A DNA stretch of 64,000 nt, taken from Bacteroidota bacterium (GTDB lineage Bacteria > Bacteroidota > Bacteroidia > Chitinophagales > Saprospiraceae). Within the stretch, counting starts at the first letter, position 1. Each line of letters begins with the position of its first letter. Of the stretch, positions 1 through 64,000 are shown piece by piece. The translations under genes and the position numbers were made by a program. The DNA is taken from assembly GCA_020160935.1 (NCBI GenBank), contig JAIUPL010000013.1, positions 47,710 through 111,709 on the forward strand. Reading direction: 5' to 3'. The notes under the pieces were generated by a model that was not told where the DNA came from, did no database searches, and saw nothing but the letters and a program-made list of their open reading frames with translations.

Positions 1-302
1 GCGCCTGCCAGAGCGGCCAGGGCGAACTGCAACAGGGAGAAGGCATTATCGGACTCACCCGCGCTTTTGCATTTGCAGGCGCTAAAAGCATTGTGCATTC
101 GATCTGGAGTATAGAAGACAACAAGACAATGATACTCATGACCGCTTTTTACCAAAACCTCAAAGCCGGTCAGGCCAAAGACACCGCCCTGGCCAACGCC
201 AAACGCAGTTTTATCCTCGATGGCGGCGATGGCCGCGAGCACCCTGTGTTCTGGGCAGGCTTTATCGGCGTGGGCGATATGCAAGCCATCGATCTCAAAT
301 AG
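1..302 (+). CDS. CHAT-domain (caspase-fold) protein, C-terminal fragment; 5' part lies outside the window
   Basis: The frame is open from nt 3. ACQSGQGELQQGEGIIGLTRAFAFAGAKSIVHSIWSIEDNKTMILMTAFYQNL...EHPVFWAGFIGVGD matches the conserved CHAT C-terminus (catalytic-Cys region, GL.RAF..AGA, W.V.D..T..LM..FY, P..WA.F). TAG stop at 300-302. Confidence 0.65.
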   Translation, partial: ACQSGQGELQQGEGIIGLTRAFAFAGAKSIVHSIWSIEDNKTMILMTAFYQNLKAGQAKDTALANAKRSFILDGGDGREHPVFWAGFIGVGDMQAIDLK

Positions 303-333
303 TAATTATCATCTTTTATCAAACCTTTTTAAC

Positions 334-756
334 ATGAAACAAGTAATGCTCAAATCATTCGCCCTGTTCTCCTTCGTTTTTTGCACCCAACTGCTCTCCG
401 CACAAACCAATGCCCGCTACACCCGCGAAAGCCCCGACGACCCGCGCTGCACCACCACGGTGACCAAAAAAACGACCACCACTGAACGCCCCATGTTTGA
501 AGGCGAAGTGCATGGGCATGTTACTGCGCCCAAAATCAAAACGCCGGTCGGGAAAGTAGGCGGCGGCGGCGGCGGGCGCGCATCCGGCAACTTCGGCAAG
601 GAAACCTACTCCACCACCACCATTACAGAAACAACTACCTGCTCCGGCGGAACCGTAACCGTCGGCGACCCTGTGTCGGCCAGCGGCAGCGGAGCAGCAG
701 CAGGCGGCGGCGCCATCGTCAAACCACAACCTTCTGTAACAGAAAAGAAGAATTGA
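334..756 (+). CDS. small secreted Thr/Gly-rich low-complexity protein, function unknown
   Basis: ATG 334 inside ORF 220..756 gives MKQVMLKSFALFSFVFCTQLLSAQ, which looks like a signal peptide. The rest is T/G/K-rich, including GGGGGG encoded by a (GGC)n run near 561-578. No recognisable domain. Confidence 0.45.
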   Translation: MKQVMLKSFALFSFVFCTQLLSAQTNARYTRESPDDPRCTTTVTKKTTTTERPMFEGEVHGHVTAPKIKTPVGKVGGGGGGRASGNFGKETYSTTTITETTTCSGGTVTVGDPVSASGSGAAAGGGAIVKPQPSVTEKKN

Positions 757-837
757 TTTTTTCCCGCTTCCCTTTTTCCAACTTCTTGCCCGATCTTGCA
801 GCGCCTGCCGGACCACCATACCCAGGCGCCGCTGATT

Positions 838-2301
838 ATGCTCCAACCCGAACTCAAATCTCAAATAGACCGCGTCTGGGAAGCCTTCTGGACCGGCGGA
901 CTGAGCAACCCCCTCACCGTTATCGAACAGATGACCTACCTGTTGTTCGTTCGCCGGCTCGATGAATTGCAAACCCTCAAGGAGCAAAAAGCCAACCTCC
1001 TGCACCAGCCCATTGAAGCGCCCATCTACCAGGACGCGGAATATCCCCTGCGCTGGAGCCGTTTCAAGGACAGCGACCCGGAAAATATGTTTCGCCTCTT
1101 CACCCGCGAAGGCGGCGTGTTCGATTTCCTGCGCAACAGCGGCCACCGCAGCGCTGCCTTCACTAAATACATGAAAGGCGCTACCTTCATGATTCCTACC
1201 CCGCGCCTGCTCTCGCAAGTGGTGGATATGCTGTCGAATATCGACATGGCCGACCGCGACACCAAAGGCGACGTGTACGAATACCTGCTCAGCAAAATAG
1301 CCACCGCAGGCCAGAACGGCCAGTTCCGCACGCCCCGCCACATCATCGGTATGATGGTGGATATGGTGCGGCCCACACCCGACGACATTATCTGCGACCC
1401 CAGCGCCGGCTCCTGCGGCTTCCTCATCGTGGCCGCCGAATACGTGCGCAGCCACTACGAAACGGAACTGTACGACGAAGCGCGCCGCGCCCATTTCCAC
1501 GACCGCATGTTCATGGGTATGGAATTCGACCCCACCATGATCCGTATCGGGGCCATGAACCTTCTCCTGCACGGCATCGAAAATCCGCAACTCCGCGACG
1601 TAGACGCCCTCAGCGAAGCCAATACCGATTTCACCCAAAAAGCATCGCTCATACTCGCCAACCCGCCCTTCAAAGGCAGCCTCGACCGCGAAGCCGTAGA
1701 TGGCAAAATACTGAGCGTGGTGGATGCCAAAAAGACCGAACTCCTGTTTCTGGGCCTTATCCTCAAAGGCTTGCAACTCGGCGGCCGCGCGGCCGTGATC
1801 GTGCCCGATGGCGTGCTGTTCGGCAGCAGCAAAGCCCACCTGCAAATACGCCGCGAACTCATAGAACGCCAAAAACTGCAAGCCGTCATCTCCATGCCCA
1901 GCGGCGTGTTCAAACCCTACGCCGGGGTGAGCACCGCCGTGCTGCTCTTTACCCGCACCGACAGCGGCGGCACCGACCAGGTGTGGTTCTACGACATGCA
2001 GGCCGACGGATACAGCCTCGACGACAAACGCCAGCCCATCGCAGCCAACGACATCCCCGATGTGGTGCATCGATACCTGCACCCCGACGCCGAACACGCC
2101 CGCAGCCGCACCGACCGCAGTTTTATGGTGCCCGTGCAAGACATCCGCGACAATAAATACGACCTCAGTATCAACCGATACAAGGAAGTGGTGTACGAAG
2201 AAAAAACCTACGCTTCTCCCGCCGATATCATCCGCGACATAGAAACCCTCGACGCCGAACGCGCCGCTTTGTTGAATGAATTAAAAAAGATGCTGGTATG
2301 A
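838..2301 (+). CDS. hsdM: type I restriction-modification system, DNA methyltransferase subunit M
   Basis: ATG 838 (an in-frame TTG at 796 is less likely). N-terminal HsdM-type helix LKSQIDRVWEAFWTGG...LLFVRRLDE, SAM motif DPSAGSCGF, catalytic motif ILANPPFKG, C-terminal YDLSINRYKE. The stop overlaps the hsdS start (ATGA 2298-2301). Confidence 0.93.
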   Translation: MLQPELKSQIDRVWEAFWTGGLSNPLTVIEQMTYLLFVRRLDELQTLKEQKANLLHQPIEAPIYQDAEYPLRWSRFKDSDPENMFRLFTREGGVFDFLRNSGHRSAAFTKYMKGATFMIPTPRLLSQVVDMLSNIDMADRDTKGDVYEYLLSKIATAGQNGQFRTPRHIIGMMVDMVRPTPDDIICDPSAGSCGFLIVAAEYVRSHYETELYDEARRAHFHDRMFMGMEFDPTMIRIGAMNLLLHGIENPQLRDVDALSEANTDFTQKASLILANPPFKGSLDREAVDGKILSVVDAKKTELLFLGLILKGLQLGGRAAVIVPDGVLFGSSKAHLQIRRELIERQKLQAVISMPSGVFKPYAGVSTAVLLFTRTDSGGTDQVWFYDMQADGYSLDDKRQPIAANDIPDVVHRYLHPDAEHARSRTDRSFMVPVQDIRDNKYDLSINRYKEVVYEEKTYASPADIIRDIETLDAERAALLNELKKMLV

Positions 2302-3494
2302 AATGGGAAATGGTGAAATTGGGGGAGGTAATAGAAAAGCCAATTTCTGGCGAATGGGGAGAAGGCGAAGGAGAAACATATGTACTTCGAACTACAAACT
2401 TTAGAAATGACGGGAGTCTAAATTTTGAAAATGTAGTTAGAAGGAATATTTCTGAAAAAAAAATTCGAGAAAAATCTCTAAAACCTGGTGATTGTATCAT
2501 CGAAAAATCTGGAGGTGGGCCAAGCCAACCGGTAGGGAGAGTTGTATATTTCGACAACCCGAATGGAATTTATCTGTGCAACAATTTTACTAGCATAGTA
2601 CGCCCTAAAGCAGATGTGTACCCCAAGTATTTATTCTGGTATCTCTTTAATAATCACCTGATTGGGAACACTTTATCATATCAAAATAAAACTACAGGGA
2701 TCATAAATTTACAACTGGAAAGATACGTTTCTGAATCCTACATCCCGCTCCCGCCCCTCGCCACCCAGCAGCGCATTGCCGACATCCTCGACAAAGCCGA
2801 CGCGCTGCGCCGAAAAGACCAGGCCCTGCTGCAGAAATATGATGAACTGGCGCAGGCGGTGTTTGTGGAGATGTTTGGGGATCCGGTGAAGAATGAGAAG
2901 GGGTGGGAGGTGAAATTTTTGAGAGATTGCTTTTCCTCAAAACCTAGAATTGGTACTATCAAGCCCGTGACTTCTGATGGTACGATTAAAGTTGTTAGAG
3001 TTAGTGAGATAGGAAAATTAAATATTAACTTAGAAAAATCAAAAAAGGTAATTATTGAAAAAAATGAGAAAGAAAGGTATTTACTCCAAGAAAACGACAT
3101 TGTACTAGCACGTGCAATTGGTAGTATTGACCATCTGGGGAAAGCATCTTTAGTTAAAAATTTAAAAGAAGATGTGGTTTTCGACTCACATGTTATGAGA
3201 TTGCAATTCAATCAAAAACTTCTTAATTCCTATTTTTTCTATACTTGGTTGCAATCACCGGGAGGCAGGAAAATATTTCTTGAAAATTCCAGTCAGACTG
3301 CTGTTCAGTTCAATATTAATGCAGAACAAATTTCGAGAATAAAAATTGCAGTACCACCAATCAATATCCAATGTAAGTTTGAAAAATCTATTTTAGATAT
3401 TTATCAACAAATCACATTTCTAAACCTCTCCCACTCCACCGCCCTCTTCCAATCCCTCCTCCAAAAAGCCTTTACGGGCGAACTGGTACCCTGA
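2298..3494 (+). CDS. hsdS: type I restriction-modification system, specificity subunit S
   Basis: Two variable halves, each followed by a conserved helical spacer: central PLPPLATQQRIADILDKADALRRKDQALLQKYDELAQAVFVEMFGDP and C-terminal STALFQSLLQKAFTGELV. Translationally coupled to hsdM. Confidence 0.9.
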   Translation: MKWEMVKLGEVIEKPISGEWGEGEGETYVLRTTNFRNDGSLNFENVVRRNISEKKIREKSLKPGDCIIEKSGGGPSQPVGRVVYFDNPNGIYLCNNFTSIVRPKADVYPKYLFWYLFNNHLIGNTLSYQNKTTGIINLQLERYVSESYIPLPPLATQQRIADILDKADALRRKDQALLQKYDELAQAVFVEMFGDPVKNEKGWEVKFLRDCFSSKPRIGTIKPVTSDGTIKVVRVSEIGKLNINLEKSKKVIIEKNEKERYLLQENDIVLARAIGSIDHLGKASLVKNLKEDVVFDSHVMRLQFNQKLLNSYFFYTWLQSPGGRKIFLENSSQTAVQFNINAEQISRIKIAVPPINIQCKFEKSILDIYQQITFLNLSHSTALFQSLLQKAFTGELVP

Positions 3495-3556
3495 GCCGGG
3501 CGGCGTGGATGCCAATGCCCAACACACACACCAGGAGGCATTGCAATTCCCTTTAG

Positions 3557-3690
3557 CAGCCTGCTGCCGCCATGCTGCGCTTGTCACCCTGGCGGGGCCC
3601 GTTCACCCTACGAGGGCAATTCGCTGATACGCGCCGTAGGGTGAACGGGCCCCGCCAGGGTGACAAGGGCGGCATGGCGGCAGCAGGCTG
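3557..3690. repeat. long near-perfect palindrome (56-nt arms, 22-nt loop)
   Basis: Arm 3557-3612 (cagcctgctgccgccatgctgcgcttgtcaccctggcggggcccgttcaccctacg) is the reverse complement of 3635-3690 with 2 mismatches by hand alignment. Confidence 0.9.
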
Positions 3691-3694
3691 CGAA

Positions 3695-3799
3695 TATGGC
3701 GTTTGAAGAGGATTGGATTGCGTTCGAACAGGATCAGATTGCGTTCGAACAGGGCTGGATTGCATACTAACAGGTTCAGATTGCGTTCGAACAGGGCAA
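3695..3799. repeat. 21-bp tandem repeat, 5 units (core GATTGCGTTCGAACAGG)
   Basis: Units start at 3695 (degenerate), 3716, 3737, 3758 (degenerate) and 3779, an exact 21-nt period. Each unit contains the TTCGAA palindrome. Confidence 0.85.
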
Positions 3800-3870
3800 A
3801 GAAGGACGGCAGGGGGAGTGTTCGGCAGTGTTTAGAAAAGTGTGTCACTTAGGCTTTTTGTGTTTTTTTG

Positions 3871-4047
3871 GCAGCCTATAGACGCCATGCCGCCTTGTCG
3901 TCCTGGCGGGACCCGTTCACTCTACGGCGCGTAGACAGCAAATTTCCCTCGTAGAGCGGACGGGCCCCGCCAGGGTGACAAGCGCGGCATGGCGGCAGCA
4001 GGCTGCGAATATGGCGTTCGAACAGGATTGGATGGCGTTCGAACACA
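3871..4047. repeat. second, more degenerate copy of the palindrome plus 21-bp-repeat composite
   Basis: Arms 3871-3926 and 3950-4006 resemble the 3557-3690 palindrome. They are followed by the same gcgaatatggcgtt junction and two 21-bp units starting at 4010 and 4031. Confidence 0.75.
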
Positions 4048-4055
4048 CTCATAGC

Positions 4056-4128
4056 CCGTCGGGACAGCGCCTTTCAAGGCGCGCACCACAAAATAATTCA
4101 TGCGCCTTGAAAGGCGCTGTCCCGACGG
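4056..4128. repeat. perfect 27-bp-stem hairpin (19-nt loop)
   Basis: ccgtcgggacagcgcctttcaaggcgc (4056-4082) is exactly complementary to gcgccttgaaaggcgctgtcccgacgg (4102-4128). Confidence 0.9.
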
Positions 4129-4212
4129 ACTAAAGTCCATGCTACCACCACGCACAAACTTTTGATTTGCAATAAAATAAGCCGTGTTTTTTCACGGGAA
4201 TCATTTCAAAAC

Positions 4213-4220
4213 TATATTTG
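4213..4220 (+). promoter_or_regulatory. candidate Bacteroidota -7 promoter box (TATATTTG) ahead of the ABC ATPase gene
   Basis: Exact match to the TAnnTTTG consensus, 40 nt upstream of ATG 4260. There is no clean -33 TTTG. Confidence 0.3.
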
Positions 4221-4259
4221 CTTTTTTCTAATGGGGTGTGCGGCGCCCGGCATCGGAAC

Positions 4260-5525
4260 ATGGACAAGCAGTTTTTCCTGGAATTTCAGCAAAAGATCAA
4301 ACAGTTTACGGATCATGGCAATCTGGAAGATGCCACGATTCAGTTGATGGATTTTACGCGGGAGTTTTCGGCGCAGGCGCTGCGGCAACGGGAAGCCTTG
4401 TCGATCCGGCAGGATTTTGTGGGCATTCCGCCGCAGGGCCGGGTGTTGGGGGGGCATGAAGCCTACAAGGCGGTGCGGGAACAACTGGTACTGCGGGTAT
4501 TCGACCTGCTGCGGGTGATAGAAGCCGATATGGAAGCGCCGCCGGAAGAAGAGGCGCAGCAGCAGCCAGGCGTCAGAAGTTTTGAGGAACACCTGTACCG
4601 GTCGCCGCAAGCAATGGAGGAAACGCCCAGGCCGATTGTCCGTGCGCACCACTTAGTGCAGCGTTTTGGGAAATTTACGCTGGAAGGCATCAACCTGACG
4701 TGTATGCCCGGCGAAATTCTGGCAGTGATCGGCGAAAACGGCTCGGGCAAAACGACCCTGCTCAATATGCTGGCCGGGGAGTGGGCGCCATCGGAAGGGC
4801 GGGTGGAATACGGTTTTACGGAGTCGGAAAACTGGTATGTGCGGAAACAGGGGATTGGGTATTTGAGCCAGGAGCCGCGTACTGCACCCAAAAAAACGCT
4901 GTTGGAGTACCTCAAATTTCTGGCAGCCATTCACGGACATCCGATAGAGTCAGCACAGCGTTTTATATATCGTTTTCGGCTCGAAGAATACAAGGATGCG
5001 ACAGTGGAAGAAATATCCGGCGGATACAAAACCCGGTTTGAACTGGCCTGTGTTTTGATCCGGGAGCCGCAATTGCTGGTCCTGGACGAGCCACTGGCGC
5101 ACCTCGACATCAACAGCCAGCAGATATTGCTAAAAGACCTGCGCGATTTTGCCCGTTCGCAGAAACGCCCGATCAGTATTGTGGTCAGTTCGCAGCACGT
5201 ACACGAAATTGAAAGCCTGGCAGACAAGATACTGTTTCTGGAGCAAGGGAAAGTGGTGTATTACGGCCCAAAAGTGAGTATCAATACAGACAGAACGTTC
5301 CATACATTTGAAGTGGAATGCGGCTGTGATATTGTAACTTCGATACAATTGATGAAGGTTTTACATCCCGGGATCGATGTGACACAATGGGGAACTTACA
5401 TGGTCATCCGTACACCCGTGGAAGTCGGCTTCATGGACGTACTGAATGTCTTTTATTTGAATAATATTTCGGTGATGTATTTCAGGAATGTATCGAGTTC
5501 CACCAGAATGCATTTTTACAGGTAA
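4260..5525 (+). CDS. ABC-type ATPase with a ~140-aa helical N-terminal extension
   Basis: Walker A GENGSGKTT, Q-loop YLSQEP, signature ISGGYKTR, Walker B LLVLDEPLAHLD, H-loop region SSQHVHE. The C-terminal ~100 aa resemble the tail of ABC-2-type exporter ATPases. ATG 4260 is preferred over TTG 4218, which overlaps the -7 box. Confidence 0.85.
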   Translation: MDKQFFLEFQQKIKQFTDHGNLEDATIQLMDFTREFSAQALRQREALSIRQDFVGIPPQGRVLGGHEAYKAVREQLVLRVFDLLRVIEADMEAPPEEEAQQQPGVRSFEEHLYRSPQAMEETPRPIVRAHHLVQRFGKFTLEGINLTCMPGEILAVIGENGSGKTTLLNMLAGEWAPSEGRVEYGFTESENWYVRKQGIGYLSQEPRTAPKKTLLEYLKFLAAIHGHPIESAQRFIYRFRLEEYKDATVEEISGGYKTRFELACVLIREPQLLVLDEPLAHLDINSQQILLKDLRDFARSQKRPISIVVSSQHVHEIESLADKILFLEQGKVVYYGPKVSINTDRTFHTFEVECGCDIVTSIQLMKVLHPGIDVTQWGTYMVIRTPVEVGFMDVLNVFYLNNISVMYFRNVSSSTRMHFYR

Positions 5526-5527
5526 AT

Positions 5528-6670
5528 ATGAATAAGAGAAACGGTAAGATAGACATATGGCTTGAGCGGCTCAACAAACCATTATTGAGCAAATCTCCAT
5601 TTTTGTGGGTGCAGAATTATCCGCGCATCATATATGTATGGACATTACTTGTATTTATTGTTGTTTTGATGCTTCCGCTCCCCACCGAACAGCCCGGAAC
5701 GAATGCATTTTACTTTCAGGTGCTGGTACCATTTCTTCCATTGATAGTCATCTGGTGGGATATTGCGCGGGAGTATTCAAAAACAGACATAGTTGACTAC
5801 TATCAAAACAAGGGGTTATTCGACCTGAGAGAAGAGAAAAAGGTATTACATATCAATCTGGCACTTGTTTCCATTCCGCTATTGCTGTGTTTAATTAACC
5901 TTGATCATCGTTATCACGGCAAACAGTTCCCTACAAGCAGCGAGTATAACCAGCAGAGGCTTTACGATTATGTAAAAGGGGAATATTACTTTTTACAGCA
6001 ACAGGGCATAGGGCCGGAAAAGAGTATGGCTATTTTCAGGGATTCTGTTTATCCTTTCTTGTATTACCGTGATTTTCCGTCGTTTGATTCGGCGGCATTG
6101 GGGCGCTGTTTCAAAGATGTTGCAGCAACAGATGCAAGCCTTTTGCTAACGAATTATTACTGTGCCCTGAATGATCCATTTATCAGGTTTGATGGCGCCT
6201 TAAATGCCAAGAGATACTCCTATGCCCAGGCCGTGGAATATTTGAATGATCATATTGTACCAGAGCATCTTGTGGGAGTATTCCACTTTTGGTTTTTTGT
6301 AGCCATTCACATTTGGTATTATGCGATTTGCAACCTGTATTTTAAAACCCTGCTTAAATGGTATAGGAAACATCCATTTCATAAAAACACGCAAATTTTA
6401 CTTAAAGCGATTGTTTTTATCATGCTGTTTTTCGGTTTGGCCGCAGTCATTTTAGACGAATTTTTTAAAGACTACAAGTATTTAATTGAAAGAGCAGGAG
6501 ACATAACTGGTCCTGTAATCTACACTTTTATAAAAATCTTCAATGTCATTTCCATACCCGTGTTTCTTTATTTCTACCTGAATAAATTTACTACCATAAA
6601 ACTGGAACTGCTCGATCAAGTGTCCAGGCCGAAAGAACCTGTTGCAGCAAAAACACAATCCAACCCTTAA
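5528..6670 (+). CDS. multi-pass (about 6 TM) membrane protein, function unknown; coupled to the ABC ATPase
   Basis: ATG lies 2 nt after the ATPase stop. Hydrophobic helices: IIYVWTLLVFIVVLMLPL, FYFQVLVPFLPLIVIWW, LHINLALVSIPLLLCLINL, VGVFHFWFFVAIHIWYYAI, ILLKAIVFIMLFFGLAAVIL, VIYTFIKIFNVISIPVFLYFYL. A ~125-aa soluble insert separates TM3 and TM4. AT-rich. Confidence 0.75.
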   Translation: MNKRNGKIDIWLERLNKPLLSKSPFLWVQNYPRIIYVWTLLVFIVVLMLPLPTEQPGTNAFYFQVLVPFLPLIVIWWDIAREYSKTDIVDYYQNKGLFDLREEKKVLHINLALVSIPLLLCLINLDHRYHGKQFPTSSEYNQQRLYDYVKGEYYFLQQQGIGPEKSMAIFRDSVYPFLYYRDFPSFDSAALGRCFKDVAATDASLLLTNYYCALNDPFIRFDGALNAKRYSYAQAVEYLNDHIVPEHLVGVFHFWFFVAIHIWYYAICNLYFKTLLKWYRKHPFHKNTQILLKAIVFIMLFFGLAAVILDEFFKDYKYLIERAGDITGPVIYTFIKIFNVISIPVFLYFYLNKFTTIKLELLDQVSRPKEPVAAKTQSNP

Positions 6671-6675
6671 CTTTG
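6668..6675 (+). promoter_or_regulatory. candidate -7 box (TAACTTTG) ahead of hsdR, overlapping the stop codon of the membrane-protein gene
   Basis: Matches TAnnTTTG, 39 nt upstream of ATG 6714. A TTG lies at 6642-6644. Confidence 0.25.
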
Positions 6676-6713
6676 TCCAGACTCCCCTACCCTGCACGCT
6701 ACCCAATCCAGCA

Positions 6714-9700
6714 ATGACGACCAATTTCTCCTATCTTCCCGAAGCATGGCAAGCGCTGGCCCGCACGGCCATCGAAGCCGAGCAACAGGTATATGCTGCG
6801 CCTATGTATGCGGCCATGCTGTGCCGCAAAAGCCTGGAGGAATGGATACGCTGGATATACGAACACGACGACGCGCTGGAAATGCCGCAAGACACCTCGC
6901 TCAATTCACTCCTGCACCAACAGGCTTTCAAGGAACTGGTAGCGCCAAGCCAGTTCGGCCAGATCAACCTCATCCGCAAAATCGGCAACAATGCGGTGCA
7001 TTCCAGTGTGCGCATCAAATCCGACGAAGCCCTGTATGCCGTCAAACTGCTGTACAACTTCACGGGCTGGGTAGTGCGGCTCTACGACGAGGCCGACCTC
7101 GTGGCGCCGCCCTTCAATACGGCCCTGGTGCCGCAGCCCGTTGCTGCCGACAAAAGCAAGGAAGAACTGCAAAAACTGGAAGCCGCCTACCTGCAATCGC
7201 AGGAAGCCTTGCAGCGCGTGCAGGCCGAACTCGATGCCATCAAAGCCGTCAAAGCCCGAAACCAGGCGTATGTGCCGCCGCCGCACGACCCCAATGAGGC
7301 CCTTACCCGACAATACTACATCGACGCGCTGCTGCGCGAAGCCGGTTGGGAGCCGGATGCGCCGCGTGTGCGGGAGTTCCCGGTGCAGGGCATGCCGACG
7401 GCACAGGGCGCCGACGGCACAGGCAGGGCCGATTACGTGCTCTGGGGCGACGACGGGCTGCCGCTCGCAGTGGTGGAAGCCAAACGCAGCCAGCACGACC
7501 CGCGCGTGGGCGCACACCAGGCCAAATTGTATGCCGATTGCCTGGAACGGGAATTCGGCCAGCGGCCCGTTGTTTTTTATTCCAATGGGTACGATACCTG
7601 GGTTTGGGACGACACCAGGTATCCGCCCCGCGCGGTGCAGGGGTTTTACACCCGCGACGAACTTCAGTCGCTCGTCCACCGCCGCTTCAGTCGACAGCCG
7701 CTGTCGACCGCGCCCATCAACGAGGCCATCACCGACCGATACTACCAGCAGGAAGCCATTCGGGCCGTCGGGGAAGCGCTGGAACAAAACCGCCGGGAAG
7801 TCCTGCTCGTCATGGCTACCGGAACCGGCAAAACGCGCGTAGCAGCCTCTATCATCGACGTGCTGAGCAAGGCAGGCTGGATAAAACGCGTGTTGTTTCT
7901 GGCCGACCGCAACGCGCTGATCCATCAGGCGAAAGTCAACCTGAACGAGTACCTCCCGCATTTACCCGCCATAGACCTGACAAAAGAAAAAGAAGACGAA
8001 AGCAGCCGCATCGTTTTTTCCACCTACCAGACCATCATCCACATGATCGATGGCGAATCGGAAGGTGGGCAGCGGAGTTACGGACCGGGGCATTTCGATC
8101 TGATTATTTTTGATGAAATACACCGAAGTGTGTACAACAAATACAAGTACATTTTCAGGTATTTCGACGGGATACGGCTGGGCCTTACCGCCACGCCCAG
8201 GGCCGAAGGCGACCGCGATACGTACGACCTGTTCGGCCTGGAGCCGCACAACCCGACCTATGCCTACGAACTGGAACAGGCTGTGAACGATGGCTTTCTG
8301 ACGCCGCCGACTGCCATTTCAGTGCCGGTGAAATTTCATCGACAGGGCATTCGTTACGCCGATCTGTCGGCAGAAGAGAAAAGGGCGTATGAAGAGCAGT
8401 TTGCCGACCCGATAACCGGGCAGTTTCCGGACGAGATAGATGCTGCGGCCCTCAACAAATGGCTGTTCAACGAAGATACCGTCGACAAGGTAATCGGCTA
8501 CCTTATGGAGCATGGCATCAAAGTGGAAGGCGGCGACAAATTAGGAAAAACCATCATTTTCGCCCGTTCGCACGAGCATGCCAAATTTATAGAAGGGCGT
8601 TTCAACAAGCAATATCCACAGTACGGCGGCCATTTTCTGAAAGTGATCGACTACCAGGAAGAATATAAGTACGACCTGCTGAATCAGTTTAAAAGCAGGG
8701 AAAAATTGCCGCAAATTGCCGTTTCAGTGGATATGCTCGATACGGGCATCGACGTGCCTGAAGTGGTCAATCTGTTGTTTTACAAGCCCGTACGCAGCAG
8801 CGCGAAGTACTGGCAGATGATCGGGCGGGGCACGCGCCTGTGCCCGGACCTGTTTGGCCCCGGCGACCACAAAAAGCGCTTTGTGATCTTTGATTTTTGT
8901 GAAAACTTCGAGTTTTTCGGCCAGCATCCGCAGGGTTTCAGCGGCAGCACCGGCAAATCATTGAGTCAGCGGATTTTCGAAACCCGCCTGAGGCTGGCGC
9001 AGGTATTGCAGGCAGAAACAGCGCCTGCTTTGCAGGAATACGCACAGCAACTGCTCGATCTGTTGATTGCTCAGACGCAGGCGCTCAACCGCGATAGTTT
9101 TATCGTGCGGCAGCACCTGCGCGTGGTAGAAAAATACAGTGATCCGCACCGTTGGAATGCGCTGGACGATCAGGATATGCGCGATATTTTTCGGGAAATC
9201 GCCCCCCTGGTGTCAGAAACCGGGCAGCATGAAATGGCCAAACGCTTTGATGCCATGATGTTCGACCTGCAATTGTTTTCACACGTAGGCGACAAGCGGC
9301 AGGCAGGCATTGTGAGGCAGGTGGCTGATATAGCAGGCCAACTGACCAAAAAAGGCTCCATCCCGGCCGTTGCGGAAAAGATGGATATGCTGCGCGGTGT
9401 TCATTCACAAGGCTGGGCTGCCGGGGCCGATGTTGTGGCTCTGGAGCGCATTCGACTCGACATGCGCGATCTGTTGCGATTTCTGGAGCCTTCGAGTCAG
9501 CCGCTGGTATATTCCACTTATTTAGATGCTTTTGAAAGCACTGCACAGGAACACACTTTATTGTACAAGGTGAACAACCTGGATGCGTACCGGCGCAAGG
9601 TGCAACAGTACATCCTCCAGCACGAACAGCACCTGGTGATTCATAAAATCAAAACGAACGTACCGATCACCCGCGCCGAACTGGCCGAACTGGAGCGGAT

Positions 9701-10049
9701 GTTGTTCGAACAGGGCGCCATCGGGACGCGGGAGGAGTTTGTACAGGCTTATGGAGATCAGCCGTTGGGTAAATTCATCAGAAGCATCATTGGTCTGGAT
9801 GCCAACGCGGCCAAAACGGCTTTTGCGGCGCTACTGCAAACGGGTCAGTTCAACAGTCGGCAAATCCGGTTTATCGACACGATCATCAATTCTTTTATTT
9901 CTCAGGGTATTGTGGAGCCGTCACGTTTGTTTGAGTCGCCGTTTACCGACCTGCATGCCCATGGATTGTCCGGTGTGTTTGATGCCTACACTTCCAGCAG
10001 GATTATTGAACTGGTAGAAAGCGTGAACAGGAATGCGGAGGTGGCGTAG
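6714..10049 (+). CDS. hsdR: type I restriction enzyme, endonuclease/helicase subunit R
   Basis: Nuclease-type motif ADYVLWGDDGLPLAVVEAKRS. SF2 helicase motifs LLVMATGTGKTR (I), DLIIFDEIHR (II), LGLTATP (III), QMIGRGTRL (VI). The helical N-terminus is DUF4145-like and the C-terminal region is typical of EcoEI-type R subunits. Confidence 0.93.
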   Translation: MTTNFSYLPEAWQALARTAIEAEQQVYAAPMYAAMLCRKSLEEWIRWIYEHDDALEMPQDTSLNSLLHQQAFKELVAPSQFGQINLIRKIGNNAVHSSVRIKSDEALYAVKLLYNFTGWVVRLYDEADLVAPPFNTALVPQPVAADKSKEELQKLEAAYLQSQEALQRVQAELDAIKAVKARNQAYVPPPHDPNEALTRQYYIDALLREAGWEPDAPRVREFPVQGMPTAQGADGTGRADYVLWGDDGLPLAVVEAKRSQHDPRVGAHQAKLYADCLEREFGQRPVVFYSNGYDTWVWDDTRYPPRAVQGFYTRDELQSLVHRRFSRQPLSTAPINEAITDRYYQQEAIRAVGEALEQNRREVLLVMATGTGKTRVAASIIDVLSKAGWIKRVLFLADRNALIHQAKVNLNEYLPHLPAIDLTKEKEDESSRIVFSTYQTIIHMIDGESEGGQRSYGPGHFDLIIFDEIHRSVYNKYKYIFRYFDGIRLGLTATPRAEGDRDTYDLFGLEPHNPTYAYELEQAVNDGFLTPPTAISVPVKFHRQGIRYADLSAEEKRAYEEQFADPITGQFPDEIDAAALNKWLFNEDTVDKVIGYLMEHGIKVEGGDKLGKTIIFARSHEHAKFIEGRFNKQYPQYGGHFLKVIDYQEEYKYDLLNQFKSREKLPQIAVSVDMLDTGIDVPEVVNLLFYKPVRSSAKYWQMIGRGTRLCPDLFGPGDHKKRFVIFDFCENFEFFGQHPQGFSGSTGKSLSQRIFETRLRLAQVLQAETAPALQEYAQQLLDLLIAQTQALNRDSFIVRQHLRVVEKYSDPHRWNALDDQDMRDIFREIAPLVSETGQHEMAKRFDAMMFDLQLFSHVGDKRQAGIVRQVADIAGQLTKKGSIPAVAEKMDMLRGVHSQGWAAGADVVALERIRLDMRDLLRFLEPSSQPLVYSTYLDAFESTAQEHTLLYKVNNLDAYRRKVQQYILQHEQHLVIHKIKTNVPITRAELAELERMLFEQGAIGTREEFVQAYGDQPLGKFIRSIIGLDANAAKTAFAALLQTGQFNSRQIRFIDTIINSFISQGIVEPSRLFESPFTDLHAHGLSGVFDAYTSSRIIELVESVNRNAEVA

Positions 10050-10061
10050 AGCATTTTCAAC

Positions 10062-10075
10062 GACAACATGTTGTC
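10062..10075. terminator. 14-bp perfect palindrome between convergent hsdR and the caspase gene
   Basis: gacaacatgttgtc is self-complementary. There is no U-tract, so terminator function is speculative. Confidence 0.2.
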
Positions 10076-10084
10076 TGCTCATGG

Positions 10085-11983
10085 CTATCTTGTACTGTCT
10101 TTCGTTTCCAGGCTAAGCCTTATGGTATAGGCTGTCCAATCAGTCTGTTCCAGGTGTTGGCGTTTTGCATCGCTCCGTAAGTAAGGAAAATGAGCAGACA
10201 GACCTTTTTGAACAAAGGGTTCTGTATTTAATTCTCCTGTACAAATTACTACTTTTATATATTCATCCACGGCAGAAAGGTCTGGCAGATCGATACGCAG
10301 TGGGATGGTTCGGTACTGGTAATTTTCAAAAACATCGGTAGCCCAAACTTCTTGCCCTGGTTGCAATTCCTGTTTTGGAAGTAATGCATTACTAATCGCA
10401 AAATTACTGTCGAGGTATAACACCCCGATCCAGTATGGTTGTTGTCCCGTATTGCGAATTTTAAGTTGAAAGCCAGGTCTGGAGCCTCCCGGTGTGTAAC
10501 GGAAAAGGGCAATATCAGTCTGCCAGTCCACCAATTCGACAGGAGCATTGTCTGATTCGTTTCCCGGTTCGGTCACACGATACAATTCAATGGTAATGTC
10601 CGACTCCGGTATTCGGGTGTTGTGGTTTGACAGATTGAGCGTGTGCAGCCAGTTGGCTACTACTTCCAGTTTTTGAAGAAAAAATATGGCTGTTGTTGTA
10701 CCATACCCTTGTATGGGTTCAAAAAATGGCAGATCATGATGTGTTCTGCTCAAAAAGTATGTACCGTTTTTCGCGTGCACGAGACATTCTGCTTGCATAA
10801 CCATGCTACATAATTGAAACAGGTCAGAGCCACGGTTTTCTATTGCTGCTGTCAAAAAGGAAACCCCTTCGGAGTCGCTGCCGGAAGCAAATGCGATGTT
10901 GAGTTTGGGTTTGGCTCTCAGCCGGATTACGGCACCATAAGATCGTTTTGTATCATAGCCCTCCATGCCGCTTACGGCTGAATGATCTGCAAAAACGGTT
11001 TCAACGGTTACCAGGTGCTCGTCTTCCTGCAGTTGCAGCACTGTGGGGTTTCCCGGTTCGGAGGGCGGAATGCCATGCATTGCTCCTGCATGGAGTACCC
11101 AGCCAGCAGAGTGATCCCAGGATACCAGAAATGACGGGTGTTCGGACTCGATCTTACTAAACAAGAAACCCAGGTTTCGATCTTCCTGAAAAGTTGCATC
11201 CAGTTGTGGAGACTGTTGTCGGACTATATTCCGAATTCGTTGGCGAATGCGCTCCAACAGGTTATGATAGGAAATCGACGCGCCGGTATTTTCAAGCGCT
11301 TCTACGAGGCAATAAGTGAAAATCCCGCCCGGCTTGTCTACAATAGTTATTTCTTTGGCCAGTTCGGTATCACGTGCTGCTGCCAGGTGAACCCTACGTC
11401 CCATCGGCGGGCGCAAGGCGCCGTCTTTCATTTTTTTAAAATGGTCGATGCCCAATAATTCAGATGCCGGAACGGCCGGCCCAAACTCACGGATTAAACG
11501 AACCCCGGAGGCTGCATCATCGGCATGACGCATCCTACCCGAATGGCAACAATCCATGGTCGTAACAAAAGGCACATCAATATGCTTGGAAACGCTCCAG
11601 ATGAGGTAGGATAATTCTTTGTCCATAAGGTCATACCCATCGGGCTGCCGGCTGTCCCAGCAAACGATAGATTCCTGATAATGATCTGGTTCGAATTCCC
11701 AGAAGGCTTCCGGAGCAGCACACCGGGAGCCATGGCCGGAGAAATGAAACAAACACGCATCTCCAGCCTGTGCTTGCTGGAAATGATCGAAACCCTCGAT
11801 GATCGCCTGACGCCCGGCCGCCTCATTGGTCAATACGAGCGGATAAAAAACTACTCCCATACGAGTGCAGTACGTGTCCAGAAATTGATACATGCGCTCA
11901 ACATCATTTACACAACCGTTGAGGGCGTGTGCAGGATTGGGATACTGGTCGATGCCAACCAGCAGGGCATATAATGTAGGCAT
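10085..11983 (-). CDS. caspase-fold (peptidase C14-like) protein with a ~370-aa beta-rich C-terminal region
   Basis: N-terminus YALLVGIDQYPNPAHALNGCVNDV, catalytic His in FHFSGHGS, catalytic Cys in TMDCCHSGRM. The C-terminal part (QLKIRNTGQQPYWIGVLYLDSNFAIS) recalls the DUF4384-type domain often attached to caspases; this is recognition from memory. Confidence 0.85.
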   Translation of the reverse strand: MPTLYALLVGIDQYPNPAHALNGCVNDVERMYQFLDTYCTRMGVVFYPLVLTNEAAGRQAIIEGFDHFQQAQAGDACLFHFSGHGSRCAAPEAFWEFEPDHYQESIVCWDSRQPDGYDLMDKELSYLIWSVSKHIDVPFVTTMDCCHSGRMRHADDAASGVRLIREFGPAVPASELLGIDHFKKMKDGALRPPMGRRVHLAAARDTELAKEITIVDKPGGIFTYCLVEALENTGASISYHNLLERIRQRIRNIVRQQSPQLDATFQEDRNLGFLFSKIESEHPSFLVSWDHSAGWVLHAGAMHGIPPSEPGNPTVLQLQEDEHLVTVETVFADHSAVSGMEGYDTKRSYGAVIRLRAKPKLNIAFASGSDSEGVSFLTAAIENRGSDLFQLCSMVMQAECLVHAKNGTYFLSRTHHDLPFFEPIQGYGTTTAIFFLQKLEVVANWLHTLNLSNHNTRIPESDITIELYRVTEPGNESDNAPVELVDWQTDIALFRYTPGGSRPGFQLKIRNTGQQPYWIGVLYLDSNFAISNALLPKQELQPGQEVWATDVFENYQYRTIPLRIDLPDLSAVDEYIKVVICTGELNTEPFVQKGLSAHFPYLRSDAKRQHLEQTDWTAYTIRLSLETKDSTR

Positions 11984-12054
11984 TAATACATATTGTAATT
12001 TTTTGAAAAATATTCTGCAATTTAGCGCTGTGCAAAGTAAGATTGGAATAAAAG

Positions 12055-12129
12055 TATAGGTAGTACTGATTTTTTGGTAGGATGGATACGGGTTTTCAGG
12101 TAGTCAAAATGCGTCTTTTTAGGTAGTTT
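12055..12129. promoter_or_regulatory. four (A)GGTAG(T) direct repeats in the divergent intergenic region
   Basis: GGTAG at 12059, 12076, 12099 and 12122 (spacings 17, 23, 23 nt). Three share the context T-rich + AGGTAGT. The array lies between the caspase gene (-) and the metzincin gene (+). Confidence 0.35.
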
Positions 12130-12179
12130 ATTCACAGACACTGTATATGACTTTTGTCTGTAAAATAATAATAGTAGTT

Positions 12180-12965
12180 ATGAAAAAGAATAAACAAGGA
12201 ACGCCCCCACATGACCCCAAAAATATAGTATCACCTGGCCTGCTTATGGCTGGTGCTGAGAAATCTATTTCAATAACAAGGAGGGAATTTTCGGTAATGA
12301 CACTGGGGGCAATGAGTAGTCTCGCATTGCCAAGTTTATTAAGGAGTCAAATCACGTCGGGGACGGCACAGGCTTCGGGAACCAATAATATCATTCATTA
12401 TTATTTCCATGATTTCGGGAATTTGTCTGTTCTGATACTGGAAAGGGCAGTGAAGATTATGCTTGATAATATTTTTTCACCTTTCATTCTTGAAGAAGCA
12501 TACCGGATTGCCTCCCGTTGGTGTATGCAGGATGGGTATTGGAAAGCCTGTAAAATGAATTTGCAATCGCACTATACCCCCTGGGATCTTTTATCCTATC
12601 AGATCAAAACGCTGTCTGTGCAATCAGTACTACCTGATCTGCATTTTTATGGCATGAATAAAAAAAGTGATATAATGGGGCAAGGAGAACTGGGATGTGT
12701 AAAAATTATTTGGGTAGATCCCAATTGGGTAAGAATCAAAGGTCATTTTAAAGTACAAATTAACCGAAGGCAGTTCATGTATTCGACGGATCCTTTGGAG
12801 TGGGCTGCCGTCATCGTTCATGAAATGCTGCATAATTTAGGACACGCTCATCCGGACAATGATTATAGACTCGATTTTCAAATAATGGCTTTCGAGCAGG
12901 CGATGTATTACAGCGCAGATACTTCGATATACGGCCCGCTTCCTTCCGCCTGGGGTGGGTATTAG
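12180..12965 (+). CDS. Tat-signal metzincin-like zinc metalloprotease
   Basis: Twin-arginine motif ITRREFSVMTLGAMSSLALPSLL and zinc site HEMLHNLGHAHPD (HExxHxxGxxH). ATG 12180 is preferred within ORF 12147..12965. Confidence 0.7.
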   Translation: MKKNKQGTPPHDPKNIVSPGLLMAGAEKSISITRREFSVMTLGAMSSLALPSLLRSQITSGTAQASGTNNIIHYYFHDFGNLSVLILERAVKIMLDNIFSPFILEEAYRIASRWCMQDGYWKACKMNLQSHYTPWDLLSYQIKTLSVQSVLPDLHFYGMNKKSDIMGQGELGCVKIIWVDPNWVRIKGHFKVQINRRQFMYSTDPLEWAAVIVHEMLHNLGHAHPDNDYRLDFQIMAFEQAMYYSADTSIYGPLPSAWGGY

Positions 12966-13127
12966 AAACTGTTTTAAACCCCCTCACCGGCTGCAAAGAC
13001 TTGTCTTTTAAGGCTATATTTCATCCATTGATAAAGGAATAGGCCCCGCTATGCCACCAAAAATGAATCTCATCTATCCTTAAAATTCAAGCCTTTTCGC
13101 CTCGGCAGGGGTTTTAAAACAGTTTCT
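12964..13127. repeat. 164-bp element bounded by ~20-bp inverted repeats (MITE-like or long hairpin)
   Basis: agaaactgttttaaaccccc (12964-12983) pairs with ggggttttaaaacagtttct (13108-13127), complementary except for a 1-nt indel. It starts inside the TAG stop of the metzincin gene and ends 13 nt before ATG 13141. Confidence 0.7.
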
Positions 13128-13140
13128 TAACCTTTTCATC

Positions 13141-15975
13141 ATGGCAAAGTCAATTCGTAATCAACTAACTGCACACTTTCCTGCTAGCCATGCCTTCCTC
13201 GTTGGGGTACAGGATTATAGGTATGTTGCGCCCTTACAGACACCAGTCAATGACATAAAAAGCCTGGCGGAAGTACTTCAAATAGAGGCGCATGGTTTCC
13301 ACGTGCATGAACTGTTGATCAACCCGGAAAAGGAGGCGCTTGAAACTTATTTCGAAACAACCATCCCTGGCATTGTCAAGGAAAACGATCGGGTACTGAT
13401 CTATTTTGCCGGCCACGGAATTGCCATAGACGAAGCGGGGCAAACAGAACCGAAAGGGTTTCTATTACCCGTCGATGCACGCAGGAGCGACGAACATTCC
13501 TTCACTTCCATGGCATTTCTCAATATGTGCCTGCAAAAACTCCCCTGCCGGCATTTACTCCTTTTGCTGGATTGTTGCTTTGCAGGTTCCTTTCAGTGGG
13601 CAGTGGATCAAACAAGAGGTTATGGAAGAGATTCATTCTTCAAGACTATTTATCGGCAACGCTATGAATATTTTCTTCAGGAACCCGCATGGCAGGCAAT
13701 TGCATCATCAGCGTATCATCAACGCGCTTTGGATGTTGCCATCGATTATGCACTCGGGCAACGAGAAAAGGTGGGAGGGGCTCTCAACTCTCCTTTTGCA
13801 GAAACCCTTGTCGTGGCACTCAGAGATGGCGCAGGTGACCGCAGTCCCTCAGACGGTTTGATGACGGTATCCGAAATTTTTGCTTACCTACAGGATCAAT
13901 TGGTTCAGTTTAGTCATCTTCATATTCAAAAGCCGGTATTCTTTCCATTGCGGAATCACAGGCAAGGGGAATTTATTTTTCTCAACCCAAAAGTAAAATT
14001 ACACCTGGCAGATTATTCAGACGACTACAATCCCTACAGGGGTTTAGAGTCTTATGAACACCATCATCGCAATCTTTTCTACGGTAGAGACCGAGTGATT
14101 GAAGATTTAATGGAAGTATTAAACTACAATTCCCTGCTGATTGTCAGCGGTGATTCAGGCGCAGGCAAATCCTCTCTGGTCAGAGCCGGATTGATGCCAG
14201 AATTGGAACTGAGGGGATATCGCTTGCTCCATCCGATTCGCCCTGGTATGCATCCACTTGAGTCACTTGAAACTGCTGTGAAGGAGGCATCGGATAAACC
14301 CAGCGATCTTCCTTCTATTTTACTGGTCGATCAATTAGAAGAACTTGCGTCATCTTATGTTCAGGGTACAGAACGCACAGCATTTTTATCTTTTTTATCT
14401 TCTGAACTGGAACAACAAAGGTTTTTTCAAAAAATCATATTAACGGTTCGTTCCGACTTCGAGACTTTTTTCGAACAGTCGCCACTATCCCCCTACTGGA
14501 ACCGGACAGCCCGTTATCCCATACCCGGCTTTGAGTATGCTGAGTTGGAAGACATCGTATTATGCCCCATGCAAGAGCGATGTATCACATATGAAAAAGA
14601 CCTGACAGCACAGTTGATTCGGGAGGTTCAGAACAAGATCGGTGGATTGCCCTTGCTGTCATTTGCATTATTCGAATTATATGAGTGTTTTAAAGGGAGA
14701 AGGTTGAATGATGAGCACTTTCGTACCATTACGTGGAAAGATTATCAATCCACAGGTGGCGTAGTAGGTGCCCTGGAAAAACGCGCTGACCACATTTACG
14801 AACGTTTCGATGATATACACCGATCCGTTTTCAGGAAAGTCATACTCCGATTGGTGTCCAACGAGAACAGGGAATCTGGAAGACGAGTCCTGGCAGATGA
14901 AATAACCTATCGAAACTCTGAGGAAAATCAATGTGTTTCGCTTATTCTGGAAAGCCTCATTGATGCCCGCCTGCTGGTTACCGGCACCGACTACAGAGGC
15001 GATCGATTTATAGAACCCGCACATGATGCGCTGATACGTAGCTGGAACAGGTTGCGGTTGTGGATTGATGAGTTCAAGGATTACCTTCCATTACGGGATC
15101 AATTGATCGCCAAACTTACGGATTACCGGCAAAGCGGAGGGAAAGAAACCCTCCTGATGCACAACGATCCCAGGCTGGCGCAATTGGAAGACGTTCGAAA
15201 TAGACCGCAATGTTGGTACAATGCCCAAGAGGACGAATATGTACTTCAGAGTATTGCATGGAGGGAGAAGAAAAAGCGGGAGAACCGCAGAATTAGAGCC
15301 TATGTCTTCAGCGGGTTATCTTTTCTGTTATTACTGGCTTGTCTGTTTGGAATACAAAGTTTTATTGCCAATCAGGATTTGAAGGTTAAACAGATTTCTT
15401 TACAGCATGCCAACACTACCATTTTGAATCAACGCGACAGTCTGATACGGCGCGAATATGAAAACAACATCGCCAAAGGCCTGGAAGCGCAAAGCCAAAA
15501 GCGTTTTGTCGATGCGCTCAGTTCATTTCAGGAAGCAATCCAAAGGTGCCAAAACGACTCACTACTACTCGATAGTTTGCCCATAGCCCTTTCCTGTAGA
15601 AGCAGATGTCAGAAGTTGGCAGCAGACGACACCCGCTTTCAGGAATTATCGACCCAGGCAGAATCTTTGATAGCAAAAAACGATGATCGGGATCTGGGAA
15701 CTATTATCGAAATATACCGACAAAGCCTGCAGAAAGAAGTGGATGCCAGTTCAAAGGCAGTAATTGTAGAAAAAATCAGACAACTGGAAACCAGAAGGGA
15801 CCAGGCGTTCACCAAGACGATGGATATCGCTGCCGGAAGGGTACGAATCAACGAACCTTGCAGCGCTTTTTTCCTCTATCAGAAAGCGAATCAGATCAAA
15901 CCCGGGCAATCGGAAGCACTTCAAAAAATGCACGAATTAAAGAGTATGGCATTGAATTGCAAGGAACTTAAATAA
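13141..15975 (+). CDS. caspase-fold protease fused to a STAND P-loop NTPase, one TM helix and a helical/TPR-like tail
   Basis: Caspase dyad YFAGHGI / LLLLDCCFAGSF. STAND preamble NPYRGLESYEHHHRNLFYGRDR, Walker A SGDSGAGKSSLVRAGL, Walker B ILLVDQLEEL (nSTAND1-like pattern). TM AYVFSGLSFLLLLACLFGIQSFI near nt 15296-15366, then ~200 helical aa. Confidence 0.88.
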   Translation: MAKSIRNQLTAHFPASHAFLVGVQDYRYVAPLQTPVNDIKSLAEVLQIEAHGFHVHELLINPEKEALETYFETTIPGIVKENDRVLIYFAGHGIAIDEAGQTEPKGFLLPVDARRSDEHSFTSMAFLNMCLQKLPCRHLLLLLDCCFAGSFQWAVDQTRGYGRDSFFKTIYRQRYEYFLQEPAWQAIASSAYHQRALDVAIDYALGQREKVGGALNSPFAETLVVALRDGAGDRSPSDGLMTVSEIFAYLQDQLVQFSHLHIQKPVFFPLRNHRQGEFIFLNPKVKLHLADYSDDYNPYRGLESYEHHHRNLFYGRDRVIEDLMEVLNYNSLLIVSGDSGAGKSSLVRAGLMPELELRGYRLLHPIRPGMHPLESLETAVKEASDKPSDLPSILLVDQLEELASSYVQGTERTAFLSFLSSELEQQRFFQKIILTVRSDFETFFEQSPLSPYWNRTARYPIPGFEYAELEDIVLCPMQERCITYEKDLTAQLIREVQNKIGGLPLLSFALFELYECFKGRRLNDEHFRTITWKDYQSTGGVVGALEKRADHIYERFDDIHRSVFRKVILRLVSNENRESGRRVLADEITYRNSEENQCVSLILESLIDARLLVTGTDYRGDRFIEPAHDALIRSWNRLRLWIDEFKDYLPLRDQLIAKLTDYRQSGGKETLLMHNDPRLAQLEDVRNRPQCWYNAQEDEYVLQSIAWREKKKRENRRIRAYVFSGLSFLLLLACLFGIQSFIANQDLKVKQISLQHANTTILNQRDSLIRREYENNIAKGLEAQSQKRFVDALSSFQEAIQRCQNDSLLLDSLPIALSCRSRCQKLAADDTRFQELSTQAESLIAKNDDRDLGTIIEIYRQSLQKEVDASSKAVIVEKIRQLETRRDQAFTKTMDIAAGRVRINEPCSAFFLYQKANQIKPGQSEALQKMHELKSMALNCKELK

Positions 15976-15989
15976 CCCATTTATCTGAC

Positions 15990-18900
15990 ATGAAAACAAT
16001 TTGTATTGCCCTTTGCCTCCTGTCCGTAATGTCCGGCGGAAACGTATTGCACGCCCAATGTGCAGAACCCCAGAATAATAACGATGTCTGTTTCAGCCTG
16101 TGTGGCCCCGATAACGAGCCATGCATGTGCCGGTGCATTATGAAACGGGCTTACACACTTCTGGCAAAAGATTCGGTATACGTTGCTTTCAGCCTGTTTG
16201 CTCATGTAGCCGCAGCATGTAATGACCTCAGGGCAGCCGCTGTCATGGACAGCATGGTTCAAAACGTACGAGCCTGGAAATATAACGGCAATAGATATGC
16301 TATTTCAACAATTGAAGGGCGCGAAATCACCCCTTACATCTATACCAATCCAGCCAAGTTTATGTATGGCTATGCAATTGTTGAAGAAGACGGTCGATAT
16401 TATATTGTAGATAAAAACGGGAAAAAAATAAATGCTTCGGAGGCATATAAGAGCATTTTACCTATGGAACATGGCGCTTACTGGCTTACACCTCTGAACA
16501 ACGACGCAAACAGGGAAACGGACAAAATTGCACCGGCCAAGAATCCTTCGAAGATTATTTATAGCCCGAGTCTGGATCAGGCATTTGCAGGTCCGGAAGA
16601 AATGGCGGTATTTACGGACATGATTGCCGACAGTAAGTATGATACCATTTTCGGGCCGTACAATGGTACTGTGATCACCCGATATAAAGGCAAATACGGT
16701 ATTATCGATAAAAAAGGAAAGGAAATTAGCCCACCCAGATACGATGCGGTCGGTGGAGTATTTGATAACAGGCGATCGTGCATGGAAGGAAAAAAATTCG
16801 GGTTTCTGAAAGGAAATGGTTTGCCAGCCATAAAAATGTCATATGATACCGTATTGAATTTCAGCAATGCCCTGGCAGCAGTGCGTAAAGACGGGCTTTG
16901 GACTTACATCGACACCTCCGGAAGGCAAAAAATCACGGAAGTATTTGAAGCAGCGGATTATTTTATATATGGTTTTGCTTGGGTAAAGAAAAACGGCAAA
17001 TGGGGTATGATCAATACAGATGGCGTTTTTGTCGTACCGGCGAAATATGACAATTATCAGCCATGGTTTTATGGCCATTTGGGAGGGAGCATTTCCGACA
17101 GAGCCACTGTAAAAGACTCCACATTCAGCCTTTTCAGGTGGAGAGACAAAGTTGTAACTGTGGAAGGAAATGAAGTTTTTGAATTCCGGGATGGAATTGC
17201 TCTGGTGGCTACGGTAATTGGGTCTTTTTATGAAAATGGCAATCAATATTATTTTATCGATACAACCGGAAAAAGGCTTTTCGGAAAAGTATTCGACGAG
17301 GCGGTTAGTTTCAGTGAAGGCAAGGCTGCCGTATTTATCAACAACGAATGGATGTATATCAATACCAAAGGCGAACCTCTTTTTAAATTAAAACTTGATA
17401 AAAATGGTATTGAACTTGCTATTGCGGGTGAGTTTCATGATAATCGGGTACAAATAAAGCATCATTTACAGTCTACCTTTTTAGACGAGAACGGGGAAAC
17501 AATTATCCCATGGGTCTATTACCAAAACGATATTCGGCAGGGAGATCAAATTTGGATAAAAGAATCTACCCTTGATACTCCCTTCTGGCGATTGTACGAT
17601 TTAAATAGTGGCAAACTGATAATCGATGAAAAATATCAGGAAATAATGCGTGAAAGTGAAGGCTTGACCTGGGTAAAAAGGGACAACAAATGGGGCATCC
17701 TAAATCGACAGGGAGTAGAAGTACTGGAACCAACGTATGACATGCCATTCTATGGTAATTATGACAATTATGACTATTCATTCAAAGGTAGCCTGGCGCT
17801 TGCGCAGGCAGGAAGCGAATGGTGGTTTATTGACCCAGAGGGGAATTCCGTGCTCTCGCAATTATTTAAAATCAACATTGATTCGCCAAGGAACGATAGT
17901 GTAATCCCTTACAATGAAAACGGACTTTACGGATTTAAAAATGGTTACGGGAAGTGGTTGATAAAGCCATCCTTCCACTACCTCGATTTTACTCGCTTCA
18001 ACGATCGGGAACTCGGCATTACGGTTGTTGTAGATAGATTGGGAAAAGTTGGCATCGTTGATTCGCGAGGGCAACTCATCGTAGAACCCAGTTTCAAACA
18101 AATCGGCGATTTCAGGGAGGGTATTGCCATTGTCATCAGCCCGGAAGGGAAGCATGGATACATCCGTTTAGACGGCTCTGTTTTGGTAAACCCGCAATAT
18201 GCATCTGCCACCGATTTCAGCAATGGAGTGGCCTGGGTTTCAGATTTCAACAACAGATGGGCCTTGATAGAAAGTGCTTCAGGAAAAAGAATAACAGAGT
18301 GGAATGAGTATGAATTTGCTCTTGCTTTTAGCGACAGTGTTTCCATCATCCGCGTAAAATACAACTGGAGAATAACGGACCGTAAAGGGAAGATTATGCC
18401 AACCTTACCACTTGACTACGATCAAATACAAGCGTTCAGTGATGGTTATGCAGCAGTCTTGAAAAACGGTCGATGGGGATACATCAACAAACAGGGCGAA
18501 CTGGTTATACCGTGGCAATTTGATGATGCATCTGATTTCAAGGAAGGTATTGCAGTAGTTAAAACATCCTCAAGTCAATTCCGCTTCCTCTGCAAAAACG
18601 GAAAATTTCTTACACAGGTGTCTTATTCTTATGCTACGCCCTTTTTTAAGGGCTATGCAGTCGCTGCTATTACAGAGGCGAATTACGATAAGAAGTTCGG
18701 TATGATTGACCGAAACGGCAAGACTGTCTTTGATTTCATTTATGACAAGATAGAGTTTGTGGGTGATTACATTCTGACTACTGCCGGCTCTAAATGGTCC
18801 ATTTACGATTGTAATCTAAAGGAACTTATTTTACCCGTCATCGACCATTTCATGCCGATTGGGAAAGACATGGTACTCTTAGGATCAAAAGGTAAAATGG

Positions 18901-19148
18901 GAGTGCTCTATGTCAACGAACACAAGATTATCGCTCCCCGCTACGATGACCTTGCGCAAATCAGCGATGCCTATGTAATGGTGCGTCAAAACGGAAAATG
19001 GGGCTGGGTAGACCACAATGATTCAGAAATAATTCCGTGCCGATTTGATGCTGCCACACCTTTCCGCAATCATAAGGCACTGGTATATGTATTCGGCATG
19101 CGCATACAAATCAATGAAAAAGGCGAGATGGCATTTCCTCGCTTCTGA
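15990..19148 (+). CDS. secreted WG-repeat (KWG-type) protein, 1052 aa
   Basis: Signal peptide MKTICIALCLLSVMSGGNVLHAQ. Many ~35-40-aa repeats carry the motifs KWGMINTDG, KWGILNRQG, RWGYINKQG, KWGWVDHND, KYGIIDKKG, KFGMIDRNG and F.EG.A.V. Confidence 0.85.
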   Translation: MKTICIALCLLSVMSGGNVLHAQCAEPQNNNDVCFSLCGPDNEPCMCRCIMKRAYTLLAKDSVYVAFSLFAHVAAACNDLRAAAVMDSMVQNVRAWKYNGNRYAISTIEGREITPYIYTNPAKFMYGYAIVEEDGRYYIVDKNGKKINASEAYKSILPMEHGAYWLTPLNNDANRETDKIAPAKNPSKIIYSPSLDQAFAGPEEMAVFTDMIADSKYDTIFGPYNGTVITRYKGKYGIIDKKGKEISPPRYDAVGGVFDNRRSCMEGKKFGFLKGNGLPAIKMSYDTVLNFSNALAAVRKDGLWTYIDTSGRQKITEVFEAADYFIYGFAWVKKNGKWGMINTDGVFVVPAKYDNYQPWFYGHLGGSISDRATVKDSTFSLFRWRDKVVTVEGNEVFEFRDGIALVATVIGSFYENGNQYYFIDTTGKRLFGKVFDEAVSFSEGKAAVFINNEWMYINTKGEPLFKLKLDKNGIELAIAGEFHDNRVQIKHHLQSTFLDENGETIIPWVYYQNDIRQGDQIWIKESTLDTPFWRLYDLNSGKLIIDEKYQEIMRESEGLTWVKRDNKWGILNRQGVEVLEPTYDMPFYGNYDNYDYSFKGSLALAQAGSEWWFIDPEGNSVLSQLFKINIDSPRNDSVIPYNENGLYGFKNGYGKWLIKPSFHYLDFTRFNDRELGITVVVDRLGKVGIVDSRGQLIVEPSFKQIGDFREGIAIVISPEGKHGYIRLDGSVLVNPQYASATDFSNGVAWVSDFNNRWALIESASGKRITEWNEYEFALAFSDSVSIIRVKYNWRITDRKGKIMPTLPLDYDQIQAFSDGYAAVLKNGRWGYINKQGELVIPWQFDDASDFKEGIAVVKTSSSQFRFLCKNGKFLTQVSYSYATPFFKGYAVAAITEANYDKKFGMIDRNGKTVFDFIYDKIEFVGDYILTTAGSKWSIYDCNLKELILPVIDHFMPIGKDMVLLGSKGKMGVLYVNEHKIIAPRYDDLAQISDAYVMVRQNGKWGWVDHNDSEIIPCRFDAATPFRNHKALVYVFGMRIQINEKGEMAFPRF

Positions 19149-19171
19149 CATAATTATTTATCCCTTTTCGT

Positions 19172-20044
19172 ATGAAGAAGCACCTGATCTCTTTTATACC
19201 GGCCGTACTATGCCCTATATGGGTTGTTTTTGTATGTTTTACTGGCGGGCGCACTATATTCTCCTACCCCAAAAATGCAGCGGATCCTTGCGCATTTAAC
19301 GTTACTAACAACGAGTGGCGCTTAAAACGTGTTTATAAGAATGAGTTGGTATCCGCTGGAGAAAAGGTCAAATCGAATGTTTTTCAGGAACGTTATCCTT
19401 ATTACAAATTTATCAGAATCCTGCTCAACAGAAATGATGTTCCGTGGGAACTCGAATTATACAACAACCTGGAAGGAACAAGCAATCCATCCAGTGCGGT
19501 CGAAATAGATACAAATGCGGAGGAATGGGTTTCTAAAATAGGTTTTGACACCATTAAAAAAGGAGCAAATACTTCCGTCTACGGGAAAAGAAGTGGCTGG
19601 ATTGGTTTTGAATTTTACTTTCCGCTGGATTACTTTTCTCAAATTCTGGATAATCCCAAACATGTGCTGGAATTCAGGAACCTGAGAGACATGTCTGCCC
19701 CGTACAACAAATTCAGATGGAATTCAGCCAGTTTAAGGTTTGAACTCACTGGCCGCGATACAATGTATATAAAAATCGACAAGCAAACCAAAGCATTTCC
19801 GGTATATGTAATCCAGCAAACCTTGCGGGGTAATGGCTCCGAAGAAAACTCCTCATGTAAACAAGTTGTTGAGATCGATCGTACTTACCGGGTATTGGAT
19901 TGCCGGGATGCGCCTTTTATTCTTCAGGCAGAAGAATATTCTGATCAATATTGCGACAACTCTTCTCCTCATACTATATGCCGGTGCCCAAGAGGAAGTA
20001 CAGACTATCGCGCCTCCAAAATCACAGAAATTTTCCCAAGGTAG
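19172..20044 (+). CDS. hypothetical protein with N-terminal signal/anchor
   Basis: ATG lies 23 nt after the WG-repeat stop. Hydrophobic N-terminus LISFIPAVLCPIWVVFVCF. Cys-rich C-terminus. No recognisable domain. Confidence 0.55.
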   Translation: MKKHLISFIPAVLCPIWVVFVCFTGGRTIFSYPKNAADPCAFNVTNNEWRLKRVYKNELVSAGEKVKSNVFQERYPYYKFIRILLNRNDVPWELELYNNLEGTSNPSSAVEIDTNAEEWVSKIGFDTIKKGANTSVYGKRSGWIGFEFYFPLDYFSQILDNPKHVLEFRNLRDMSAPYNKFRWNSASLRFELTGRDTMYIKIDKQTKAFPVYVIQQTLRGNGSEENSSCKQVVEIDRTYRVLDCRDAPFILQAEEYSDQYCDNSSPHTICRCPRGSTDYRASKITEIFPR

Positions 20045-20184
20045 CACTTTCATCTACCAGATTCCCGGTATATCAATTGCTGGTATTTAAGGATTTCCTG
20101 CACGTATGCCTCCCACGAACTTTGCACCAGGGTTCAGCACCCTTGGGAGCCCCAGTCTCCTTTCACTTGTAAAAACTTAATACC

Positions 20185-21321
20185 ATGAGAAAACACTGCA
20201 ACCCTGGCATGATGCCGTTAAAAGCCCTTTTCCTGTCTATATGTTTAGTTCATTGCGATATCGGCGACAAACTCGACCAGGGTATTGACCAGTTTCGCAT
20301 TTTTCGCGAACAATCTATTTTCGAGATCAACAGCGCGTCCAACCGGATATCCAGCGGTATCGGCGACCTGAATTCGACACTGGAAGATCTGGGGCAAAAA
20401 CTGCCACCTGAAATTCACAAAACCCTCAGTTTTGATGTGCCTTTTATCATCGATGCCGTAGCCGGAGAAGGCATCAGTGCCGGCCTTTGCTTCACCGATG
20501 CCGCTACCAGCAAGGCATTGTACCTGCTGGATCTGATGAAGTCAGAGATTATTACAGGCGAGCCGGTGCCTTTGCCCGCTCCTTTTATCTGCCATACGTC
20601 GGTATCGGCCATCAACCTGAACCAGGACAGGAACCAGCGCGATATCCTCGAATTTACAGGTTACAACCTGTTCCTGAATCGTGGTTTTACCGCTTCGCTG
20701 TTCAATGCCGCAGGCGACAGTTTGCCTATCCCTGTAGGTCGACCAACCAATTATCGGGTAGCCGCCAATATCAGCGATCTGGACGACAATACCCTTTCGC
20801 AGTATAAAGAACTCTCGCTTTTCTTTGAAGGCACACCTATTTCTTCCCTGTTTGTTGTGAAAAAACACGAGGTGCCGCCGGTCGTCAAATTTCAGAACCC
20901 GCGCGTGGTTCCAGGTATGATCGCCGCCTATCCATTCAGTTTTTCCGATGACCGCAACTTCAGAGAAGACTGTTTGGTATCCGTATCTATTTCTTTCGGC
21001 AATACCCGGAAAAAAGCCTGGGTCGATATGAACGTTATCGTCGAAGAACTGACAGGTGATGGTAAAACGTATGCTGTCGGTCAATCCGACCGTAACTACT
21101 ACTACACCGCCCCTCCAGGCTGGCATATCAAAAAACTTGACGGCCAGCGCGCTTATGATTATCATTCCTATAAGGATATTACAAACGAGGACGATGTGCG
21201 GTATCCTTTGTTTGGCCAAATCACCATTAAAGCCAAAAACTCCATTGCAGGCGCTACGACGAGTGCGCTCATGAGTTTTGGCCCTAATGTTCCTGATATC
21301 GTACTTGAATCCGGCGACTAA
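20185..21321 (+). CDS. hypothetical lipoprotein-like protein
   Basis: N-terminus MMPLKALFLSICLVHC has a lipobox-like end. The alternative start is ATG 20209. No recognisable domain. Confidence 0.55.
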   Translation: MRKHCNPGMMPLKALFLSICLVHCDIGDKLDQGIDQFRIFREQSIFEINSASNRISSGIGDLNSTLEDLGQKLPPEIHKTLSFDVPFIIDAVAGEGISAGLCFTDAATSKALYLLDLMKSEIITGEPVPLPAPFICHTSVSAINLNQDRNQRDILEFTGYNLFLNRGFTASLFNAAGDSLPIPVGRPTNYRVAANISDLDDNTLSQYKELSLFFEGTPISSLFVVKKHEVPPVVKFQNPRVVPGMIAAYPFSFSDDRNFREDCLVSVSISFGNTRKKAWVDMNVIVEELTGDGKTYAVGQSDRNYYYTAPPGWHIKKLDGQRAYDYHSYKDITNEDDVRYPLFGQITIKAKNSIAGATTSALMSFGPNVPDIVLESGD

Positions 21322-21349
21322 TAAACCTCATCACCAAAAAGCATTGATA

Positions 21350-22249
21350 ATGAGATACTTAGCATTAATCATATTCCTGCTCACGTTCGCAGGAAGCGGG
21401 CTTTCAGCCCAAAAGCGGGATGCAAAACCTGCCTCTCCACAACCTTACAATCAATGGAACCGATTGTACACATTCTCTGTTGCGCCGGGTTCTTTTCTGA
21501 TCAGTACCCTCGATGCAGGCATTGAAAGGCGCATGACAGATCGCGTATCCCTTCTTGTGCAAGGGCGTATCGGCTTCAGAAAAATACAGTTATGGGAATC
21601 GTTGGGAGGAAAATATTTTAATTATGGCGGGAGACTGGAGTACCGCAATTACGCAGGTAGGAGTACAAAACATTCCGGTGGGGGCCTGCAGGGGCCTTAT
21701 TTTGCTTTTGTCATAAAAGCCGGACAGGCATTGGTAAAAGCAACTCTTCAAGAGAAAGACTATACCATGGTATCTTCAAAAAACACAACGCCCGGCATTG
21801 CATTGGGCTGGAAATTTCCAGTGATTCGACGCTTCCCACAGGTCAATCTGGATATCGCCATTGGGGGAGGTTATAAATTCGGCAAGGTAAATGGTCGGTA
21901 TGCAGAAAAGAGCCGTTCCGTCTTTTTTAAGAATCGTGGGGTTGTTCCTTCCTTTGAATTTCGGGTTGGCTACATGCCCGGAAATGCCTTCTGGAATAAC
22001 TCGAAACCAGGTCTGCATACTACCGCAACAGAAATGGCTATTGCTTACCATGATCGTTATTCCCGTAAAAAAAGAAAATCGATCGAAAAAGCACTGCTAC
22101 AACAACACCTTGATCCAGGAAAAGTAGATGGCAAATTCGATGCAGAAACCATCCAGGCTATTCGTACATTTCAAAACAGACATGGAATGGCCGCCGATGG
22201 GAAAGCGGGAAAAGAGACGCTGAAGAAGTTGAAAGTTGCGGCTGATTAG
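21350..22249 (+). CDS. envelope protein: beta-barrel-like N-domain plus C-terminal peptidoglycan-binding domain
   Basis: Signal peptide MRYLALIIFLLTFAGSGLSAQ. C-terminus LDPGKVDGKFDAETIQAIRTFQNRHGMAADGKAGKETLKKL matches the PG_binding_1 pattern. Confidence 0.7.
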   Translation: MRYLALIIFLLTFAGSGLSAQKRDAKPASPQPYNQWNRLYTFSVAPGSFLISTLDAGIERRMTDRVSLLVQGRIGFRKIQLWESLGGKYFNYGGRLEYRNYAGRSTKHSGGGLQGPYFAFVIKAGQALVKATLQEKDYTMVSSKNTTPGIALGWKFPVIRRFPQVNLDIAIGGGYKFGKVNGRYAEKSRSVFFKNRGVVPSFEFRVGYMPGNAFWNNSKPGLHTTATEMAIAYHDRYSRKKRKSIEKALLQQHLDPGKVDGKFDAETIQAIRTFQNRHGMAADGKAGKETLKKLKVAAD

Positions 22250-22303
22250 AAACTCCTCAATGGCTACGTTTCAATGCACATTACTTTTTTGTTCAACTCC
22301 CAT

Positions 22304-22463
22304 AAGTACCAAGACCTAATTAATTGATAAAATTATCGAAGGCGTTTTGAGGCAGGATGAGGCATTTTTTGAAGTAATAGCAGCGCTCTTGTTGAAAAAA
22401 ATAACGTGATCATGCCTCAAAAGACCGAGAAGAATTTTATCAATTAATTAGGTCTTGGTACTT
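22304..22463. mobile_element. 160-bp MITE-like element with perfect 31-bp terminal inverted repeats
   Basis: aagtaccaagacctaattaattgataaaatt (22304-22334) is the exact reverse complement of 22433-22463. A nested inverted repeat ttttgaggca / tgcctcaaaa lies inside. No coding capacity. Confidence 0.65.
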
Positions 22464-22481
22464 AACTACACTTATTTCAAC

Positions 22482-23054
22482 ATGAAAACGGTTTTATTAA
22501 TCACCTTTTTTTTCTTTTTTACTGCCCATATGTGCTTCGCACAAAAAAGGATAGGGCTTTATGCCGGTTCCAATTATTCTTCCATGCGTTTGGATCCGGA
22601 AGAGCCTGTGGTTAAGAAAAAGAGGTTTCTCATCGGTGGCTTCACATCGAAGCAAATAGGAAATGGAATTAATTCGGTTTTTGGCTTAAAGTACATTGAA
22701 AAAGGAGGTAACTTTGACAACATCGACGCAAAACTGAGTTATCTGGAAATGGATTTTGGTATTCAGGTCGGCGCAACTAAAGAAAAAGGTGGCCTGTATT
22801 TAACGGGAGGCTTTACACTGGGGGGGCTTGCAAGTGCAAGGGGAAGAATACCATCCAGTAGTAATCCTATAAAAAAAATATTCCAGGGAGGAGAACTTGG
22901 ATACCGCGGCGGAGCAGGAATACGGATGAAGAATTTCTTCGTCGAAGGGAATTATGCCGCCAGTCTGCTTTCCATTGTACGGGAAGATTTTCCCCTGGAA
23001 GCATTTCATAATGGGTTCCAACTGACAGGTGGATTATCTTTTGCACTGTGGTAA
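22482..23054 (+). CDS. small outer-membrane beta-barrel (porin-family-like) protein
   Basis: Signal peptide MKTVLLITFFFFFTAHMCFAQ, alternating hydrophobic strands, and an aromatic C-terminus GGLSFALW. Confidence 0.65.
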   Translation: MKTVLLITFFFFFTAHMCFAQKRIGLYAGSNYSSMRLDPEEPVVKKKRFLIGGFTSKQIGNGINSVFGLKYIEKGGNFDNIDAKLSYLEMDFGIQVGATKEKGGLYLTGGFTLGGLASARGRIPSSSNPIKKIFQGGELGYRGGAGIRMKNFFVEGNYAASLLSIVREDFPLEAFHNGFQLTGGLSFALW

Positions 23055-23141
23055 ACGAACATTTTGCATATCTCGCAACGGTTACTTGTTTCCATTATTC
23101 GTAAAATACATCTATTCAATTTCCATATAAAAACTTATTCC

Positions 23142-23588
23142 ATGAAATTCTTTCACCCACAAATTCAACTTGTTCGGGAATTAGTACTGGATTCTCCCAG
23201 TATATACTACCTTCATATCGTTACTTTTTGTCCGCGCACCTGCTTCGTAGCAGATGGTTATGAAACGCCCGGTTTCGGCCCCGACAACGAAACGCTGGCA
23301 GAAGGACTATATCAGGTTATCATCCACCTTCGGGAAGATTCGGAATTGCCCGATTTTGACTATATCACGCCCATTGTTCATACGATCAACCTGGGTGGTA
23401 TTGTGTTCCCCGACGACGAAGGCTTCATAGAAGTTCAGGTAAAAGGAGTTGTCACAGAGCCGGATAACAGTGCAGCCAGGACTACAAAACCGCCGAAAAC
23501 GACGACAAAAACCGGCGGAAAAGGAACCGTGAGCACTACCATTGCAGAGGATAAATCGCGCCCGATGGACACAGAAAGTCTTCGATAA
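23142..23588 (+). CDS. hypothetical protein (148 aa) with a Thr/Lys-rich tail
   Basis: ATG 23142 inside ORF 23064..23588. No recognisable domain. Tail is TTKPPKTTTKTGGKGTVSTT. Confidence 0.45.
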   Translation: MKFFHPQIQLVRELVLDSPSIYYLHIVTFCPRTCFVADGYETPGFGPDNETLAEGLYQVIIHLREDSELPDFDYITPIVHTINLGGIVFPDDEGFIEVQVKGVVTEPDNSAARTTKPPKTTTKTGGKGTVSTTIAEDKSRPMDTESLR

Positions 23589-23599
23589 TTTTCCAACCA

Positions 23600-25753
23600 A
23601 TGAAACGTTCTGCCTTTTTTATCTTTTTAGCCTTTTGTTTGTATTCTGGTCCTTTATCGGCGCAGTTAGATAGTTTATCGGCTGCTGAACGTGGAAAATT
23701 GGCCTTGCTTCCCTTCGATACCATGCGGGTAGATTCACTTAATGAATGGGCTTATCATTCGCCATCCGATCAAGCCGAATTATATGCACAAACAGCGCTG
23801 GCTATCGCACAAAAAATAGGCTATCGAGAGGGCATAAGCGACAGTTATGTTCAATTGGGCATAGTTGCTGCCGATGCCGGCAATTATGAAAGTGCGACAC
23901 AATTCTATCGAAGTGCCCTGCATGAGCGGATTGCGTTGAAACGCATAGCAAAAGCAGCCGGTTGCTACAACCAACTCGGGCACCTGCAGCGGCGTCAGGG
24001 CCACTACGAAGAAGCCATAGTGTTGTATCGGCAAGGGCTGGCGCTCATGAAAAACCAGGCGCCCCATATCAATACAGGTTATTTGTATAATAGCCTCGGG
24101 TCGGCATGCCGATTGGCAGGGCAATATGACAACGCAGATACGGCTTTTATGGCTGGGCTCCGCCTGTATACAACCTTGATTGCCAGTATGTTGGGCGAAA
24201 AAAACCTGAATGAATACAAGGAAGGCCTGGCAACGCTGCAATTGAATTCAGGTGCATTTTTGCAGGAAAACCGCTTCGAATACCAACAATCAAAGGAGTT
24301 ATTGCTGAAAAGCCTGGCAGAATTCAGAGCACTGGGCAACCCCCGAAAAGCAGGCAAGTGTTTGCTGTTATTAGGCAACAATGCTTACTATACCGGAAAT
24401 TACGAGGAAGCCGAAACGTATTATGATCAAAGCCTTTCATTGCAGTCATCCATTGAGAAAAAGGACTATTATTCCCTGCTCAAAAACAGGGCACGGGTCT
24501 GGCTCGATCAGCACAAATATGATCGGGCCCGATCTGACTTTCAAGCCGCTCTGGAAGGGTTTTCATCCTTGCATGATACAGCTCAAATGGCCGCTACCCG
24601 ATTTGAACTCGGTAACTTCTATTACGAGCAATCGAGCCTGGATTCGGCAGTATGGCACTATCAACAGGCGCTGAACCTTCAGCCTGAAGACCTCCTGCTA
24701 CAGGGGCGTGTACTATATTTTTTATCGGACGTACTGGATCAGTTGGGGCGCGAACAAGAAGCCGAGGTATATACAAAAACATACCTGCAATTACTAAACA
24801 CACTGAATGATGACCAAACAAGGGGCGCCTTTGAAGAATTGAACCGGTATCAAAAGGAAAAGAACCGAATTCAAATTCGTTTGCTAAAACAAGAAAATGA
24901 TACCACCCGTTTGTATGCAGGGGTAGTTGCTTCTGCTCTGATTATTATAGCGCTTTTCTTTTTTTTCCGAGCCCAACTCAATGCGCAAAAGCGGCGAACG
25001 GCGGAGCAAAAAGCAGAAGTAGCCAGGCAACGGGAAGAACTGGCGAGCAAAGAGCGGGAAATTGCCGTTCAGGAAAAATTTGAACTACTCAATAATAAAA
25101 CACTGGATACGCATTATGCCCGCCTGGAAGGACAGGAGCACATGCAAAAACAAATTGGAAAAGAATTGCACGATGGCCTGGGTACCGTATTGGCCACCGT
25201 AAAAATCAACCTCGCGCCTGTAGATGAAGTCCTCGGGCAACTCACGGATCAACACCGACGACAATTTATGACTGCCAATCGGCTACTGGATCAGGCCTGT
25301 GCAGATGTTCGTCGTATGGCGCACGACCTGGAGTCGGCCGTTCTAATGAAGTTTGGGTTGGAGGCTCAACTCGAAGCACTAAGACAAGCAATTGAAAGCC
25401 CGGGTAAACTTCAAGTCGAATTGTCTTTGTATAAACTCCAGGATCGCCTTCCTTACCACCTTGAATTTAACATTTACCGCATTATTCAGGAATTGGTGAA
25501 GAACGTCATCACGCATGCCCATGCCAGCCATATTACTATCCAGGTAAATCGTTTGGACAATTTGATCAATATACTGGTAGAAGACGATGGCCGAGGTTTC
25601 GACCTGGAAAAAGTTCGTCAGCAACCGGGTGTCGGCATGATCAACCTGGAAGCCCGTGTACATTCGCTGAATGGTAAAACATTTATTGATACCCAGCCCG
25701 GCCGAGGCACAACAGTTTCCATCGACATCCCTGTTTTTCCGGAACCTGCCTGA
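23600..25753 (+). CDS. TPR-repeat sensor histidine kinase (HisKA_3 / NarL-partner class)
   Basis: Signal-like N-terminus, ~350 aa of TPR-like repeats, TM VVASALIIIALFFFF, H-box ELHDGLGTVLATV, ATPase motifs IIQELVKNVITHA, EDDGRGF, GVGMINLEARV. Confidence 0.88.
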   Translation: MKRSAFFIFLAFCLYSGPLSAQLDSLSAAERGKLALLPFDTMRVDSLNEWAYHSPSDQAELYAQTALAIAQKIGYREGISDSYVQLGIVAADAGNYESATQFYRSALHERIALKRIAKAAGCYNQLGHLQRRQGHYEEAIVLYRQGLALMKNQAPHINTGYLYNSLGSACRLAGQYDNADTAFMAGLRLYTTLIASMLGEKNLNEYKEGLATLQLNSGAFLQENRFEYQQSKELLLKSLAEFRALGNPRKAGKCLLLLGNNAYYTGNYEEAETYYDQSLSLQSSIEKKDYYSLLKNRARVWLDQHKYDRARSDFQAALEGFSSLHDTAQMAATRFELGNFYYEQSSLDSAVWHYQQALNLQPEDLLLQGRVLYFLSDVLDQLGREQEAEVYTKTYLQLLNTLNDDQTRGAFEELNRYQKEKNRIQIRLLKQENDTTRLYAGVVASALIIIALFFFFRAQLNAQKRRTAEQKAEVARQREELASKEREIAVQEKFELLNNKTLDTHYARLEGQEHMQKQIGKELHDGLGTVLATVKINLAPVDEVLGQLTDQHRRQFMTANRLLDQACADVRRMAHDLESAVLMKFGLEAQLEALRQAIESPGKLQVELSLYKLQDRLPYHLEFNIYRIIQELVKNVITHAHASHITIQVNRLDNLINILVEDDGRGFDLEKVRQQPGVGMINLEARVHSLNGKTFIDTQPGRGTTVSIDIPVFPEPA

Positions 25754-25787
25754 ATCACATATACATAACTCACGTCATCCCCCTTCC

Positions 25788-26444
25788 ATGAAAAAGATTA
25801 AACTATTACTCGTAGACGATCATCAGATCATCCTGGATGGCATTTCCTCTTTTCTGGAAAAAGAAAACGACTTTGAAATCATGGGATTTGCACTTGATGG
25901 TGAAGGTGCGCTCGATTTTTTAGCCCATCATATGGTGGATGTGGTAGTAATGGATATTAGTATGCCCCACAAAGACGGTATCGAAACAGCCAGAGTAGTA
26001 AGGAAAGAGTTTCCGAATATCAAGATTATTCTACTGACCATGCAGGGCGATGGACAATACATTCTGAATGCGATGAAACTGGGAGTACACGGTTATGTGC
26101 TAAAGGAAAAAAGTAAAGAAATCCTTGTGAGGGCCATCCACTGTGTCCACACTGGTTCTACTTACTGGTCTCCGGATTTGATACCACGCATCGCCAATGC
26201 ACAGTTGATTCACTACGAAGGCCACAACGACGACATCCACCTGACACTTCGTGAAAAGGAGATTATCTGCCTGTTGGTCAAAGAACCTTCACTCACGGCC
26301 AAACAGATGGCCGACAGACTAAATATTGCGGCACTCACTGTAGAAACCCACCTCCGAAATGCCCGGCAGAAACTAAAAATAAGCACAAGCAGAGAACTGA
26401 TGCAATATGCACAGACTAACAACCTGTGCAGCAAACACGTGTAG
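25788..26444 (+). CDS. LuxR/NarL-family response regulator
   Basis: Receiver domain LLLVDDHQIILDG...VVVMDISMPHKDG. C-terminal HTH LTLREKEIICLLVKEPSLTAKQMADRLNIAALTVETHLRNARQKL. Confidence 0.9.
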   Translation: MKKIKLLLVDDHQIILDGISSFLEKENDFEIMGFALDGEGALDFLAHHMVDVVVMDISMPHKDGIETARVVRKEFPNIKIILLTMQGDGQYILNAMKLGVHGYVLKEKSKEILVRAIHCVHTGSTYWSPDLIPRIANAQLIHYEGHNDDIHLTLREKEIICLLVKEPSLTAKQMADRLNIAALTVETHLRNARQKLKISTSRELMQYAQTNNLCSKHV

Positions 26445-26506
26445 AGATTCCACAGGCATTTCTTGCGCTGGGAGTGGATAAAGAATTTTAGTTTACAGAG
26501 CACACA

Positions 26507-28867
26507 TCAATACCTCGGTGTATTCAGAAAAATCTGCTGTTGTTCATTTACGCCCATTACAGTTCCATCATTGCCCACTGTGATGTGGCTAAGTTTGCCT
26601 TCTGCAGGTAACCATCTGCCGGGACGAAGGCGAAATATTTCATTTTTGCCATTGATTCCCCAAACAACATTCGGAAGGCCGACTGAGATTTTGTTCAGGA
26701 GGCCATTTGCAAAACGCTCGAATTTTCCATGGTGCCAATAGAAAATGCCTTCATTGCCGGCTGCACCGATTGCCCATACATCGCCATTGGCATTGGCACT
26801 TACATGGGCAATGCCATCAGCCACTTTTACAAAAGCAAGGCCTTCCCATCGGAAAAGTTCGTTGCCGGCGTTGACGCCCCATACCCGGGTGGCAGCCCCT
26901 GCAGAAATCTGTTTCAACTGTCCAGTCACTTGTTTAAAGGCGGATCCATCAAAATAAAAAATGTTGTTGTCTGGATTAATGCCCCATACAGCGCCATCAG
27001 AAGCAGCAGAAATCTGATTTAGTACACCTGGAATATTTTGCCATGCACTACCTGTCCAACGAAATATCTGCCCCGCAGCATTTACGCCCCAGATATGTGC
27101 GGCGCTGCCTGTGGCAACCTGTCGCAACAGCCCTGGCAGTTTTTTCCATTCAGAACCTGTCCATTCAAATATCTCGTCTGCTGTATTGACGCCATGAATA
27201 ATCCCGTCTTCGCTTACATCCAGTGCAGCAAGTTTTCCATTCATTTTTTCCCAGCCTTCATAGCCAAAGTAATGGCGATATACGTCTCCGGCGTCGTTGA
27301 TGCCCCAAATATTCAAAACATTGGCCACCGACACCTGTTTCAATTGGGCGCTTTCCTGTTTTTCAAAATAGCGTCCATTCCACCAGTATACTTCGCCATC
27401 GGGATTGACGCCACAGGTTACACCATCCTTTCCTACTGAAACCTGTTTCAAACTACCAGGTATTTGCTCAAACTGGCTGGAAGCCGTCGACCAACGAAAA
27501 ACAGCGTTCGCGGCATTGACACCCCATATATGCTGTTTGGCTCCGGCCGAAACCTGTCGTAATAAACCCGGGGCTTGTAAGAAAACAGTGCCATCGCGTC
27601 GATATACCTTGTTTTGTTCATTGACACCCCACACGGAGCCATCGGCTGCCGCCGAAATTTGTTGTAAACTCCCGATTTGTCTCTTCCAGGTATTCTCTGT
27701 CCAGCAATAAATTTCATTGCCGGTGTTGACGCCCCAGATGTTATCTCTGGATCCGGCAGAAATTTGTTTGAGTGCGCCCGGCATTCGTTTCCACCGATTA
27801 AAATCTGGTATAAAAGATTGATTATCAACGGTTAAACTTGCGAGCCCCAGGCTTTTATCAAATGGTCCAAATCGAAATACTACTCCTGCGTCCGTGTACT
27901 GTTCGCCTGTTCGCCATATCCAGCGATTAGAAGCAGGTTTGAGCACATAACTGGTGTTTCTTACAACTTTATGTATCACGATACCAGTCTCAGGCAACCC
28001 GAAATCCCAGCCTTCATTCAGGCGAAACTCGAAGGAGAGATATGAAGCACCTGTTTTGTCATCATCCAGATCAAAATAAAGCATTCGATATCCGTAATTA
28101 TCCGCTGGCCGCAACGTATGCAAGGCACGCAATTGGATACCCATTGAGGATGTACTGCGGTTCGCATACAACACCCTGCGTGCATCCGGCACTGGAAACA
28201 GATAATATGGCTGGTAAGTAATATCCAGCCACCCTGCATCAAGCAAGTTGGGGGCATTTAGCCCGGGGCCAGCGCTCCCCCACATATTATTTATATGTTG
28301 AAAACCAAACACATTCATAGCGCTCATCAAGTCAGTTCTATTGCCGTAGCAGCCGTCGGCGCCCAAAGTCGGTACCACAAACGAATGCTCATACCCCAGG
28401 CCGTGGCCCATTTCGTGTAGTACAAAAGTCATGTCCATAGCGCCGGGAGCGCTGGCATTGGCTGAAAGGTTTACCAGTCCATACGATTTGGTTTGGCCAT
28501 TGAGCGTCAGCTCCTGAACACCGACGGAACCTCCGTCACCATTTGAATTAAACACGATAATAATACCTGAATAGGATCGTAGATCATATTTTTTGGCGGC
28601 CTCTTGCGCGGCGGCTACAATCCGCTGCCCGCGGTCGCGGTCAAAGTCAAATTTGGCGTTGTAGGGCAACGGTACCCAGTCGAAAAGTTTGGATCCTTCC
28701 ATACTCAGGTTGCCGAAGGATATTTCTTTCCAGTAGTCAAATACGTTTTGCTTGCCTGGCGTGAGAAAAAAATCGGTGAGGAAGGATTTGCTCCAAGGTT
28801 CGCCAGGTTGATCCATATGTTTGCATGGAATAATAGCCCATGGGTAATTGCCGGTGGTTGTTTTCAT
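26507..28867 (-). CDS. zinc metalloprotease fused to a 12-repeat tectonin/tachylectin-type beta-propeller region
   Basis: HEMGHGLGYEHS zinc site in an InhA/M6-like N-domain (FDYWKEISFGNLSMEGSKLFDWVPLP). It is followed by 12 copies of L(K/R)Q(I/V)SAG....(I/V)WG(V/I)N....(I/V)(F/Y).W. The start MKTTTGNYPWAIIPCKH has no signal peptide. Confidence 0.85.
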   Translation of the reverse strand: MKTTTGNYPWAIIPCKHMDQPGEPWSKSFLTDFFLTPGKQNVFDYWKEISFGNLSMEGSKLFDWVPLPYNAKFDFDRDRGQRIVAAAQEAAKKYDLRSYSGIIIVFNSNGDGGSVGVQELTLNGQTKSYGLVNLSANASAPGAMDMTFVLHEMGHGLGYEHSFVVPTLGADGCYGNRTDLMSAMNVFGFQHINNMWGSAGPGLNAPNLLDAGWLDITYQPYYLFPVPDARRVLYANRSTSSMGIQLRALHTLRPADNYGYRMLYFDLDDDKTGASYLSFEFRLNEGWDFGLPETGIVIHKVVRNTSYVLKPASNRWIWRTGEQYTDAGVVFRFGPFDKSLGLASLTVDNQSFIPDFNRWKRMPGALKQISAGSRDNIWGVNTGNEIYCWTENTWKRQIGSLQQISAAADGSVWGVNEQNKVYRRDGTVFLQAPGLLRQVSAGAKQHIWGVNAANAVFRWSTASSQFEQIPGSLKQVSVGKDGVTCGVNPDGEVYWWNGRYFEKQESAQLKQVSVANVLNIWGINDAGDVYRHYFGYEGWEKMNGKLAALDVSEDGIIHGVNTADEIFEWTGSEWKKLPGLLRQVATGSAAHIWGVNAAGQIFRWTGSAWQNIPGVLNQISAASDGAVWGINPDNNIFYFDGSAFKQVTGQLKQISAGAATRVWGVNAGNELFRWEGLAFVKVADGIAHVSANANGDVWAIGAAGNEGIFYWHHGKFERFANGLLNKISVGLPNVVWGINGKNEIFRLRPGRWLPAEGKLSHITVGNDGTVMGVNEQQQIFLNTPRY

Positions 28868-28892
28868 GGTATTGCTATCTTAGTATAATCCC

Positions 28893-28900
28893 CAAATATA
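28893..28900 (-). promoter_or_regulatory. candidate -7 box (TATATTTG on minus strand) for the protease-tectonin gene
   Basis: caaatata on the plus strand matches TAnnTTTG on the minus strand, 26 nt upstream of ATG 28867. Confidence 0.3.
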
Positions 28901-29022
28901 TAGACTTCAAGATTTTTTTAAACATCCGAAGTTATTCCAGGCTACAGCCTTACCTCACGCCGGCTGCTACAACTGTAGCCACCCCCGACGTCCAAAAAAC
29001 GAAGCGTTCAACATTAATGCGT

Positions 29023-29033
29023 CCCCCCCCCCC
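29023..29033. repeat. C11 homopolymer in a divergent intergenic region
   Basis: gcgt-ccccccccccc-ggtg, counted by hand from lines 28981-29040. Confidence 0.9.
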
Positions 29034-29090
29034 GGTGAAGAACACGCCTGCACAGAAATAACACCCGAAACTTGGGGTATCCGCCTCGAA

Positions 29091-29136
29091 TTGCATTTAT
29101 TTGCAACCGATTTGCAATGCCGCACAGGCATTTGCA
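29091..29136 (+). promoter_or_regulatory. phased ATTTGCA direct repeats upstream of the TerB-like gene
   Basis: TTGCA at 29091; ATTTGCA at 29099, 29110 and 29130 (spacings 11 and 20 nt, about 1 and 2 helical turns). Located 18-60 nt upstream of ATG 29154. Confidence 0.3.
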
Positions 29137-29153
29137 CAACGCTCTTTTGTATC

Positions 29154-29594
29154 ATGGACTTTTTCCATTCCACCACTTCTGCCAGCACTACCCCACTCCA
29201 CATCGCAGATGAAGCCGAGGCTTGTGCGGCGGTACTCATTGCCTGTCTGCGCGCCAACGAACTCGACAGCGACGAAGACAATGCTGCTTTTTATACCACT
29301 ATAAAAAGCAGGAACATCTTCCTCGGCCATGATCCGGAAAAATTGGTGGCTACCGCGGCCCAACATTTTGAACAGGCAGGGAGCCCCTCGGCGCTTATCG
29401 ATGCAGCCATCGGCGCCATTCGCGAACAAACGCGCCTCCCTCTTTTTTATCACTGCCTCGATGTCATTCTGGCCGACGGTGTGGTGACGCCCCGTGAAAA
29501 CGACGTGTTCCACTATCTGAAACGCAAATTTAGGGTGGAAGAAGAAGTAGCCTGGAAAGCGCTGGAAGTGCTGCTGGCGAAGAATAAACTTTAA
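29154..29594 (+). CDS. TerB-like (tellurite-resistance TerB family-like) small helical protein
   Basis: The plus-strand product (LFYHCLDVILADGVVTPRENDVFHYLKRKFRVEEEVAWKALEVLL) reads like the TerB ADG....E helical pattern. The opposite-strand ORF 29097..29699 is compositionally implausible. Assignment is from memory only. Confidence 0.45.
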   Translation: MDFFHSTTSASTTPLHIADEAEACAAVLIACLRANELDSDEDNAAFYTTIKSRNIFLGHDPEKLVATAAQHFEQAGSPSALIDAAIGAIREQTRLPLFYHCLDVILADGVVTPRENDVFHYLKRKFRVEEEVAWKALEVLLAKNKL

Positions 29595-29760
29595 GAGCGT
29601 GTTCGGGATTTTTTCGCCGGGCCTGAAAAGCGGCTTTTTTGCACGTTTTTCACCTTTTTTCGTTTCCATAATCACTACTATGCGCACGAAAAAACGCATA
29701 AAACGTACAAAAAATCCATCTTTCCAGCCTCCGGCAAAAAATCCCGAACACGCTCTAAGA
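29590..29760. repeat. ~170-bp element bounded by ~30-bp inverted repeats (MITE-like or long hairpin)
   Basis: The core agagcgtgttcgggatttttt (29594-29614) is exactly complementary to 29737-29757, and the flanks extend pairing with 1-nt bulges. It starts at the TAA stop of the TerB-like gene. Confidence 0.7.
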
Positions 29761-29837
29761 GTTATGAGTGTTTAACACGTTTCTTTTGGCTACACTTTTG
29801 AAGAAACCCAAAGCAACATGTTAAACACTCATAACTC
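29759..29837. repeat. 19-bp perfect-stem hairpin (41-nt loop) just downstream of the minus-strand T9SS gene
   Basis: gagttatgagtgtttaaca (29759-29777) pairs with tgttaaacactcataactc (29819-29837). This may be a terminator or REP-like element. Confidence 0.6.
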
Positions 29838-29842
29838 ATAAC

Positions 29843-32800
29843 TCACCTAAAAACCCTCGTCCTCACCCCGCCATTCGCCCCATACATCAACTGCACTTCA
29901 TATACACCCTGCGCCCACGACCGTACGTCTACCGGGAGCGAAGTATCGTAGGAAACGTTTATTTTTTCTGAAAAAACAGTCTGCCCCAAAGCATTTCTGA
30001 TGATAATCGAAGCGCCACTGTCAGGGATTTGTTGCCATTGCAGCCACACCCGCTCTGTGGCAGGATTTGGAAATGCAGTCAATGAAGGCAGCGCGGCTAC
30101 CGGACTAGTTCCGGCGTCGACCACCACGCCCAGGGTAGCAGCATCGGTACAGATGCTGCAGCCCGTTGAAGGAAGTTGAACACAACAACGCACTGAGAGA
30201 CCGTCCAGCGTGGTATTGCCCTGAGGCTGAACCACCAGGGTCGGGCCCTGTGCATATTGAAAAACAAGACCGTTTAGTACATTTTCCCAACCGTTTCCGT
30301 AGTTCACCTGCCATTGATACACGGCGTCTGCATTCTGTGCGGCCGCACTGAAAGAGGCTGTCTGGTTGCTCTGAATCGTGATGGATTGTGGCTGCAACAC
30401 GATGTCTGGTGCTGACAGCAGTACAGGTCGTACTACCTGGGTGGTGTCGGTATTACCGGCCAGATCGGTCAGTACACACCTGTAGGCTTCACTGTCCAGC
30501 CCCGGCGCGGCAGCGGCGTTCAAACGTAGTTTGGAAGTGTTTACCCCTTGATAGGCAGCACTTTCTGTCAAATCTCCCCAAACAGTACCCGTTTCTTGCT
30601 GCCATTGAAAGGCAATCCCGTTGCCGATCGCGCTGACCACAAACTGCGGGGAGGTACCCGCGCAAAACGGAGCATCGGAGGGTTGACCGGCAATGGTTAG
30701 AGGTACAGCAGGGCACAAACCGGCAGGATCGAAGACGGTCAGGCGAATCTCTGCGGTATCGCCCTGCAAAAAATTCCCGCCTTGCGAATAAAACGCCGAC
30801 AGTTTGCCATCGGCTGTGGCGGCAAGCCAGTTGCCATGATCGTACCCTGTGGTGGCAAGATCAATTACGTTCAGTATGTCGCCATCGGGCGACCAGTGTA
30901 CCAGCGCGAGGTCGAGTTGCCCGAGGCCCGTCTTTCCGAATTTTTGACCTGAAAGGGTATTCAAACCCAGCACATGGCCATAATTCACCATTCCAACAAC
31001 ACTGCCGTCGGGTTGTGGCGCCAGGTGGGAAAAATGGGCATTGCCGTTGCGCAACGACCACCACAACTGGCCATCAGGGTCGTATTTTAGTAAAAAATGG
31101 CACCTGTCGCCAAATGCCGGAACAGTATCGTTCAGGTAAATGAGCGCTTCGGGTATCGGAATGCTGCCGGGCGGTGTCCAGGCGTATTCATCGGTACCGA
31201 GGCTCACCGACTGATAAATATTGCCCGCATCGTCTGTTGCGAAAGGCAGGTTGATCAGTTGGTTGGTAAAGCCGGTTCCGTCCTGGTATGTATCGTCGGC
31301 GCTGAAGGTGGTGAATGCCTTTTTTACTCCGAAATCGTTGTCGAGCCGCAACACGAACGCGTTCAGGTTGCTGGCCCGTACGGGTTCCATAACAATCGTG
31401 TCCCACTGAATTTTTCCCCGAAAAAATGCCGACAGCACCCAGTCGCCATTGGGTTGTTGTTGCATGCGCGGGGCCACGCGCGTAATGCGCGAGGTCAGCC
31501 ACTGGCCAGGGTCGGGGTTGTAGTCGGCATACACGTCCGAATTGAACAGCAAGGGTTTTCCCAGCGGTACGTGTTGCAGGATGGTTCCGGTCGAATCGAA
31601 GCGCATGGCATACAGGAGTATGGGGCTGTTCGGGTCAGATGCAATGGTTTGGGAAGCGGTTTGTACATTCAAAAAACGGCCGCTGATGAGCGCTGTGAGC
31701 CGGTTCTCGTTTTCGAGTACCAGTTCGGTAGGCGCTACGATGGAGGTTCCGCCCGGGCCAAAATACCTGGCCGACCAAAGCAGTGTGCCGGCTGGATTCA
31801 GTTTCAGGATAAAGGCGTTTTCAGCGCCGGGAAAGGCATCGGTGAATACCGGTACGCCGCCGACTTGCATGTTTTTTCCTGCAAAGGAGCCGCCGATGTA
31901 CACATTTCCTTCATTGTCGGCCGCAATAGATGTACCAATGCACTGATAGTAGTAATCGAACGGGCTGTTGCCGTGGGAATAAGCCGACCAGTAGCGCGCC
32001 CAGACGAGGTGCCCTGCGGGGTCGTATTTATTGTAAAAAAGGTTGTAGGACGACCACCACGAAAACGGCTCGTATTTGTAACCCGTCACATAGGTATTTC
32101 CAGAAGCATCGGTATAAGTGTCTAATATTCTTTCAATTAAATAGTGGTTTATAAACTGCATTTCCGTGGGTTCGGAAGCACAAACAGCCGTATTATCTGT
32201 GGGCAAAAGGTTGTCGGGAAATACCTCGATGGTGGCATAACTCGTATCAAAACAACCAACAGTATTGGCCGCAATCAGCCGGATGGGATACAAGCCCGGC
32301 TCGGTATATTGCACCACGGGCGACAGGGCAGTTGAGGTGGGCGGTTGAGCGGCCGCACCCAGATCCCATTGAAATGCAGCGCCGGTAGAATAATTGGTAA
32401 TGGCAATGGGGTTGCCGGTAGTTTCCGTGTAAAGGCGGGCATTTTGAACAGAATGTACCAAATCGGCCGTTACGGTGGCTGCATTTTGAAAATAACGATA
32501 ACATCCGCCATTGATCACCGTAAAACTAAAAACGGCATTGTATCCCACAGCACCCGTGGGGATGCTCAGGGTGCCGCCGGTGCCGGTTGCCTGTCCGCCG
32601 GTGCCGCCCTGCCATTGGTAGGTAGCCCCCGCAGTGGAGTTGGGAATCAGGATGACGGTAGAATCGCCTTCGCAAACCAGCGGATGCTCCGGAATGGCCG
32701 CAAATTCGCTGTACAAAGGCAGCGGCGTCACCTGAATCGTCACCTGCGCTTCGCTTTCCACGGTGCCGCATACATCGGACAGGCTGGCATGCAGGCGGTA

Positions 32801-34207
32801 AGTGGTTGTTTCCAGCGGCGTTACCCAGCGCTCGAAATATCCGTAGAGGTTGGAGTCTATTTTCATGCCATTGGCGCTCAGTTCCCAAATCCCGAAGCCT
32901 TCGAGGTAATTGGTGGTACTCAGTCTGGTATTGTTTCCGCGGCAAATTTCCGGCTGGCTAACGGTAAAAACGGGCGTTGCCAAGGTCGGTGGTGCATTTA
33001 TTTGAACGTCCCAGGTGGCCGTATCGCGCCCTGCGCCACGCGCTGCCACGAGCATAACGGTATAGGAAGTACCCGGCTGCGGGAATGTTACCTGTGGATT
33101 GCGTTCGGTAGAAAACAGGTTGCCATTGAGAAACCACTCGTAGGTGTAGGCAGGCACATCGGCCGTCAGGTTTACGAGTGTTTGTGGCAGGTTGGCACAG
33201 GGCACAAAATTGGGGCCGGGTGCAATGCCCGCAATCGGCGCCCAGTCGCTGCCGCCGCCGTTATCGGTTTTCAGACAAAGCCCTTTGTCGCCCACAATCA
33301 TGCCGTGGTTCTGGCCGAGCCAGGCGAAGCCGTTGTATTGCACGTTGGTGGCCGTGCCTCCGGTGTATTTTTCCCATACCTGACCGCCGTCGGTGGTGCG
33401 GTAAACGGCATCGTAATTGAGTAAATAGCCGTTTAGTTCGTCGGCAAACCAGATATCTTCCACTCCTGCGCCGTCGGGCGGCATGGACACATCCGTCCAG
33501 GTTTGCCCGCCATCGGTCGTTTTTTTCAATGAATTATAACCACTGATGAAGCCCGTCTGCGCATTCAGAAACTGGATGGCTGTTACTGCTTCCTGTATGG
33601 CGGTCGACGTCCAGGTGGTACCGCCATTCGTCGTACGCAGCAGTCCGCCTGTACCGCCGATAAAGCCGTTTTGAGCAGTGGAAAACCCGATGCTGTACAG
33701 TTCCCAGGCCACGCCGGGCAGGCTGAGCAGCGACCAGGTAGCGCCGCTGTTCTGGGTGTGCAGGAGGTGACCGTTGGCGCCCACGGCCCAGCCTTCGATA
33801 TTATCCTGAAAAAAAAGGTCGTTGCAATAACGCGGATACGGGCCAGAATCGCCTTCAAAAGCAATGGTCCAGTTTTGTGCGCCATTGGCGGTACGCAACA
33901 CCCATTCATCATTGCCAAGTGAAAAAAAACCAGTAGCGACGCCGGAATTGGCCGAGAAAAAATGTAGTTCGGTTACAATACTACCCAACAAAGGAATGCC
34001 ATCGGCGGTGAGTGGGAAAATGCTCCAGGTGGCGCCGGCATTGGTACTGCGCATCGTAACGTCGCTTCCGCCAATAAACCAGGTGTTCTGGTCGACTGCA
34101 AAGGCGCTTTCCAGGAATGCATTGCTGCCGGTTTGTACCGGCGTCCATTGGGCTGGCAAGGTGAAGGGCAGCAGCAGCAGGAGAAGTAGTTGTACGTGTT
34201 TGTTCAT
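29843..34207 (-). CDS. large T9SS-secreted protein: BNR/Asp-box propeller repeats, PKD/Ig-like domains, C-terminal sorting domain
   Basis: Signal peptide MNKHVQLLLLLLLPFTLPAQ. Asp-box-like repeats STNAGATWS, TQNSGATWS, TTNGGTTWT, TTDGGQTWT, TTDGGQVWE. PKD-like YEWFLNG...VMLVA, Ig-like PDIVLQPQSITIQSNQTASFS. C-terminal LTAFPNPATERVWLQW...GVYEVQLMY...RVFR is a T9SS CTD pattern. Confidence 0.85.
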   Translation of the reverse strand: MNKHVQLLLLLLLPFTLPAQWTPVQTGSNAFLESAFAVDQNTWFIGGSDVTMRSTNAGATWSIFPLTADGIPLLGSIVTELHFFSANSGVATGFFSLGNDEWVLRTANGAQNWTIAFEGDSGPYPRYCNDLFFQDNIEGWAVGANGHLLHTQNSGATWSLLSLPGVAWELYSIGFSTAQNGFIGGTGGLLRTTNGGTTWTSTAIQEAVTAIQFLNAQTGFISGYNSLKKTTDGGQTWTDVSMPPDGAGVEDIWFADELNGYLLNYDAVYRTTDGGQVWEKYTGGTATNVQYNGFAWLGQNHGMIVGDKGLCLKTDNGGGSDWAPIAGIAPGPNFVPCANLPQTLVNLTADVPAYTYEWFLNGNLFSTERNPQVTFPQPGTSYTVMLVAARGAGRDTATWDVQINAPPTLATPVFTVSQPEICRGNNTRLSTTNYLEGFGIWELSANGMKIDSNLYGYFERWVTPLETTTYRLHASLSDVCGTVESEAQVTIQVTPLPLYSEFAAIPEHPLVCEGDSTVILIPNSTAGATYQWQGGTGGQATGTGGTLSIPTGAVGYNAVFSFTVINGGCYRYFQNAATVTADLVHSVQNARLYTETTGNPIAITNYSTGAAFQWDLGAAAQPPTSTALSPVVQYTEPGLYPIRLIAANTVGCFDTSYATIEVFPDNLLPTDNTAVCASEPTEMQFINHYLIERILDTYTDASGNTYVTGYKYEPFSWWSSYNLFYNKYDPAGHLVWARYWSAYSHGNSPFDYYYQCIGTSIAADNEGNVYIGGSFAGKNMQVGGVPVFTDAFPGAENAFILKLNPAGTLLWSARYFGPGGTSIVAPTELVLENENRLTALISGRFLNVQTASQTIASDPNSPILLYAMRFDSTGTILQHVPLGKPLLFNSDVYADYNPDPGQWLTSRITRVAPRMQQQPNGDWVLSAFFRGKIQWDTIVMEPVRASNLNAFVLRLDNDFGVKKAFTTFSADDTYQDGTGFTNQLINLPFATDDAGNIYQSVSLGTDEYAWTPPGSIPIPEALIYLNDTVPAFGDRCHFLLKYDPDGQLWWSLRNGNAHFSHLAPQPDGSVVGMVNYGHVLGLNTLSGQKFGKTGLGQLDLALVHWSPDGDILNVIDLATTGYDHGNWLAATADGKLSAFYSQGGNFLQGDTAEIRLTVFDPAGLCPAVPLTIAGQPSDAPFCAGTSPQFVVSAIGNGIAFQWQQETGTVWGDLTESAAYQGVNTSKLRLNAAAAPGLDSEAYRCVLTDLAGNTDTTQVVRPVLLSAPDIVLQPQSITIQSNQTASFSAAAQNADAVYQWQVNYGNGWENVLNGLVFQYAQGPTLVVQPQGNTTLDGLSVRCCVQLPSTGCSICTDAATLGVVVDAGTSPVAALPSLTAFPNPATERVWLQWQQIPDSGASIIIRNALGQTVFSEKINVSYDTSLPVDVRSWAQGVYEVQLMYGANGGVRTRVFR

Positions 34208-34243
34208 GAGGTAGTGATTGTAAAGAGGCTATTTTATTTTTTC

Positions 34244-34251
34244 CAAAAATA
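34244..34251 (-). promoter_or_regulatory. candidate -7 box (TATTTTTG on minus strand) for the 1454-aa T9SS gene
   Basis: caaaaata on the plus strand matches TAnnTTTG on the minus strand, 37 nt upstream of ATG 34207. Confidence 0.3.
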
Positions 34252-34310
34252 AGGCATTCCTTTCATTATAAACAACTCTGTATCCTTTACGCACCTTCCT
34301 ATGCCGATCA

Positions 34311-34341
34311 TTTGAATTGGCTCGAATTCAGTGTAGTTTTG
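34311..34341 (+). promoter_or_regulatory. candidate Bacteroidota promoter for pepD (-33 TTTG, -7 TAGTTTTG)
   Basis: TTTG 34311-34314, a 19-nt spacer, then TAGTTTTG 34334-34341, 27 nt upstream of ATG 34368. Confidence 0.4.
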
Positions 34342-34367
34342 CCGCCACATTCTATACCATTTACACC

Positions 34368-35810
34368 ATGTCCACCAATATACGCCAACTCGAACCCACC
34401 GCACCCTGGAACGCCTTTGCCGACCTCAACGCGGTGCCCCGCGCTTCCAAACGCGAAGAACGCATCTCTAAATGGGTACAAGATTTCGGCCGCAAACACG
34501 GCCTCGAAGTACTCACCGATGATTTTGGAAATGTCATTATCAAAAAACCGGCTTCTCCAGGCCATGAAAAAAGCCCCGTGACCATCCTGCAAGGCCACCT
34601 CGATATGGTGCACTCCAAAAATGCAGGCGTCGATTTCAACTTCGATACCCAGGGCATCGATATGTATGTAGACGGCGACTGGGTACGCGCCCGGGGCACT
34701 ACGCTCGGGGCCGACAACGGACTGGGTGTAGCGGCTATTCTGGCGGTGCTGGCATCCAAAGACATTGCGCATCCGCCCCTGGAAGCGCTGTTTACCCTCG
34801 ACGAAGAACAAGGACTTGGCGGCGCCAAAAACCTGGGCAAAGGCCTGCTCAAAGGCAAACTCCTGCTCAACCTCGATACCGAAGAAGACCACGTGCTCAC
34901 CATCGGCTGCGCCGGCGGCGTGGATACGCTGATCGACTGGAACTACAAGGAAGAAGCCGCACCCGCTTCCATGAAAACCTTTCTGGTGCAGGTACGCAAC
35001 CTGCAAGGCGGCCACAGCGGCATGGATATTCACCGTGGCCGTGGCAATGCCAACAAAATCCTGACCCGTGTACTCATGGCCTGCACACCGGCGGGACTTC
35101 GCATTTCTGCTTTCGACGGCGGCAATTTGCGCAATGAAATTCCGCGCGAAGCCAAAGCGTGGGTAGCCGTGAAAAACGAGAAGCGTTTTCAAAAACTGCT
35201 CAAAGCCGCTGCCAAAGAACTCGGCACGGAATTTAAAACCGTAGAACCGCTGCTCGATATCAGCGCCACAGAAGCGCCACTGCCCGGCAAACTAATGCGG
35301 AAAAACGATCAGGCCAAATTCCTGCATGCCGTCCGCGCCGTTCACAACGGCGTTTTCCGCATGAGCCCCGACATTCCCGGACTCGTGGAAGCATCCAGCA
35401 ACCTGGCCAAAATCAGCCTGCGCGACGGGCATCTAAAAATCGGCTCGCTGCAACGCAGTTCCGTCGAATCCAGCAAAGCAGATGTGGCCGCTGCCTTCCG
35501 CGCACCGTTCGACCTGATCGGGGCGGAAGTGGAATTGGCCAATGCCTATCCTGGCTGGCAGCCCAACCCGAAATCCAAACTCGTGCAAAAGATGTCGGGT
35601 ATCTATCAGAAAATGTTCGGCGATGCGCCCGTCATCGAAGCCTGCCATGCCGGCCTGGAATGTGGTATCATCGGCGAATCGTATCCGGGCCTCGACATGG
35701 TGTCGTTCGGGCCGCTGATCGAAGGCGCCCACAGCCCCGACGAGCGGGCGTCGGTGGAGAGTTTCCGGAAATTCTGGGGATTTTATTTGGCGGTGCTGGG
35801 GGAGATTTGA
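34368..35810 (+). CDS. pepD: aminoacyl-histidine (Xaa-His) dipeptidase, peptidase M20C
   Basis: Collinear with remembered E. coli PepD: LEPTAPWNAFADLNAVPR, ILQGHLDMVHSKN, VRARGTTLGADNGLGVAA, LFTLDEEQGLGGA, GCAGG, HAGLECG, GAHSPDERA. Confidence 0.92.
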   Translation: MSTNIRQLEPTAPWNAFADLNAVPRASKREERISKWVQDFGRKHGLEVLTDDFGNVIIKKPASPGHEKSPVTILQGHLDMVHSKNAGVDFNFDTQGIDMYVDGDWVRARGTTLGADNGLGVAAILAVLASKDIAHPPLEALFTLDEEQGLGGAKNLGKGLLKGKLLLNLDTEEDHVLTIGCAGGVDTLIDWNYKEEAAPASMKTFLVQVRNLQGGHSGMDIHRGRGNANKILTRVLMACTPAGLRISAFDGGNLRNEIPREAKAWVAVKNEKRFQKLLKAAAKELGTEFKTVEPLLDISATEAPLPGKLMRKNDQAKFLHAVRAVHNGVFRMSPDIPGLVEASSNLAKISLRDGHLKIGSLQRSSVESSKADVAAAFRAPFDLIGAEVELANAYPGWQPNPKSKLVQKMSGIYQKMFGDAPVIEACHAGLECGIIGESYPGLDMVSFGPLIEGAHSPDERASVESFRKFWGFYLAVLGEI

Positions 35811-35986
35811 GTTGAGGGGTTGAGGGGTTGAGGGGTTGAGGGGTTGAGAGGTTGAGGGGTTGAGATTCAACAACTCAGCAGCAGGAGAGATATTTTGCAT
35901 CACACGAGTGGCTGAATCTCAACTCCTCAACCCCCTCAACTACTCAACTCCTCAACCCCTCAACTCCTCAACCCACCTCATCAACC
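35811..35986. repeat. inverted pair of 8-bp tandem arrays: 7 x GTTGAGGG, ~50-nt spacer, 7 x (N)CCTCAAC
   Basis: The left array 35811-35866 has an exact 8-nt period and starts at the first nt after the pepD TGA. On the right, CTCAAC occurs at 35918, 26, 35, 43, 51, 59 and 67. The left array contains four consecutive GGGG runs spaced by TTGA. Confidence 0.9.
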
Positions 35987-36161
35987 CCAAAAAACATGAG
36001 CCATCCCGAACACACGGAATGACTCATATTCGTAGAACCGTAATTACTACGCCCCCTTTGTATTATCTTCTTCCTTTAAGCGCCCCCTTCCATTGAAGAG
36101 GACGCCATTCACTGGATGTAAAGTTGCAGGAAACAGGAAGCAAAAGAGGTTTGCTGGTGTT

Positions 36162-36191
36162 GCAAAATGGTTCGATGGTGTTGCATTTTGC
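36162..36191 (-). terminator. 8-bp-stem hairpin just downstream of the hybrid kinase gene
   Basis: gcaaaatg (36162-36169) pairs with cattttgc (36184-36191), with a 14-nt loop. There is no clear U-tract. Confidence 0.2.
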
Positions 36192-36193
36192 TT

Positions 36194-39100
36194 TTACACC
36201 TCGCTGGGTGACATGCCAAAACGTTCTTTAAAAGCGGTAGAAAAGTATTTGGAATTGCCAAAGCCTACTTTCCAGGCTATTTCGCCGACGTTGCCGGCTT
36301 GTGCCTGCAGCATTTCCATGGCGCGGTCGAGGCGGTAGTTGCGCAGGAATATTCCGGCCGACTGCCCGGTGAGTGCCGACATTTTGCGGTGCAATTGTGA
36401 GCGGCTCATCGTCATTTTTCGCGCCAGGTCTTCTACACTCAGGTTTTCGTTGTCGATTTCCTGTTCTACTGCCGCCCGGAGTCTTTCAATAAATCGCTGG
36501 TCGATCGCCGAGAATTCCGCTGCCGGGGCCGGCGCATCCGATTCCAGTGTGGGTGCAGCATCGGCCCCGCCCTGTGTGTCTACTTTGCCGGAATATTTTT
36601 CCTGAAGCCGGCGCCGACCCTCCAGCAGGTTATCGATCCATGCCAGCAATTCTTCGGTTTGAAAGGGTTTGCCGAGATAAGCATCTGCACCGTGTTGCAA
36701 GCCCTCGATCCTGTTTTGCAGGGCGGTCCGGGAAGTCAGCAGCAGTACTGGAATATGACTGGTAATTTCACCTTGCTTGATCATGTCAAGCAGTTGAATG
36801 CCATCTGTATGCGGCATAAAAATGTCGGACACTACAATATCCGGAACCCTTTGGCGCGCCAGTTCGATGGCTTGCCGACCATCGGGTGCTTCCAGCACTT
36901 CGTACGATTCGGACAGGGTGCGGACTAAAAATGCGCGCAATTCTTCATTGTCTTCTGCCAGCAAAAGCAGGGGCCGCTCGCTCGGTTCGGCAGGGAGATT
37001 TGTATCGCTTTTTTCAATGGATACATATGGTACCGGTACTTGTTGCGAAACCGCCGGGAGGGGCGAGCGCTCCACCCAATCGGGTTGGGTACGCAACGGC
37101 AATACAACCCCAAACACAGCGCCATACCCCGCTTTGCTCTCCACATGGATGCGCCCTCCCATGAGCGTAGTCAGTTCGCGGCACAAAGCAAGCCCGATAC
37201 CCGTACCTGCCTGTGTATATTCCGTTGATTCCTGTGCCTGATAAAACCGGTCGAAAATACGGGGCAAATCTGCTGCTGCGATGCCCGGGCCATTGTCGAT
37301 TACAAGAATCGTGATTTCATCCGCCGCCTCATCGTGTTCGTCGTGCATGCACTGAGCCACTACGCGCACGGCTCCTCCAGAAGGCGTAAATTTCAAGGCA
37401 TTGGAAACAAGGTTGAAACAGATTTTCTCCACTTTATCAGCATCAAAATTTCCCCTTATATCGGTTGGCAGGTCGAGCGACAGGTCGATCTGTTTGTTTA
37501 GGGCGGCCCCGACGAAGGAATCGACTACCGGCCGAAGGATATCACTTATCCATCCCGGTTTATATTCGGGTTGCATGGCGCCGCTTTCTATTTTGGCCAG
37601 GTCGAGCAGTTCATTGACCAATTGAAGCAGTTTCTGGCTATTTCTTTCTGCCAGCCCGATATTGGAAAGCCATTCCGACTGCTGAGGCATTTTCAGTGCC
37701 TGTCGGAGTGGTTCGATGATCAGGGTGAGCGGCGTTCTGAATTCGTGGGCAACATTGGCAAAAAAGTTGGTTTTCATTTGTTCCAGTGCCCGGATGCGTT
37801 CGCTTTCCCGTTGTTCGAAGGCCACCTGTGCTTTTAATCGAATGGAACGTATGTGTTCGCGGTACACCAGCCAGACGATCGCGCAGGCCGTAATGATGTA
37901 CATCAGCCAGGCCCAGCGGGTTCGCCACCACGGTGGCAACACGACCACTTTTATTTCCACGGCCTCGTTGTTCCAGGCGCCGTCGCTATTGCTTCCCTGT
38001 ACCCGAAAAGTGTAGGTTCCCGGCGCCAGGTGCGTATAATGAGCAAAATGTTTTTCGCGGGCCTCCACCCATTCCTTTTCCAGTGGCAGCAGTTGGTAGC
38101 GGTAGTGGTTTTTAGCCGGATCGGTAAAGTCGAGCGCTGCAAATTCAAAGGAAATATTGTTTTGATCCGGTTGCAATTCGAGTTCACGAAGGTACTCCGA
38201 TGGCGCTGGCAACCCATTGGCATCAGGGGAAAACCTGGCCGCCTGGTGGTTGATTTCTATTCCAACGATCCGTACCTGGGGCGGCTGGTCATTTAATTCC
38301 AGCATTTCGGGGTAAAAACGGTTGAGGCCATCCACCCCGCCGAACAGCAATGCCCCGTCAGAGGATTTATAAAAAGCCTGCGTATTGAACTCATTCCCCT
38401 GCAAGCCATCGGCTCGGGTAAAAACTTTTACATCGGCCACCTGGTCATCTCGCATGGTCAGCCGGAATAGTCCCCGATTGGTGCTACCCCAAAAATGCCC
38501 CGCCCGGTCGGTCAATATGCCATAAACGACATTATTGGGCAGCCCCTGGTCGGTCGTGATATACTGTACCTTTCCGGTTTTTATATCAAAAATGTTGATT
38601 CCTCCTCCTTTCGTGCCTATCCATAAGCGTTGGTCAGGGGCAACGGGATCGGGCAAAATACAAGCAATAGAGTTGTTGTTTAAACCTTCCTTTTCCGAAC
38701 CCACTGCTTTAAACAATTGAAAATCAATTGAATTTGCCTTTACCACACCTTTTACCAAACCCAGTGACGTGCCTGCCCAAATATCTCCATTTCCATCTTC
38801 CACCAATGCAATGATTTGAACGGAAGTAGCCTGTTGGTCAAACAATTTTCCGAAATCATAGGCCTCTATGTTACCCGTGGCAGGGTCGCAACGCAGCAGA
38901 CGCCCCGAGGTGCCCGACACCCAGATTTGTCCTTTTGAAGTACGCATCAGGCGCGCATATGGGTAGCGGTCAATAGCGATCGGATAGACCGCTGCCAGGG
39001 CGCCATCGGCACGATAATGCCGCAATTCGCTTCGATTGACTACCCCTTCCCTCAATCCGCACAACAGCCAGTAATCGCCTGAAGGTTCGAACAGCAGGTC

Positions 39101-40333
39101 GTTTTGTTGTGGTAAAGCATCCGGAAAAGCCGATTGGGAAGAAAGTGTCTGCGTAGCCGGATTGAAATACACCATCTTGTTGAACAACTTGCACAAAATG
39201 CGCTGTTGCGGGTCCTGCCATACGCCCCAAATGCTTGTTCCTTTTACACTTGCATGGAACATGGATTTGCGCGGCACGATCTTCCGAAGCCCGTACCCCA
39301 GTGTGCCGATCCACAGATTGCCCTGTTTGTCTATTTCGAGGGTGTTGGCTGGTTTGTCGAGGCTGTACGCTGGTTTGGACAAATCGATCTCACCATGCGG
39401 GTCTATATGCCACAGTTTTTTTTCAAACAGCATCCATATTTTGCCCGCAGCATCCAGTTTCAGTACTGAAGTGGTACCAATTTCCTGATGAGGCCCAAAT
39501 TCATAAAATCTGTATTGTCCATTTTTTATACTGAAAATGCCATCGTGGTGCCCTCCCCATATATCCCCATTGCTTGTTTGCAACAAGGTATGTACCGACT
39601 TTTTCAGCCCATTTGTAAGTGTAAGCGACTTAGCGACAAATGAATTGAAGTCAATTTTATATGCACCTCTGGACGACCCTACCCAGATACTGCCGTCTGT
39701 TTGTTCGAACAAGTCAGCATATTCTTCCTGTAGCGCCTTCCCTGGTTCTTTGGAGGGCGGCGGGAATTGAATTGTTTGCAACTTGAACCAGTTGGTCAAA
39801 TCAGGGGTGTCAGGCAGACTGGATGGTGTATTTGCCGGGATGGTAATGCAAAACACCCCGGCGCCTCTGTTGGCGATCCAGATACGGCCAAGGCTATCCT
39901 CTATCATGTCGAGTACATCAAACAGAACTTGCTTTTCCTGTGCACCCTGTGCGGGCAATGCCAGGTGAAAAAACCGCTGCGTTTTCCGGTCAAACAGGTT
40001 GATCGTCTGGTTTTCGCCGCCTACCCAAATCCAGCCCCGGCTGTCTTCCAGCAGTCTTGTTACGGTGTTATCGGAAATACTGAAGGGATCATGGGGATTG
40101 TTGACCCATACTTTGAAATTGTAACCATCATATCTGTTGAGTCCGTCTTTGGTGCCGACCCACAAAAAACCGTCGCGTGTTTGCAGCACGTCATACACCA
40201 TCCCCTGCGAAAGTCCCTGCTCGATCGTCAGGGCTTCCGGCGCTTGCGTCTGGCTAATTATTTTACTTGGAAGCAAGGTGATGCATGCCCACAACAAGGC
40301 AATACGCCACCGGCGTCCTGAAAGAGGTTTCAT
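36194..40333 (-). CDS. hybrid two-component system sensor kinase/response regulator with AraC-type output (HTCS)
   Basis: Periplasmic two-component-regulator-propeller-type repeats (LWVGTKDGLNRYDG, IWIGTLGYGLRK, LWIGTKGGGINIFD), Y_Y_Y-like region, TM WAWLMYIITACAIVWLVY, H-box FFANVAHEFRTPL, ATPase DNGPGI / GTGIGLAL, receiver LLLAEDNEEL...VSDIFMPHTDG, AraC HTH at the C-terminus. ATG 40333 is preferred; a GTG lies at 40339. Confidence 0.92.
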   Translation of the reverse strand: MKPLSGRRWRIALLWACITLLPSKIISQTQAPEALTIEQGLSQGMVYDVLQTRDGFLWVGTKDGLNRYDGYNFKVWVNNPHDPFSISDNTVTRLLEDSRGWIWVGGENQTINLFDRKTQRFFHLALPAQGAQEKQVLFDVLDMIEDSLGRIWIANRGAGVFCITIPANTPSSLPDTPDLTNWFKLQTIQFPPPSKEPGKALQEEYADLFEQTDGSIWVGSSRGAYKIDFNSFVAKSLTLTNGLKKSVHTLLQTSNGDIWGGHHDGIFSIKNGQYRFYEFGPHQEIGTTSVLKLDAAGKIWMLFEKKLWHIDPHGEIDLSKPAYSLDKPANTLEIDKQGNLWIGTLGYGLRKIVPRKSMFHASVKGTSIWGVWQDPQQRILCKLFNKMVYFNPATQTLSSQSAFPDALPQQNDLLFEPSGDYWLLCGLREGVVNRSELRHYRADGALAAVYPIAIDRYPYARLMRTSKGQIWVSGTSGRLLRCDPATGNIEAYDFGKLFDQQATSVQIIALVEDGNGDIWAGTSLGLVKGVVKANSIDFQLFKAVGSEKEGLNNNSIACILPDPVAPDQRLWIGTKGGGINIFDIKTGKVQYITTDQGLPNNVVYGILTDRAGHFWGSTNRGLFRLTMRDDQVADVKVFTRADGLQGNEFNTQAFYKSSDGALLFGGVDGLNRFYPEMLELNDQPPQVRIVGIEINHQAARFSPDANGLPAPSEYLRELELQPDQNNISFEFAALDFTDPAKNHYRYQLLPLEKEWVEAREKHFAHYTHLAPGTYTFRVQGSNSDGAWNNEAVEIKVVVLPPWWRTRWAWLMYIITACAIVWLVYREHIRSIRLKAQVAFEQRESERIRALEQMKTNFFANVAHEFRTPLTLIIEPLRQALKMPQQSEWLSNIGLAERNSQKLLQLVNELLDLAKIESGAMQPEYKPGWISDILRPVVDSFVGAALNKQIDLSLDLPTDIRGNFDADKVEKICFNLVSNALKFTPSGGAVRVVAQCMHDEHDEAADEITILVIDNGPGIAAADLPRIFDRFYQAQESTEYTQAGTGIGLALCRELTTLMGGRIHVESKAGYGAVFGVVLPLRTQPDWVERSPLPAVSQQVPVPYVSIEKSDTNLPAEPSERPLLLLAEDNEELRAFLVRTLSESYEVLEAPDGRQAIELARQRVPDIVVSDIFMPHTDGIQLLDMIKQGEITSHIPVLLLTSRTALQNRIEGLQHGADAYLGKPFQTEELLAWIDNLLEGRRRLQEKYSGKVDTQGGADAAPTLESDAPAPAAEFSAIDQRFIERLRAAVEQEIDNENLSVEDLARKMTMSRSQLHRKMSALTGQSAGIFLRNYRLDRAMEMLQAQAGNVGEIAWKVGFGNSKYFSTAFKERFGMSPSEV

Positions 40334-40360
40334 CTGCACGTACAGTAATTTTTCAGCCTC

Positions 40361-43300
40361 TTATCTCGACTGTATCATTTTTCTGGTTGCACGGTCTGTT
40401 GAGGTTTCTACCGTGTAATACATCATGCCGGGGGAGGGCAATAGTTGACGGTCAACTGCAAATGTATTATAACCTTTTAAAAATGAACCACTACGCGTCC
40501 ATATCAGTCGCCCTGTTTCGTCGAAGACGTTCAATGTTGCCTCGCTTGCTTCCGGCAAATGGAAACCGATCATGGTTTTATTGACAAACGGATTGGGCTC
40601 GTTTTGATACAATTCGAAACCAACACCGACGGTTGTCATCCCCGAAGGGGAACTGAATCGAAGGGCAATATCCATACGCTCATTGGCAAGGCTGTAGGCT
40701 TCCGCTTTTGTAATGCTGCCGGAAACACCCAGCATTTCCGACAGTCGGCCGGCTTTGGCAGCACGGATGGTTATTGTAAATTCATTGTCAGGCCCATCTA
40801 CAGAGGTAGTAATCGCATGCTCGAATACGCCGAAATTAGTGGATTTAATAGCGCCGCTCCCCGAAATATCCAGCACTTCGAGGTCTGCCAGGTGGAGGGT
40901 AAACTGATAGCCCTGTACAGTTTCGCTGCCTTTAAATGCAACGGATACTACCTCGCCTGCTTCGAGGGTTCGGTCGTCTACATCGAACAACAGTGTACTC
41001 GACGCGCGCTCTTCTGCTGTAAAGAGGGAATTGGCGATGACGGTATTGTTTACGTCACCAATTTTTACACTCACAAAGTCATCAGCCAGGTGATCCCACA
41101 TTACATTTTGAGCCGAAATATTTTCCGGGAATGGCTCCTGGAAGGGGTTGGACGGATCGGTAAATGCAAAATCCTTGTCCACAAAACGCCAGGAGGTGTT
41201 GTTGGGCAAATGGGTATAGATACCGAGAATGAGTTTGCGGAACTCTACAATATCAAATGTAGTAATCGAGCCCGAACGATTGGCGTCCGATGCGATCATT
41301 TTGTAAGGGCTGCTCAAGGGCTCCAGTCCCAGAATGTGCTTGGAAATCAGCACCAGGTCGTAGGTCGTCACACCGTTCAGCGGGTTGTCGTCTTTGGTAG
41401 GGGTCAGGGTGTAATTTCCGGCCGGGGGTATGGCATCAGCAAACATAAATGATCCCGTATTGTCGGAATACTGGGTTTGCAGACTTTGCGGATTACTTGC
41501 GCTGCTGATGGCCAGTTCTACGGTTGCATCTTCTACACCTTCGAGGGTTTCCGTAGCCAGTTTACCCGCCACGCTGGCATTAGTGACTTCGCAGCCTACG
41601 ATATTGGCTTGTACATTCACGTATGCGATGCAGAAGTCTGCATTGCCTGCTGCATCCTGCAGCCATACTTGTACTGGTACCATGGTACCCTGGTCAGCGC
41701 AAGTTACTACGATAGACTGTGGCAGGTCGGTTGGGAACTGGTTGCCCGGGTTCTCGTCCGCGCGGATAACCGCCAGTTTCTGCTCCAGAATCGGGTCAGG
41801 TGTGCAGTTGTCATCTCCATACAGGAAGAAGTCACTTGCCCACAGCGTAGCCATGCCACCTATCATCAGGTTAATGTTCACGTTGGCACAGGCCACCACC
41901 GGTGGTTTGCAGTCGCGGATTTCAAATGTTTTTTCGCATACGGCTTCGTTGCCGCAACCGTCTTCTGCGATCCATTTGATTTTGTGGCGTCCGTGTGCCA
42001 GTTCAGGATCGATCACGCTGCCTGCTGCATTGCGCCAGATAACGCGTGCACCGTTGGCAGTTTGTTCGATGTCGAAACGATACGTCTGGTTTCCAGCCAC
42101 CGCATCGAGCAGTTGGAGGCTTCCGCCGTGGTAATTAGGCGCCAGGTAGTTGTTATACCTGATCTGTCCGAGTGGTCGGGTAAAAATATCGGCACTGGAT
42201 ACGACCGTTTCCATGATACCATCACCATCCAGGTCAAGGAACAGCAGGTAGCGGAAGCGCAGACCGCCTGTGGGCGACAGCGTATCGCAGAAGTCTTCGG
42301 CTGTTACAGCGATGTTCGTAGATTTCTCGCACAGGTCGTGCTGCATCGTGCTATTATCCCACCAGTTGTCACCATCATTCCAGTAACGTGGGTTGTTCGT
42401 CGAGTAGTCGCAAGTGTCGATTTCAGCGCAGGTTATCGTTGGGGGCGTCTGGTCGATTATTTTTACGACCTGCTTGTATGTCAGGCAGTTTTCCGTAGTG
42501 GAGTTGTATGTTTTTTCAGGAGCCAGGCCTGTATTCGGGTTTACCGGATTGCGGGTTACCGGCGTGCAGGCATTATCAGGAAGGTAGGTACACCAGTTGA
42601 TAATCGTCCAGGTCCGCTCGATTTTGTAGCAAGCATCCGGCACCACCGTGAAAATCACGTCATTGTACGAGGTACCGATCAGTTCGCAACCTTCGTCATT
42701 TGTGATCACCGGTTTGCCAAAGTCTGGCGTGGTCACGCAGTTCACTAATTTATCGGCAGGGAACTGCACTGTGTACGCCTGTTGATTGGTAACCGTTATT
42801 CGTTGTGTGCAGGAACTGGAGAAGCCCTGGCAGTCCCATGCGGTGAAGCGACGAATGATAACACCGCGGTTGCAGGTCGTATCAAAATTCGCGTTCAGGA
42901 AGTTGTTATAGTACACTTTTTGGGTGGCGCCACAAACGCCCGGGATAGCAGCGGTACCACTCGGGATGCCGGATTGCCCCTGTGGATCAACGCTCGTTGG
43001 CGGTGTGTTGTCCAGGCAGCAATTGTCAGAAACAGACGGATAGCCGTAGGCCCACAGGCTTGGTTCGAAGTTCTCGCAGTTGATCGTTACAGGGGCTGGC
43101 GCCTGGCAGGTCGGTTTGATTTTGTCCTGTACTTCCACATTGATCATGCATTCGTTGTAGATGTACTGGATCGCACCATCCGGATCTGTCAGCGGGCTGC
43201 CGTCAGGGTTGCGGTAGTAGTCGCGGTTGCCATTGATGTCCAGTTGGTACACACGCAGGATCACTGTCTGGGTGGTACCTACTTCGCAGCAGTAGAATTT

Positions 43301-46300
43301 GATCGAGTCATTTTCCGTGGTGGCAACATTGTATTCGTAGCCGTCGCACAGCGGCGACAGGCCGTCGATGCACTCGGAGTATGTGCCGTCTGCTTCCGGC
43401 ATGCGGCGCACTGTAATTTCAAAATTATTGCAGTTGTCATGCGAACCCTGGTCGAAGGCCGTAGCCGGTACCCAGGTTACACCTCCAAACTGGCAGTCTT
43501 CCGTTGGCTCGTAGCAGTCTGTTGGATCATCCACACCGATGGCAACCGTTGTGAACTGTGTGCAAGTGGCTACTGGAGCCACGTCGTCTACTACTGTCAG
43601 CCAGAACGAAATCTGGTTGGTGTTGCCGCACACGTCTTCTGCCATGTACATCACCTGGTGGTGACCGATTGGCAGACATGGTGTGATGCCGTAGCGACCC
43701 AGTGTGTCACAATCCCAGAAGTTGTTGCCCGGGAAGGTCGACAGCGTGTTGCCGTTGATGTTGTACGTGCCGATGATTTGATCTGGCAGGTATTGGTCGT
43801 ACACCACTACCATGGCGCTGATAGAAGCCGTTGCAGAGCAAGCATCTTCTACGATGACGTCCGGCAGGTTCACCGTTGCGCAGCACTGGCTTGGGTTGGT
43901 CGAAACCGTCATGTCGCCAGGGGTAGCGATGGCCGGGCCTTCGTTGTCCACCACTTTGATCAACTGGTCGTGTTCGATGAACGTGTTCGTGCACCAGTCC
44001 AGTACTGTCCAGTGGCGCAGGATTTTGAATGTGCCCGGGCATACCTGGATGCGCGTGTCTTCTTTCTGGGCACCCAGGTTGCACAGACCTTCAGACTGAA
44101 TCTGGCAGTTGCCATTGTAGGTGATGATTTCGTACACGCCGTCCGCGTCGTTGCCATCAACGGTCGGTACACCTGTCACGCATGGTGAGGTGCTCGCAGT
44201 TTGGCCGCAGCCAGCGCATTCGATCGTGATGTCTTCCGGGAAGTTCACTTCGTCCAGGTCGTAGGGCTCCAGGTAGAACACCTGTGTGCACTGTGCAGAG
44301 TTACCCCAGGAATCTTTCGCTGTCCAGGTGCGTTCGATGCGGCTCACACCACATGCGCCACCATCGATGAACACGTCTTTTTTGTACAGGTTCGCGCCTG
44401 GTGCTGCAGGGTTTGTCACGATTGTAGTGATCGGGCCTTCGCAGCCATCCACCGCTACCGGTGCAGGTGTCAGGATCGAGCCGTTCAGGATGCCGTCTTT
44501 GTCGGCGCAGGTGTATGTGCAGGCATCGTCCGTGTTAGATGTACATGGGCATTGCAGCACCGGCGGCAGCTTGTCTTCCACCAGAATCGTACCCCAGCAA
44601 GAGTTGCCGGAAGGAATATGTACAACGCGCACAGCGTACGTATGGTGTACATCCGAAGGGCCCAGGATGCCTGGCTGCCAGGGGCCGTTACCCAAAGGCA
44701 GTGTCCGGTCGAGTTGCACCATGTAATCATCATAGCAGAGGTAAGTGCCTTCCAGAATATCATCCGGGTTCAACTCCAGGCTGCATGACTCATCGAGTGT
44801 AATGTGCAAATTGTCGTTACAAACCAGGTTGGAAGGAGTATTTACAACCGTAAACACCCGGCTAACCGAAGCAATACAACCTACATTCGGAGGCGCCAGC
44901 AAGCCTGCCGGGTTGCCTGCATCAAACTGGAATACCAGGGTATAGTTTCCAGCACTCAAGGTGCTAAAGTCCAGCGTAGTAACCCAATTATTGCTGTTTA
45001 CAGGCGTCTCAACCGTTGGAATGGGGTTTCCATTGAGGAAGAACTGTCCTGTACCATCAATGTTCGCGCCGGCTGTTCCGGAGAATACGCCATCAGCAGA
45101 ATTTGCACAGAAAACGCCTTCCGGACCAGTAATAACCGGATCAGGATAGTAGCAGGTATTGGAAATGGTCAGCGGGCTGTTCGGGAAGTAAACACTGGTA
45201 GCCGTCAGGGAGTAACCTACGCCATCCAGGTGTACACCTGGCAATACATAGATCACCTGTCCGCCACCCACGTTCACTTGTGTAAACGCAGTACCTGGCG
45301 CATACGGAGCATTGGTATTCGGATTGATCAGGGTTGTGCTTTGTACCACCCAGAGTTGGCCAGGGTTGGTCGGGCCGATCACCACTTCTTCCGAGAAGCG
45401 GCCGTTACCAAGGCAAGTACATGGGTCTGCAATATCCGGTCCACCGGAGTTGCCTATGGCAGGAGGCGTGCAGGCTGCAGAAGCAATCACATTAACCGTA
45501 CTGGTGCAGGTGCTGGTAAGGTTGGCTGGGTCTGTAACCGTCAGTGTCACCGTTACCGGGCCTACATTGGCACAGGTAAAGGAGTTGGGTGCAACGCTCA
45601 AATTGACGATGCTACAGTTGTCGGAACTGCCATTATTGATATTGGCAGCCGTGACGGAGCCCGTACCGCCCGCGTTCAGATTCAGATTGAAACTTGGTAC
45701 GCACTGTGCGCTCGGTGGCTGGTTGTCGACCACCTGCACAAAGTAACTGCAGGAAGAAGCGCCCGAGCCATCCGTGATGCGCCATTCCACTTCATAACGG
45801 CCCACTGCAAGGTTGACGCTGTTGGAAGCGGCCGGTGCGAATGCATTGTATGGGCCAGTTGGCACATTGGAGGCATCTACCGAACGATAGCGGAATTCCA
45901 GGGTGCCGCTGCCACAAACGCTGCTGGTTATTGGCTGTGTCAGCGTTACCGTAGCGTTGCACACGCCAGCGGCAGCATTGGTTGTAATATTGCCGGGGCA
46001 GGTAATTACCGGCAGGGCATCGTCGTTGGTGATGGTACCTATACCATCGAGTTGTGCGCCACCACCGCTGAAGGTGACGTTGCGGCCATTAGCGGTCAGG
46101 CTACCCAAACGTACAATAAACGTTTCGTTAGGCTCGATCGCACAATCGCCAATAATTGGAACGGAAACCGTCTTGGATGTTTGTCCAGGCGTGAAGGTCT
46201 GCGAACCGTTGGTAAGCGTATAGTCGTTATTAGCCGTAGTGGCCGTACCATCTACAGTAAAATTATTCAGGTCTACGTTGGCATCTACAGGATTGTTCAT

Positions 46301-49300
46301 GTTAATCGTAAATGCCAGGTTGGTCGTACCGCCGTCGCCTTCTGTGATCGTCGGACTGCTGATGGTAATTATTGCAGCATCGTCATTCGTGATCGTACCA
46401 ATACCCAGGCCGTCGAGAATGCTTCCACCTACCGGCATGGACAGGCTCATTTCCACCGTTTCATTCAACTCGACCGTCAGGTCGCCATTAACGACTACCG
46501 TAACCGTCTGGCTCAGGGCGCCACCGGCAGTAAAGTTGATGGTACCTCCGGCAAAAGCCTGATAGTCAGAACCGGAGGTAGCCGTGCCGCCAGTGATGGC
46601 ATAATTCACCGAACTGGCGTTGGCATTTACCGTGCGGGAAATAGTGAAGGTCAGGTTGGTGGTACCGGCATTGCCTTCCATCACACTGACGTCGTTGATG
46701 CTAAATTGTGTATTAACGATTTCGATGGCGTAATCTTCCACTTCACCGGTCGTTTGCAGGCCCGTCGGTACTGCCGCAACAGCCCCCTGGGTGAAGCGGA
46801 AACGTGCAAAACTGTTGCCTACTGTAGCACCACTTGGTACCGGAATGGACAAATTGTTATTGCCTGCAACAACAGGAACCTGGTTGAATACCAGATCGCC
46901 TGCGTCGGAGAAATTACCATTGAGATTGAAGTCGACCCAACCATTCAGGAAACCATTGATGGAGGCATTGACCGTGATGTTGGCAGCGGTACCTGTGACC
47001 AAAACGCTTGGTAGCGTTACGCCGTCGTCGTCGTCACCTTCAGCGTCTGTATCGTCGCCATTGGCCAAAGCACCAGGCTGGCCGTCGGCATCGCCGTCAA
47101 CAGAAGCACCCAAGTGCACGGTAAGGGAGGTACTATGGCGTGCTCCATTGCTGGCCAGCAGGGTGCCGTAGGAGTCGGGCGCATCGCCCCAATCGACCTC
47201 GTCGTTGACAATGAGTCCACGTTGTGGGGAACCAGATACCGTTACACCGGCCGGAGCGCCGGTAATAGCACCCAATGTCACCACAAAGTCTTCATTTGCT
47301 TCCACGAAATTGTCGCCGTTCACAAGCACCGTAATGGTTTGTGGTTCGTTCATGGTACCGGCAAATGTCAGTATGGCGTCGTTATCGACATAGTCATTGT
47401 TGGCGGTTGTAGCAAGACCGTCGCTGGTCGTGTAGGGCAATGTAAAACCGCCTTGTACAGGGTTGTTCAACGTAGCAGTAAACACAAACGGGGTAGTACC
47501 TGTATTGCCCTCGTCTTGCATCAAAATAGAGGAAGGCGTGAGGGTTACCACTGCATTATCATCATTCAAGATGGTACCGGTACCGGCCGACAAGCCCAGA
47601 GCGACGTTGCGACCGCTCGCACTGAGGGAGCCAATGCTCACATTGTAAAATTCGTTGGCTTCAACCTTGTTGTCATCGTTAATCGTAACCGATACCGACT
47701 GCGAGGTGGTGGTTCCGGCAGGGAATGTTACCGTTTGCGAAGCAATCCCATTGTAGTCGTTGTCGGCAGTGCTCGCCGTATTGTTGGCCGTAGAGAATTG
47801 CACCGTTACAGGAACGTCTACGGGGTTGGAGAGCGTTACGGTAAATATTTGTGGAGTAAGTGCCTCCGCCTGGCTTACACTGCCTGCCAGTGCCACCACT
47901 GCTCCATCATCGTTTGTAATGGTGCCTGTTTGCGGAGAACCGGTAACAGTAATAGCCGCTATCTGTACTGCTGAAGTACCGCCTACCGTTGCTGCCAGCA
48001 TAGTGGTGAATGTCTCGTCCAATTCCACTTTATTATCCGGCGTAGAGTTGACCACAAATGTCTGCGTTTCATTGGCGGCTCCGCTAAATGTCAGCGTACC
48101 ATCATTATCAGTGTAATCATTATCAGCAAGGGTGGCGGTACCATCATTGGTATTGTAGGTTATTGTAAAGCCATCTTGCACTGCTTTATCAATATTTGCA
48201 GAGAAAGTGAAAGGAATGCCCCCTTCTGCATGTGAAGTTCCACCGGAAAAGGTGAGTGTTGCTACGTCATCATTGGTGATGGTACCCGTACCCGGGCTGG
48301 CGCCGATACCGCCGTTTACCGGGTTGCTCAGGGTCAGAAGAATCGTTTCATTGTTTTCCACTACAAGGTCGCCATTTACCGTTACAGAAACGGTTTGAGT
48401 CAGGGGGCCGCCGGCTGTAAAGTTGATCGTACCGGTAGGATTGGAAACATAGTCGGTACCCAGCGTGGCCGTACCTGCCGAAACAGTGTAATCCACCGAG
48501 GATGCAGTAGTGTTGGTGGTGCGGGTAATTGTAAAGGTCAGCGTCGTTGTGCCGGCGTTGCCCTCTATCACGGATGGATTGTCGACCGAGAACTGATTGC
48601 TGACGATGTTGGTGCGGTAATCCTCCACCTCGCCATCGGCAGCGGGACCGCTGTTCGACAGGCCGCCAGCAGAACTGAAGCGGAAACGCAGGAAGGAAGA
48701 GCCCACCACAGCCCCGGAGGGTACGTTGAACGTCAGCACATTGTTGCCTGCGACGAGGGATACATTATTGAAGATTTTCTCTCCGGCATCACTCAGTACG
48801 CGGTTCCAGTTGAAATCCATAAAGGCGTCCAGTTTACCTGGCTGGGAAGCATTTACCGTGATGGTAGCCGTTGTACCAGTTACAAAAACACCAGGCAGTG
48901 TTACACCGTCTTCATCGTCGCCGTCGGCATCCGTGTCATCGCCATTGGCCAGGTTGGAATGTGTACCACCTGTGCCCTGACCGTCAGGGTCGCCGTCGAC
49001 TGAGGCGCCGAGTTGGAAGCCCAGAACCGTATTGTGGCGTGCACCATTATTGAAAGCGATTGTTGGCAGGGAATCGGGACCGTCACCCCAGTCCACTTCG
49101 TCGTTTGTGATGGTACCTGTTTGCGGGGAGCCCGCAGCATTGATGAAAGCCCCCAGCGTGGTAGCACTGATACTACCCAGGGCCACTGTGAAGGTTTCGT
49201 TCGCTTCTACCTTGGAGTCGCCATTTACCAGTACGGTAATGGTTTTGGCTTCACCCGGAGTGCCGGCAAATGACAGGCTGGCATCATTGTCGAGATAATC

Positions 49301-51298
49301 ATTGTCGGCAGTAGTGGCAGTACCGTCATTGGTAGTATAGGCTACAGAAAAACCGCCCTGCACCGCATTGTTCAGCGTAGCAGTAAAGACGCGGGGAGTT
49401 GTTCCTGTATTGCCTTCGTTTGCAGCGCCGCCGCCAGTAAGCGTAACTGTGGCCGCATCGTCGTTGACGATCGTGGCCGTGGGTGTGCCCGCTGTTGTAA
49501 TAGCAGCCCCCACAAAAGCACCAGTTACTGCACCCAGGGCGACTGAAAAGGTTTCATCGGGTTCCACTTTGGTATCGCCGTTTACCAATACAGTAAAGGT
49601 TTTGGTTTCGCCCGCAGTACCCGTAAATGTCAGGCTGCCATCGTTGTCTGCATAATCATTGTCAGCAGTAGTGGCCGTACCGTCGTTGGTGGTGTATGCT
49701 ACTGTAAAACCACCCTGTACTGCATTGTTCAAAGTAGCAGTAAAGGTATAGGAGGTAGTACCTGCATTGCCTTCATTCTGGGCAATACCACCACTGAGCG
49801 TAACCGTAGCGTTGTCGTCGTTGGTGATGGTGCCGGTCTGTGGCGAACCAGCAGTAGTAATGGAGCCACCTAGGGTTGTACCCGATATGGCGCCCAACGC
49901 TACCGTAAAGTTTTCATCGGGTTCTACTTTGGTATCGCCATGCACCAGTACCGTGATAGTTTTGGTTTCGCTGGCAGTCCCTGTAAAAAACAATGAGGCA
50001 TCGTTGTCCACATAATCGTTATCAGCAGTAGTAGCCGTACCATTATTAGTAGTATAGTCAACATTGAATCCACCCTGCACGGGGTTGTTCAAGGTGGCTG
50101 TGAAAGTATAAACCGTATTACCAACATTGCCTTCATTCTGAGCAATGCCGCCGCTGAGGGTTACCGTGGCGTTGTCATCATTGTTAATGGTGCCTGTTCC
50201 TGAAGCATCCGTGATGACTACGCCACCCGGAGCGCCGCTCAGCACGACGGTAAAGGCTTCATTGGCTTCCACAGCAAGGTCGCCATTCACCAGCACTGTC
50301 ACGGTTTGTGTCAGCGAGCCGCCGGCTGTAAACGACACCGTTCCGCCGGAAATAGCCGTAAAGTCGGAAGGCGAAGTTGCCGTACCGTCTGCGGTGTTCA
50401 CTGTAAGGCTAAAGGCCTCCGTGTTGCTGCTGCGGGTTACTGTGAAATTAAAGTTAGTCGTACCTGCATTGCCTTCTGAGAGGGTAACGTCATCGATGGT
50501 AACCGTAGTAGGTGTCCTGAAACCGAAATCGACCGTCAGATTGGTATTATTGTTTCCATCGCCGTCGGTAGTGGGCTCTCCTCCGTAACTCAGGGTAACA
50601 GCAGCAGTGGCCACGCCGAAACCTGCCACCGGGTCACCATTGTCATCATTGTCAATATCTGTATCCGGGTCGGGAGCGCCGCCAAGGGGGCTGCTAATAA
50701 GTCCGGCCATCAGGGTATTGTCGTATAGTGCGCCGCCGGGCAGGAAATTTGAAGACGTAACTTCAAGGATGTAGTTACCCGGGCAAAGGCCTTGAAAATT
50801 ATAAAATCCCAGGGCCGCAGCCGGTGTGGTCAGCGTAATTGTGATCGCAAGTGGAGAACCGTCCGCTCCAGTAAGCACCCCGTCGCCATTGTCCGCGTAT
50901 ATTGCAACCGCTACATTTCCCACACCCACGTCGCCTGCGTCGAAGATGCCGTTCAGGTTGTTATCCTTAAACACGCGATCACCGATTGAGAGGGTACTGA
51001 ACGGGGTGAGCGTAGGGTTGGAAGCCCCGGCAATATCAGGATCATCCGTTTGTACGGTCGTAAAGTTGGACCCACTTACATTGCTCTGGTTGATAAGGTT
51101 CGTGTTTGAACTAAAGCCGCCATTCGGGCATGCATTGGCATTTACATCCACTTCATAGGTGATGCAAATGGTTTTGCCTGCCGGGAGGGTGAATCCGGGC
51201 GTTGGGAATGTTTGCGCCTGCAGCCCTGTGCAAAGGAAGGCAGAAAAAACGAAGAGGGCGGAAAACCGATTTTCAATTCTGTAAAGAATATTTTCCAT
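40361..51298 (-). CDS. giant (3645 aa) T9SS-secreted adhesin-like protein with multiple Calx-beta repeats, two GEVED-type modules, HYR-like and Cys-rich domains, a dockerin-like segment and a C-terminal sorting domain
   Basis: Signal peptide; SdrD-B-like GDRVFKDNNLNG; at least 12 Calx-beta-like units (DDNATVTL...NEGN.G...F.FT.TL...V...F.V.Y.T.DGTAT...DY...); GDDTDADGDDEDGVTLP...GEVEDY occurs twice; HYR-like PVITCPGNITTNAAAGVCNATV; dockerin-like SDANRSGSITTFDIVEFRKLILG; C-terminal TLNVFDETGRLIW...GMMYYTVET. Confidence 0.9.
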   Translation of the reverse strand: MENILYRIENRFSALFVFSAFLCTGLQAQTFPTPGFTLPAGKTICITYEVDVNANACPNGGFSSNTNLINQSNVSGSNFTTVQTDDPDIAGASNPTLTPFSTLSIGDRVFKDNNLNGIFDAGDVGVGNVAVAIYADNGDGVLTGADGSPLAITITLTTPAAALGFYNFQGLCPGNYILEVTSSNFLPGGALYDNTLMAGLISSPLGGAPDPDTDIDNDDNGDPVAGFGVATAAVTLSYGGEPTTDGDGNNNTNLTVDFGFRTPTTVTIDDVTLSEGNAGTTNFNFTVTRSSNTEAFSLTVNTADGTATSPSDFTAISGGTVSFTAGGSLTQTVTVLVNGDLAVEANEAFTVVLSGAPGGVVITDASGTGTINNDDNATVTLSGGIAQNEGNVGNTVYTFTATLNNPVQGGFNVDYTTNNGTATTADNDYVDNDASLFFTGTASETKTITVLVHGDTKVEPDENFTVALGAISGTTLGGSITTAGSPQTGTITNDDNATVTLSGGIAQNEGNAGTTSYTFTATLNNAVQGGFTVAYTTNDGTATTADNDYADNDGSLTFTGTAGETKTFTVLVNGDTKVEPDETFSVALGAVTGAFVGAAITTAGTPTATIVNDDAATVTLTGGGAANEGNTGTTPRVFTATLNNAVQGGFSVAYTTNDGTATTADNDYLDNDASLSFAGTPGEAKTITVLVNGDSKVEANETFTVALGSISATTLGAFINAAGSPQTGTITNDEVDWGDGPDSLPTIAFNNGARHNTVLGFQLGASVDGDPDGQGTGGTHSNLANGDDTDADGDDEDGVTLPGVFVTGTTATITVNASQPGKLDAFMDFNWNRVLSDAGEKIFNNVSLVAGNNVLTFNVPSGAVVGSSFLRFRFSSAGGLSNSGPAADGEVEDYRTNIVSNQFSVDNPSVIEGNAGTTTLTFTITRTTNTTASSVDYTVSAGTATLGTDYVSNPTGTINFTAGGPLTQTVSVTVNGDLVVENNETILLTLSNPVNGGIGASPGTGTITNDDVATLTFSGGTSHAEGGIPFTFSANIDKAVQDGFTITYNTNDGTATLADNDYTDNDGTLTFSGAANETQTFVVNSTPDNKVELDETFTTMLAATVGGTSAVQIAAITVTGSPQTGTITNDDGAVVALAGSVSQAEALTPQIFTVTLSNPVDVPVTVQFSTANNTASTADNDYNGIASQTVTFPAGTTTSQSVSVTINDDNKVEANEFYNVSIGSLSASGRNVALGLSAGTGTILNDDNAVVTLTPSSILMQDEGNTGTTPFVFTATLNNPVQGGFTLPYTTSDGLATTANNDYVDNDAILTFAGTMNEPQTITVLVNGDNFVEANEDFVVTLGAITGAPAGVTVSGSPQRGLIVNDEVDWGDAPDSYGTLLASNGARHSTSLTVHLGASVDGDADGQPGALANGDDTDAEGDDDDGVTLPSVLVTGTAANITVNASINGFLNGWVDFNLNGNFSDAGDLVFNQVPVVAGNNNLSIPVPSGATVGNSFARFRFTQGAVAAVPTGLQTTGEVEDYAIEIVNTQFSINDVSVMEGNAGTTNLTFTISRTVNANASSVNYAITGGTATSGSDYQAFAGGTINFTAGGALSQTVTVVVNGDLTVELNETVEMSLSMPVGGSILDGLGIGTITNDDAAIITISSPTITEGDGGTTNLAFTINMNNPVDANVDLNNFTVDGTATTANNDYTLTNGSQTFTPGQTSKTVSVPIIGDCAIEPNETFIVRLGSLTANGRNVTFSGGGAQLDGIGTITNDDALPVITCPGNITTNAAAGVCNATVTLTQPITSSVCGSGTLEFRYRSVDASNVPTGPYNAFAPAASNSVNLAVGRYEVEWRITDGSGASSCSYFVQVVDNQPPSAQCVPSFNLNLNAGGTGSVTAANINNGSSDNCSIVNLSVAPNSFTCANVGPVTVTLTVTDPANLTSTCTSTVNVIASAACTPPAIGNSGGPDIADPCTCLGNGRFSEEVVIGPTNPGQLWVVQSTTLINPNTNAPYAPGTAFTQVNVGGGQVIYVLPGVHLDGVGYSLTATSVYFPNSPLTISNTCYYPDPVITGPEGVFCANSADGVFSGTAGANIDGTGQFFLNGNPIPTVETPVNSNNWVTTLDFSTLSAGNYTLVFQFDAGNPAGLLAPPNVGCIASVSRVFTVVNTPSNLVCNDNLHITLDESCSLELNPDDILEGTYLCYDDYMVQLDRTLPLGNGPWQPGILGPSDVHHTYAVRVVHIPSGNSCWGTILVEDKLPPVLQCPCTSNTDDACTYTCADKDGILNGSILTPAPVAVDGCEGPITTIVTNPAAPGANLYKKDVFIDGGACGVSRIERTWTAKDSWGNSAQCTQVFYLEPYDLDEVNFPEDITIECAGCGQTASTSPCVTGVPTVDGNDADGVYEIITYNGNCQIQSEGLCNLGAQKEDTRIQVCPGTFKILRHWTVLDWCTNTFIEHDQLIKVVDNEGPAIATPGDMTVSTNPSQCCATVNLPDVIVEDACSATASISAMVVVYDQYLPDQIIGTYNINGNTLSTFPGNNFWDCDTLGRYGITPCLPIGHHQVMYMAEDVCGNTNQISFWLTVVDDVAPVATCTQFTTVAIGVDDPTDCYEPTEDCQFGGVTWVPATAFDQGSHDNCNNFEITVRRMPEADGTYSECIDGLSPLCDGYEYNVATTENDSIKFYCCEVGTTQTVILRVYQLDINGNRDYYRNPDGSPLTDPDGAIQYIYNECMINVEVQDKIKPTCQAPAPVTINCENFEPSLWAYGYPSVSDNCCLDNTPPTSVDPQGQSGIPSGTAAIPGVCGATQKVYYNNFLNANFDTTCNRGVIIRRFTAWDCQGFSSSCTQRITVTNQQAYTVQFPADKLVNCVTTPDFGKPVITNDEGCELIGTSYNDVIFTVVPDACYKIERTWTIINWCTYLPDNACTPVTRNPVNPNTGLAPEKTYNSTTENCLTYKQVVKIIDQTPPTITCAEIDTCDYSTNNPRYWNDGDNWWDNSTMQHDLCEKSTNIAVTAEDFCDTLSPTGGLRFRYLLFLDLDGDGIMETVVSSADIFTRPLGQIRYNNYLAPNYHGGSLQLLDAVAGNQTYRFDIEQTANGARVIWRNAAGSVIDPELAHGRHKIKWIAEDGCGNEAVCEKTFEIRDCKPPVVACANVNINLMIGGMATLWASDFFLYGDDNCTPDPILEQKLAVIRADENPGNQFPTDLPQSIVVTCADQGTMVPVQVWLQDAAGNADFCIAYVNVQANIVGCEVTNASVAGKLATETLEGVEDATVELAISSASNPQSLQTQYSDNTGSFMFADAIPPAGNYTLTPTKDDNPLNGVTTYDLVLISKHILGLEPLSSPYKMIASDANRSGSITTFDIVEFRKLILGIYTHLPNNTSWRFVDKDFAFTDPSNPFQEPFPENISAQNVMWDHLADDFVSVKIGDVNNTVIANSLFTAEERASSTLLFDVDDRTLEAGEVVSVAFKGSETVQGYQFTLHLADLEVLDISGSGAIKSTNFGVFEHAITTSVDGPDNEFTITIRAAKAGRLSEMLGVSGSITKAEAYSLANERMDIALRFSSPSGMTTVGVGFELYQNEPNPFVNKTMIGFHLPEASEATLNVFDETGRLIWTRSGSFLKGYNTFAVDRQLLPSPGMMYYTVETSTDRATRKMIQSR
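49109..50188 (-). repeat. three tandem ~360-bp (120-aa) Calx-beta repeat units within the giant gene
   Basis: Protein residues 371-490, 491-609 and 610-729 (hand-counted) are near-identical in pattern: I(N/T)NDDNATVTLSGGIAQNEGN...TTAGSPQTGT. Confidence 0.8.
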
Positions 51299-51385
51299 GA
51301 AGATTTTTTTTAAACTGTTCGATTCGTAATTCGGGATTAGATTAAAATGCTTGTGGATTCAAGGCATTCACAGAAAATAATACTT

Positions 51386-54300
51386 TTATTTTGAACCGGA
51401 TGTAGCGCCTTTTTGCGACAGGTATGCCCAGTCGTAGACATGCTCCGAGTGGATGTTTCGGAAAATACTGTTTCCAGGCAACACTGGGTTTACCATAGCC
51501 GTAGGATGGGTGATGGTTGTGCAGGCAGCCTGGTTAAAGTTGACCGCACCACCAGCCGCAGCACCAGAATTCAAACTTGGTGGCGACATAGCAGTGGTAG
51601 GCGGCATATTGCCTTTCATATCCCACATGGTGGCGAGGGTAGTGCCAGGGCCTTGCAGGTTGACGGTGGTTCCGGAAGCAGTAGACCGCGCACGGAAATG
51701 CGCAAAGAAGGTTTGTGGTCCCGTGCCGGAAATACTGACCGTGTTACTCACTACATTGGCACATACAGTGGCAGTCTCGCCTCCCCCCCCGCTGCCGGAG
51801 GTGATATCGATACAATACCAGGAGTCGCCTGCGATGGCGACGTTGTTGCTCAGAAGGTTTATATTCAGGTTGGCGGCATTCCGGGCATTGGCATATATAC
51901 CGCGACCGTTCACGTCGATTCCAGCAATCGTGTTATTGCTGACTTCCGCTTTACCCGAGGCGGAGTTAGTAGCCCACACCACGATGCCGTCGCCAAAGCA
52001 GTTGCAGCCAGGTGTTTCCGGGTCGCCGCCCATAATACAATCGCTGCATGAATTCGGGCCTGTGATCATGTTCAGGTTGATACGAGCCTGAAAAACACTG
52101 CTGTTATTGCCCTGTACCAGAATAGCGCTGCCGCCTGCCAGGGTCATGGTATTGCGGTTTACGTTGATGTCCATGGTGGAAGTACCAGCCGGTATAATTT
52201 CCACACCGGACATAAATTTTTTAGTGTCTTTGTTAAACTCTGTATCGGTTACATTTACATTGAAAGTACCCGCAGTGGCGCTGGCACGCACGCCCTGGGA
52301 TTTGAGACGGCGGAAAAAACAGTTATCGACGGTGAGTGAGTTGGTAGTTGTGTTGGAGGTGGTTACATGCAGGCCTTTTTCACCAAATGTTTTGTCGAAG
52401 TTGTCGGAAAAAGTGCAGTTTGTTACAGTCAGGTTAAGAGCACCATTGGTAACAGCATTGATAATTTCCACCGTTTCATCCGATGCAAAGGTAAAGGTGG
52501 AGTTATTGAACAAGCAGGTACCTGTCAATTCCCGTATTTTCATACAGCCTTCGAATTGTTCGTTGTTGCCACAGTTGGTAAAACTACAGCCTTCCACCGT
52601 TAGATTTGAAATGTTGTTTGCATTCAGTCCCTGCTCTGCAGTACCATTCACATCCACATTGTTCAATACAATCGTCGTAACCGTGCTAAAGTACAAGGCC
52701 CCATTACACGCAGTATTTGTGAGTGCATCACATGTGCCAGCGCCGCCTGCATCGACGGTATTGGCATTTGTAAATGTGATGTTTTTCAGGGTGATATTGC
52801 TAGCCGAAACAAAATTGACCCCTCTGTTCGCAATATTCTGGATGGTTCCACCCGATCCATTGGTTGTGCTCGTTCCGTTGATGGTAAAACTTCCGGTTGT
52901 ACTGGTTACATCTATACCATAGCCTGCGCCGTTGGCGGAAACGCTGGTAAGCACAATGCCAAGAACTGTATTGTTGATGTCTATGGCTACCTGGTTGCCG
53001 GAGTTGATGGTACCGTCGGTGATATTCAGGGTACCAGCACCATCGGCCAGTATGGCGGTGCCCCCGCCGCTACGGGCCACATCTACATCTCCGAGGTTTT
53101 TAGGGCTAGAACTGTTAATAATAGAAATTGCGGTCCCAGTTCCGCCGGTTACATCAACGAAGTCGAACGTGATAGCGCTCAAACCGGCGTTCACCATATT
53201 CATTTCGAAGGCAAGGCCATTGCCGGATTTAGTGATGTTGTTGCCAGTGCCGGTTACGTTTACCGTACCACTTCCTGTGGCGCTGAAACCTTTACCCGTG
53301 GTCGTGCTAATCACCAGTCCGCCGCCGCTGAAGGTGAGTGTGGCACCACCATTCGTCACCAGGTTTACGGCCGTGTTGGCGCCCGTACTTAATGACTTGG
53401 ATGCTCCGGAAAAAGTGATGGTACCGCCGCCGCAGTTTTGCACCTGGATGCCCATTCCTGTAGAGGTGATATTTCCGGAGAAGGTAATATTGTTGGAATC
53501 GTGGTTGTCGATATCTACTGCGAAGCCTGCATTGGTGGAAATGGCGCCGCTGGAACTAAACGTTACGGTGCCGTCTTTGATATACACACCTGCGGTGGTG
53601 GGGTTGGTGATGGTACCGCCGCTTACAGTGAAGGTACCGGTACAATTGTTCAGATCAATGCCGTATGTGCCGCCATTGGTAGAAACGCTTGGGAAAGTGA
53701 CCGTCAGGGCGCCGCCATTTGAGGCATCAAAACCACCACCTGTGGTGTTGTTGATGCTCACCTCGCTAATCGTAAGGGTGCCGACAGAGTTCATAGCCGT
53801 ATTGTTCATGGCAAAACCTGAGCAAGCACCTACATCGAAGCCGCGAAGGGTGTTGTTCATGGCCATCAATACGCCGTCGCCTGCAGCATTGGTAATCACA
53901 GGGCGGGTGCCGTTGATATTGGGCAAGGTTTTGCTGTTGGCAGCCAGTGCAAAAGGTAGTACGCCCGACAGGTTGGCTGCGCCGGTATGGCCTTCGCCAA
54001 AGAGGCGTTCGCCGTCCTGCAACACGATACCGCCAGTATAGTTGGTGCCCGTATTTTCGATGTAAATGACACTGCCTGCTGCTGCGGAACCTGCGTTAAA
54101 ATCTGCCAGCGTTTTGAACGGAGAAGTCAGTCGGCCGTCGCTGGTAGCAGCCACGGAGGAGTTATCAATAAACCAGATCAGGTTGCTCACCGTGAAGGTG
54201 ATCACCGATGCATCGGTGGTCGGACAGGGCGCCGCAAGGGGAGTGGCGTCGTTCAGCGTGTAGGTGTAGGTATCTGTACCTGTGAAACCCGGCGGCGGCG

Positions 54301-54772
54301 AATACATGAAACTGCCATCCGCACTAAGCATAATGGAGCCGCCCTGTGTAGTAGTGAAAGTACCAGCCGTTACAGTGGCCGCAGTAAGGTCATCGTCAAA
54401 ATCATTCGCTTTGACACCCAGTGCCGCCGAAATATTGATGCCGACATTGCCAGTGCAGGCGTATGCGTCGGGCACGGCCAACGGGCTTGATTTAAATGAG
54501 CCGGGTACGAACGTGGTGCGCGGATCGGGCACCACATTCAGTTGTGTGTTGTTGCCGGAAGCGCCCCCTGTATTTTGAATGGTTACATTATACCTGATCC
54601 GATCGCCTGGCTCGGCCTGGCCGGCAGTGCCATTGTCGATAATGATCACGTCCGTTTGAGTAGGAACGATCACCTGTGCCTGCATCAAAGGCGTTGCTAA
54701 TCCTCCGATGCAAATTAAAAGCATCAATCCAAGTCGAACAAGTATGGGAAATCGTGTATATGATTGTTTCAT
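51386..54772 (-). CDS. secreted 1128-aa protein: DUF11-like N-domain, cadherin/Ig-like segment and long parallel-beta-helix-like repeats
   Basis: Signal peptide ...GGLATPLMQAQ. GDRIRYNVTIQNTGG (DUF11-like). VKANDFDDD...DGSFMYSPPPGFTGTDTYTYTL. This is followed by ~800 aa of G/T/N-rich imperfect repeats (ITFSGNITSTG, TFTVSGGTITN, NITLKNITFTN). I see no T9SS CTD. Confidence 0.8.
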   Translation of the reverse strand: MKQSYTRFPILVRLGLMLLICIGGLATPLMQAQVIVPTQTDVIIIDNGTAGQAEPGDRIRYNVTIQNTGGASGNNTQLNVVPDPRTTFVPGSFKSSPLAVPDAYACTGNVGINISAALGVKANDFDDDLTAATVTAGTFTTTQGGSIMLSADGSFMYSPPPGFTGTDTYTYTLNDATPLAAPCPTTDASVITFTVSNLIWFIDNSSVAATSDGRLTSPFKTLADFNAGSAAAGSVIYIENTGTNYTGGIVLQDGERLFGEGHTGAANLSGVLPFALAANSKTLPNINGTRPVITNAAGDGVLMAMNNTLRGFDVGACSGFAMNNTAMNSVGTLTISEVSINNTTGGGFDASNGGALTVTFPSVSTNGGTYGIDLNNCTGTFTVSGGTITNPTTAGVYIKDGTVTFSSSGAISTNAGFAVDIDNHDSNNITFSGNITSTGMGIQVQNCGGGTITFSGASKSLSTGANTAVNLVTNGGATLTFSGGGLVISTTTGKGFSATGSGTVNVTGTGNNITKSGNGLAFEMNMVNAGLSAITFDFVDVTGGTGTAISIINSSSPKNLGDVDVARSGGGTAILADGAGTLNITDGTINSGNQVAIDINNTVLGIVLTSVSANGAGYGIDVTSTTGSFTINGTSTTNGSGGTIQNIANRGVNFVSASNITLKNITFTNANTVDAGGAGTCDALTNTACNGALYFSTVTTIVLNNVDVNGTAEQGLNANNISNLTVEGCSFTNCGNNEQFEGCMKIRELTGTCLFNNSTFTFASDETVEIINAVTNGALNLTVTNCTFSDNFDKTFGEKGLHVTTSNTTTNSLTVDNCFFRRLKSQGVRASATAGTFNVNVTDTEFNKDTKKFMSGVEIIPAGTSTMDINVNRNTMTLAGGSAILVQGNNSSVFQARINLNMITGPNSCSDCIMGGDPETPGCNCFGDGIVVWATNSASGKAEVSNNTIAGIDVNGRGIYANARNAANLNINLLSNNVAIAGDSWYCIDITSGSGGGGETATVCANVVSNTVSISGTGPQTFFAHFRARSTASGTTVNLQGPGTTLATMWDMKGNMPPTTAMSPPSLNSGAAAGGAVNFNQAACTTITHPTAMVNPVLPGNSIFRNIHSEHVYDWAYLSQKGATSGSK

Positions 54773-55257
54773 AAAATCAGTTGAGGAAATTACAAAAAAG
54801 AAGATGTTTTAAATCCGGGCTGGTCAACAGTGTAACAAAAAAAGTGCCGTCCTGTGCTCAACACAGACACTTCGTACTTCATTCGTCGAAAATCGCAGGA
54901 ATTGGAAAAGGAATTGGAAAAGGCCCCAAAAGGAGAAGATCGCCATTCAAACTGAAAGGCGTGAAGAAGAATATGGGCCCCCTTACCCACTGCTTGCAAA
55001 AAGCAGTCAGGTATGAAAAACTTTACCATGAGATTAAGGCGTAATTTTCAAATGAGGATTAGATGGGGAGGAAATTCAAATTTCCTGAGCCCAAAGGTAC
55101 CAAATCGCAGTGCTTTTACAAGCTTGCAAAACAAATTAACAGAAATATTTTTTGTTAATTCGACAAAATATTGCGTTTATTTATTGTTTTTCACTGGCAA
55201 AAGTCACTTGAAGTATTAATTATTCATATTTAAACTTTTGTTTGTTGTAGAGGGGAT

Positions 55258-55265
55258 TATATTTG
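55258..55265 (+). promoter_or_regulatory. candidate -7 box (TATATTTG) ahead of the 55351 operon
   Basis: Matches TAnnTTTG. TTTG at 55237-55240 gives a 17-nt spacer. Located 86 nt upstream of ATG 55351. Confidence 0.3.
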
Positions 55266-55350
55266 CAGCCACGCCCCTTCTGCGCCCCCCCGAATTCCTG
55301 CCTTCATTCCCCTTTGACTTTCTAGCACACCACTTTACACTACTAATATC

Positions 55351-56004
55351 ATGGAAAGAAGGACTTTTGTCCAGACCGGGGTAGCAGGTGCACTGGGTTT
55401 TGTATTTCAACCCAATGTTTCACCGTTATTAAGCCCCGTTAGAAACGACATTCACTTGTGGTTCAATCAGTTCTGCAAGTTAATTCAGGCCCGGCGATAC
55501 TGGTCGCCCAGGGTACTAACCTCCGATGATTTGCATGCTAAAGAAGCACTGGATGCCTACTTCTCCCAACGATTTTTTCAAAGGGAGAGCAATTCGATCT
55601 ATGTTCATTCCGGTGCAAAATCGTCCTACTTTTTCTATCCGGTTTACCTGCGCCATGCGCAAGTCGGTATCACCGATGTATTATTACCGGTTTTTATGCG
55701 TCAGCAAAATCAGTCCTGGCAACGCATCGGCACATTCACCGGTTTCCAGATTGAAGCGATGGCGCGGGCTGCTGTAGCCCTTCATGAGCAAGGATTGAAT
55801 GTAGCCGACTTGCTACTTCCCGTATCAGTTGGCAAACCTGATGGCGCTGCATTTCAATACGAAACCCGCATGGGCAGCGTTTCAATTTCTACCCTCGTGC
55901 AACAAAAAGCAAGTACCTCTATCCGCGTGCAACAAGATGCTGGAAAACCCGTTCTGGAGATGTCTTTCCAGTCCCAACATTGTTTGTACGCCGAGCTCAC
56001 GTAA
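55351..56004 (+). CDS. hypothetical protein with Tat-like signal
   Basis: MERRTFVQTGVAGALGFVF has a twin-arginine RRxF motif plus a hydrophobic stretch. No recognisable domain. Confidence 0.55.
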   Translation: MERRTFVQTGVAGALGFVFQPNVSPLLSPVRNDIHLWFNQFCKLIQARRYWSPRVLTSDDLHAKEALDAYFSQRFFQRESNSIYVHSGAKSSYFFYPVYLRHAQVGITDVLLPVFMRQQNQSWQRIGTFTGFQIEAMARAAVALHEQGLNVADLLLPVSVGKPDGAAFQYETRMGSVSISTLVQQKASTSIRVQQDAGKPVLEMSFQSQHCLYAELT

Positions 56005-56101
56005 AAGAATACCTCTTTTAAAGCCGCCGCCCCAACCAAACTAATCGTTTGTTTATCAATTCATTATTCATATTATTTTCTCACCAAACAAAGTGAAAAT
56101 C

Positions 56102-56608
56102 ATGGCGGAACCATTTTTGTCCGAAATTCGAATTTTCAGTTTCGGCTTTGCTCCACGAGGCTGGGCACTCTGCAACGGGCAGTTGTTGCCTATCAATCAA
56201 AACCAGGGCCTTTTCTCTCTATTAGGTACCACGTTTGGCGGCGACGGCCGCGTAAATTTCGGCTTGCCCAACCTGCAGGGGCGCACGCCGATGCATGTTG
56301 GAAGTGGACACACCCTGGGTGAACGCGGCGGCGAACAGGCGCACACGTTGTCTATCAGCGAGCTACCACAACACACGCACCTGGGCCGTGCCAGTACCAA
56401 TACGGCAACGCGCACATCCATTGGCATGAACAACTACCCATCCGACAGTTCTCCCAACAATGTGTACTCCCCTCCCGGCAACCTTGTAGCCATGCGAGCG
56501 GGCTCTGTTACCAACACCGGCGGCAGTCAGGCGCACCTGAACATGCAGCCGTTCCTGGTCCTGAATTTCTCGATTGCATTGCAGGGGATTTTCCCAAGCC
56601 AGAGTTAA
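56102..56608 (+). CDS. phage-tail-collar domain protein (MdpB/COG4675-like), paralogue 1
   Basis: PFLSEIRIFSFGFAPRGWALCNGQLLPINQNQGLFSLLGTTFGGDGRVNFGLPNLQGRTPMH. HxH motif QHTH. C-terminal GGSQAHLNMQPFLVLNFSIALQGIFPS. Confidence 0.88.
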   Translation: MAEPFLSEIRIFSFGFAPRGWALCNGQLLPINQNQGLFSLLGTTFGGDGRVNFGLPNLQGRTPMHVGSGHTLGERGGEQAHTLSISELPQHTHLGRASTNTATRTSIGMNNYPSDSSPNNVYSPPGNLVAMRAGSVTNTGGSQAHLNMQPFLVLNFSIALQGIFPSQS

Positions 56609-56685
56609 ACCGGGCGCCGGGCTTACACATTTCTTATCCTATTCATTTCATCAAAGTGCAAAACACTTTGTAAAACGCATACCAA

Positions 56686-57189
56686 ATGGCACAACCTTAT
56701 GTAGGCGAAATCCGTATGTTCGCCGGCAACTTCGCTCCTGCGGGATGGATGTTCTGCGAGGGGCAATTGCTTCCTATATCCGAATACGAAACCTTGTTCA
56801 ACCTGATCGGCACCACTTATGGCGGCGACGGCCAGAGTACTTTTGCCTTGCCTGATCTGCGCGGGCGACTACCGCTTCACTTTGGCAGCGGTTTCACGTT
56901 GGCAGAAACGGGCGGAGCAGAGGAAATCACCCTCACTGTCAATCAAATACCTGCACACTCCCACCCTATGCTGGCGAGTGCGAACTCAGCCGCCAATACG
57001 CCTGCTTCCAATAATTTGTACGCTGTTCTCAGCGGCGCCGATCTATATATAGACTCGGACAGCTCGAACAATTTTAATACAGCGATGGTGACCTCTACAG
57101 GCGGAAGCCAGCCACATACCAACTTCATGCCTTATCTGTGCGTCGATTTTATTATCTCGCTCTTTGGCATTTTCCCTTCGCAGACATAG
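56686..57189 (+). CDS. phage-tail-collar domain protein (MdpB-like), paralogue 2
   Basis: PYVGEIRMFAGNFAPAGWMFCEGQLLPISEYETLFNLIGTTYGGDGQSTFALPDLRGRLPLH. HxH motif AHSH. GGSQPHTNFMPYLCVDFIISLFGIFPS. Confidence 0.88.
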   Translation: MAQPYVGEIRMFAGNFAPAGWMFCEGQLLPISEYETLFNLIGTTYGGDGQSTFALPDLRGRLPLHFGSGFTLAETGGAEEITLTVNQIPAHSHPMLASANSAANTPASNNLYAVLSGADLYIDSDSSNNFNTAMVTSTGGSQPHTNFMPYLCVDFIISLFGIFPSQT

Positions 57190-57238
57190 TCGAAAACCTT
57201 TGATCAACCACATTGAAAAACATTCTAAAAAATAGATC

Positions 57239-57751
57239 ATGGATCCATTTGTTGCTGAAATAAGAATATTCCCCTTCAACTTTGCTCCTACTGGCTGGGC
57301 TTGGTGCGACGGACAATTGTTGCCGCTTTCCCAGAATACCGCTCTCTTTTCGCTGCTCGGAACCACCTATGGTGGAAACGGTAAAAGCAATTTCGCTTTG
57401 CCCGACCTGCAAGGCAGAGCGCCCATGCACCCCGGACAGGGGCCCGGCCTTTCGCTGCACGACCTGGGAGAAACCGGCGGCTCCGAAACCGTATCGCTGC
57501 TGGAAAGCGAAATACCCTCGCACAACCACCTGATACGAATCGACAATGCCAACCCGGCCGAATCCAACGATCCGACCGGAAAAATAGTGAGTCGCCCCTC
57601 GCGCCCGGTATTCAGTACCACGGCGGAAGTCCAAATGTCCGACCAAATGCTCGCTCCGGCTGGTGGCGACCAGCCGCACAACAACTTGCAGCCGTATCTG
57701 ACCTTGTATTTCTGTATTGCCATGCAAGGCGTATATCCACCGCGCACTTAA
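57239..57751 (+). CDS. phage-tail-collar domain protein (MdpB-like), paralogue 3
   Basis: PFVAEIRIFPFNFAPTGWAWCDGQLLPLSQNTALFSLLGTTYGGNGKSNFALPDLQGRAPMH. HxH motif SHNH. GGDQPHNNLQPYLTLYFCIAMQGVYP. Confidence 0.88.
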   Translation: MDPFVAEIRIFPFNFAPTGWAWCDGQLLPLSQNTALFSLLGTTYGGNGKSNFALPDLQGRAPMHPGQGPGLSLHDLGETGGSETVSLLESEIPSHNHLIRIDNANPAESNDPTGKIVSRPSRPVFSTTAEVQMSDQMLAPAGGDQPHNNLQPYLTLYFCIAMQGVYPPRT

Positions 57752-57761
57752 TCCGTGTACC

Positions 57762-58286
57762 ATGCAAGTGCTTGCATTTAACGATACCATTGCAGTTCGC
57801 ACAGCAGCGCCCGACGACCGGGCGCTGCTGCGCAACATTTATGGCAGCACCAGAATGTACGAACTGGAAAATACCGACTGGAACGATGCTCAAAAGGAGG
57901 CTTTTATCGATTATCAGTTTGAGGCGCAGGATACTTATTATAAACAGGTTTACCCGGATTCCGACTACGGCATCGTGCTGTATGATGGCCAGCCGGCGGG
58001 CCGCCTGTATGTGGAGCGTCATCTGATACCGGGTACTATCCGGGTCGTGGATATCGCCCTCCTGCCTGATTTCAGGAACCTGGGCATCGGAGGCTTGTTG
58101 ATCCGTCATTTGCAGGATGAAGCCTCCGCATCCGGCAAAACCTTAACCATCCATGTAGAACAATTCAATCCTGCCCTGCGGCTGTATGAACGCCTCGGCT
58201 TCCAAAAAATCAAGGAAACCCATGGGGTGTATTATTTGATGGAATGGAAGTCGCCTGCCATGGCCCACACAGCAGACGCATCCTGA
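57762..58286 (+). CDS. GNAT-family N-acetyltransferase
   Basis: ATG 57762 inside ORF 57717..58286. Acetyl-CoA motif region VVDIALLPDFRNLGIGGLLIRHL and NPALRLYERLGFQKI. Confidence 0.8.
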   Translation: MQVLAFNDTIAVRTAAPDDRALLRNIYGSTRMYELENTDWNDAQKEAFIDYQFEAQDTYYKQVYPDSDYGIVLYDGQPAGRLYVERHLIPGTIRVVDIALLPDFRNLGIGGLLIRHLQDEASASGKTLTIHVEQFNPALRLYERLGFQKIKETHGVYYLMEWKSPAMAHTADAS

Positions 58287-58385
58287 ATTGTAAGAAGTTG
58301 TTTGAGTTAATATTTGGGCCCGAAATTTTAACTCAAACAACTTTTCAAAAAAACATCCCTTGAAAACCTTTTAAATTCAGCATTC

Positions 58386-58682
58386 ATGATCGACCAACTA
58401 CAAGTTTCAGATTTTTCGCATCTGGACGGCCATACACTCCATATTCGTTTTAGCCCCGAAGTTACCCTCGAAGCACGCCTGATTGAAGTATCGACGGTAC
58501 ATGGAAATACGCCCCTCGAGCGCCATCCATTCCACCTGATACTCCAAACCCAACAAAAAGACGAATATTACCAACAGGCTATTTATACCCTCATCCATCC
58601 TGAAAAAGGAGACCTGCATTTATTTATGGTACCACTTGGAAACGACGGAAACGGCATGCGATACGAGATCGTATTTTCATGA
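58386..58682 (+). CDS. small hypothetical protein (98 aa)
   Basis: Clean ORF co-oriented in the tail-collar cluster. Ends ...LHLFMVPLGNDGNGMRYEIVFS. No family assigned with confidence. Confidence 0.5.
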   Translation: MIDQLQVSDFSHLDGHTLHIRFSPEVTLEARLIEVSTVHGNTPLERHPFHLILQTQQKDEYYQQAIYTLIHPEKGDLHLFMVPLGNDGNGMRYEIVFS

Positions 58683-58724
58683 AGCCGGGCCGGAACGCTC
58701 ATATTCGGTTCATATCAAATCAGT

Positions 58725-59711
58725 ATGCATGTAGATTACAGGCTGACACTGCGTCGGTTAACCGATGCTTTGTTGCAGCCCGATGCGCCCCCGGAGCAGT
58801 GGCGACAGACTTCCGAACAATTGTTTAATTTGCTGGCAGCCGCAGCGCAGTTGGAGCCAGACATGCCGGCCCATCGTGCCGACATCTTTTTGTCGAGTGG
58901 CAAAGCCCTTGCGCCTGTTTGGGCAGCCATGTGCATCAAGGATTTTTACCGCACCCGACAATTTATTTTGGGTCTCAAGGCGGCCATTGAAACGCTTTCG
59001 GCTACCATGCCCGGTACCCGACTTCACATCCTGTATGCCGGAACCGGGCCGTTTGCACCGCTTGCACTTCCGCTTACTATCCTGTTCACCCCCGAAACCA
59101 TACAGTTTACGCTACTGGAAATCAACCCTGACAGCGTTAATATGCTGAAACAGACCTGGGCTTCTTTTTTTGCCGATTCGTATATCCGGGAAATTCTCTG
59201 TACCGACGCTACTACTTACAAAGCCAGCCAACCTGTACACATCGTCGTGAGCGAAACCATGCAGCGGGCCTTGCAGGAAGAACCCCAGGTAGCCATTACC
59301 GCCAACCTGGTGCCACAAATCGCTCCGGGCGGCATTCTGATTCCTGAAAAAATCAGCATTTCTGCGGGATTGTACAATTTTCAAAATACATTGAAAGATC
59401 AACCAGAAAAGCAGGATGCGACTCAACAAACTCCTGTGATGGATCTTTCTATGGATCAATATGCCCTGGAGTATCCAGAGATCATCGTCGACATACCTGA
59501 AGAAGTGGAAAATGGCTATACACAATTTTGCCTTTTTACGGAAATCAGGGTTTTCGGACATATCGTGCTACAAACCGGTGATTCGGGGCTTACTCAACCC
59601 AAAATACTGTTAACTGCCGGCAACAATGGCAAATTTCACGCCCGGAAGATGCGGTTTCAGTATGTTTCAGGCAGGAACCCGGGGTTTCGAACCAGTATCG
59701 ACCTCGCATAA
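58725..59711 (+). CDS. putative class I SAM-dependent methyltransferase-like protein
   Basis: LHILYAGTGPFAPLALPL resembles the glycine-rich SAM motif I, and HIVVSETMQRAL resembles the acidic post-motif of PRMT-like enzymes. Weak, motif-level only. Confidence 0.4.
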   Translation: MHVDYRLTLRRLTDALLQPDAPPEQWRQTSEQLFNLLAAAAQLEPDMPAHRADIFLSSGKALAPVWAAMCIKDFYRTRQFILGLKAAIETLSATMPGTRLHILYAGTGPFAPLALPLTILFTPETIQFTLLEINPDSVNMLKQTWASFFADSYIREILCTDATTYKASQPVHIVVSETMQRALQEEPQVAITANLVPQIAPGGILIPEKISISAGLYNFQNTLKDQPEKQDATQQTPVMDLSMDQYALEYPEIIVDIPEEVENGYTQFCLFTEIRVFGHIVLQTGDSGLTQPKILLTAGNNGKFHARKMRFQYVSGRNPGFRTSIDLA

Positions 59712-59743
59712 TTTCACATCCGCCGGGGGTGTATCCGACTTGC

Positions 59744-61555
59744 TTAATTACTAAACATCTTCCCGATTGCCCCTTTGTGCTGTTCTGCCAGCCGTTCCCG
59801 CCGGAGTTTCAGCGTAGGCGTCAGCAATCCATTTTCCGCCGTCCAGGGCTCGAACAGCAGGTGAAAATGTCGGATTTTTTCAATCGTCCCGAGGCGGGTT
59901 TCATTGATGTGTTCTATTTCCTGCCGAAATAGTTTTTCCACCTTGGGGTTGAGCACCATAAACTGCGGAGCCGTCCAGTGTACTTTGTTCTCCCGGCACC
60001 AGTTTTCCAGCACCCCGAATTCCGGTACAATCAGCGCAGCCGCAAATGGCTGGTTGGCGCCTACTACCATGCACTGACTGATAAACGGAGAGCGCAGCAG
60101 TTGCTGCTCTACAAAGGCCGGAGCCACGAATTTGCCGGAAGTGGTTTTGAATACCTCACTCCTGCGGCCGGTCACTTTCAGGAAGCGCTTGTGCTCGAAA
60201 CGCCCCAGATCGCCGGTTTTGAACCAGCCGTCTTCCGTAAATCGCGCAGCCGTTTCTTCGGGCAAATGCAGGTAGCCGCTCGTCACATTTGGTCCGCGCA
60301 CTTCTATTTCTCCGTTGCCATCTTCGTCGAGCGGGCCTCCGATACGCACTTCCACTCCGGGTGCCGGAATACCCACGGTACCAAAATGCACCCCGCCAGG
60401 CTCGAATCGGTTGAATGCTACGACGGGGCTGGTTTCCGTCAGACCATATCCCTCGCGTACTTCTATGCCTGCCGCCGAAAACAGGCGACCGAGGCGGGGT
60501 TGCAGGGCGGCGGCGCCGACGGCGATATAGCGAATGCGGCCCCCCATGCGTTTGCGCCAATGCCTGAATACCAGCATATCGGCCAGCCAGCGTTTGAAGG
60601 CATATGCCGGCGGCAATACGCCCCCGCCCGAGTATGGGTAGCGTTCGGCCAGCCCAAGGGCCCAGTCGAGCACTTTGCGGCGCAATACGCCCGATCGGGT
60701 ACGCTCTTCCTGCAGGCGTTCGTACATGCGTTCGAGCACACGCGGTACGGCTGTCATGAAATGCGGGCGTATGTCGGGCAATATTTTCGGCAGATGTTCT
60801 ACGGCTTCCGCAAACCACAAAGGCGCACCGGCAGCCTGGTAAGCGTACGTGACCATGCGTTCAAAAATGTGGCTGAGCGGCAAAAAACTGATGACCGGCA
60901 CACCTGGGCCTACCGGCACGATGGCCAGTACCGATTTGATGTTGCTGACAATGTTGGCATGGGAGAGCATGACCCCTTTAGGAAGCCCCGTGGTACCGGA
61001 GGTGTACAAAATAGTGGCCAGTCGCTCGGGTTGAATGCCATCTCTCAGAAAGCGGATGCGGCCTTCAAGGTGTTCATCGGGGTCGCAGGCCAGTTCATCC
61101 CAGGGGATACACCGGGTATTTTCAGGTATCAGTTCCTTTTCAGGCAGGTTTTCGAAGAAAAAAAGGGAAGGGAAATGTACTTCTGCTACGATCAGTTTTT
61201 GCAGCATGGCATCATTGCTCACAAAGCAGGCCTTCAGTTCGGCATCTTTCGCAATGTGCTGAATCTCATCCATACGAGCCGTAGCGTGTATCGGTACTGG
61301 AACGAGCCCTATCTGAAGCAGTGCAGCGTCGGCCATGATCCATTGCGGGCTGCCACAATGTGCCAAAATGCCTACGCGCTCGCCTTCACGCAAACCGCAG
61401 TGCAGCAATCCGGCGCTGAGCCGGTCGCGTTCCGAAAGCAAGGCGGCGGTGGACCAATTGCGCCACTGGTGGGCTTGCCTGCCTGCTATCGACATTTGTT
61501 GCGGGTATCGATGTTGCTGGTATTCCAGCACTTCGAAAAGACGAGTAAAATCCAT
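59744..61555 (-). CDS. long-chain fatty-acid--CoA ligase (AMP-dependent synthetase)
   Basis: AMP-binding signature ILYTSGTTGLPKGVMLSH, GYGLTETS, FKTGDLGRF, and the C-terminal TPTLKLRR motif. ATG 61555 (MDFTRLFEVLEY) is preferred within ORF 59744..61603. Confidence 0.9.
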   Translation of the reverse strand: MDFTRLFEVLEYQQHRYPQQMSIAGRQAHQWRNWSTAALLSERDRLSAGLLHCGLREGERVGILAHCGSPQWIMADAALLQIGLVPVPIHATARMDEIQHIAKDAELKACFVSNDAMLQKLIVAEVHFPSLFFFENLPEKELIPENTRCIPWDELACDPDEHLEGRIRFLRDGIQPERLATILYTSGTTGLPKGVMLSHANIVSNIKSVLAIVPVGPGVPVISFLPLSHIFERMVTYAYQAAGAPLWFAEAVEHLPKILPDIRPHFMTAVPRVLERMYERLQEERTRSGVLRRKVLDWALGLAERYPYSGGGVLPPAYAFKRWLADMLVFRHWRKRMGGRIRYIAVGAAALQPRLGRLFSAAGIEVREGYGLTETSPVVAFNRFEPGGVHFGTVGIPAPGVEVRIGGPLDEDGNGEIEVRGPNVTSGYLHLPEETAARFTEDGWFKTGDLGRFEHKRFLKVTGRRSEVFKTTSGKFVAPAFVEQQLLRSPFISQCMVVGANQPFAAALIVPEFGVLENWCRENKVHWTAPQFMVLNPKVEKLFRQEIEHINETRLGTIEKIRHFHLLFEPWTAENGLLTPTLKLRRERLAEQHKGAIGKMFSN

Positions 61556-61721
61556 ATGCTTACTGAGCGGCGTATTTGCCCGAAAAATAGTCTTTTGAGC
61601 CAAATTCGATAGTAAAATCTTTCTTTTCCGGACTATGGAGGAAAGTTTTCGGCTTTACCTGCCACTTTATCGCAAACATATTTGTCATTTGTACAGTTAA
61701 AACGACGAACCAACGCTGCTC

Positions 61722-62150
61722 ATGACACGATTTTTTACACAACTGCACCTGATTGCGGTGCTGGCCATGCTGCTGTTTGCGTGGGGAAACTGCACCGGCA
61801 AGGTAACCTGCCACGAACTCTCCGGGCGCTGGACCACCCATGAAGGCCAGGATATACTTTTTCTGCAAGGCGGCAAAGCCTTGTGGCTTACGCGATTTGG
61901 AAGCCAGTACGATACGGTTCCTTTCGAATATGAATTGAATTGCAAGACCTCGCCAGCCAGCATCGATCTGGGGCATTTTTACAATGGCCCCTACACGGGA
62001 AAAACATTGTTCGGTATCCTGGAGTGGACTACGGATACTTCGTTTCGAATGCAATACGAGCCGGGAACAGATGCGGGGGTGCGGCCAGAAAAATTTAATA
62101 TGGAATCCGCAGTGAAGTTTTCGACGGCGCCGGCGCCTGAAAAGGAATAA
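61722..62150 (+). CDS. small hypothetical protein with N-terminal signal/anchor
   Basis: MTRFFTQLHLIAVLAMLLFAWGNC, then a lipocalin-like-sized soluble domain. No firm family. Confidence 0.5.
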   Translation: MTRFFTQLHLIAVLAMLLFAWGNCTGKVTCHELSGRWTTHEGQDILFLQGGKALWLTRFGSQYDTVPFEYELNCKTSPASIDLGHFYNGPYTGKTLFGILEWTTDTSFRMQYEPGTDAGVRPEKFNMESAVKFSTAPAPEKE

Positions 62151-62187
62151 CTGAAAATCTGTGAGGCGAAGCCGAACAGGCAATCCA

Positions 62188-62775
62188 TCACCCGATCCCG
62201 TTCCCGCCACCCTGCACTTCCAGTTTCCAGCCCGCGCCTTCGACCATAAAGCGGATCAGGTCGATCATTTTGGCAGCCTGTTCGCGGGCGGCAGGCAGGA
62301 GGTTGCTTTTTTCGGCCTGTTCACGGATCATGTCCTTGGCGCGCTGGTTGATACGGTTGTAGTCTTCGGGGGCAAATGTTTCAAAAATACCCTCTGAAAT
62401 ATCATAGTAATCGAGCGTATGGTCGATGCTGAGTATTTGCGGCTCGGGCAGGGCGCTCATGCGAATGGTTTTGGTGAGCGGGTCGGCTTCCAGGTGCAGT
62501 TGTTCGAGGTCGTAGCCGGCAGCCACTGTTGCTCGTACCCGTACCAGCACTTTTTTATCCCACAAAAAAGTAAAATAGCCCTGGTATTCGCTGTAGTTGT
62601 ACACTTCAGAAAAAGTACCCTCTACAGTAGTGAGTTTGGCCACTGCCTGTATTTTTTCCAGCAGCACGGAAGCGCTCTCGACCTTGTTTTGGCGCGGAAC
62701 AAAATACTGATAGGTAAGCCAGCCTCCGATGGCAAAAGCGACCAGCAGGGCCAGGATGGAAGGAGCGTTTTTCAT
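62188..62775 (-). CDS. DUF4230-like membrane-anchored protein
   Basis: N-terminal TM ILALLVAFAIGGWLTYQYF, followed by KLTTVEGTFSEVYNYS...VLVRVRATVAAGYDL, the pattern I associate with DUF4230. Confidence 0.55.
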   Translation of the reverse strand: MKNAPSILALLVAFAIGGWLTYQYFVPRQNKVESASVLLEKIQAVAKLTTVEGTFSEVYNYSEYQGYFTFLWDKKVLVRVRATVAAGYDLEQLHLEADPLTKTIRMSALPEPQILSIDHTLDYYDISEGIFETFAPEDYNRINQRAKDMIREQAEKSNLLPAAREQAAKMIDLIRFMVEGAGWKLEVQGGGNGIG

Positions 62776-62799
62776 GTTATGGAGCAGGTTTGTGAGCGG

Positions 62800-63321
62800 C
62801 TATGAAGGTATGCCATATTGGTCGCGCAATGCAGCCAGGTGGTGCAAATGATGCCCGATAATGATAAAGAAATAGGCCCTGACCGATACCTTCCAGTTGC
62901 TGGCAGTGCCCACAAAACGGGATTGTTCTTCCGTGCATTGACTCAGCAAAAACAACGTATTGTCGCGTACGGCTTTCCACTCCTTCATCAAGTCTTTCAT
63001 CGAACGGTGGCTCACATCTACCTGTTCCATCCAGATGTCCTGGTTAAAACCGGGCAAGGCAATGCGATCGCCCCGCATAAAAGACAGCAGCCGGAAGGAA
63101 AAAACGCGCTCGATATCGATCAAATGAACCACCATTTGTTTCACCGTCCATTTATCCGGCGCATAGGCGTAGTCGGCCTGTTCGGGTGTGAGCGACAGCA
63201 GCAGGTTTCGGGTATTTCGAAAAGTGGAATGGAGCAGGCTTTTGGCAGTACCGCGAGCAGGGACAAAGCGCAGGTAATATTCGTGGAAAGGAGCATACTC
63301 CCCTTTTTTGGGTCGTTTCAT
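62800..63321 (-). CDS. DinB-family (four-helix bundle) protein
   Basis: KWTVKQMVVHLIDIERVFSFRLL...IIIGHHLHHLAALRDQYG, with conserved His residues of the DinB_2 type. ATG 63321 is preferred; a GTG lies at 63327. Confidence 0.75.
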   Translation of the reverse strand: MKRPKKGEYAPFHEYYLRFVPARGTAKSLLHSTFRNTRNLLLSLTPEQADYAYAPDKWTVKQMVVHLIDIERVFSFRLLSFMRGDRIALPGFNQDIWMEQVDVSHRSMKDLMKEWKAVRDNTLFLLSQCTEEQSRFVGTASNWKVSVRAYFFIIIGHHLHHLAALRDQYGIPS

Positions 63322-63323
63322 AG

Positions 63324-63704
63324 TCACATTTTTGCCAACAGGGTCATAAACCAGACTTCAAAAACCGTGTACACCACGTAGCAACACAAAAATATGCCTA
63401 CAAACCAGTTGTCAGTGGGTTTGGCCATTTGCTGGTATAAAAACAAAAACAGCACCGACAAGGCCATTTTCCCGAATACAGACACTGTCACCAGGTTGTT
63501 GAAGGCGTATTTGCTGCTGCTCTGAACGGCACTCCGGCCGGCATAAAAAAGTCCGGTACAAATCAGCAAAAACAACAATACGGATGCGATGGAAAGTTTC
63601 CAGTATGCCTGCGTTTCCGGCAACAGCATATGCAGCAAAAACAACAGGAACGATATGGCTCCGGTAAGGCCGGCGAGATACAGGAAGAAGGTGCGGGAGG
63701 TCAT
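63324..63704 (-). CDS. 4-TM membrane protein, function unknown
   Basis: Four hydrophobic helices. Lies 3 nt downstream of the AtpZ-like gene. Confidence 0.55.
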   Translation of the reverse strand: MTSRTFFLYLAGLTGAISFLLFLLHMLLPETQAYWKLSIASVLLFLLICTGLFYAGRSAVQSSSKYAFNNLVTVSVFGKMALSVLFLFLYQQMAKPTDNWFVGIFLCCYVVYTVFEVWFMTLLAKM

Positions 63705-63707
63705 GTT

Positions 63708-63980
63708 CTACTCTTTGAGCAGTTGCCGGTAAAGAGAATAGAGCGAGGCAATCATAAACAGCACAGTCAGAAATACAGCCCAGAGTGGGCGTTCGAGGTG
63801 CATGCGCGCATCCAGCCAGCGACCGATAAACACGCCGGCCAGGCAGGCGCCCAGCAGTTGGAACGCCATGCCGCTGTATTTGGCGGTGGCCTTAATTGCC
63901 GACCTGCGCTTTTCCTCCGGCGACAACTTTGGTGGCGGCATCCTGTGCAGGTTTTCCTTCAAAGTTTTTGGCAGCGCCAT
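63708..63980 (-). CDS. AtpZ/AtpI-family small membrane protein
   Basis: KYSGMAFQLLGACLAGVFIGRWLD...PLWAVFLTVLFMIASLYSLYRQL, a two-TM pattern typical of AtpZ-like proteins. The start may be the internal Met at 63941. Confidence 0.6.
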   Translation of the reverse strand: MALPKTLKENLHRMPPPKLSPEEKRRSAIKATAKYSGMAFQLLGACLAGVFIGRWLDARMHLERPLWAVFLTVLFMIASLYSLYRQLLKE

Positions 63981-64000
63981 TGGAGGTTCCTATTTCCATC

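Follow-up and report, generated by a model that had tools for sequence, protein, structure and literature searches.

In a window of 64,000 nucleotides from a genome of the Saprospiraceae (contig JAIUPL010000013.1; the window is the whole stretch of DNA analysed here, and all positions are counted from its first letter), the tail of a caspase-nSTAND1 protein, the WG-repeat protein encoded by the next gene and the product of the gene after that (ORF4) on balance probably constitute a split, outward-facing periplasmic sensing module, and the two following genes, ORF5 and ORF6, would form a separate cassette. The evidence comes from the domain structure and predicted topology of the STAND protein, from the comparison of fused and split sensors among its relatives, and from the related locus L172.

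Organisation of the locus

Four genes of the plus strand, whose products bear N-terminal export signals, follow directly 3' of the caspase-nSTAND1 gene (13141..15975, plus strand, 944 aa, Peptidase_C14 and nSTAND1). These are the genes of the WG-repeat protein (15990..19148, 1052 aa, WG_beta_rep), of ORF4 (19172..20044, 290 aa, exported or membrane-anchored), of ORF5 (20185..21321, 378 aa, a lipoprotein-like DUF8251 protein), and of ORF6 (21350..22249, 299 aa counted from the ATG, with a small OM-barrel-like region and a C-terminal PG_binding_1 domain). The gaps, taken in order from the STAND gene to ORF6, are 14, 23, 140 and 28 nt, which confirms the arrangement of four co-oriented exported genes described in the initial annotation. 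The longest frame of ORF6 opens at the TTG at 21278, and the alignments of its homologues begin at the ATG at 21350.

Signal peptides and TM helices were assigned from hydropathy only, a reading by which the N-termini of the WG protein, ORF4, ORF5 and ORF6 each present one or more basic residues and then a hydrophobic stretch. An ORF of 290 codons, the length of ORF4, is far above the chance expectation at 43% GC. Promoter and terminator scans, including the Bacteroidetes -7 motif TAnnTTTG, produced matches at chance level only, and no Rfam family or tRNA was detected in the window. The PADLOC models returned a generic 'caspase' and sub-threshold matches, with none for the WG protein or for ORF4-ORF8.

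The caspase-nSTAND1 protein

The 944-aa protein is composed of a caspase at aa 17-257 (Peptidase_C14, PF00656, 2.9e-14, 53.7 bits, cut-off 21.4) and an nSTAND1 NTPase at aa 298-668 (PF20703, 9.3e-82, 276 bits, cut-off 27.1), followed by a single TM helix, read from hydropathy, at aa ~718-738 (nt 15292-15354), and by a Cys-containing helical tail of 206 aa (aa 739-944, nt 15355-15972), which is assigned as extracytoplasmic from the topology bias. The catalytic His92 (YFAGHG) and Cys145/146 (LDCCFAG) are invariant in alignment A1, as are the Walker A motif GxxGxGKS and the DQxEE motif.

Among the relatives, the positive-inside rule is reflected in K+R values of 5.81 before the TM helix against 2.35 after it, and the charge bias places the C-terminal side outside in 111 of the 114 helices, with 0 reversed (p 4e-20). 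The STAND protein is predicted, from sequence features, to be a single-pass inner-membrane protein, with the caspase and the NTPase in the cytoplasm and the 206-aa tail in the periplasm. WD40, WG and TPR arrays were not found in this protein; the repeats are encoded by the next gene. An EACC1-caspase two-gene system was considered and rejected, given that the caspase_w_EACC1 model (NCBIfam) scores 65.3 bits, below its threshold of 140, and that the 272-aa product of the gene upstream resembles a metzincin, not a small single-TM protein.

The WG-repeat protein and ORF4

The WG-repeat protein (plus strand) opens with a signal peptide at aa 1-22, MKTICIALCLLSVMSGGNVLHAQ, with the cleavage predicted before C, which is followed by an N-terminal helical module made up of a Cys-rich motif and a TPR-like hairpin (aa ~23-100), and then by the repeats (aa 103-1036). 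These are tandem repeats of ~35 aa of the WG_beta_rep family (PF14903, Pfam 4.2e-93), in which Pfam delimits 13 stretches and our own iterated HMM ~22 repeats. No PDB entry matched the WG protein in a sequence search. WG repeats are widespread, and we know of no function for them.

An nSTAND1 gene adjoins a WG gene in three loci, i.e., the window, L172 and L056. The orthologue in L172, P0135, is 39-40% identical and is encoded directly 3' of a caspase-nSTAND1 gene. In L056, the WG gene begins 8 nt after the nSTAND1 gene, with a CHAT protease gene upstream, and its product aligns with the N-terminal 200 aa of the WG protein of the window (E 3e-17).

ORF4 has an h-region at residues 5-23 and a C-terminus that carries the conserved motif CRCPRGSTxYRA; the signal of its L172 homologue is of the typical cleavable kind. 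A word-indexed search returned ORF4 alone, and its apparent orphan status was overturned by direct comparison with L172, where a 279-aa gene located 11 nt after the WG gene is 30% identical over the full length (E 1.6e-36). The single-sequence AF2 model of ORF4 (pLDDT 36.6) was unusable. The membership of ORF4 in the gene set, as first suggested without a specific role for it, is borne out by this homologue directly 3' of the WG gene, and ORF4 is a putative third member of the WG-type cassette, conserved along with the WG gene.

An HMM of the hairpin module, trained mostly on WD40 partners, recovered it on 13 of the best 150 WG proteins (best E 4e-11), and the N-terminus of the window's own WG protein and every STAND tail scored without significance; L056, P0135 and related proteins provide the link of the window protein to the hairpin. 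A module common to the STAND tails and the N-termini of their partners, TPR-like and Cys-bounded by eye, was rejected as a finding, as neither HMM was significant; the likeness of the tail and partner hairpins is visual only, and is something that we infer.

Fused and split forms among the relatives

The survey covered 159 complete nSTAND1 genes from 170 loci, which were read by all-ORF analysis; in the metagenome scan, a single STAND query found nothing, and the query with alignment A2 gave matches. Most of the relatives have WD40 repeats fused after the TM helix. At least three fused WD40 repeats are present in 95 of the 159 genes, a TM helix follows the NTPase in 114 of the 159, and the short TM-tailed form accounts for 28 of the 159. 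A signal-peptide repeat protein is encoded immediately 3' of eight of the 28 short-tailed STAND genes against none of the 95 fused ones (Fisher p 3e-6). With three further pairs, in L056b, L108 and L172, there are 11 split STAND-partner pairs in 10 Bacteroidota loci, the partner being of the WD40 type in eight and of the WG type in three, and its gene follows the STAND gene with a gap of -20 to +34 nt. For about 19 of the short-tailed STANDs, no secreted partner could be detected. Gene order shows the WG and WD40 partners to be equivalent in position, and the fused and split forms to be complementary.

The tails and the NTPases do not follow the same relationships. The cytoplasmic part of the window's STAND protein is 57% identical to those of the WD40-type loci L007/L008 and 49% to that of the WG-type L172. 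Its tail shares 44.5% identity with that of L172 over 200 aa (E 1e-58), with Cys positions that match by eye, and no match was found with the WD40-type tails (E > 0.04), L172 having the sole matching tail. Between the tails of L172 and L056b, there is a further match (E 1e-4). The comparison, for which three WG-type loci are known, shows a tail type that follows the sensor type, against the NTPase phylogeny. The tail, WG and ORF4 are contiguous, so their co-inheritance could reflect linkage alone. The split WD40 and WG pairs and the co-variation of the tail support the earlier suggestion that the WG protein is a detached, extracytoplasmic sensor-type partner of a TM-tailed STAND, and it is proposed here as the candidate detached sensor subunit of the caspase-STAND protein.

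On the other hand, the WG protein and ORF4 may be ordinary secreted proteins of the binding or adhesin type, located in a conserved Saprospiraceae neighbourhood and uncoupled from the STAND gene. WG proteins are abundant, with 52,752 representative clusters, those that bear the hairpin in L175 and L176 do not adjoin a STAND gene, and the flanking genes are common to the window, L172, L007 and L008, which implies that the adjacency is partly vertical synteny. This uncoupled arrangement is nevertheless improbable, as L056 is a different locus, with a CHAT effector and a very divergent nSTAND1, and yet has a WG gene just downstream, while secreted repeat partners are confined to STANDs that lack repeats of their own, and the tail co-varies with the type of partner against the NTPase phylogeny.

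The ORF5-ORF6 pair

The initial annotation included ORF5 and ORF6 in the STAND unit, and counted three of the exported proteins as having no recognisable domain. This last point appears not to hold for ORF5, given that PF26770 (DUF8251) is assigned in precomputed Pfam to the exact ORF5 protein and to most of its homologues, although marked 'weak' in the context tables. Cys24 of ORF5 is invariant in the 12 homologues and fits a lipoprotein, and its AF2 model (pLDDT 78.6) presents a helical N-terminal bundle and two Ig-like beta-sandwiches, for which Foldseek gave generic Ig/FN3 matches only. The identification of ORF5 as a CDCL toxin was rejected, as AF2 and Foldseek gave no CDC/MACPF match, there was no local Pfam match, and the BLAST match to CDCL was marginal (E 0.012). 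The identification had been suggested by a 560-aa protein encoded close to the pair in L090, in which DUF8251 is C-terminal to Thiol_cytolysin. In ORF6, the signal ends in ...GSGLSAQ|K, PG_binding_1 scores 52.5 bits (5.5e-14) against a cut-off of 23, and DUF3575, at 17.8 bits, stays below its threshold of 21.1.

Homologues of ORF6 always lie directly 3' of a DUF8251 gene, the two being paired in L001, L004, L005, L008, L090 and L092, and ORF6 is, judged by this gene order, the obligate partner of ORF5 rather than of the STAND gene. In five of these contexts (L001, L004, L005, L090 and L092), the pair occurs without any STAND gene, and in L008/L010, it stands upstream, not downstream, of the caspase-STAND gene, 82-111 nt away. 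At the orthologous WG locus, L172, the pair is absent, and a TPR812-417-336 group stands in its place.

The conservation of the five genes that the initial annotation had proposed to check thus divides in two, with the WG protein and ORF4 conserved and ORF5-ORF6 not. A single unit of all five, in which the PG-binding ORF6 would anchor the WG sensor to the wall while the signal passes inward, accords with their common orientation and short gaps, with the second case of a DUF8251-PGB pair abutting a caspase-STAND gene in L008/L010, and with the presence of a caspase or CHAT gene at most 5 kb away from the pair in L001 and L090 also. We regard it as very unlikely, however, as L172 keeps STAND, WG and ORF4 without the pair, the pair recurs without STAND and in varying positions relative to it, and 140 nt separate ORF4 from ORF5. 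ORF5 and ORF6 are placed outside the STAND unit on account of this absence, recurrence and unfixed position, and they appear to be a separate movable envelope cassette, unrelated to the STAND system, which may have landed in the variable DNA that separates the STAND cassette from the conserved flank of ORF7, ORF8 and the kinase. As a caspase or CHAT gene is found within 5 kb of the pair in four of seven contexts, including L001 and L090, a loose functional tie may remain.

Proposed mechanism and comparison with known systems

In the split sensing module favoured here, the WG protein, together with ORF4, would dock on the STAND tail, and the binding or loss of an extracytoplasmic ligand would be signalled through the TM helix, whereupon the nSTAND1 NTPase would oligomerise and the caspase cleave cytoplasmic targets, with growth arrest or death as the likely outcome. 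It is possible, and offered tentatively, that such a receptor passes inward a danger signal, such as contact with a phage, a toxin, or a cue from the envelope or from kin, and that the WD40 or WG head is exchangeable through a matching tail-hairpin adaptor.

The secreted repeat protein may instead be a guard or inhibitor of the STAND tail, which an attacker (phage, toxin or protease) would degrade or displace to unleash the caspase, or else a scaffold for localisation in the envelope. This draws on the same comparative evidence as the sensor, which does not tell activation by binding from activation by release, and secreted proteases are found nearby, i.e., the Tat-metzincin at 12147-12965 and T9SS metalloproteases in L001, L006 and L008. 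The fused relatives, however, cannot release their repeats without proteolysis, and we consider the guard or scaffold role rather unlikely.

In the characterised bacterial STAND/NLR-like immune proteins, the targets are sensed inside the cell, and the sensor is fused. The present comparison suggests that sensing in a large clade of caspase-nSTAND1 proteins is directed outward, by way of the membrane helix, and that, in some Bacteroidota, the sensor became a separate secreted subunit, WD40 or WG, swapped together with a matching periplasmic tail. STAND, WG and ORF4 thus offer a testable three-gene system for the relay of a periplasmic event to a cytoplasmic NTPase and protease, with which the neighbouring envelope genes ORF5-ORF6 should not be lumped. 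If true, this would be the first functional context for WG repeats, and would define a branch of bacterial NLR-like immunity that is modular and works 'outside-in'.

Caspase-nSTAND1-WD40 proteins have been described as conflict-system proteins, with nSTAND1 as PF20703 (Kaur et al. 2021, PMC8195603), and 'Transmembrane STAND ATPases' have been named as protease-linked sensors (bioRxiv 10.1101/2025.11.14.688446). The system of the window shares with the former the N-terminal caspase with an intact His/Cys dyad, the nSTAND1 domain, the single post-NTPase TM helix and, as the presumed sensor, an array of superstructure-forming repeats. Its repeats, by contrast, are unfused, in a separate signal-peptide protein with a Cys-bounded hairpin of its own, they are WG rather than WD40, and a small exported protein, ORF4, is co-conserved. 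Sensor repeats, NTP-dependent oligomerisation and the activation of a protease effector recall the antiviral STAND/Avs proteins and the Apaf-1-type apoptosome, although the characterised Avs sensors are cytoplasmic and fused, whereas that of the window is predicted to face the periplasm as a separate polypeptide. In the effector-associated-domain (EAD) coupling of Aravind-type conflict systems, the polypeptides of adjacent genes are likewise proposed to assemble through small helical adaptors (PMC7159879), but EADs join cytoplasmic effectors to the NTPase, while the candidate adaptor of the window, made up of the Cys-bounded TPR-like hairpin and the tail, would join a periplasmic sensor. As adjacent genes for a lipoprotein and an OM barrel, ORF5-ORF6 resemble the Bacteroidota CDCL operons (surface lipoprotein, CDCL pair and porin; PMC11169675), except that ORF5 has no CDC/MACPF core.

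Other neighbouring genes

Downstream of ORF6, ORF7 (22482..23054, plus strand) encodes a fifth exported protein, similar to an OM beta-barrel and 52% identical to the product of a 210-aa gene in L172 assigned, weakly, to OMP_b-brl. It belongs to a conserved flank of ORF7, ORF8, a TPR-histidine kinase and a LuxR regulator that is common to L172, L007 and L008, in all of which ORF8, the kinase and the regulator are kept; L172 retains the second caspase, STAND, WG, ORF4, ORF7, ORF8 and the kinase.

On the 5' side of the STAND gene, the metzincin-like protein (12147..12965, plus strand) was recognised from its sequence by the motif HEMLHNLGHAH and a Tat-type signal, TRREFS. L007 has a homologue with 57% identity, encoded 44 nt before the STAND gene, and the 255-aa gene at the equivalent position in L172 has no detectable relation to the window's metzincin-like protein, whose place in the STAND system is uncertain.

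Finally, a divergently oriented gene (10085..11983, minus strand) encodes a second caspase protein of 632 aa, with a caspase domain (Peptidase_C14, 3.9e-19; FSGHG and DCCHSG motifs intact) and a conserved region of ~330 aa. Homologues of this non-caspase region occur in 47 caspase-nSTAND1 loci, and, among the matches listed, most lie upstream of the STAND gene, co-oriented and within ~400 nt of it; in L172, the homologous gene (552 aa) is divergently placed. The second caspase is likely to belong to the caspase-STAND system, and may act alongside the STAND caspase. The long forms of its relatives carry an added DUF7379 alpha/beta-hydrolase.

Organization of the caspase-STAND locus

The caspase-nSTAND1 gene (13141-15975, + strand) encodes a 944-aa STAND protein formed by Peptidase_C14 and nSTAND1 domains (Pfam, nSTAND1 E 9e-82), and is followed by the gene of a 1052-aa WG-repeat protein (15990-19148, +; WG_beta_rep, Pfam E 4e-93), for which an iterated repeat HMM counts approximately 22 WG repeats spanning aa 103-1036. 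The next three genes are ORF4 (19172-20044, +; 290 aa), ORF5 (20185-21321, +; 378 aa, a DUF8251, PF26770, lipoprotein-like protein), and ORF6 (21350-22249, +; 299 aa), which presents PG_binding_1 (Pfam) and a DUF3575 match under the cut-off; the Pfam scan, run locally, returned no domain match for either ORF4 or ORF5. All of these genes are on the + strand, with 14, 23, 140, and 28 nt between them, and each of the four proteins downstream of the STAND begins with a signal-like hydrophobic segment. ORF coordinates, strand, gaps, and N-termini confirm the co-oriented run of four export-signal genes described in the initial annotation. In ORF5, Cys24 is conserved without exception in 12 homologues, as would suit a lipoprotein. 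An antisense ORF of 225 aa within ORF5 (20542-21219, -) is almost certainly non-coding, and similarly long antisense ORFs, which led a greedy gene caller astray, are also found in loci L001 and L008 of the comparison sample.

The source is a Saprospiraceae-like Bacteroidota metagenome-assembled genome, and the G+C content of 0.43-0.48 at 12001-30000, versus 0.47-0.57 elsewhere in the window, may reflect a horizontally acquired or fast-evolving island.

Topology of the STAND protein

The STAND protein contains one strongly hydrophobic helix (aa 718-738), which is followed by a tail of 206 aa. A helix at about the same position is found in 91 of the 120 best homologues, including forms of 1400-1600 aa with fused WD40 arrays. 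In a family sample of approximately 170 loci from GTDB genomes and metagenomes, which yielded 159 complete nSTAND1 genes, at least three fused WD40 repeats were present in 95 and the post-NTPase helix in 114, and this helix is a family trait of the caspase-nSTAND1 proteins. The 15 residues preceding the helix contain a mean of 5.8 Lys+Arg, versus 2.35 after it, and the excess lies before the helix in 111 of the 114 helix-bearing proteins, with the reverse bias in none (0/114). Given this charge bias, the ATP-dependent caspase-NTPase portion is predicted to be cytoplasmic and everything beyond the helix extracytoplasmic, and the STAND would therefore face outward. The tails of the window protein and of its counterpart in locus L172 have Cys at matching positions, which fits an oxidising compartment.

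A putative sensor slot downstream of the STAND gene

The closest relatives of the window STAND, P0015-P0018, share 47-55% identity with it, have approximately 900 aa, and likewise combine the helix with a short tail. Behind each of their genes, at -4 to +34 nt, stand one or two further genes whose large products consist, in order, of a signal peptide, a Cys-bounded TPR-like hairpin (consensus C-x3-L-x2-EG...Y-x2-AI-x-KY-x-AAL-x-C), a coiled coil, and WD40 propellers. The layout of a STAND with a secreted repeat partner was also found at four other loci (L026, L085, L056, and L108). Overall, such a partner follows 8 of the 28 short TM-tailed STANDs, which have no repeats of their own, versus 0 of the 95 with fused WD40 repeats (Fisher p 3e-6), a complementarity expected if gene fission had split the sensor off from the STAND. 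The position directly after the STAND gene thus reads as a sensor slot, as judged from these gene arrangements.

In the window, this putative slot is occupied by the WG-repeat protein, as it is at two other loci. In L172, the gene of the WG orthologue P0135 (39-40% identity) and the stop of the preceding caspase-nSTAND1 gene (963 aa) overlap by 4 nt. In L056, the order is a CHAT protease gene, a caspase-less nSTAND1 with the helix and tail likewise present, and a WG protein, with gaps of 3 and 8 nt, and this trio adjoins a WD40-type pair.

Two further arrangements were observed. In L008, a 63-aa gene (15691-15882 of that locus) retains no more of a WD40 partner than its signal peptide and hairpin; this truncated remnant of a second sensor gene is evidence of turnover in the slot. 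In P0140 and P0199, a signal peptide precedes 9-12 WG repeats, and a Peptidase_C14 domain lies at the C-terminus, with WG repeats and caspase fused in a single, apparently exported polypeptide.

Co-variation of the tail and its partner

In its cytoplasmic part, the window STAND is 57% identical to the proteins of the WD40-type loci L007 and L008, versus 49% to the protein of the WG-type L172, which in this part is itself nearer to the WD40-type proteins than to its WG-type counterpart. The tails run in the opposite direction: the sole tail matched by that of the window is the L172 tail (44.5% over 200 aa, E 1e-58), with no match to the WD40-type tails (E > 0.04), and the L172 tail also matches (E 1e-4) that of L056b, whose NTPase is very divergent. 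The type of tail thus tracks the type of partner rather than the phylogeny of the NTPase, and we read the tail as a putative cognate interaction module. One main alternative is that the WG and ORF4 genes lie beside the STAND gene through mere synteny, and, as the tail, WG, and ORF4 sequences are contiguous, linkage alone could produce the same co-variation.

The two types of partner also have an N-terminal module in common. An HMM of the hairpin, built mostly from WD40 partners and run on the 150 best WG proteins of a 1.8-billion-protein library, detected an N-terminal hairpin in 13 of them (best E 4e-11), and approximately 19 of the 150 have a signal peptide together with a Cys-rich and/or hairpin architecture. 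The hairpin of the window WG protein itself is too divergent to be detected by this HMM; the protein aligns over its first 200 aa with the L056 WG protein (E 3e-17), and it also aligns with P0135.

ORF4 and the ORF5-ORF6 pair

ORF4 appeared to be an orphan in a word-indexed search, which was overturned by direct comparison with L172, where a 279-aa homologue (30% full-length identity, E 1.6e-36) lies 11 nt after the WG gene and shares the conserved C-terminus CRCPRGSTxYRA...EIFP. L172 also retains the divergently oriented second caspase, along with ORF7, ORF8, and the TPR-histidine kinase. This locus has neither a DUF8251 nor a PG-binding gene; the place of ORF5-ORF6 is taken there by a TPR812-417-336 block, and in L006 such a block comes after the WD40 genes.

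The ORF5-ORF6 pair is intact wherever it was found, in seven contexts: after ORF4 in the window, upstream of the STAND gene in L008, beside T6SS genes, an M4 protease, and AAA_21/RloB in L001 (with a caspase-FGE gene near), after an M10-like gene in L004, beside T6SS genes in L005, after a trypsin gene in L090 (with CHAT and CDC-like genes near), and before a SprB-repeat (PF13573) gene in L092. A further main alternative, put forward in the initial annotation, is that STAND, WG, ORF4, ORF5, and ORF6 form one unit in which the PG-binding protein serves as wall anchor. The conservation in L172 upholds the association of WG and ORF4 with the STAND, but the absence of the pair from L172 and its recurrence in other contexts argue against the inclusion of ORF5-ORF6. 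By this comparison, ORF4 belongs to the STAND-WG cassette and ORF5-ORF6 falls outside it, and we take the pair to be an envelope cassette of its own, situated in a variable stretch. It may be loosely tied to protease or conflict islands, given that four of the seven contexts have a caspase or CHAT gene no more than 5 kb away.

The AF2 model of ORF5 (pLDDT 78.6) consists of a helical bundle and two Ig-like sandwiches, for which Foldseek returned generic matches only; this fold and search ruled out ORF5 as the core of a CDC-like toxin. In L090, a 560-aa protein (10100-11782 of that locus) encoded two genes downstream of the DUF8251-PG-binding pair combines Thiol_cytolysin (CDC-like) and DUF8251 (precomputed Pfam), and DUF8251 may be a beta-sandwich binding domain that is shared with CDC-like toxins.

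Proposed mechanism and known systems

In the model proposed here, the secreted WG protein, with ORF4, would dock on the tail of the STAND, and an extracytoplasmic cue would alter the WG/ORF4/tail complex, a change that the membrane helix would relay inward, leading to oligomerisation of the NTPase and activation of the caspase. The evidence is purely comparative, with only three WG-type loci known; it shows how the proteins are built and which way the topology bias points, that fused and split forms complement each other, that a WG gene adjoins the STAND gene at three loci, that tail and partner co-vary, that ORF4 is conserved, and that ORF5-ORF6 is separable. Another main alternative is that the WG protein would act as a guard or inhibitor of the STAND.

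Both caspase-nSTAND1-WD40 proteins and "transmembrane STAND ATPases" are already known (PMC8195603; 10.1101/2025.11.14.688446); the window system differs from the former in its split, secreted candidate sensor and in the presence of WG in place of WD40. Our literature search found no description of a split caspase-nSTAND1 with a secreted sensor subunit, of a WG-for-WD40 exchange, or of tail-sensor co-variation, and no assigned function or solved structure of WG repeats was found in the literature or by PDB sequence search.

Neighbouring genes

Upstream of the STAND gene, a second caspase protein (10085-11983, -; 632 aa), encoded divergently from the STAND gene, has intact catalytic motifs and, outside the caspase domain, a conserved region of approximately 330 aa. 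Homologues of this region occur at 47 sampled loci, including those of Cyanobacteria, Chloroflexota, and others, and, among the matches listed, most lie within approximately 400 nt upstream of a co-oriented caspase-nSTAND1(-WD40) gene, which points to a conserved two-caspase arrangement. Long forms of the family add a DUF7379 alpha/beta-hydrolase and are reminiscent of the hydrolase effectors whose activation by proteases is described in 10.1101/2025.11.14.688446. The second caspase is a likely further member of the system.

Between the two caspase genes, a metzincin-like gene (12147-12965, +; 272 aa) presents the motif HEMLHNLGHAH and a twin-arginine (Tat) signal, TRREFS, its true start being probably an internal Met at approximately 12243. 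A homologue with 57% identity lies 44 nt upstream of the L007 STAND gene, and the gene is not conserved upstream of the L172 STAND. On the other side, L172, L007, and L008 share with the window a conserved flank (22482-26444) that comprises ORF7 (outer-membrane barrel-like), the 174-aa ORF8, a kinase of TPR-HisKA_3 type, and a LuxR/GerE regulator. There is an overlap between the ORF of this regulator and the kinase, and the true start of the regulator is probably the internal MKKIKLLLVDD at approximately 25788.

Just upstream of the caspase genes, there is a type I restriction R subunit (6642-10049, +; ResIII, HSDR_N, and EcoEI_R_C, with an N-terminal DUF4145), and these restriction-caspase surroundings look like a defence-island neighbourhood. 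Further downstream are a tectonin-repeat propeller protein (26507-28867, -; 786 aa) and a giant Calx-beta/GEVED surface protein (40361-51298, -; 3645 aa), with T9SS cargo near their genes. Finally, a further conserved family of secreted proteins, of 261-379 aa, paired with Por_Secre_tail (T9SS) metalloproteases in L001, L005, L006, and L008, is shuffled among the same Saprospiraceae islands, beside either the DUF8251 pair or a caspase-STAND gene.

Follow-up and report, generated by a model that had tools for sequence, protein, structure and literature searches.

Genes at the Locus

The window analyzed here, a stretch of 64,000 nucleotides, carries three co-oriented open reading frames on the forward strand, encoding the tail-collar chains TcA (56,102–56,608, 168 aa), TcB (56,686–57,189, 167 aa) and TcC (57,239–57,751, 170 aa), which represent slots A, B and C, respectively; a GTG at 56,093 is an alternative start of TcA and would add three residues. 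All three chains matched PF07484 (Phage Tail Collar Domain) above its gathering score of 24 bits (TcA, E = 1.7e-26, 92.3 bits; TcB, E = 5.8e-30, 103.5 bits; TcC, E = 5.4e-27, 94.0 bits), and over an alignment of 179 columns TcB and TcC were 47% and 52% identical to TcA, which bears out the three tandem paralogs of 167–170 aa described in an earlier note on this DNA. An N-terminal EIR.F..FAP.GW..C.GQLLP, a P-x-H-x-H motif and a C-terminal GG.Q.H.N..P.L were invariant among them. The single HxH that the note had listed for each chain (QHTH in TcA, AHSH in TcB and SHNH in TcC) was confirmed, and it was also right that none of the three has an export signal, sequence inspection having found no N-terminal hydrophobic segment or signal peptide. 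The sequences had been called collinear as well, and this holds over the 179 columns except in TcC, where a five-residue insert (GPGLS) inside the conserved scaffold means that the three chains are not strictly collinear; the insert is specific to slot C and kept across it. All three chains lack a shaft and open directly with the collar (residue ~6), and a weak match to Gp10_C was obtained for TcA and TcC.

Downstream on the same strand are two further members of the cassette, a GNAT acetyltransferase (57,762–58,286; PF00583, E = 2e-12) and a small DUF6916 protein of 98 aa (58,386–58,682; PF21880, E = 1.8e-21). A homolog of the former adjoins the triplet in most of 80 related loci and in loci of the same genus; its best NCBIfam match was RimI, and with 39.7 bits against a TIGR01575 cut-off of 86.4 bits the GNAT of the window is not a RimI equivalog. 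DUF6916 was found in 69 of the 80 loci with an iterated profile, and a second copy with a twin-arginine signal was present in 16 loci. Next comes the gene of a SAM-methyltransferase-like protein of 328 aa (58,725–59,711, forward strand) with an ILYAGTGPFA motif, a lineage-specific accessory whose homologs come after the cassette in three loci of the same genus (L082, L085 and L086). It had no Pfam or PDB match, and the structure search found no solved relatives of either this protein or DUF6916. PADLOC gave a weak mad2 match for the 328-aa protein (E = 2.5e-4) and nothing for the Tc, GNAT and DUF6916 proteins, so that these offer no hint of a known defense system. The scan for sigma-70 promoters and terminators performed no better than on shuffled sequence.

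Upstream of TcA, a forward-strand gene (55,351–56,004) encodes a 217-aa protein, a candidate export carrier, whose N-terminus has an RR-x-F-x motif and, after it, a hydrophobic stretch (MERRTFVQTGVAGALGFVF), the signature of a Tat substrate; TatC is encoded in the genome (E = 1.7e-63). Its homologs are located directly upstream of TcA in four other loci of Bacteroidota (L035, L037, L069 and L076) and in loci of the same genus. Open reading frames with a Tat signal were enriched beside unfused triplets (43 of 854 near vs. 4 of 1125 far, p = 4e-12), and one was found in 33 of the 56 loci whose flanks were complete. From phylum to phylum, the Tat-signal proteins belong to several unrelated families, and because they are not one family, the idea of a single conserved Tat carrier protein was dropped and only the shared type of signal was retained.

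Divergently oriented to the triplet is the gene of an exported protein of 1128 aa (51,386–54,772, reverse strand) with Big_9 (E = 5.5e-9), cadherin-like and beta-helix regions, which adjoins the cassette in loci of the same genus too. Giant proteins homologous to it, of 1000–2650 aa and with a signal peptide, flank the triplet in 66 of the 80 loci; the 1128-aa protein is 47% identical over 652 aa to the one of locus L008 and shares a C-terminal ...GG..AAC... motif with the giants of other loci. The giant exported protein is the most constant partner of the triplet. Downstream of the beta-helix gene, and possibly part of its unit, is the gene of a 3645-aa Calx-beta adhesin (40,361–51,298, reverse strand; Calx-beta ×10, GEVED) with a T9SS C-terminal sorting domain (weak Por_Secre_tail match). 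Homologs of this adhesin adjoin the cassette in L083, L084 and L085 of the same genus, and since only 13 of the 80 distant loci gave matches, its link with the cassette is lineage-specific. The earlier note had the triplet working with its downstream genes, which is sound as far as GNAT and DUF6916 are cassette members, but it missed the giant protein and the upstream Tat-signal protein.

Conservation of the Three Slots

Tail-collar proteins of the COG4675/MdpB type are very common in bacteria, with 67,947 cluster representatives matching the profile, and single-copy collar genes are also present in related genomes. The order A-B-C was fixed in all 80 related loci that had enough flanking sequence, and this recurrence means that the arrangement is not a matter of chance. 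It also goes against the first refutation that the earlier note had named, a triplet not conserved in other genomes. The loci come from at least seven phyla (Acidobacteriota, Chloroflexota, Verrucomicrobiota, Pseudomonadota, Bacteroidota, Actinomycetota and Gemmatimonadota); cultivable carriers include Flavobacterium phragmitis, Spirosoma luteum, Chiayiivirga flava and Mesorhizobium. Orthologs of TcA always stood first, those of TcB second and those of TcC third, with identities of 64–75%, 66–77% and 63–77%, respectively. The slots formed pure clades (support 0.99 for A, 0.97 for B and 1.00 for C), identity was 72–73% within a slot across phyla vs. 47–51% between slots, and 24 conserved columns were slot-specific; the three slots have each been maintained on their own from a time before the phyla split. 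The Tc genes and their host flanks varied together in GC content (r = 0.92 over 0.33–0.73), and the conservation is therefore attributed to selection and not to recent transfer.

Within the chains, P-x-H-x-H was invariant in 241 of 241 sequences, the N-termini were strongly conserved as MA(E/Q/D)P(F/Y), and no signal peptide was found on any Tc chain of the 80 loci. The scaffold, comprising the first ~95 and the last ~30 residues of each chain, was 85–97% conserved, vs. an identity of 11–20% in the tip of ~40–45 residues. The lengths of the A, B and C tips were uninformative as to covariation in unfused loci, because all tips there have ~45 residues; they did co-vary in the small sample of 26 fused chains (e.g., 78/74/82 and 71/70/67).

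Fused Chains and Structure Models

A search of 1.84 billion representatives yielded about 30 single chains made up of exactly three complete modules and about 50 made up of two, and a second search returned 3099 relatives of one fused chain. The linkers had a median of four residues, and 40 of 46 two-module chains joined different slot types. Where a two-module gene occurred, it was followed by exactly one single-module gene, as A-B + C in locus L100 and B-A + C in L101; the 2 + 1 pattern holds for L102 too, with modules that the slot HMMs typed as B-C + C. The total of modules stays at three in every state of fusion (3 × 1, 2 + 1 and 1 × 3), with each of the three types present once where the modules could be classified, although slot calls are noisy for distant fusions, among which BBC, BCB and AAC also occur. 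Some fused chains bear Sec signals or PEP-CTERM anchors, from which it follows that the three-module unit functions extracellularly in these cases. The fused loci with a Sec signal kept the giant surface-protein neighbor and had none of the GNAT, DUF6916 and Tat genes, a pattern drawn from about 10 fused loci; within the range retrieved, L096, which is fused and has no signal, was likewise without GNAT and DUF6916.

Structure modeling covered a natural fused chain. AlphaFold2 modeled this B-A-C chain, P0002, at a pLDDT of 91.4 and a pTM of 0.86 when 129 fused homologs were supplied, and at a pLDDT of 29.7 without an alignment. P0002 is predicted to fold as one rigid body, as a pTM of 0.86 is too high for modules placed independently of one another. 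The HxH aligned with LPSHQH of 8KEC and IPYHYH of 9QGO, both solved trimeric fibers, the C-terminal motif aligned with the same two structures, and the collar aligned with T4 gp12. When the P0002 model was compared with PDB chains in Foldseek, the only significant fold matches were phage fibers, in partial alignments of low TM, which is to be expected of a single-chain pseudo-trimer and so adds nothing on geometry.

Discussion

In this study, we conclude that TcA, TcB and TcC probably form a 1:1:1 heterotrimer, a conclusion with good comparative support that falls short of proof. Four independent lines favor it: the conservation of the slots, the three-module fusions, the model of P0002 and the co-purification of three consecutive PF07484 proteins of the virophage DSLV2. 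The three chains would build a single knob that takes the knitted trimeric fold seen in phage fiber tips of the T4 gp12/gp37 type, in which the terminal parts of each chain would supply a nearly invariant collar scaffold and the hypervariable ~40 residues of each would combine into a single asymmetric binding surface. The three HxH motifs would contribute six histidines to a single metal ion located on the pseudo-threefold axis; such a shared site is plausible, given that the motif is invariant in all sequences compared and aligned with the HxH of solved fibers.

Genes 10, 11 and 12 of phage T4 are tandem paralogs with related C-terminal domains, and each product is a homotrimer; tandem paralogy alone therefore does not imply a heteromer. 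TcA, TcB and TcC might likewise form three separate homotrimers (A3, B3 and C3), acting next to one another or in series, as gp10, gp11 and gp12 do, or serving as three alternative binding tips. Every solved tail-collar fiber among the PDB matches is homotrimeric, each Tc chain retains a complete HxH and C-terminal motif, and the Gp10_C matches and the single-copy collar genes of related genomes point the same way. However, homotrimers have no need of a fixed 1:1:1 slot set in every one of the 80 loci, and they leave unexplained why the count of three modules survives fusion and why two-module chains mostly join different slots through linkers of about four residues; a single three-module chain was, moreover, modeled as one rigid body. 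We consider homotrimers improbable. That the genes are what remains of a decayed prophage or tailocin and have no cellular role is rejected as scarcely credible. The domain is phage-derived and its best PHROG matches are tail proteins, but no phage, capsid or other viral genes were found in the Tc neighborhood, where the context is chromosomal and the neighbors are GNAT, DUF6916, an AMP-binding enzyme, DinB, DUF4230 and adhesins. The frames are intact, the scaffold is ~90% conserved across phyla, the GC content matches the host, and the proteins start at the collar with the shaft missing.

As the heterotrimer of the window would consist of chains without a signal peptide, the knob is expected to fold in the cytoplasm, where GNAT and DUF6916 may mature or chaperone it; acetylation of the N-termini of the Tc chains by the GNAT is a guess. 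The fused loci with a Sec signal have none of the GNAT, DUF6916 and Tat genes, which suggests that these genes mature or export the trimer that has no signal of its own. The knob would then be exported in the folded state, and the simplest route would be hitch-hiking through Tat on the 217-aa protein, although we hold this particular route to be rather unlikely. Outside the cell, the knob may serve to recognize ligands, jointly with the giant beta-helix/Ig-repeat surface protein; the link with the giant protein is read from the gene neighborhood, and for an extracellular role with it we see about even chances. A PF07484 protein has been detected in the exoproteome of Ruegeria (PMC4949626).

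The collar proteins could instead remain inside the cell, as substrates of the GNAT or the methyltransferase-like protein or as a cytoplasmic factor for making the giant protein. This would agree with the lack of signal peptides on the Tc chains of all 80 loci, with a cytoplasmic GNAT that is nearly always present and most like RimI, and with the strongly conserved N-termini, and Iyer et al. proposed tail-collar proteins as enzyme substrates in hydroxylase/sulfotransferase operons (PMC2938197). A role as substrate nevertheless leaves room for export at a later stage and is in itself no description of a function, and the fused homologs with Sec signals or PEP-CTERM anchors are extracytoplasmic in their organisms. 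Extreme variability of the tip on a scaffold that stays invariant is what marks an outward-facing recognition surface, and the cassette is enriched in Tat-signal genes. An intracellular role thus appears to us as improbable as homotrimers do.

Considering all the above, the combination of knob, metal, helpers, export and a surface role with the giant protein is the best explanation of the locus as a whole, and we regard it as fairly likely. A more far-reaching proposal, which is doubtful and put forward as speculation, is that the cassette is a cellular counterpart of the phage fiber made from separate parts: a metal-loaded A-B-C knob would be folded in the cytoplasm with GNAT and DUF6916 and exported in folded form through Tat on a Tat-signal protein of the cassette, to serve as an exchangeable hypervariable tip for giant adhesins in at least seven phyla, and the Sec-fused lineages would have lost helpers that they no longer needed. 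The cassette is widespread and non-viral, and apparently undescribed so far. A large subgroup of COG4675/MdpB emerges as a fixed three-slot set with a scaffold unusually conserved across phyla and a hypervariable tip. If the heterotrimer is real, it represents a natural route to an asymmetric binding surface on a three-fold fiber fold, relevant to the engineering of phage receptor-binding proteins and to research on bacterial adhesion.

Comparison With Known Systems

A literature search on MdpB returned dental-monomer papers only. ZepA, a PEP-CTERM zinc exoprotein (PMC10957091), was considered and set aside, having an unrelated monomeric fold. RhiB of the Rhizobium rhiABC genes (PMC13133039) and the tail-collar proteins of dioxygenase-sulfotransferase operons (PMC2938197) likewise represent PF07484 proteins of cells, encoded in operons that are not of phage type and that include modifying enzymes or exported partners; going by their descriptions, they differ from the Tc triplet in their neighbors, and no fixed A-B-C triplet is reported for them. 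The single-chain three-module collar proteins, annotated as "microcystin-dependent protein" (COG4675/MdpB), have the same modules as the Tc chains, some of them clearly of the A, B and C types (B-A-C in P0002), and some adjoin a giant exported protein as the triplet does. They are, however, single polypeptides that often carry a Sec signal or PEP-CTERM anchor of their own, at loci without GNAT, DUF6916 and Tat genes. Among phage fibers, T4 gp12 (1OCY/5IV5), T4 gp37 (2XGF) and the fiber of cyanophage A-1(L) (8KEC) share with the Tc chains the collar, the HxH and a C-terminal GG.Q.H...QPYL strand, whereas the T4 and A-1(L) fibers are homotrimers at the ends of long virion-anchored shafts and the Tc chains comprise three fixed, non-identical types without a shaft.

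By analogy of gene arrangement, no known system comes nearer than the tripartite, heterotrimeric tail of DSLV2, of the Aquatic Virophage 1 lineage. Three consecutive PF07484 proteins of this virophage co-purify at 1:1:1, and native PAGE and AF3 favor a heterotrimer over homotrimers (J Virol 2025, PMC12724248). Like DSLV2, the Tc locus has three consecutive PF07484 genes for proteins of about 170–200 aa that fall into conserved positional groups, and in both a collar lies below a variable head. The DSLV2 tail is part of the virion, with a proposed position on the capsomers, whereas the Tc genes are chromosomal in at least seven phyla, stand apart from any virus, and travel with GNAT, DUF6916, a Tat-signal protein and a giant surface protein.

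Conservation and anatomy of the collar gene triplet

Three open reading frames on the + strand of the window, TcA (56102-56608), TcB (56686-57189) and TcC (57239-57751), matched PF07484 (Phage Tail Collar Domain) with scores far over the cut-off. Their products aligned collinearly with 47-52% identity, shared the invariant blocks EIR.F..FAP.GW..C.GQLLP, P-x-H-x-H and GG.Q.H.N..P.L, and carried no signal peptide; the earlier note was correct in describing tandem collar paralogues with common motifs and no export signal. The only other collar gene in this genome (G000 contig C14, L092:5869-7335, − strand) is built differently: its 489-aa product has the collar at the extreme N-terminus (residues 3-57), no HxH downstream of it, a weak CBM_5/12 match at 233-272 and then a long unknown C-terminal part.

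Within the same genus, collar genes occurred mostly in triplets with a spacing of about 550-590 bp (about eleven triplets in 24 genomes). When relatives were sought in one genome per prokaryotic species, at least 580 were found, and the best 80 loci were examined; these came from Acidobacteriota, Chloroflexota, Verrucomicrobiota, Bacteroidota, Actinomycetota, Gemmatimonadota and the Alpha-, Beta- and Gammaproteobacteria. The order A-like, B-like, C-like was kept in every one of these 80 loci that had room for it, and the survey of other genomes proposed in the earlier note thus bore out conservation of the triplet. The orthologue groups (slots A, B and C) formed three pure clades in a tree of 241 sequences (support 0.99, 0.97 and 1.00), with cross-phylum identity of 72-73% within a slot and 47-51% between slots, 24 slot-specific conserved columns and a five-residue insert marking slot C. 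The GC content of the Tc genes followed that of the host (r = 0.92 over 0.33-0.73); this makes them long-standing residents rather than recent arrivals, and their conservation reflects selection. Some genomes held two or three tandem cassettes (L082, L027, L020). A same-genus locus (L082, G008:C69, 8483-14444) reads A-B-C-GNAT-P217-A-B-C-DUF6916-P328, where P217 and P328 are 217-aa and 328-aa neighbours, and a Gemmatimonadales locus (L027, 1733-11030) has three triplets in 11 kb, one of which shares only about 50% identity with the other two.

In each chain, residues 1-95 and about 140-168 were 85-97% identical to orthologues from other phyla, and residues of about 100-138 were 11-20% identical. 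The chain is a near-frozen scaffold that bears a hypervariable tip, a pattern typical of recognition surfaces. The HxH and C-terminal strand aligned with their counterparts in the solved trimeric fibres 8KEC and 9QGO, and the collar with that of T4 gp12. A third histidine per chain besides HxH (H145 of TcA, motif GG.Q.H.N) was invariant in 241 of 241 sequences and may be part of the same putative metal site or of a second one. Over the 80 loci the N-termini were nearly invariant (MAEPF, MAQPY and M(A)DPF for TcA, TcB and TcC), with Ala the predicted first residue of most chains after Met removal. N-terminal Ala is a usual type of substrate for RimI/RimJ-like acetyltransferases; the cassette GNAT was closest to RimI, yet scored under the cut-off.

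Neighbouring genes and export

Clustering of all ORFs in the best 80 loci revealed a giant exported protein directly adjoining the triplet in 66 of them (upstream in 35, downstream in 30). A GNAT was present in most of the loci and, by iterated profile, DUF6916 in 69. The giants comprised 1000-2650 aa with a signal peptide and Big_9, cadherin-like and beta-helix domains. Their homologue in the window is a 1128-aa beta-helix protein (51386-54772, − strand); it has 47% identity with a Saprospiraceae giant over 652 aa and ends, like the giants, in a region with a C-terminal ...GG..AAC... motif. Giants ending just before TcA (L003-L074) finished in ...N.(P/T)GGG(Y/F).GGAAC(P).P or ...SATSGFSNCSLP, with one Cys, a few residues short of the terminus; in the window's protein the motif, AAAGGAVNFNQAAC, is followed by about 45 additional residues. 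The motif may mark a site of sorting, modification or docking.

In same-genus loci the genes stood in the order seen in the window: a divergent giant, the 217-aa protein, then A, B, C, the GNAT, DUF6916 and the 328-aa protein. The only PDB similarity of DUF6916 (58386-58682) was to 3LRX, 3LYU and 5VJ7, in the FAD-binding beta-barrel of these ferredoxin-NADP reductase-like hydrogenase subunits; it was weak (E 0.08-0.26) and hints at a small beta-barrel. The 328-aa protein (58725-59711) bears a SAM-binding-like motif, LHILYAGTGPFAPLA; it has no Pfam family and a weak PADLOC match to mad2 (E 2.5e-4), and in three loci of the same genus its gene lies behind the cassette. No phage genes lay near the triplet, and Tc, GNAT and DUF6916 matched no known defence family in PADLOC.

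The 217-aa protein upstream of TcA begins with a twin-arginine signal, MERRTFVQTGVAGALGFVF, and TatC is present in the genome. Tat-signal ORFs were concentrated within 2.5 kb of triplets (43/854 vs 4/1125 farther; p = 4e-12) and present in 33 of 56 loci with full flanks; they come from unrelated families, one of which is a variant of DUF6916 with a Tat signal, seen in 16 loci. Many single-chain three-module homologues carried a PEP-CTERM anchor, or a Sec signal directly ahead of module one. All four Sec-signal fused proteins looked up (five loci fetched) directly adjoined a large surface protein: 2475 aa with a T9SS sorting domain, 1208 aa with FG-GAP, at least 932 aa and exported (beside P0002, a B-A-C chain), and 1243 aa with SLH/Big_2 in a Gram-positive organism. 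GNAT, DUF6916 and Tat-signal genes were absent within 8 kb at the five loci.

Tat moves folded, cofactor-loaded complexes, and would for this reason be the natural route for a knob, the proposed A-B-C trimer. We tentatively suggest, from about ten loci and as a rather doubtful scheme, that the knob acts beyond the cytoplasm together with the large surface protein, that it leaves by Tat, and that only a knob built of three chains without signals would require the help of GNAT, DUF6916 and the Tat-signal protein. Its function may be that of a recognition module beside the giant surface protein. An exoproteome study of Ruegeria pomeroyi detected a secreted PF07484 protein (PMC4949626).

Fused chains and subunit composition

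Multi-module chains came at the top of a profile search over 1.84 billion representatives: about 30 had exactly three full modules (about 500-600 aa), and some 50 others had two (about 340 aa). A second search gave 3099 relatives of one fused chain. By slot HMMs, which are noisy for distant fusions, the commonest triple was B-A-C and 40 of 46 two-module chains joined different slots; cleanly typed sets contained one of each slot. Linkers were near absent (median 4 residues). The module is also built into very large metagenome proteins with 5-17 matches (P0001, 4832 aa; P0073, 4616; P0086, 5991; P0038, 3740), and many chains of about 450-550 aa with six partial matches may be read as three short-tip modules.

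Each of the three two-module genes looked up directly precedes exactly one single-module gene; the arrangement reads A-B + C in L100, with a cassette otherwise the same as the window's, and B-A + C in L101. Together with the three-module fusions, this means that there are three modules regardless of how they are divided among genes, which argues against three separate homotrimers of TcA, TcB and TcC. AlphaFold2 gave P0002 a pLDDT of 29.7 alone, and 91.4 with a pTM of 0.86 when 129 fused homologues were supplied; such a pTM is too high for three 170-residue modules placed independently. The main counter-example, which favours homotrimers, is T4, where the tandem paralogues gp10, gp11 and gp12 each form a homotrimer. 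Considering both sides, TcA, TcB and TcC probably form one heterotrimer.

Our literature search found no paper describing the bacterial cassette. Tail-collar proteins in other enzyme-rich operons have been proposed as substrates (Iyer et al., PMC2938197), RhiB has a tail-collar domain, and positive selection was reported among Solibacter collar paralogues (Challacombe et al.). The heterotrimer principle itself is already known from virophage DSLV2, whose three consecutive PF07484 proteins co-purify as a 1:1:1 complex (PMC12724248), an experimental precedent for a TcA-TcB-TcC heterotrimer.
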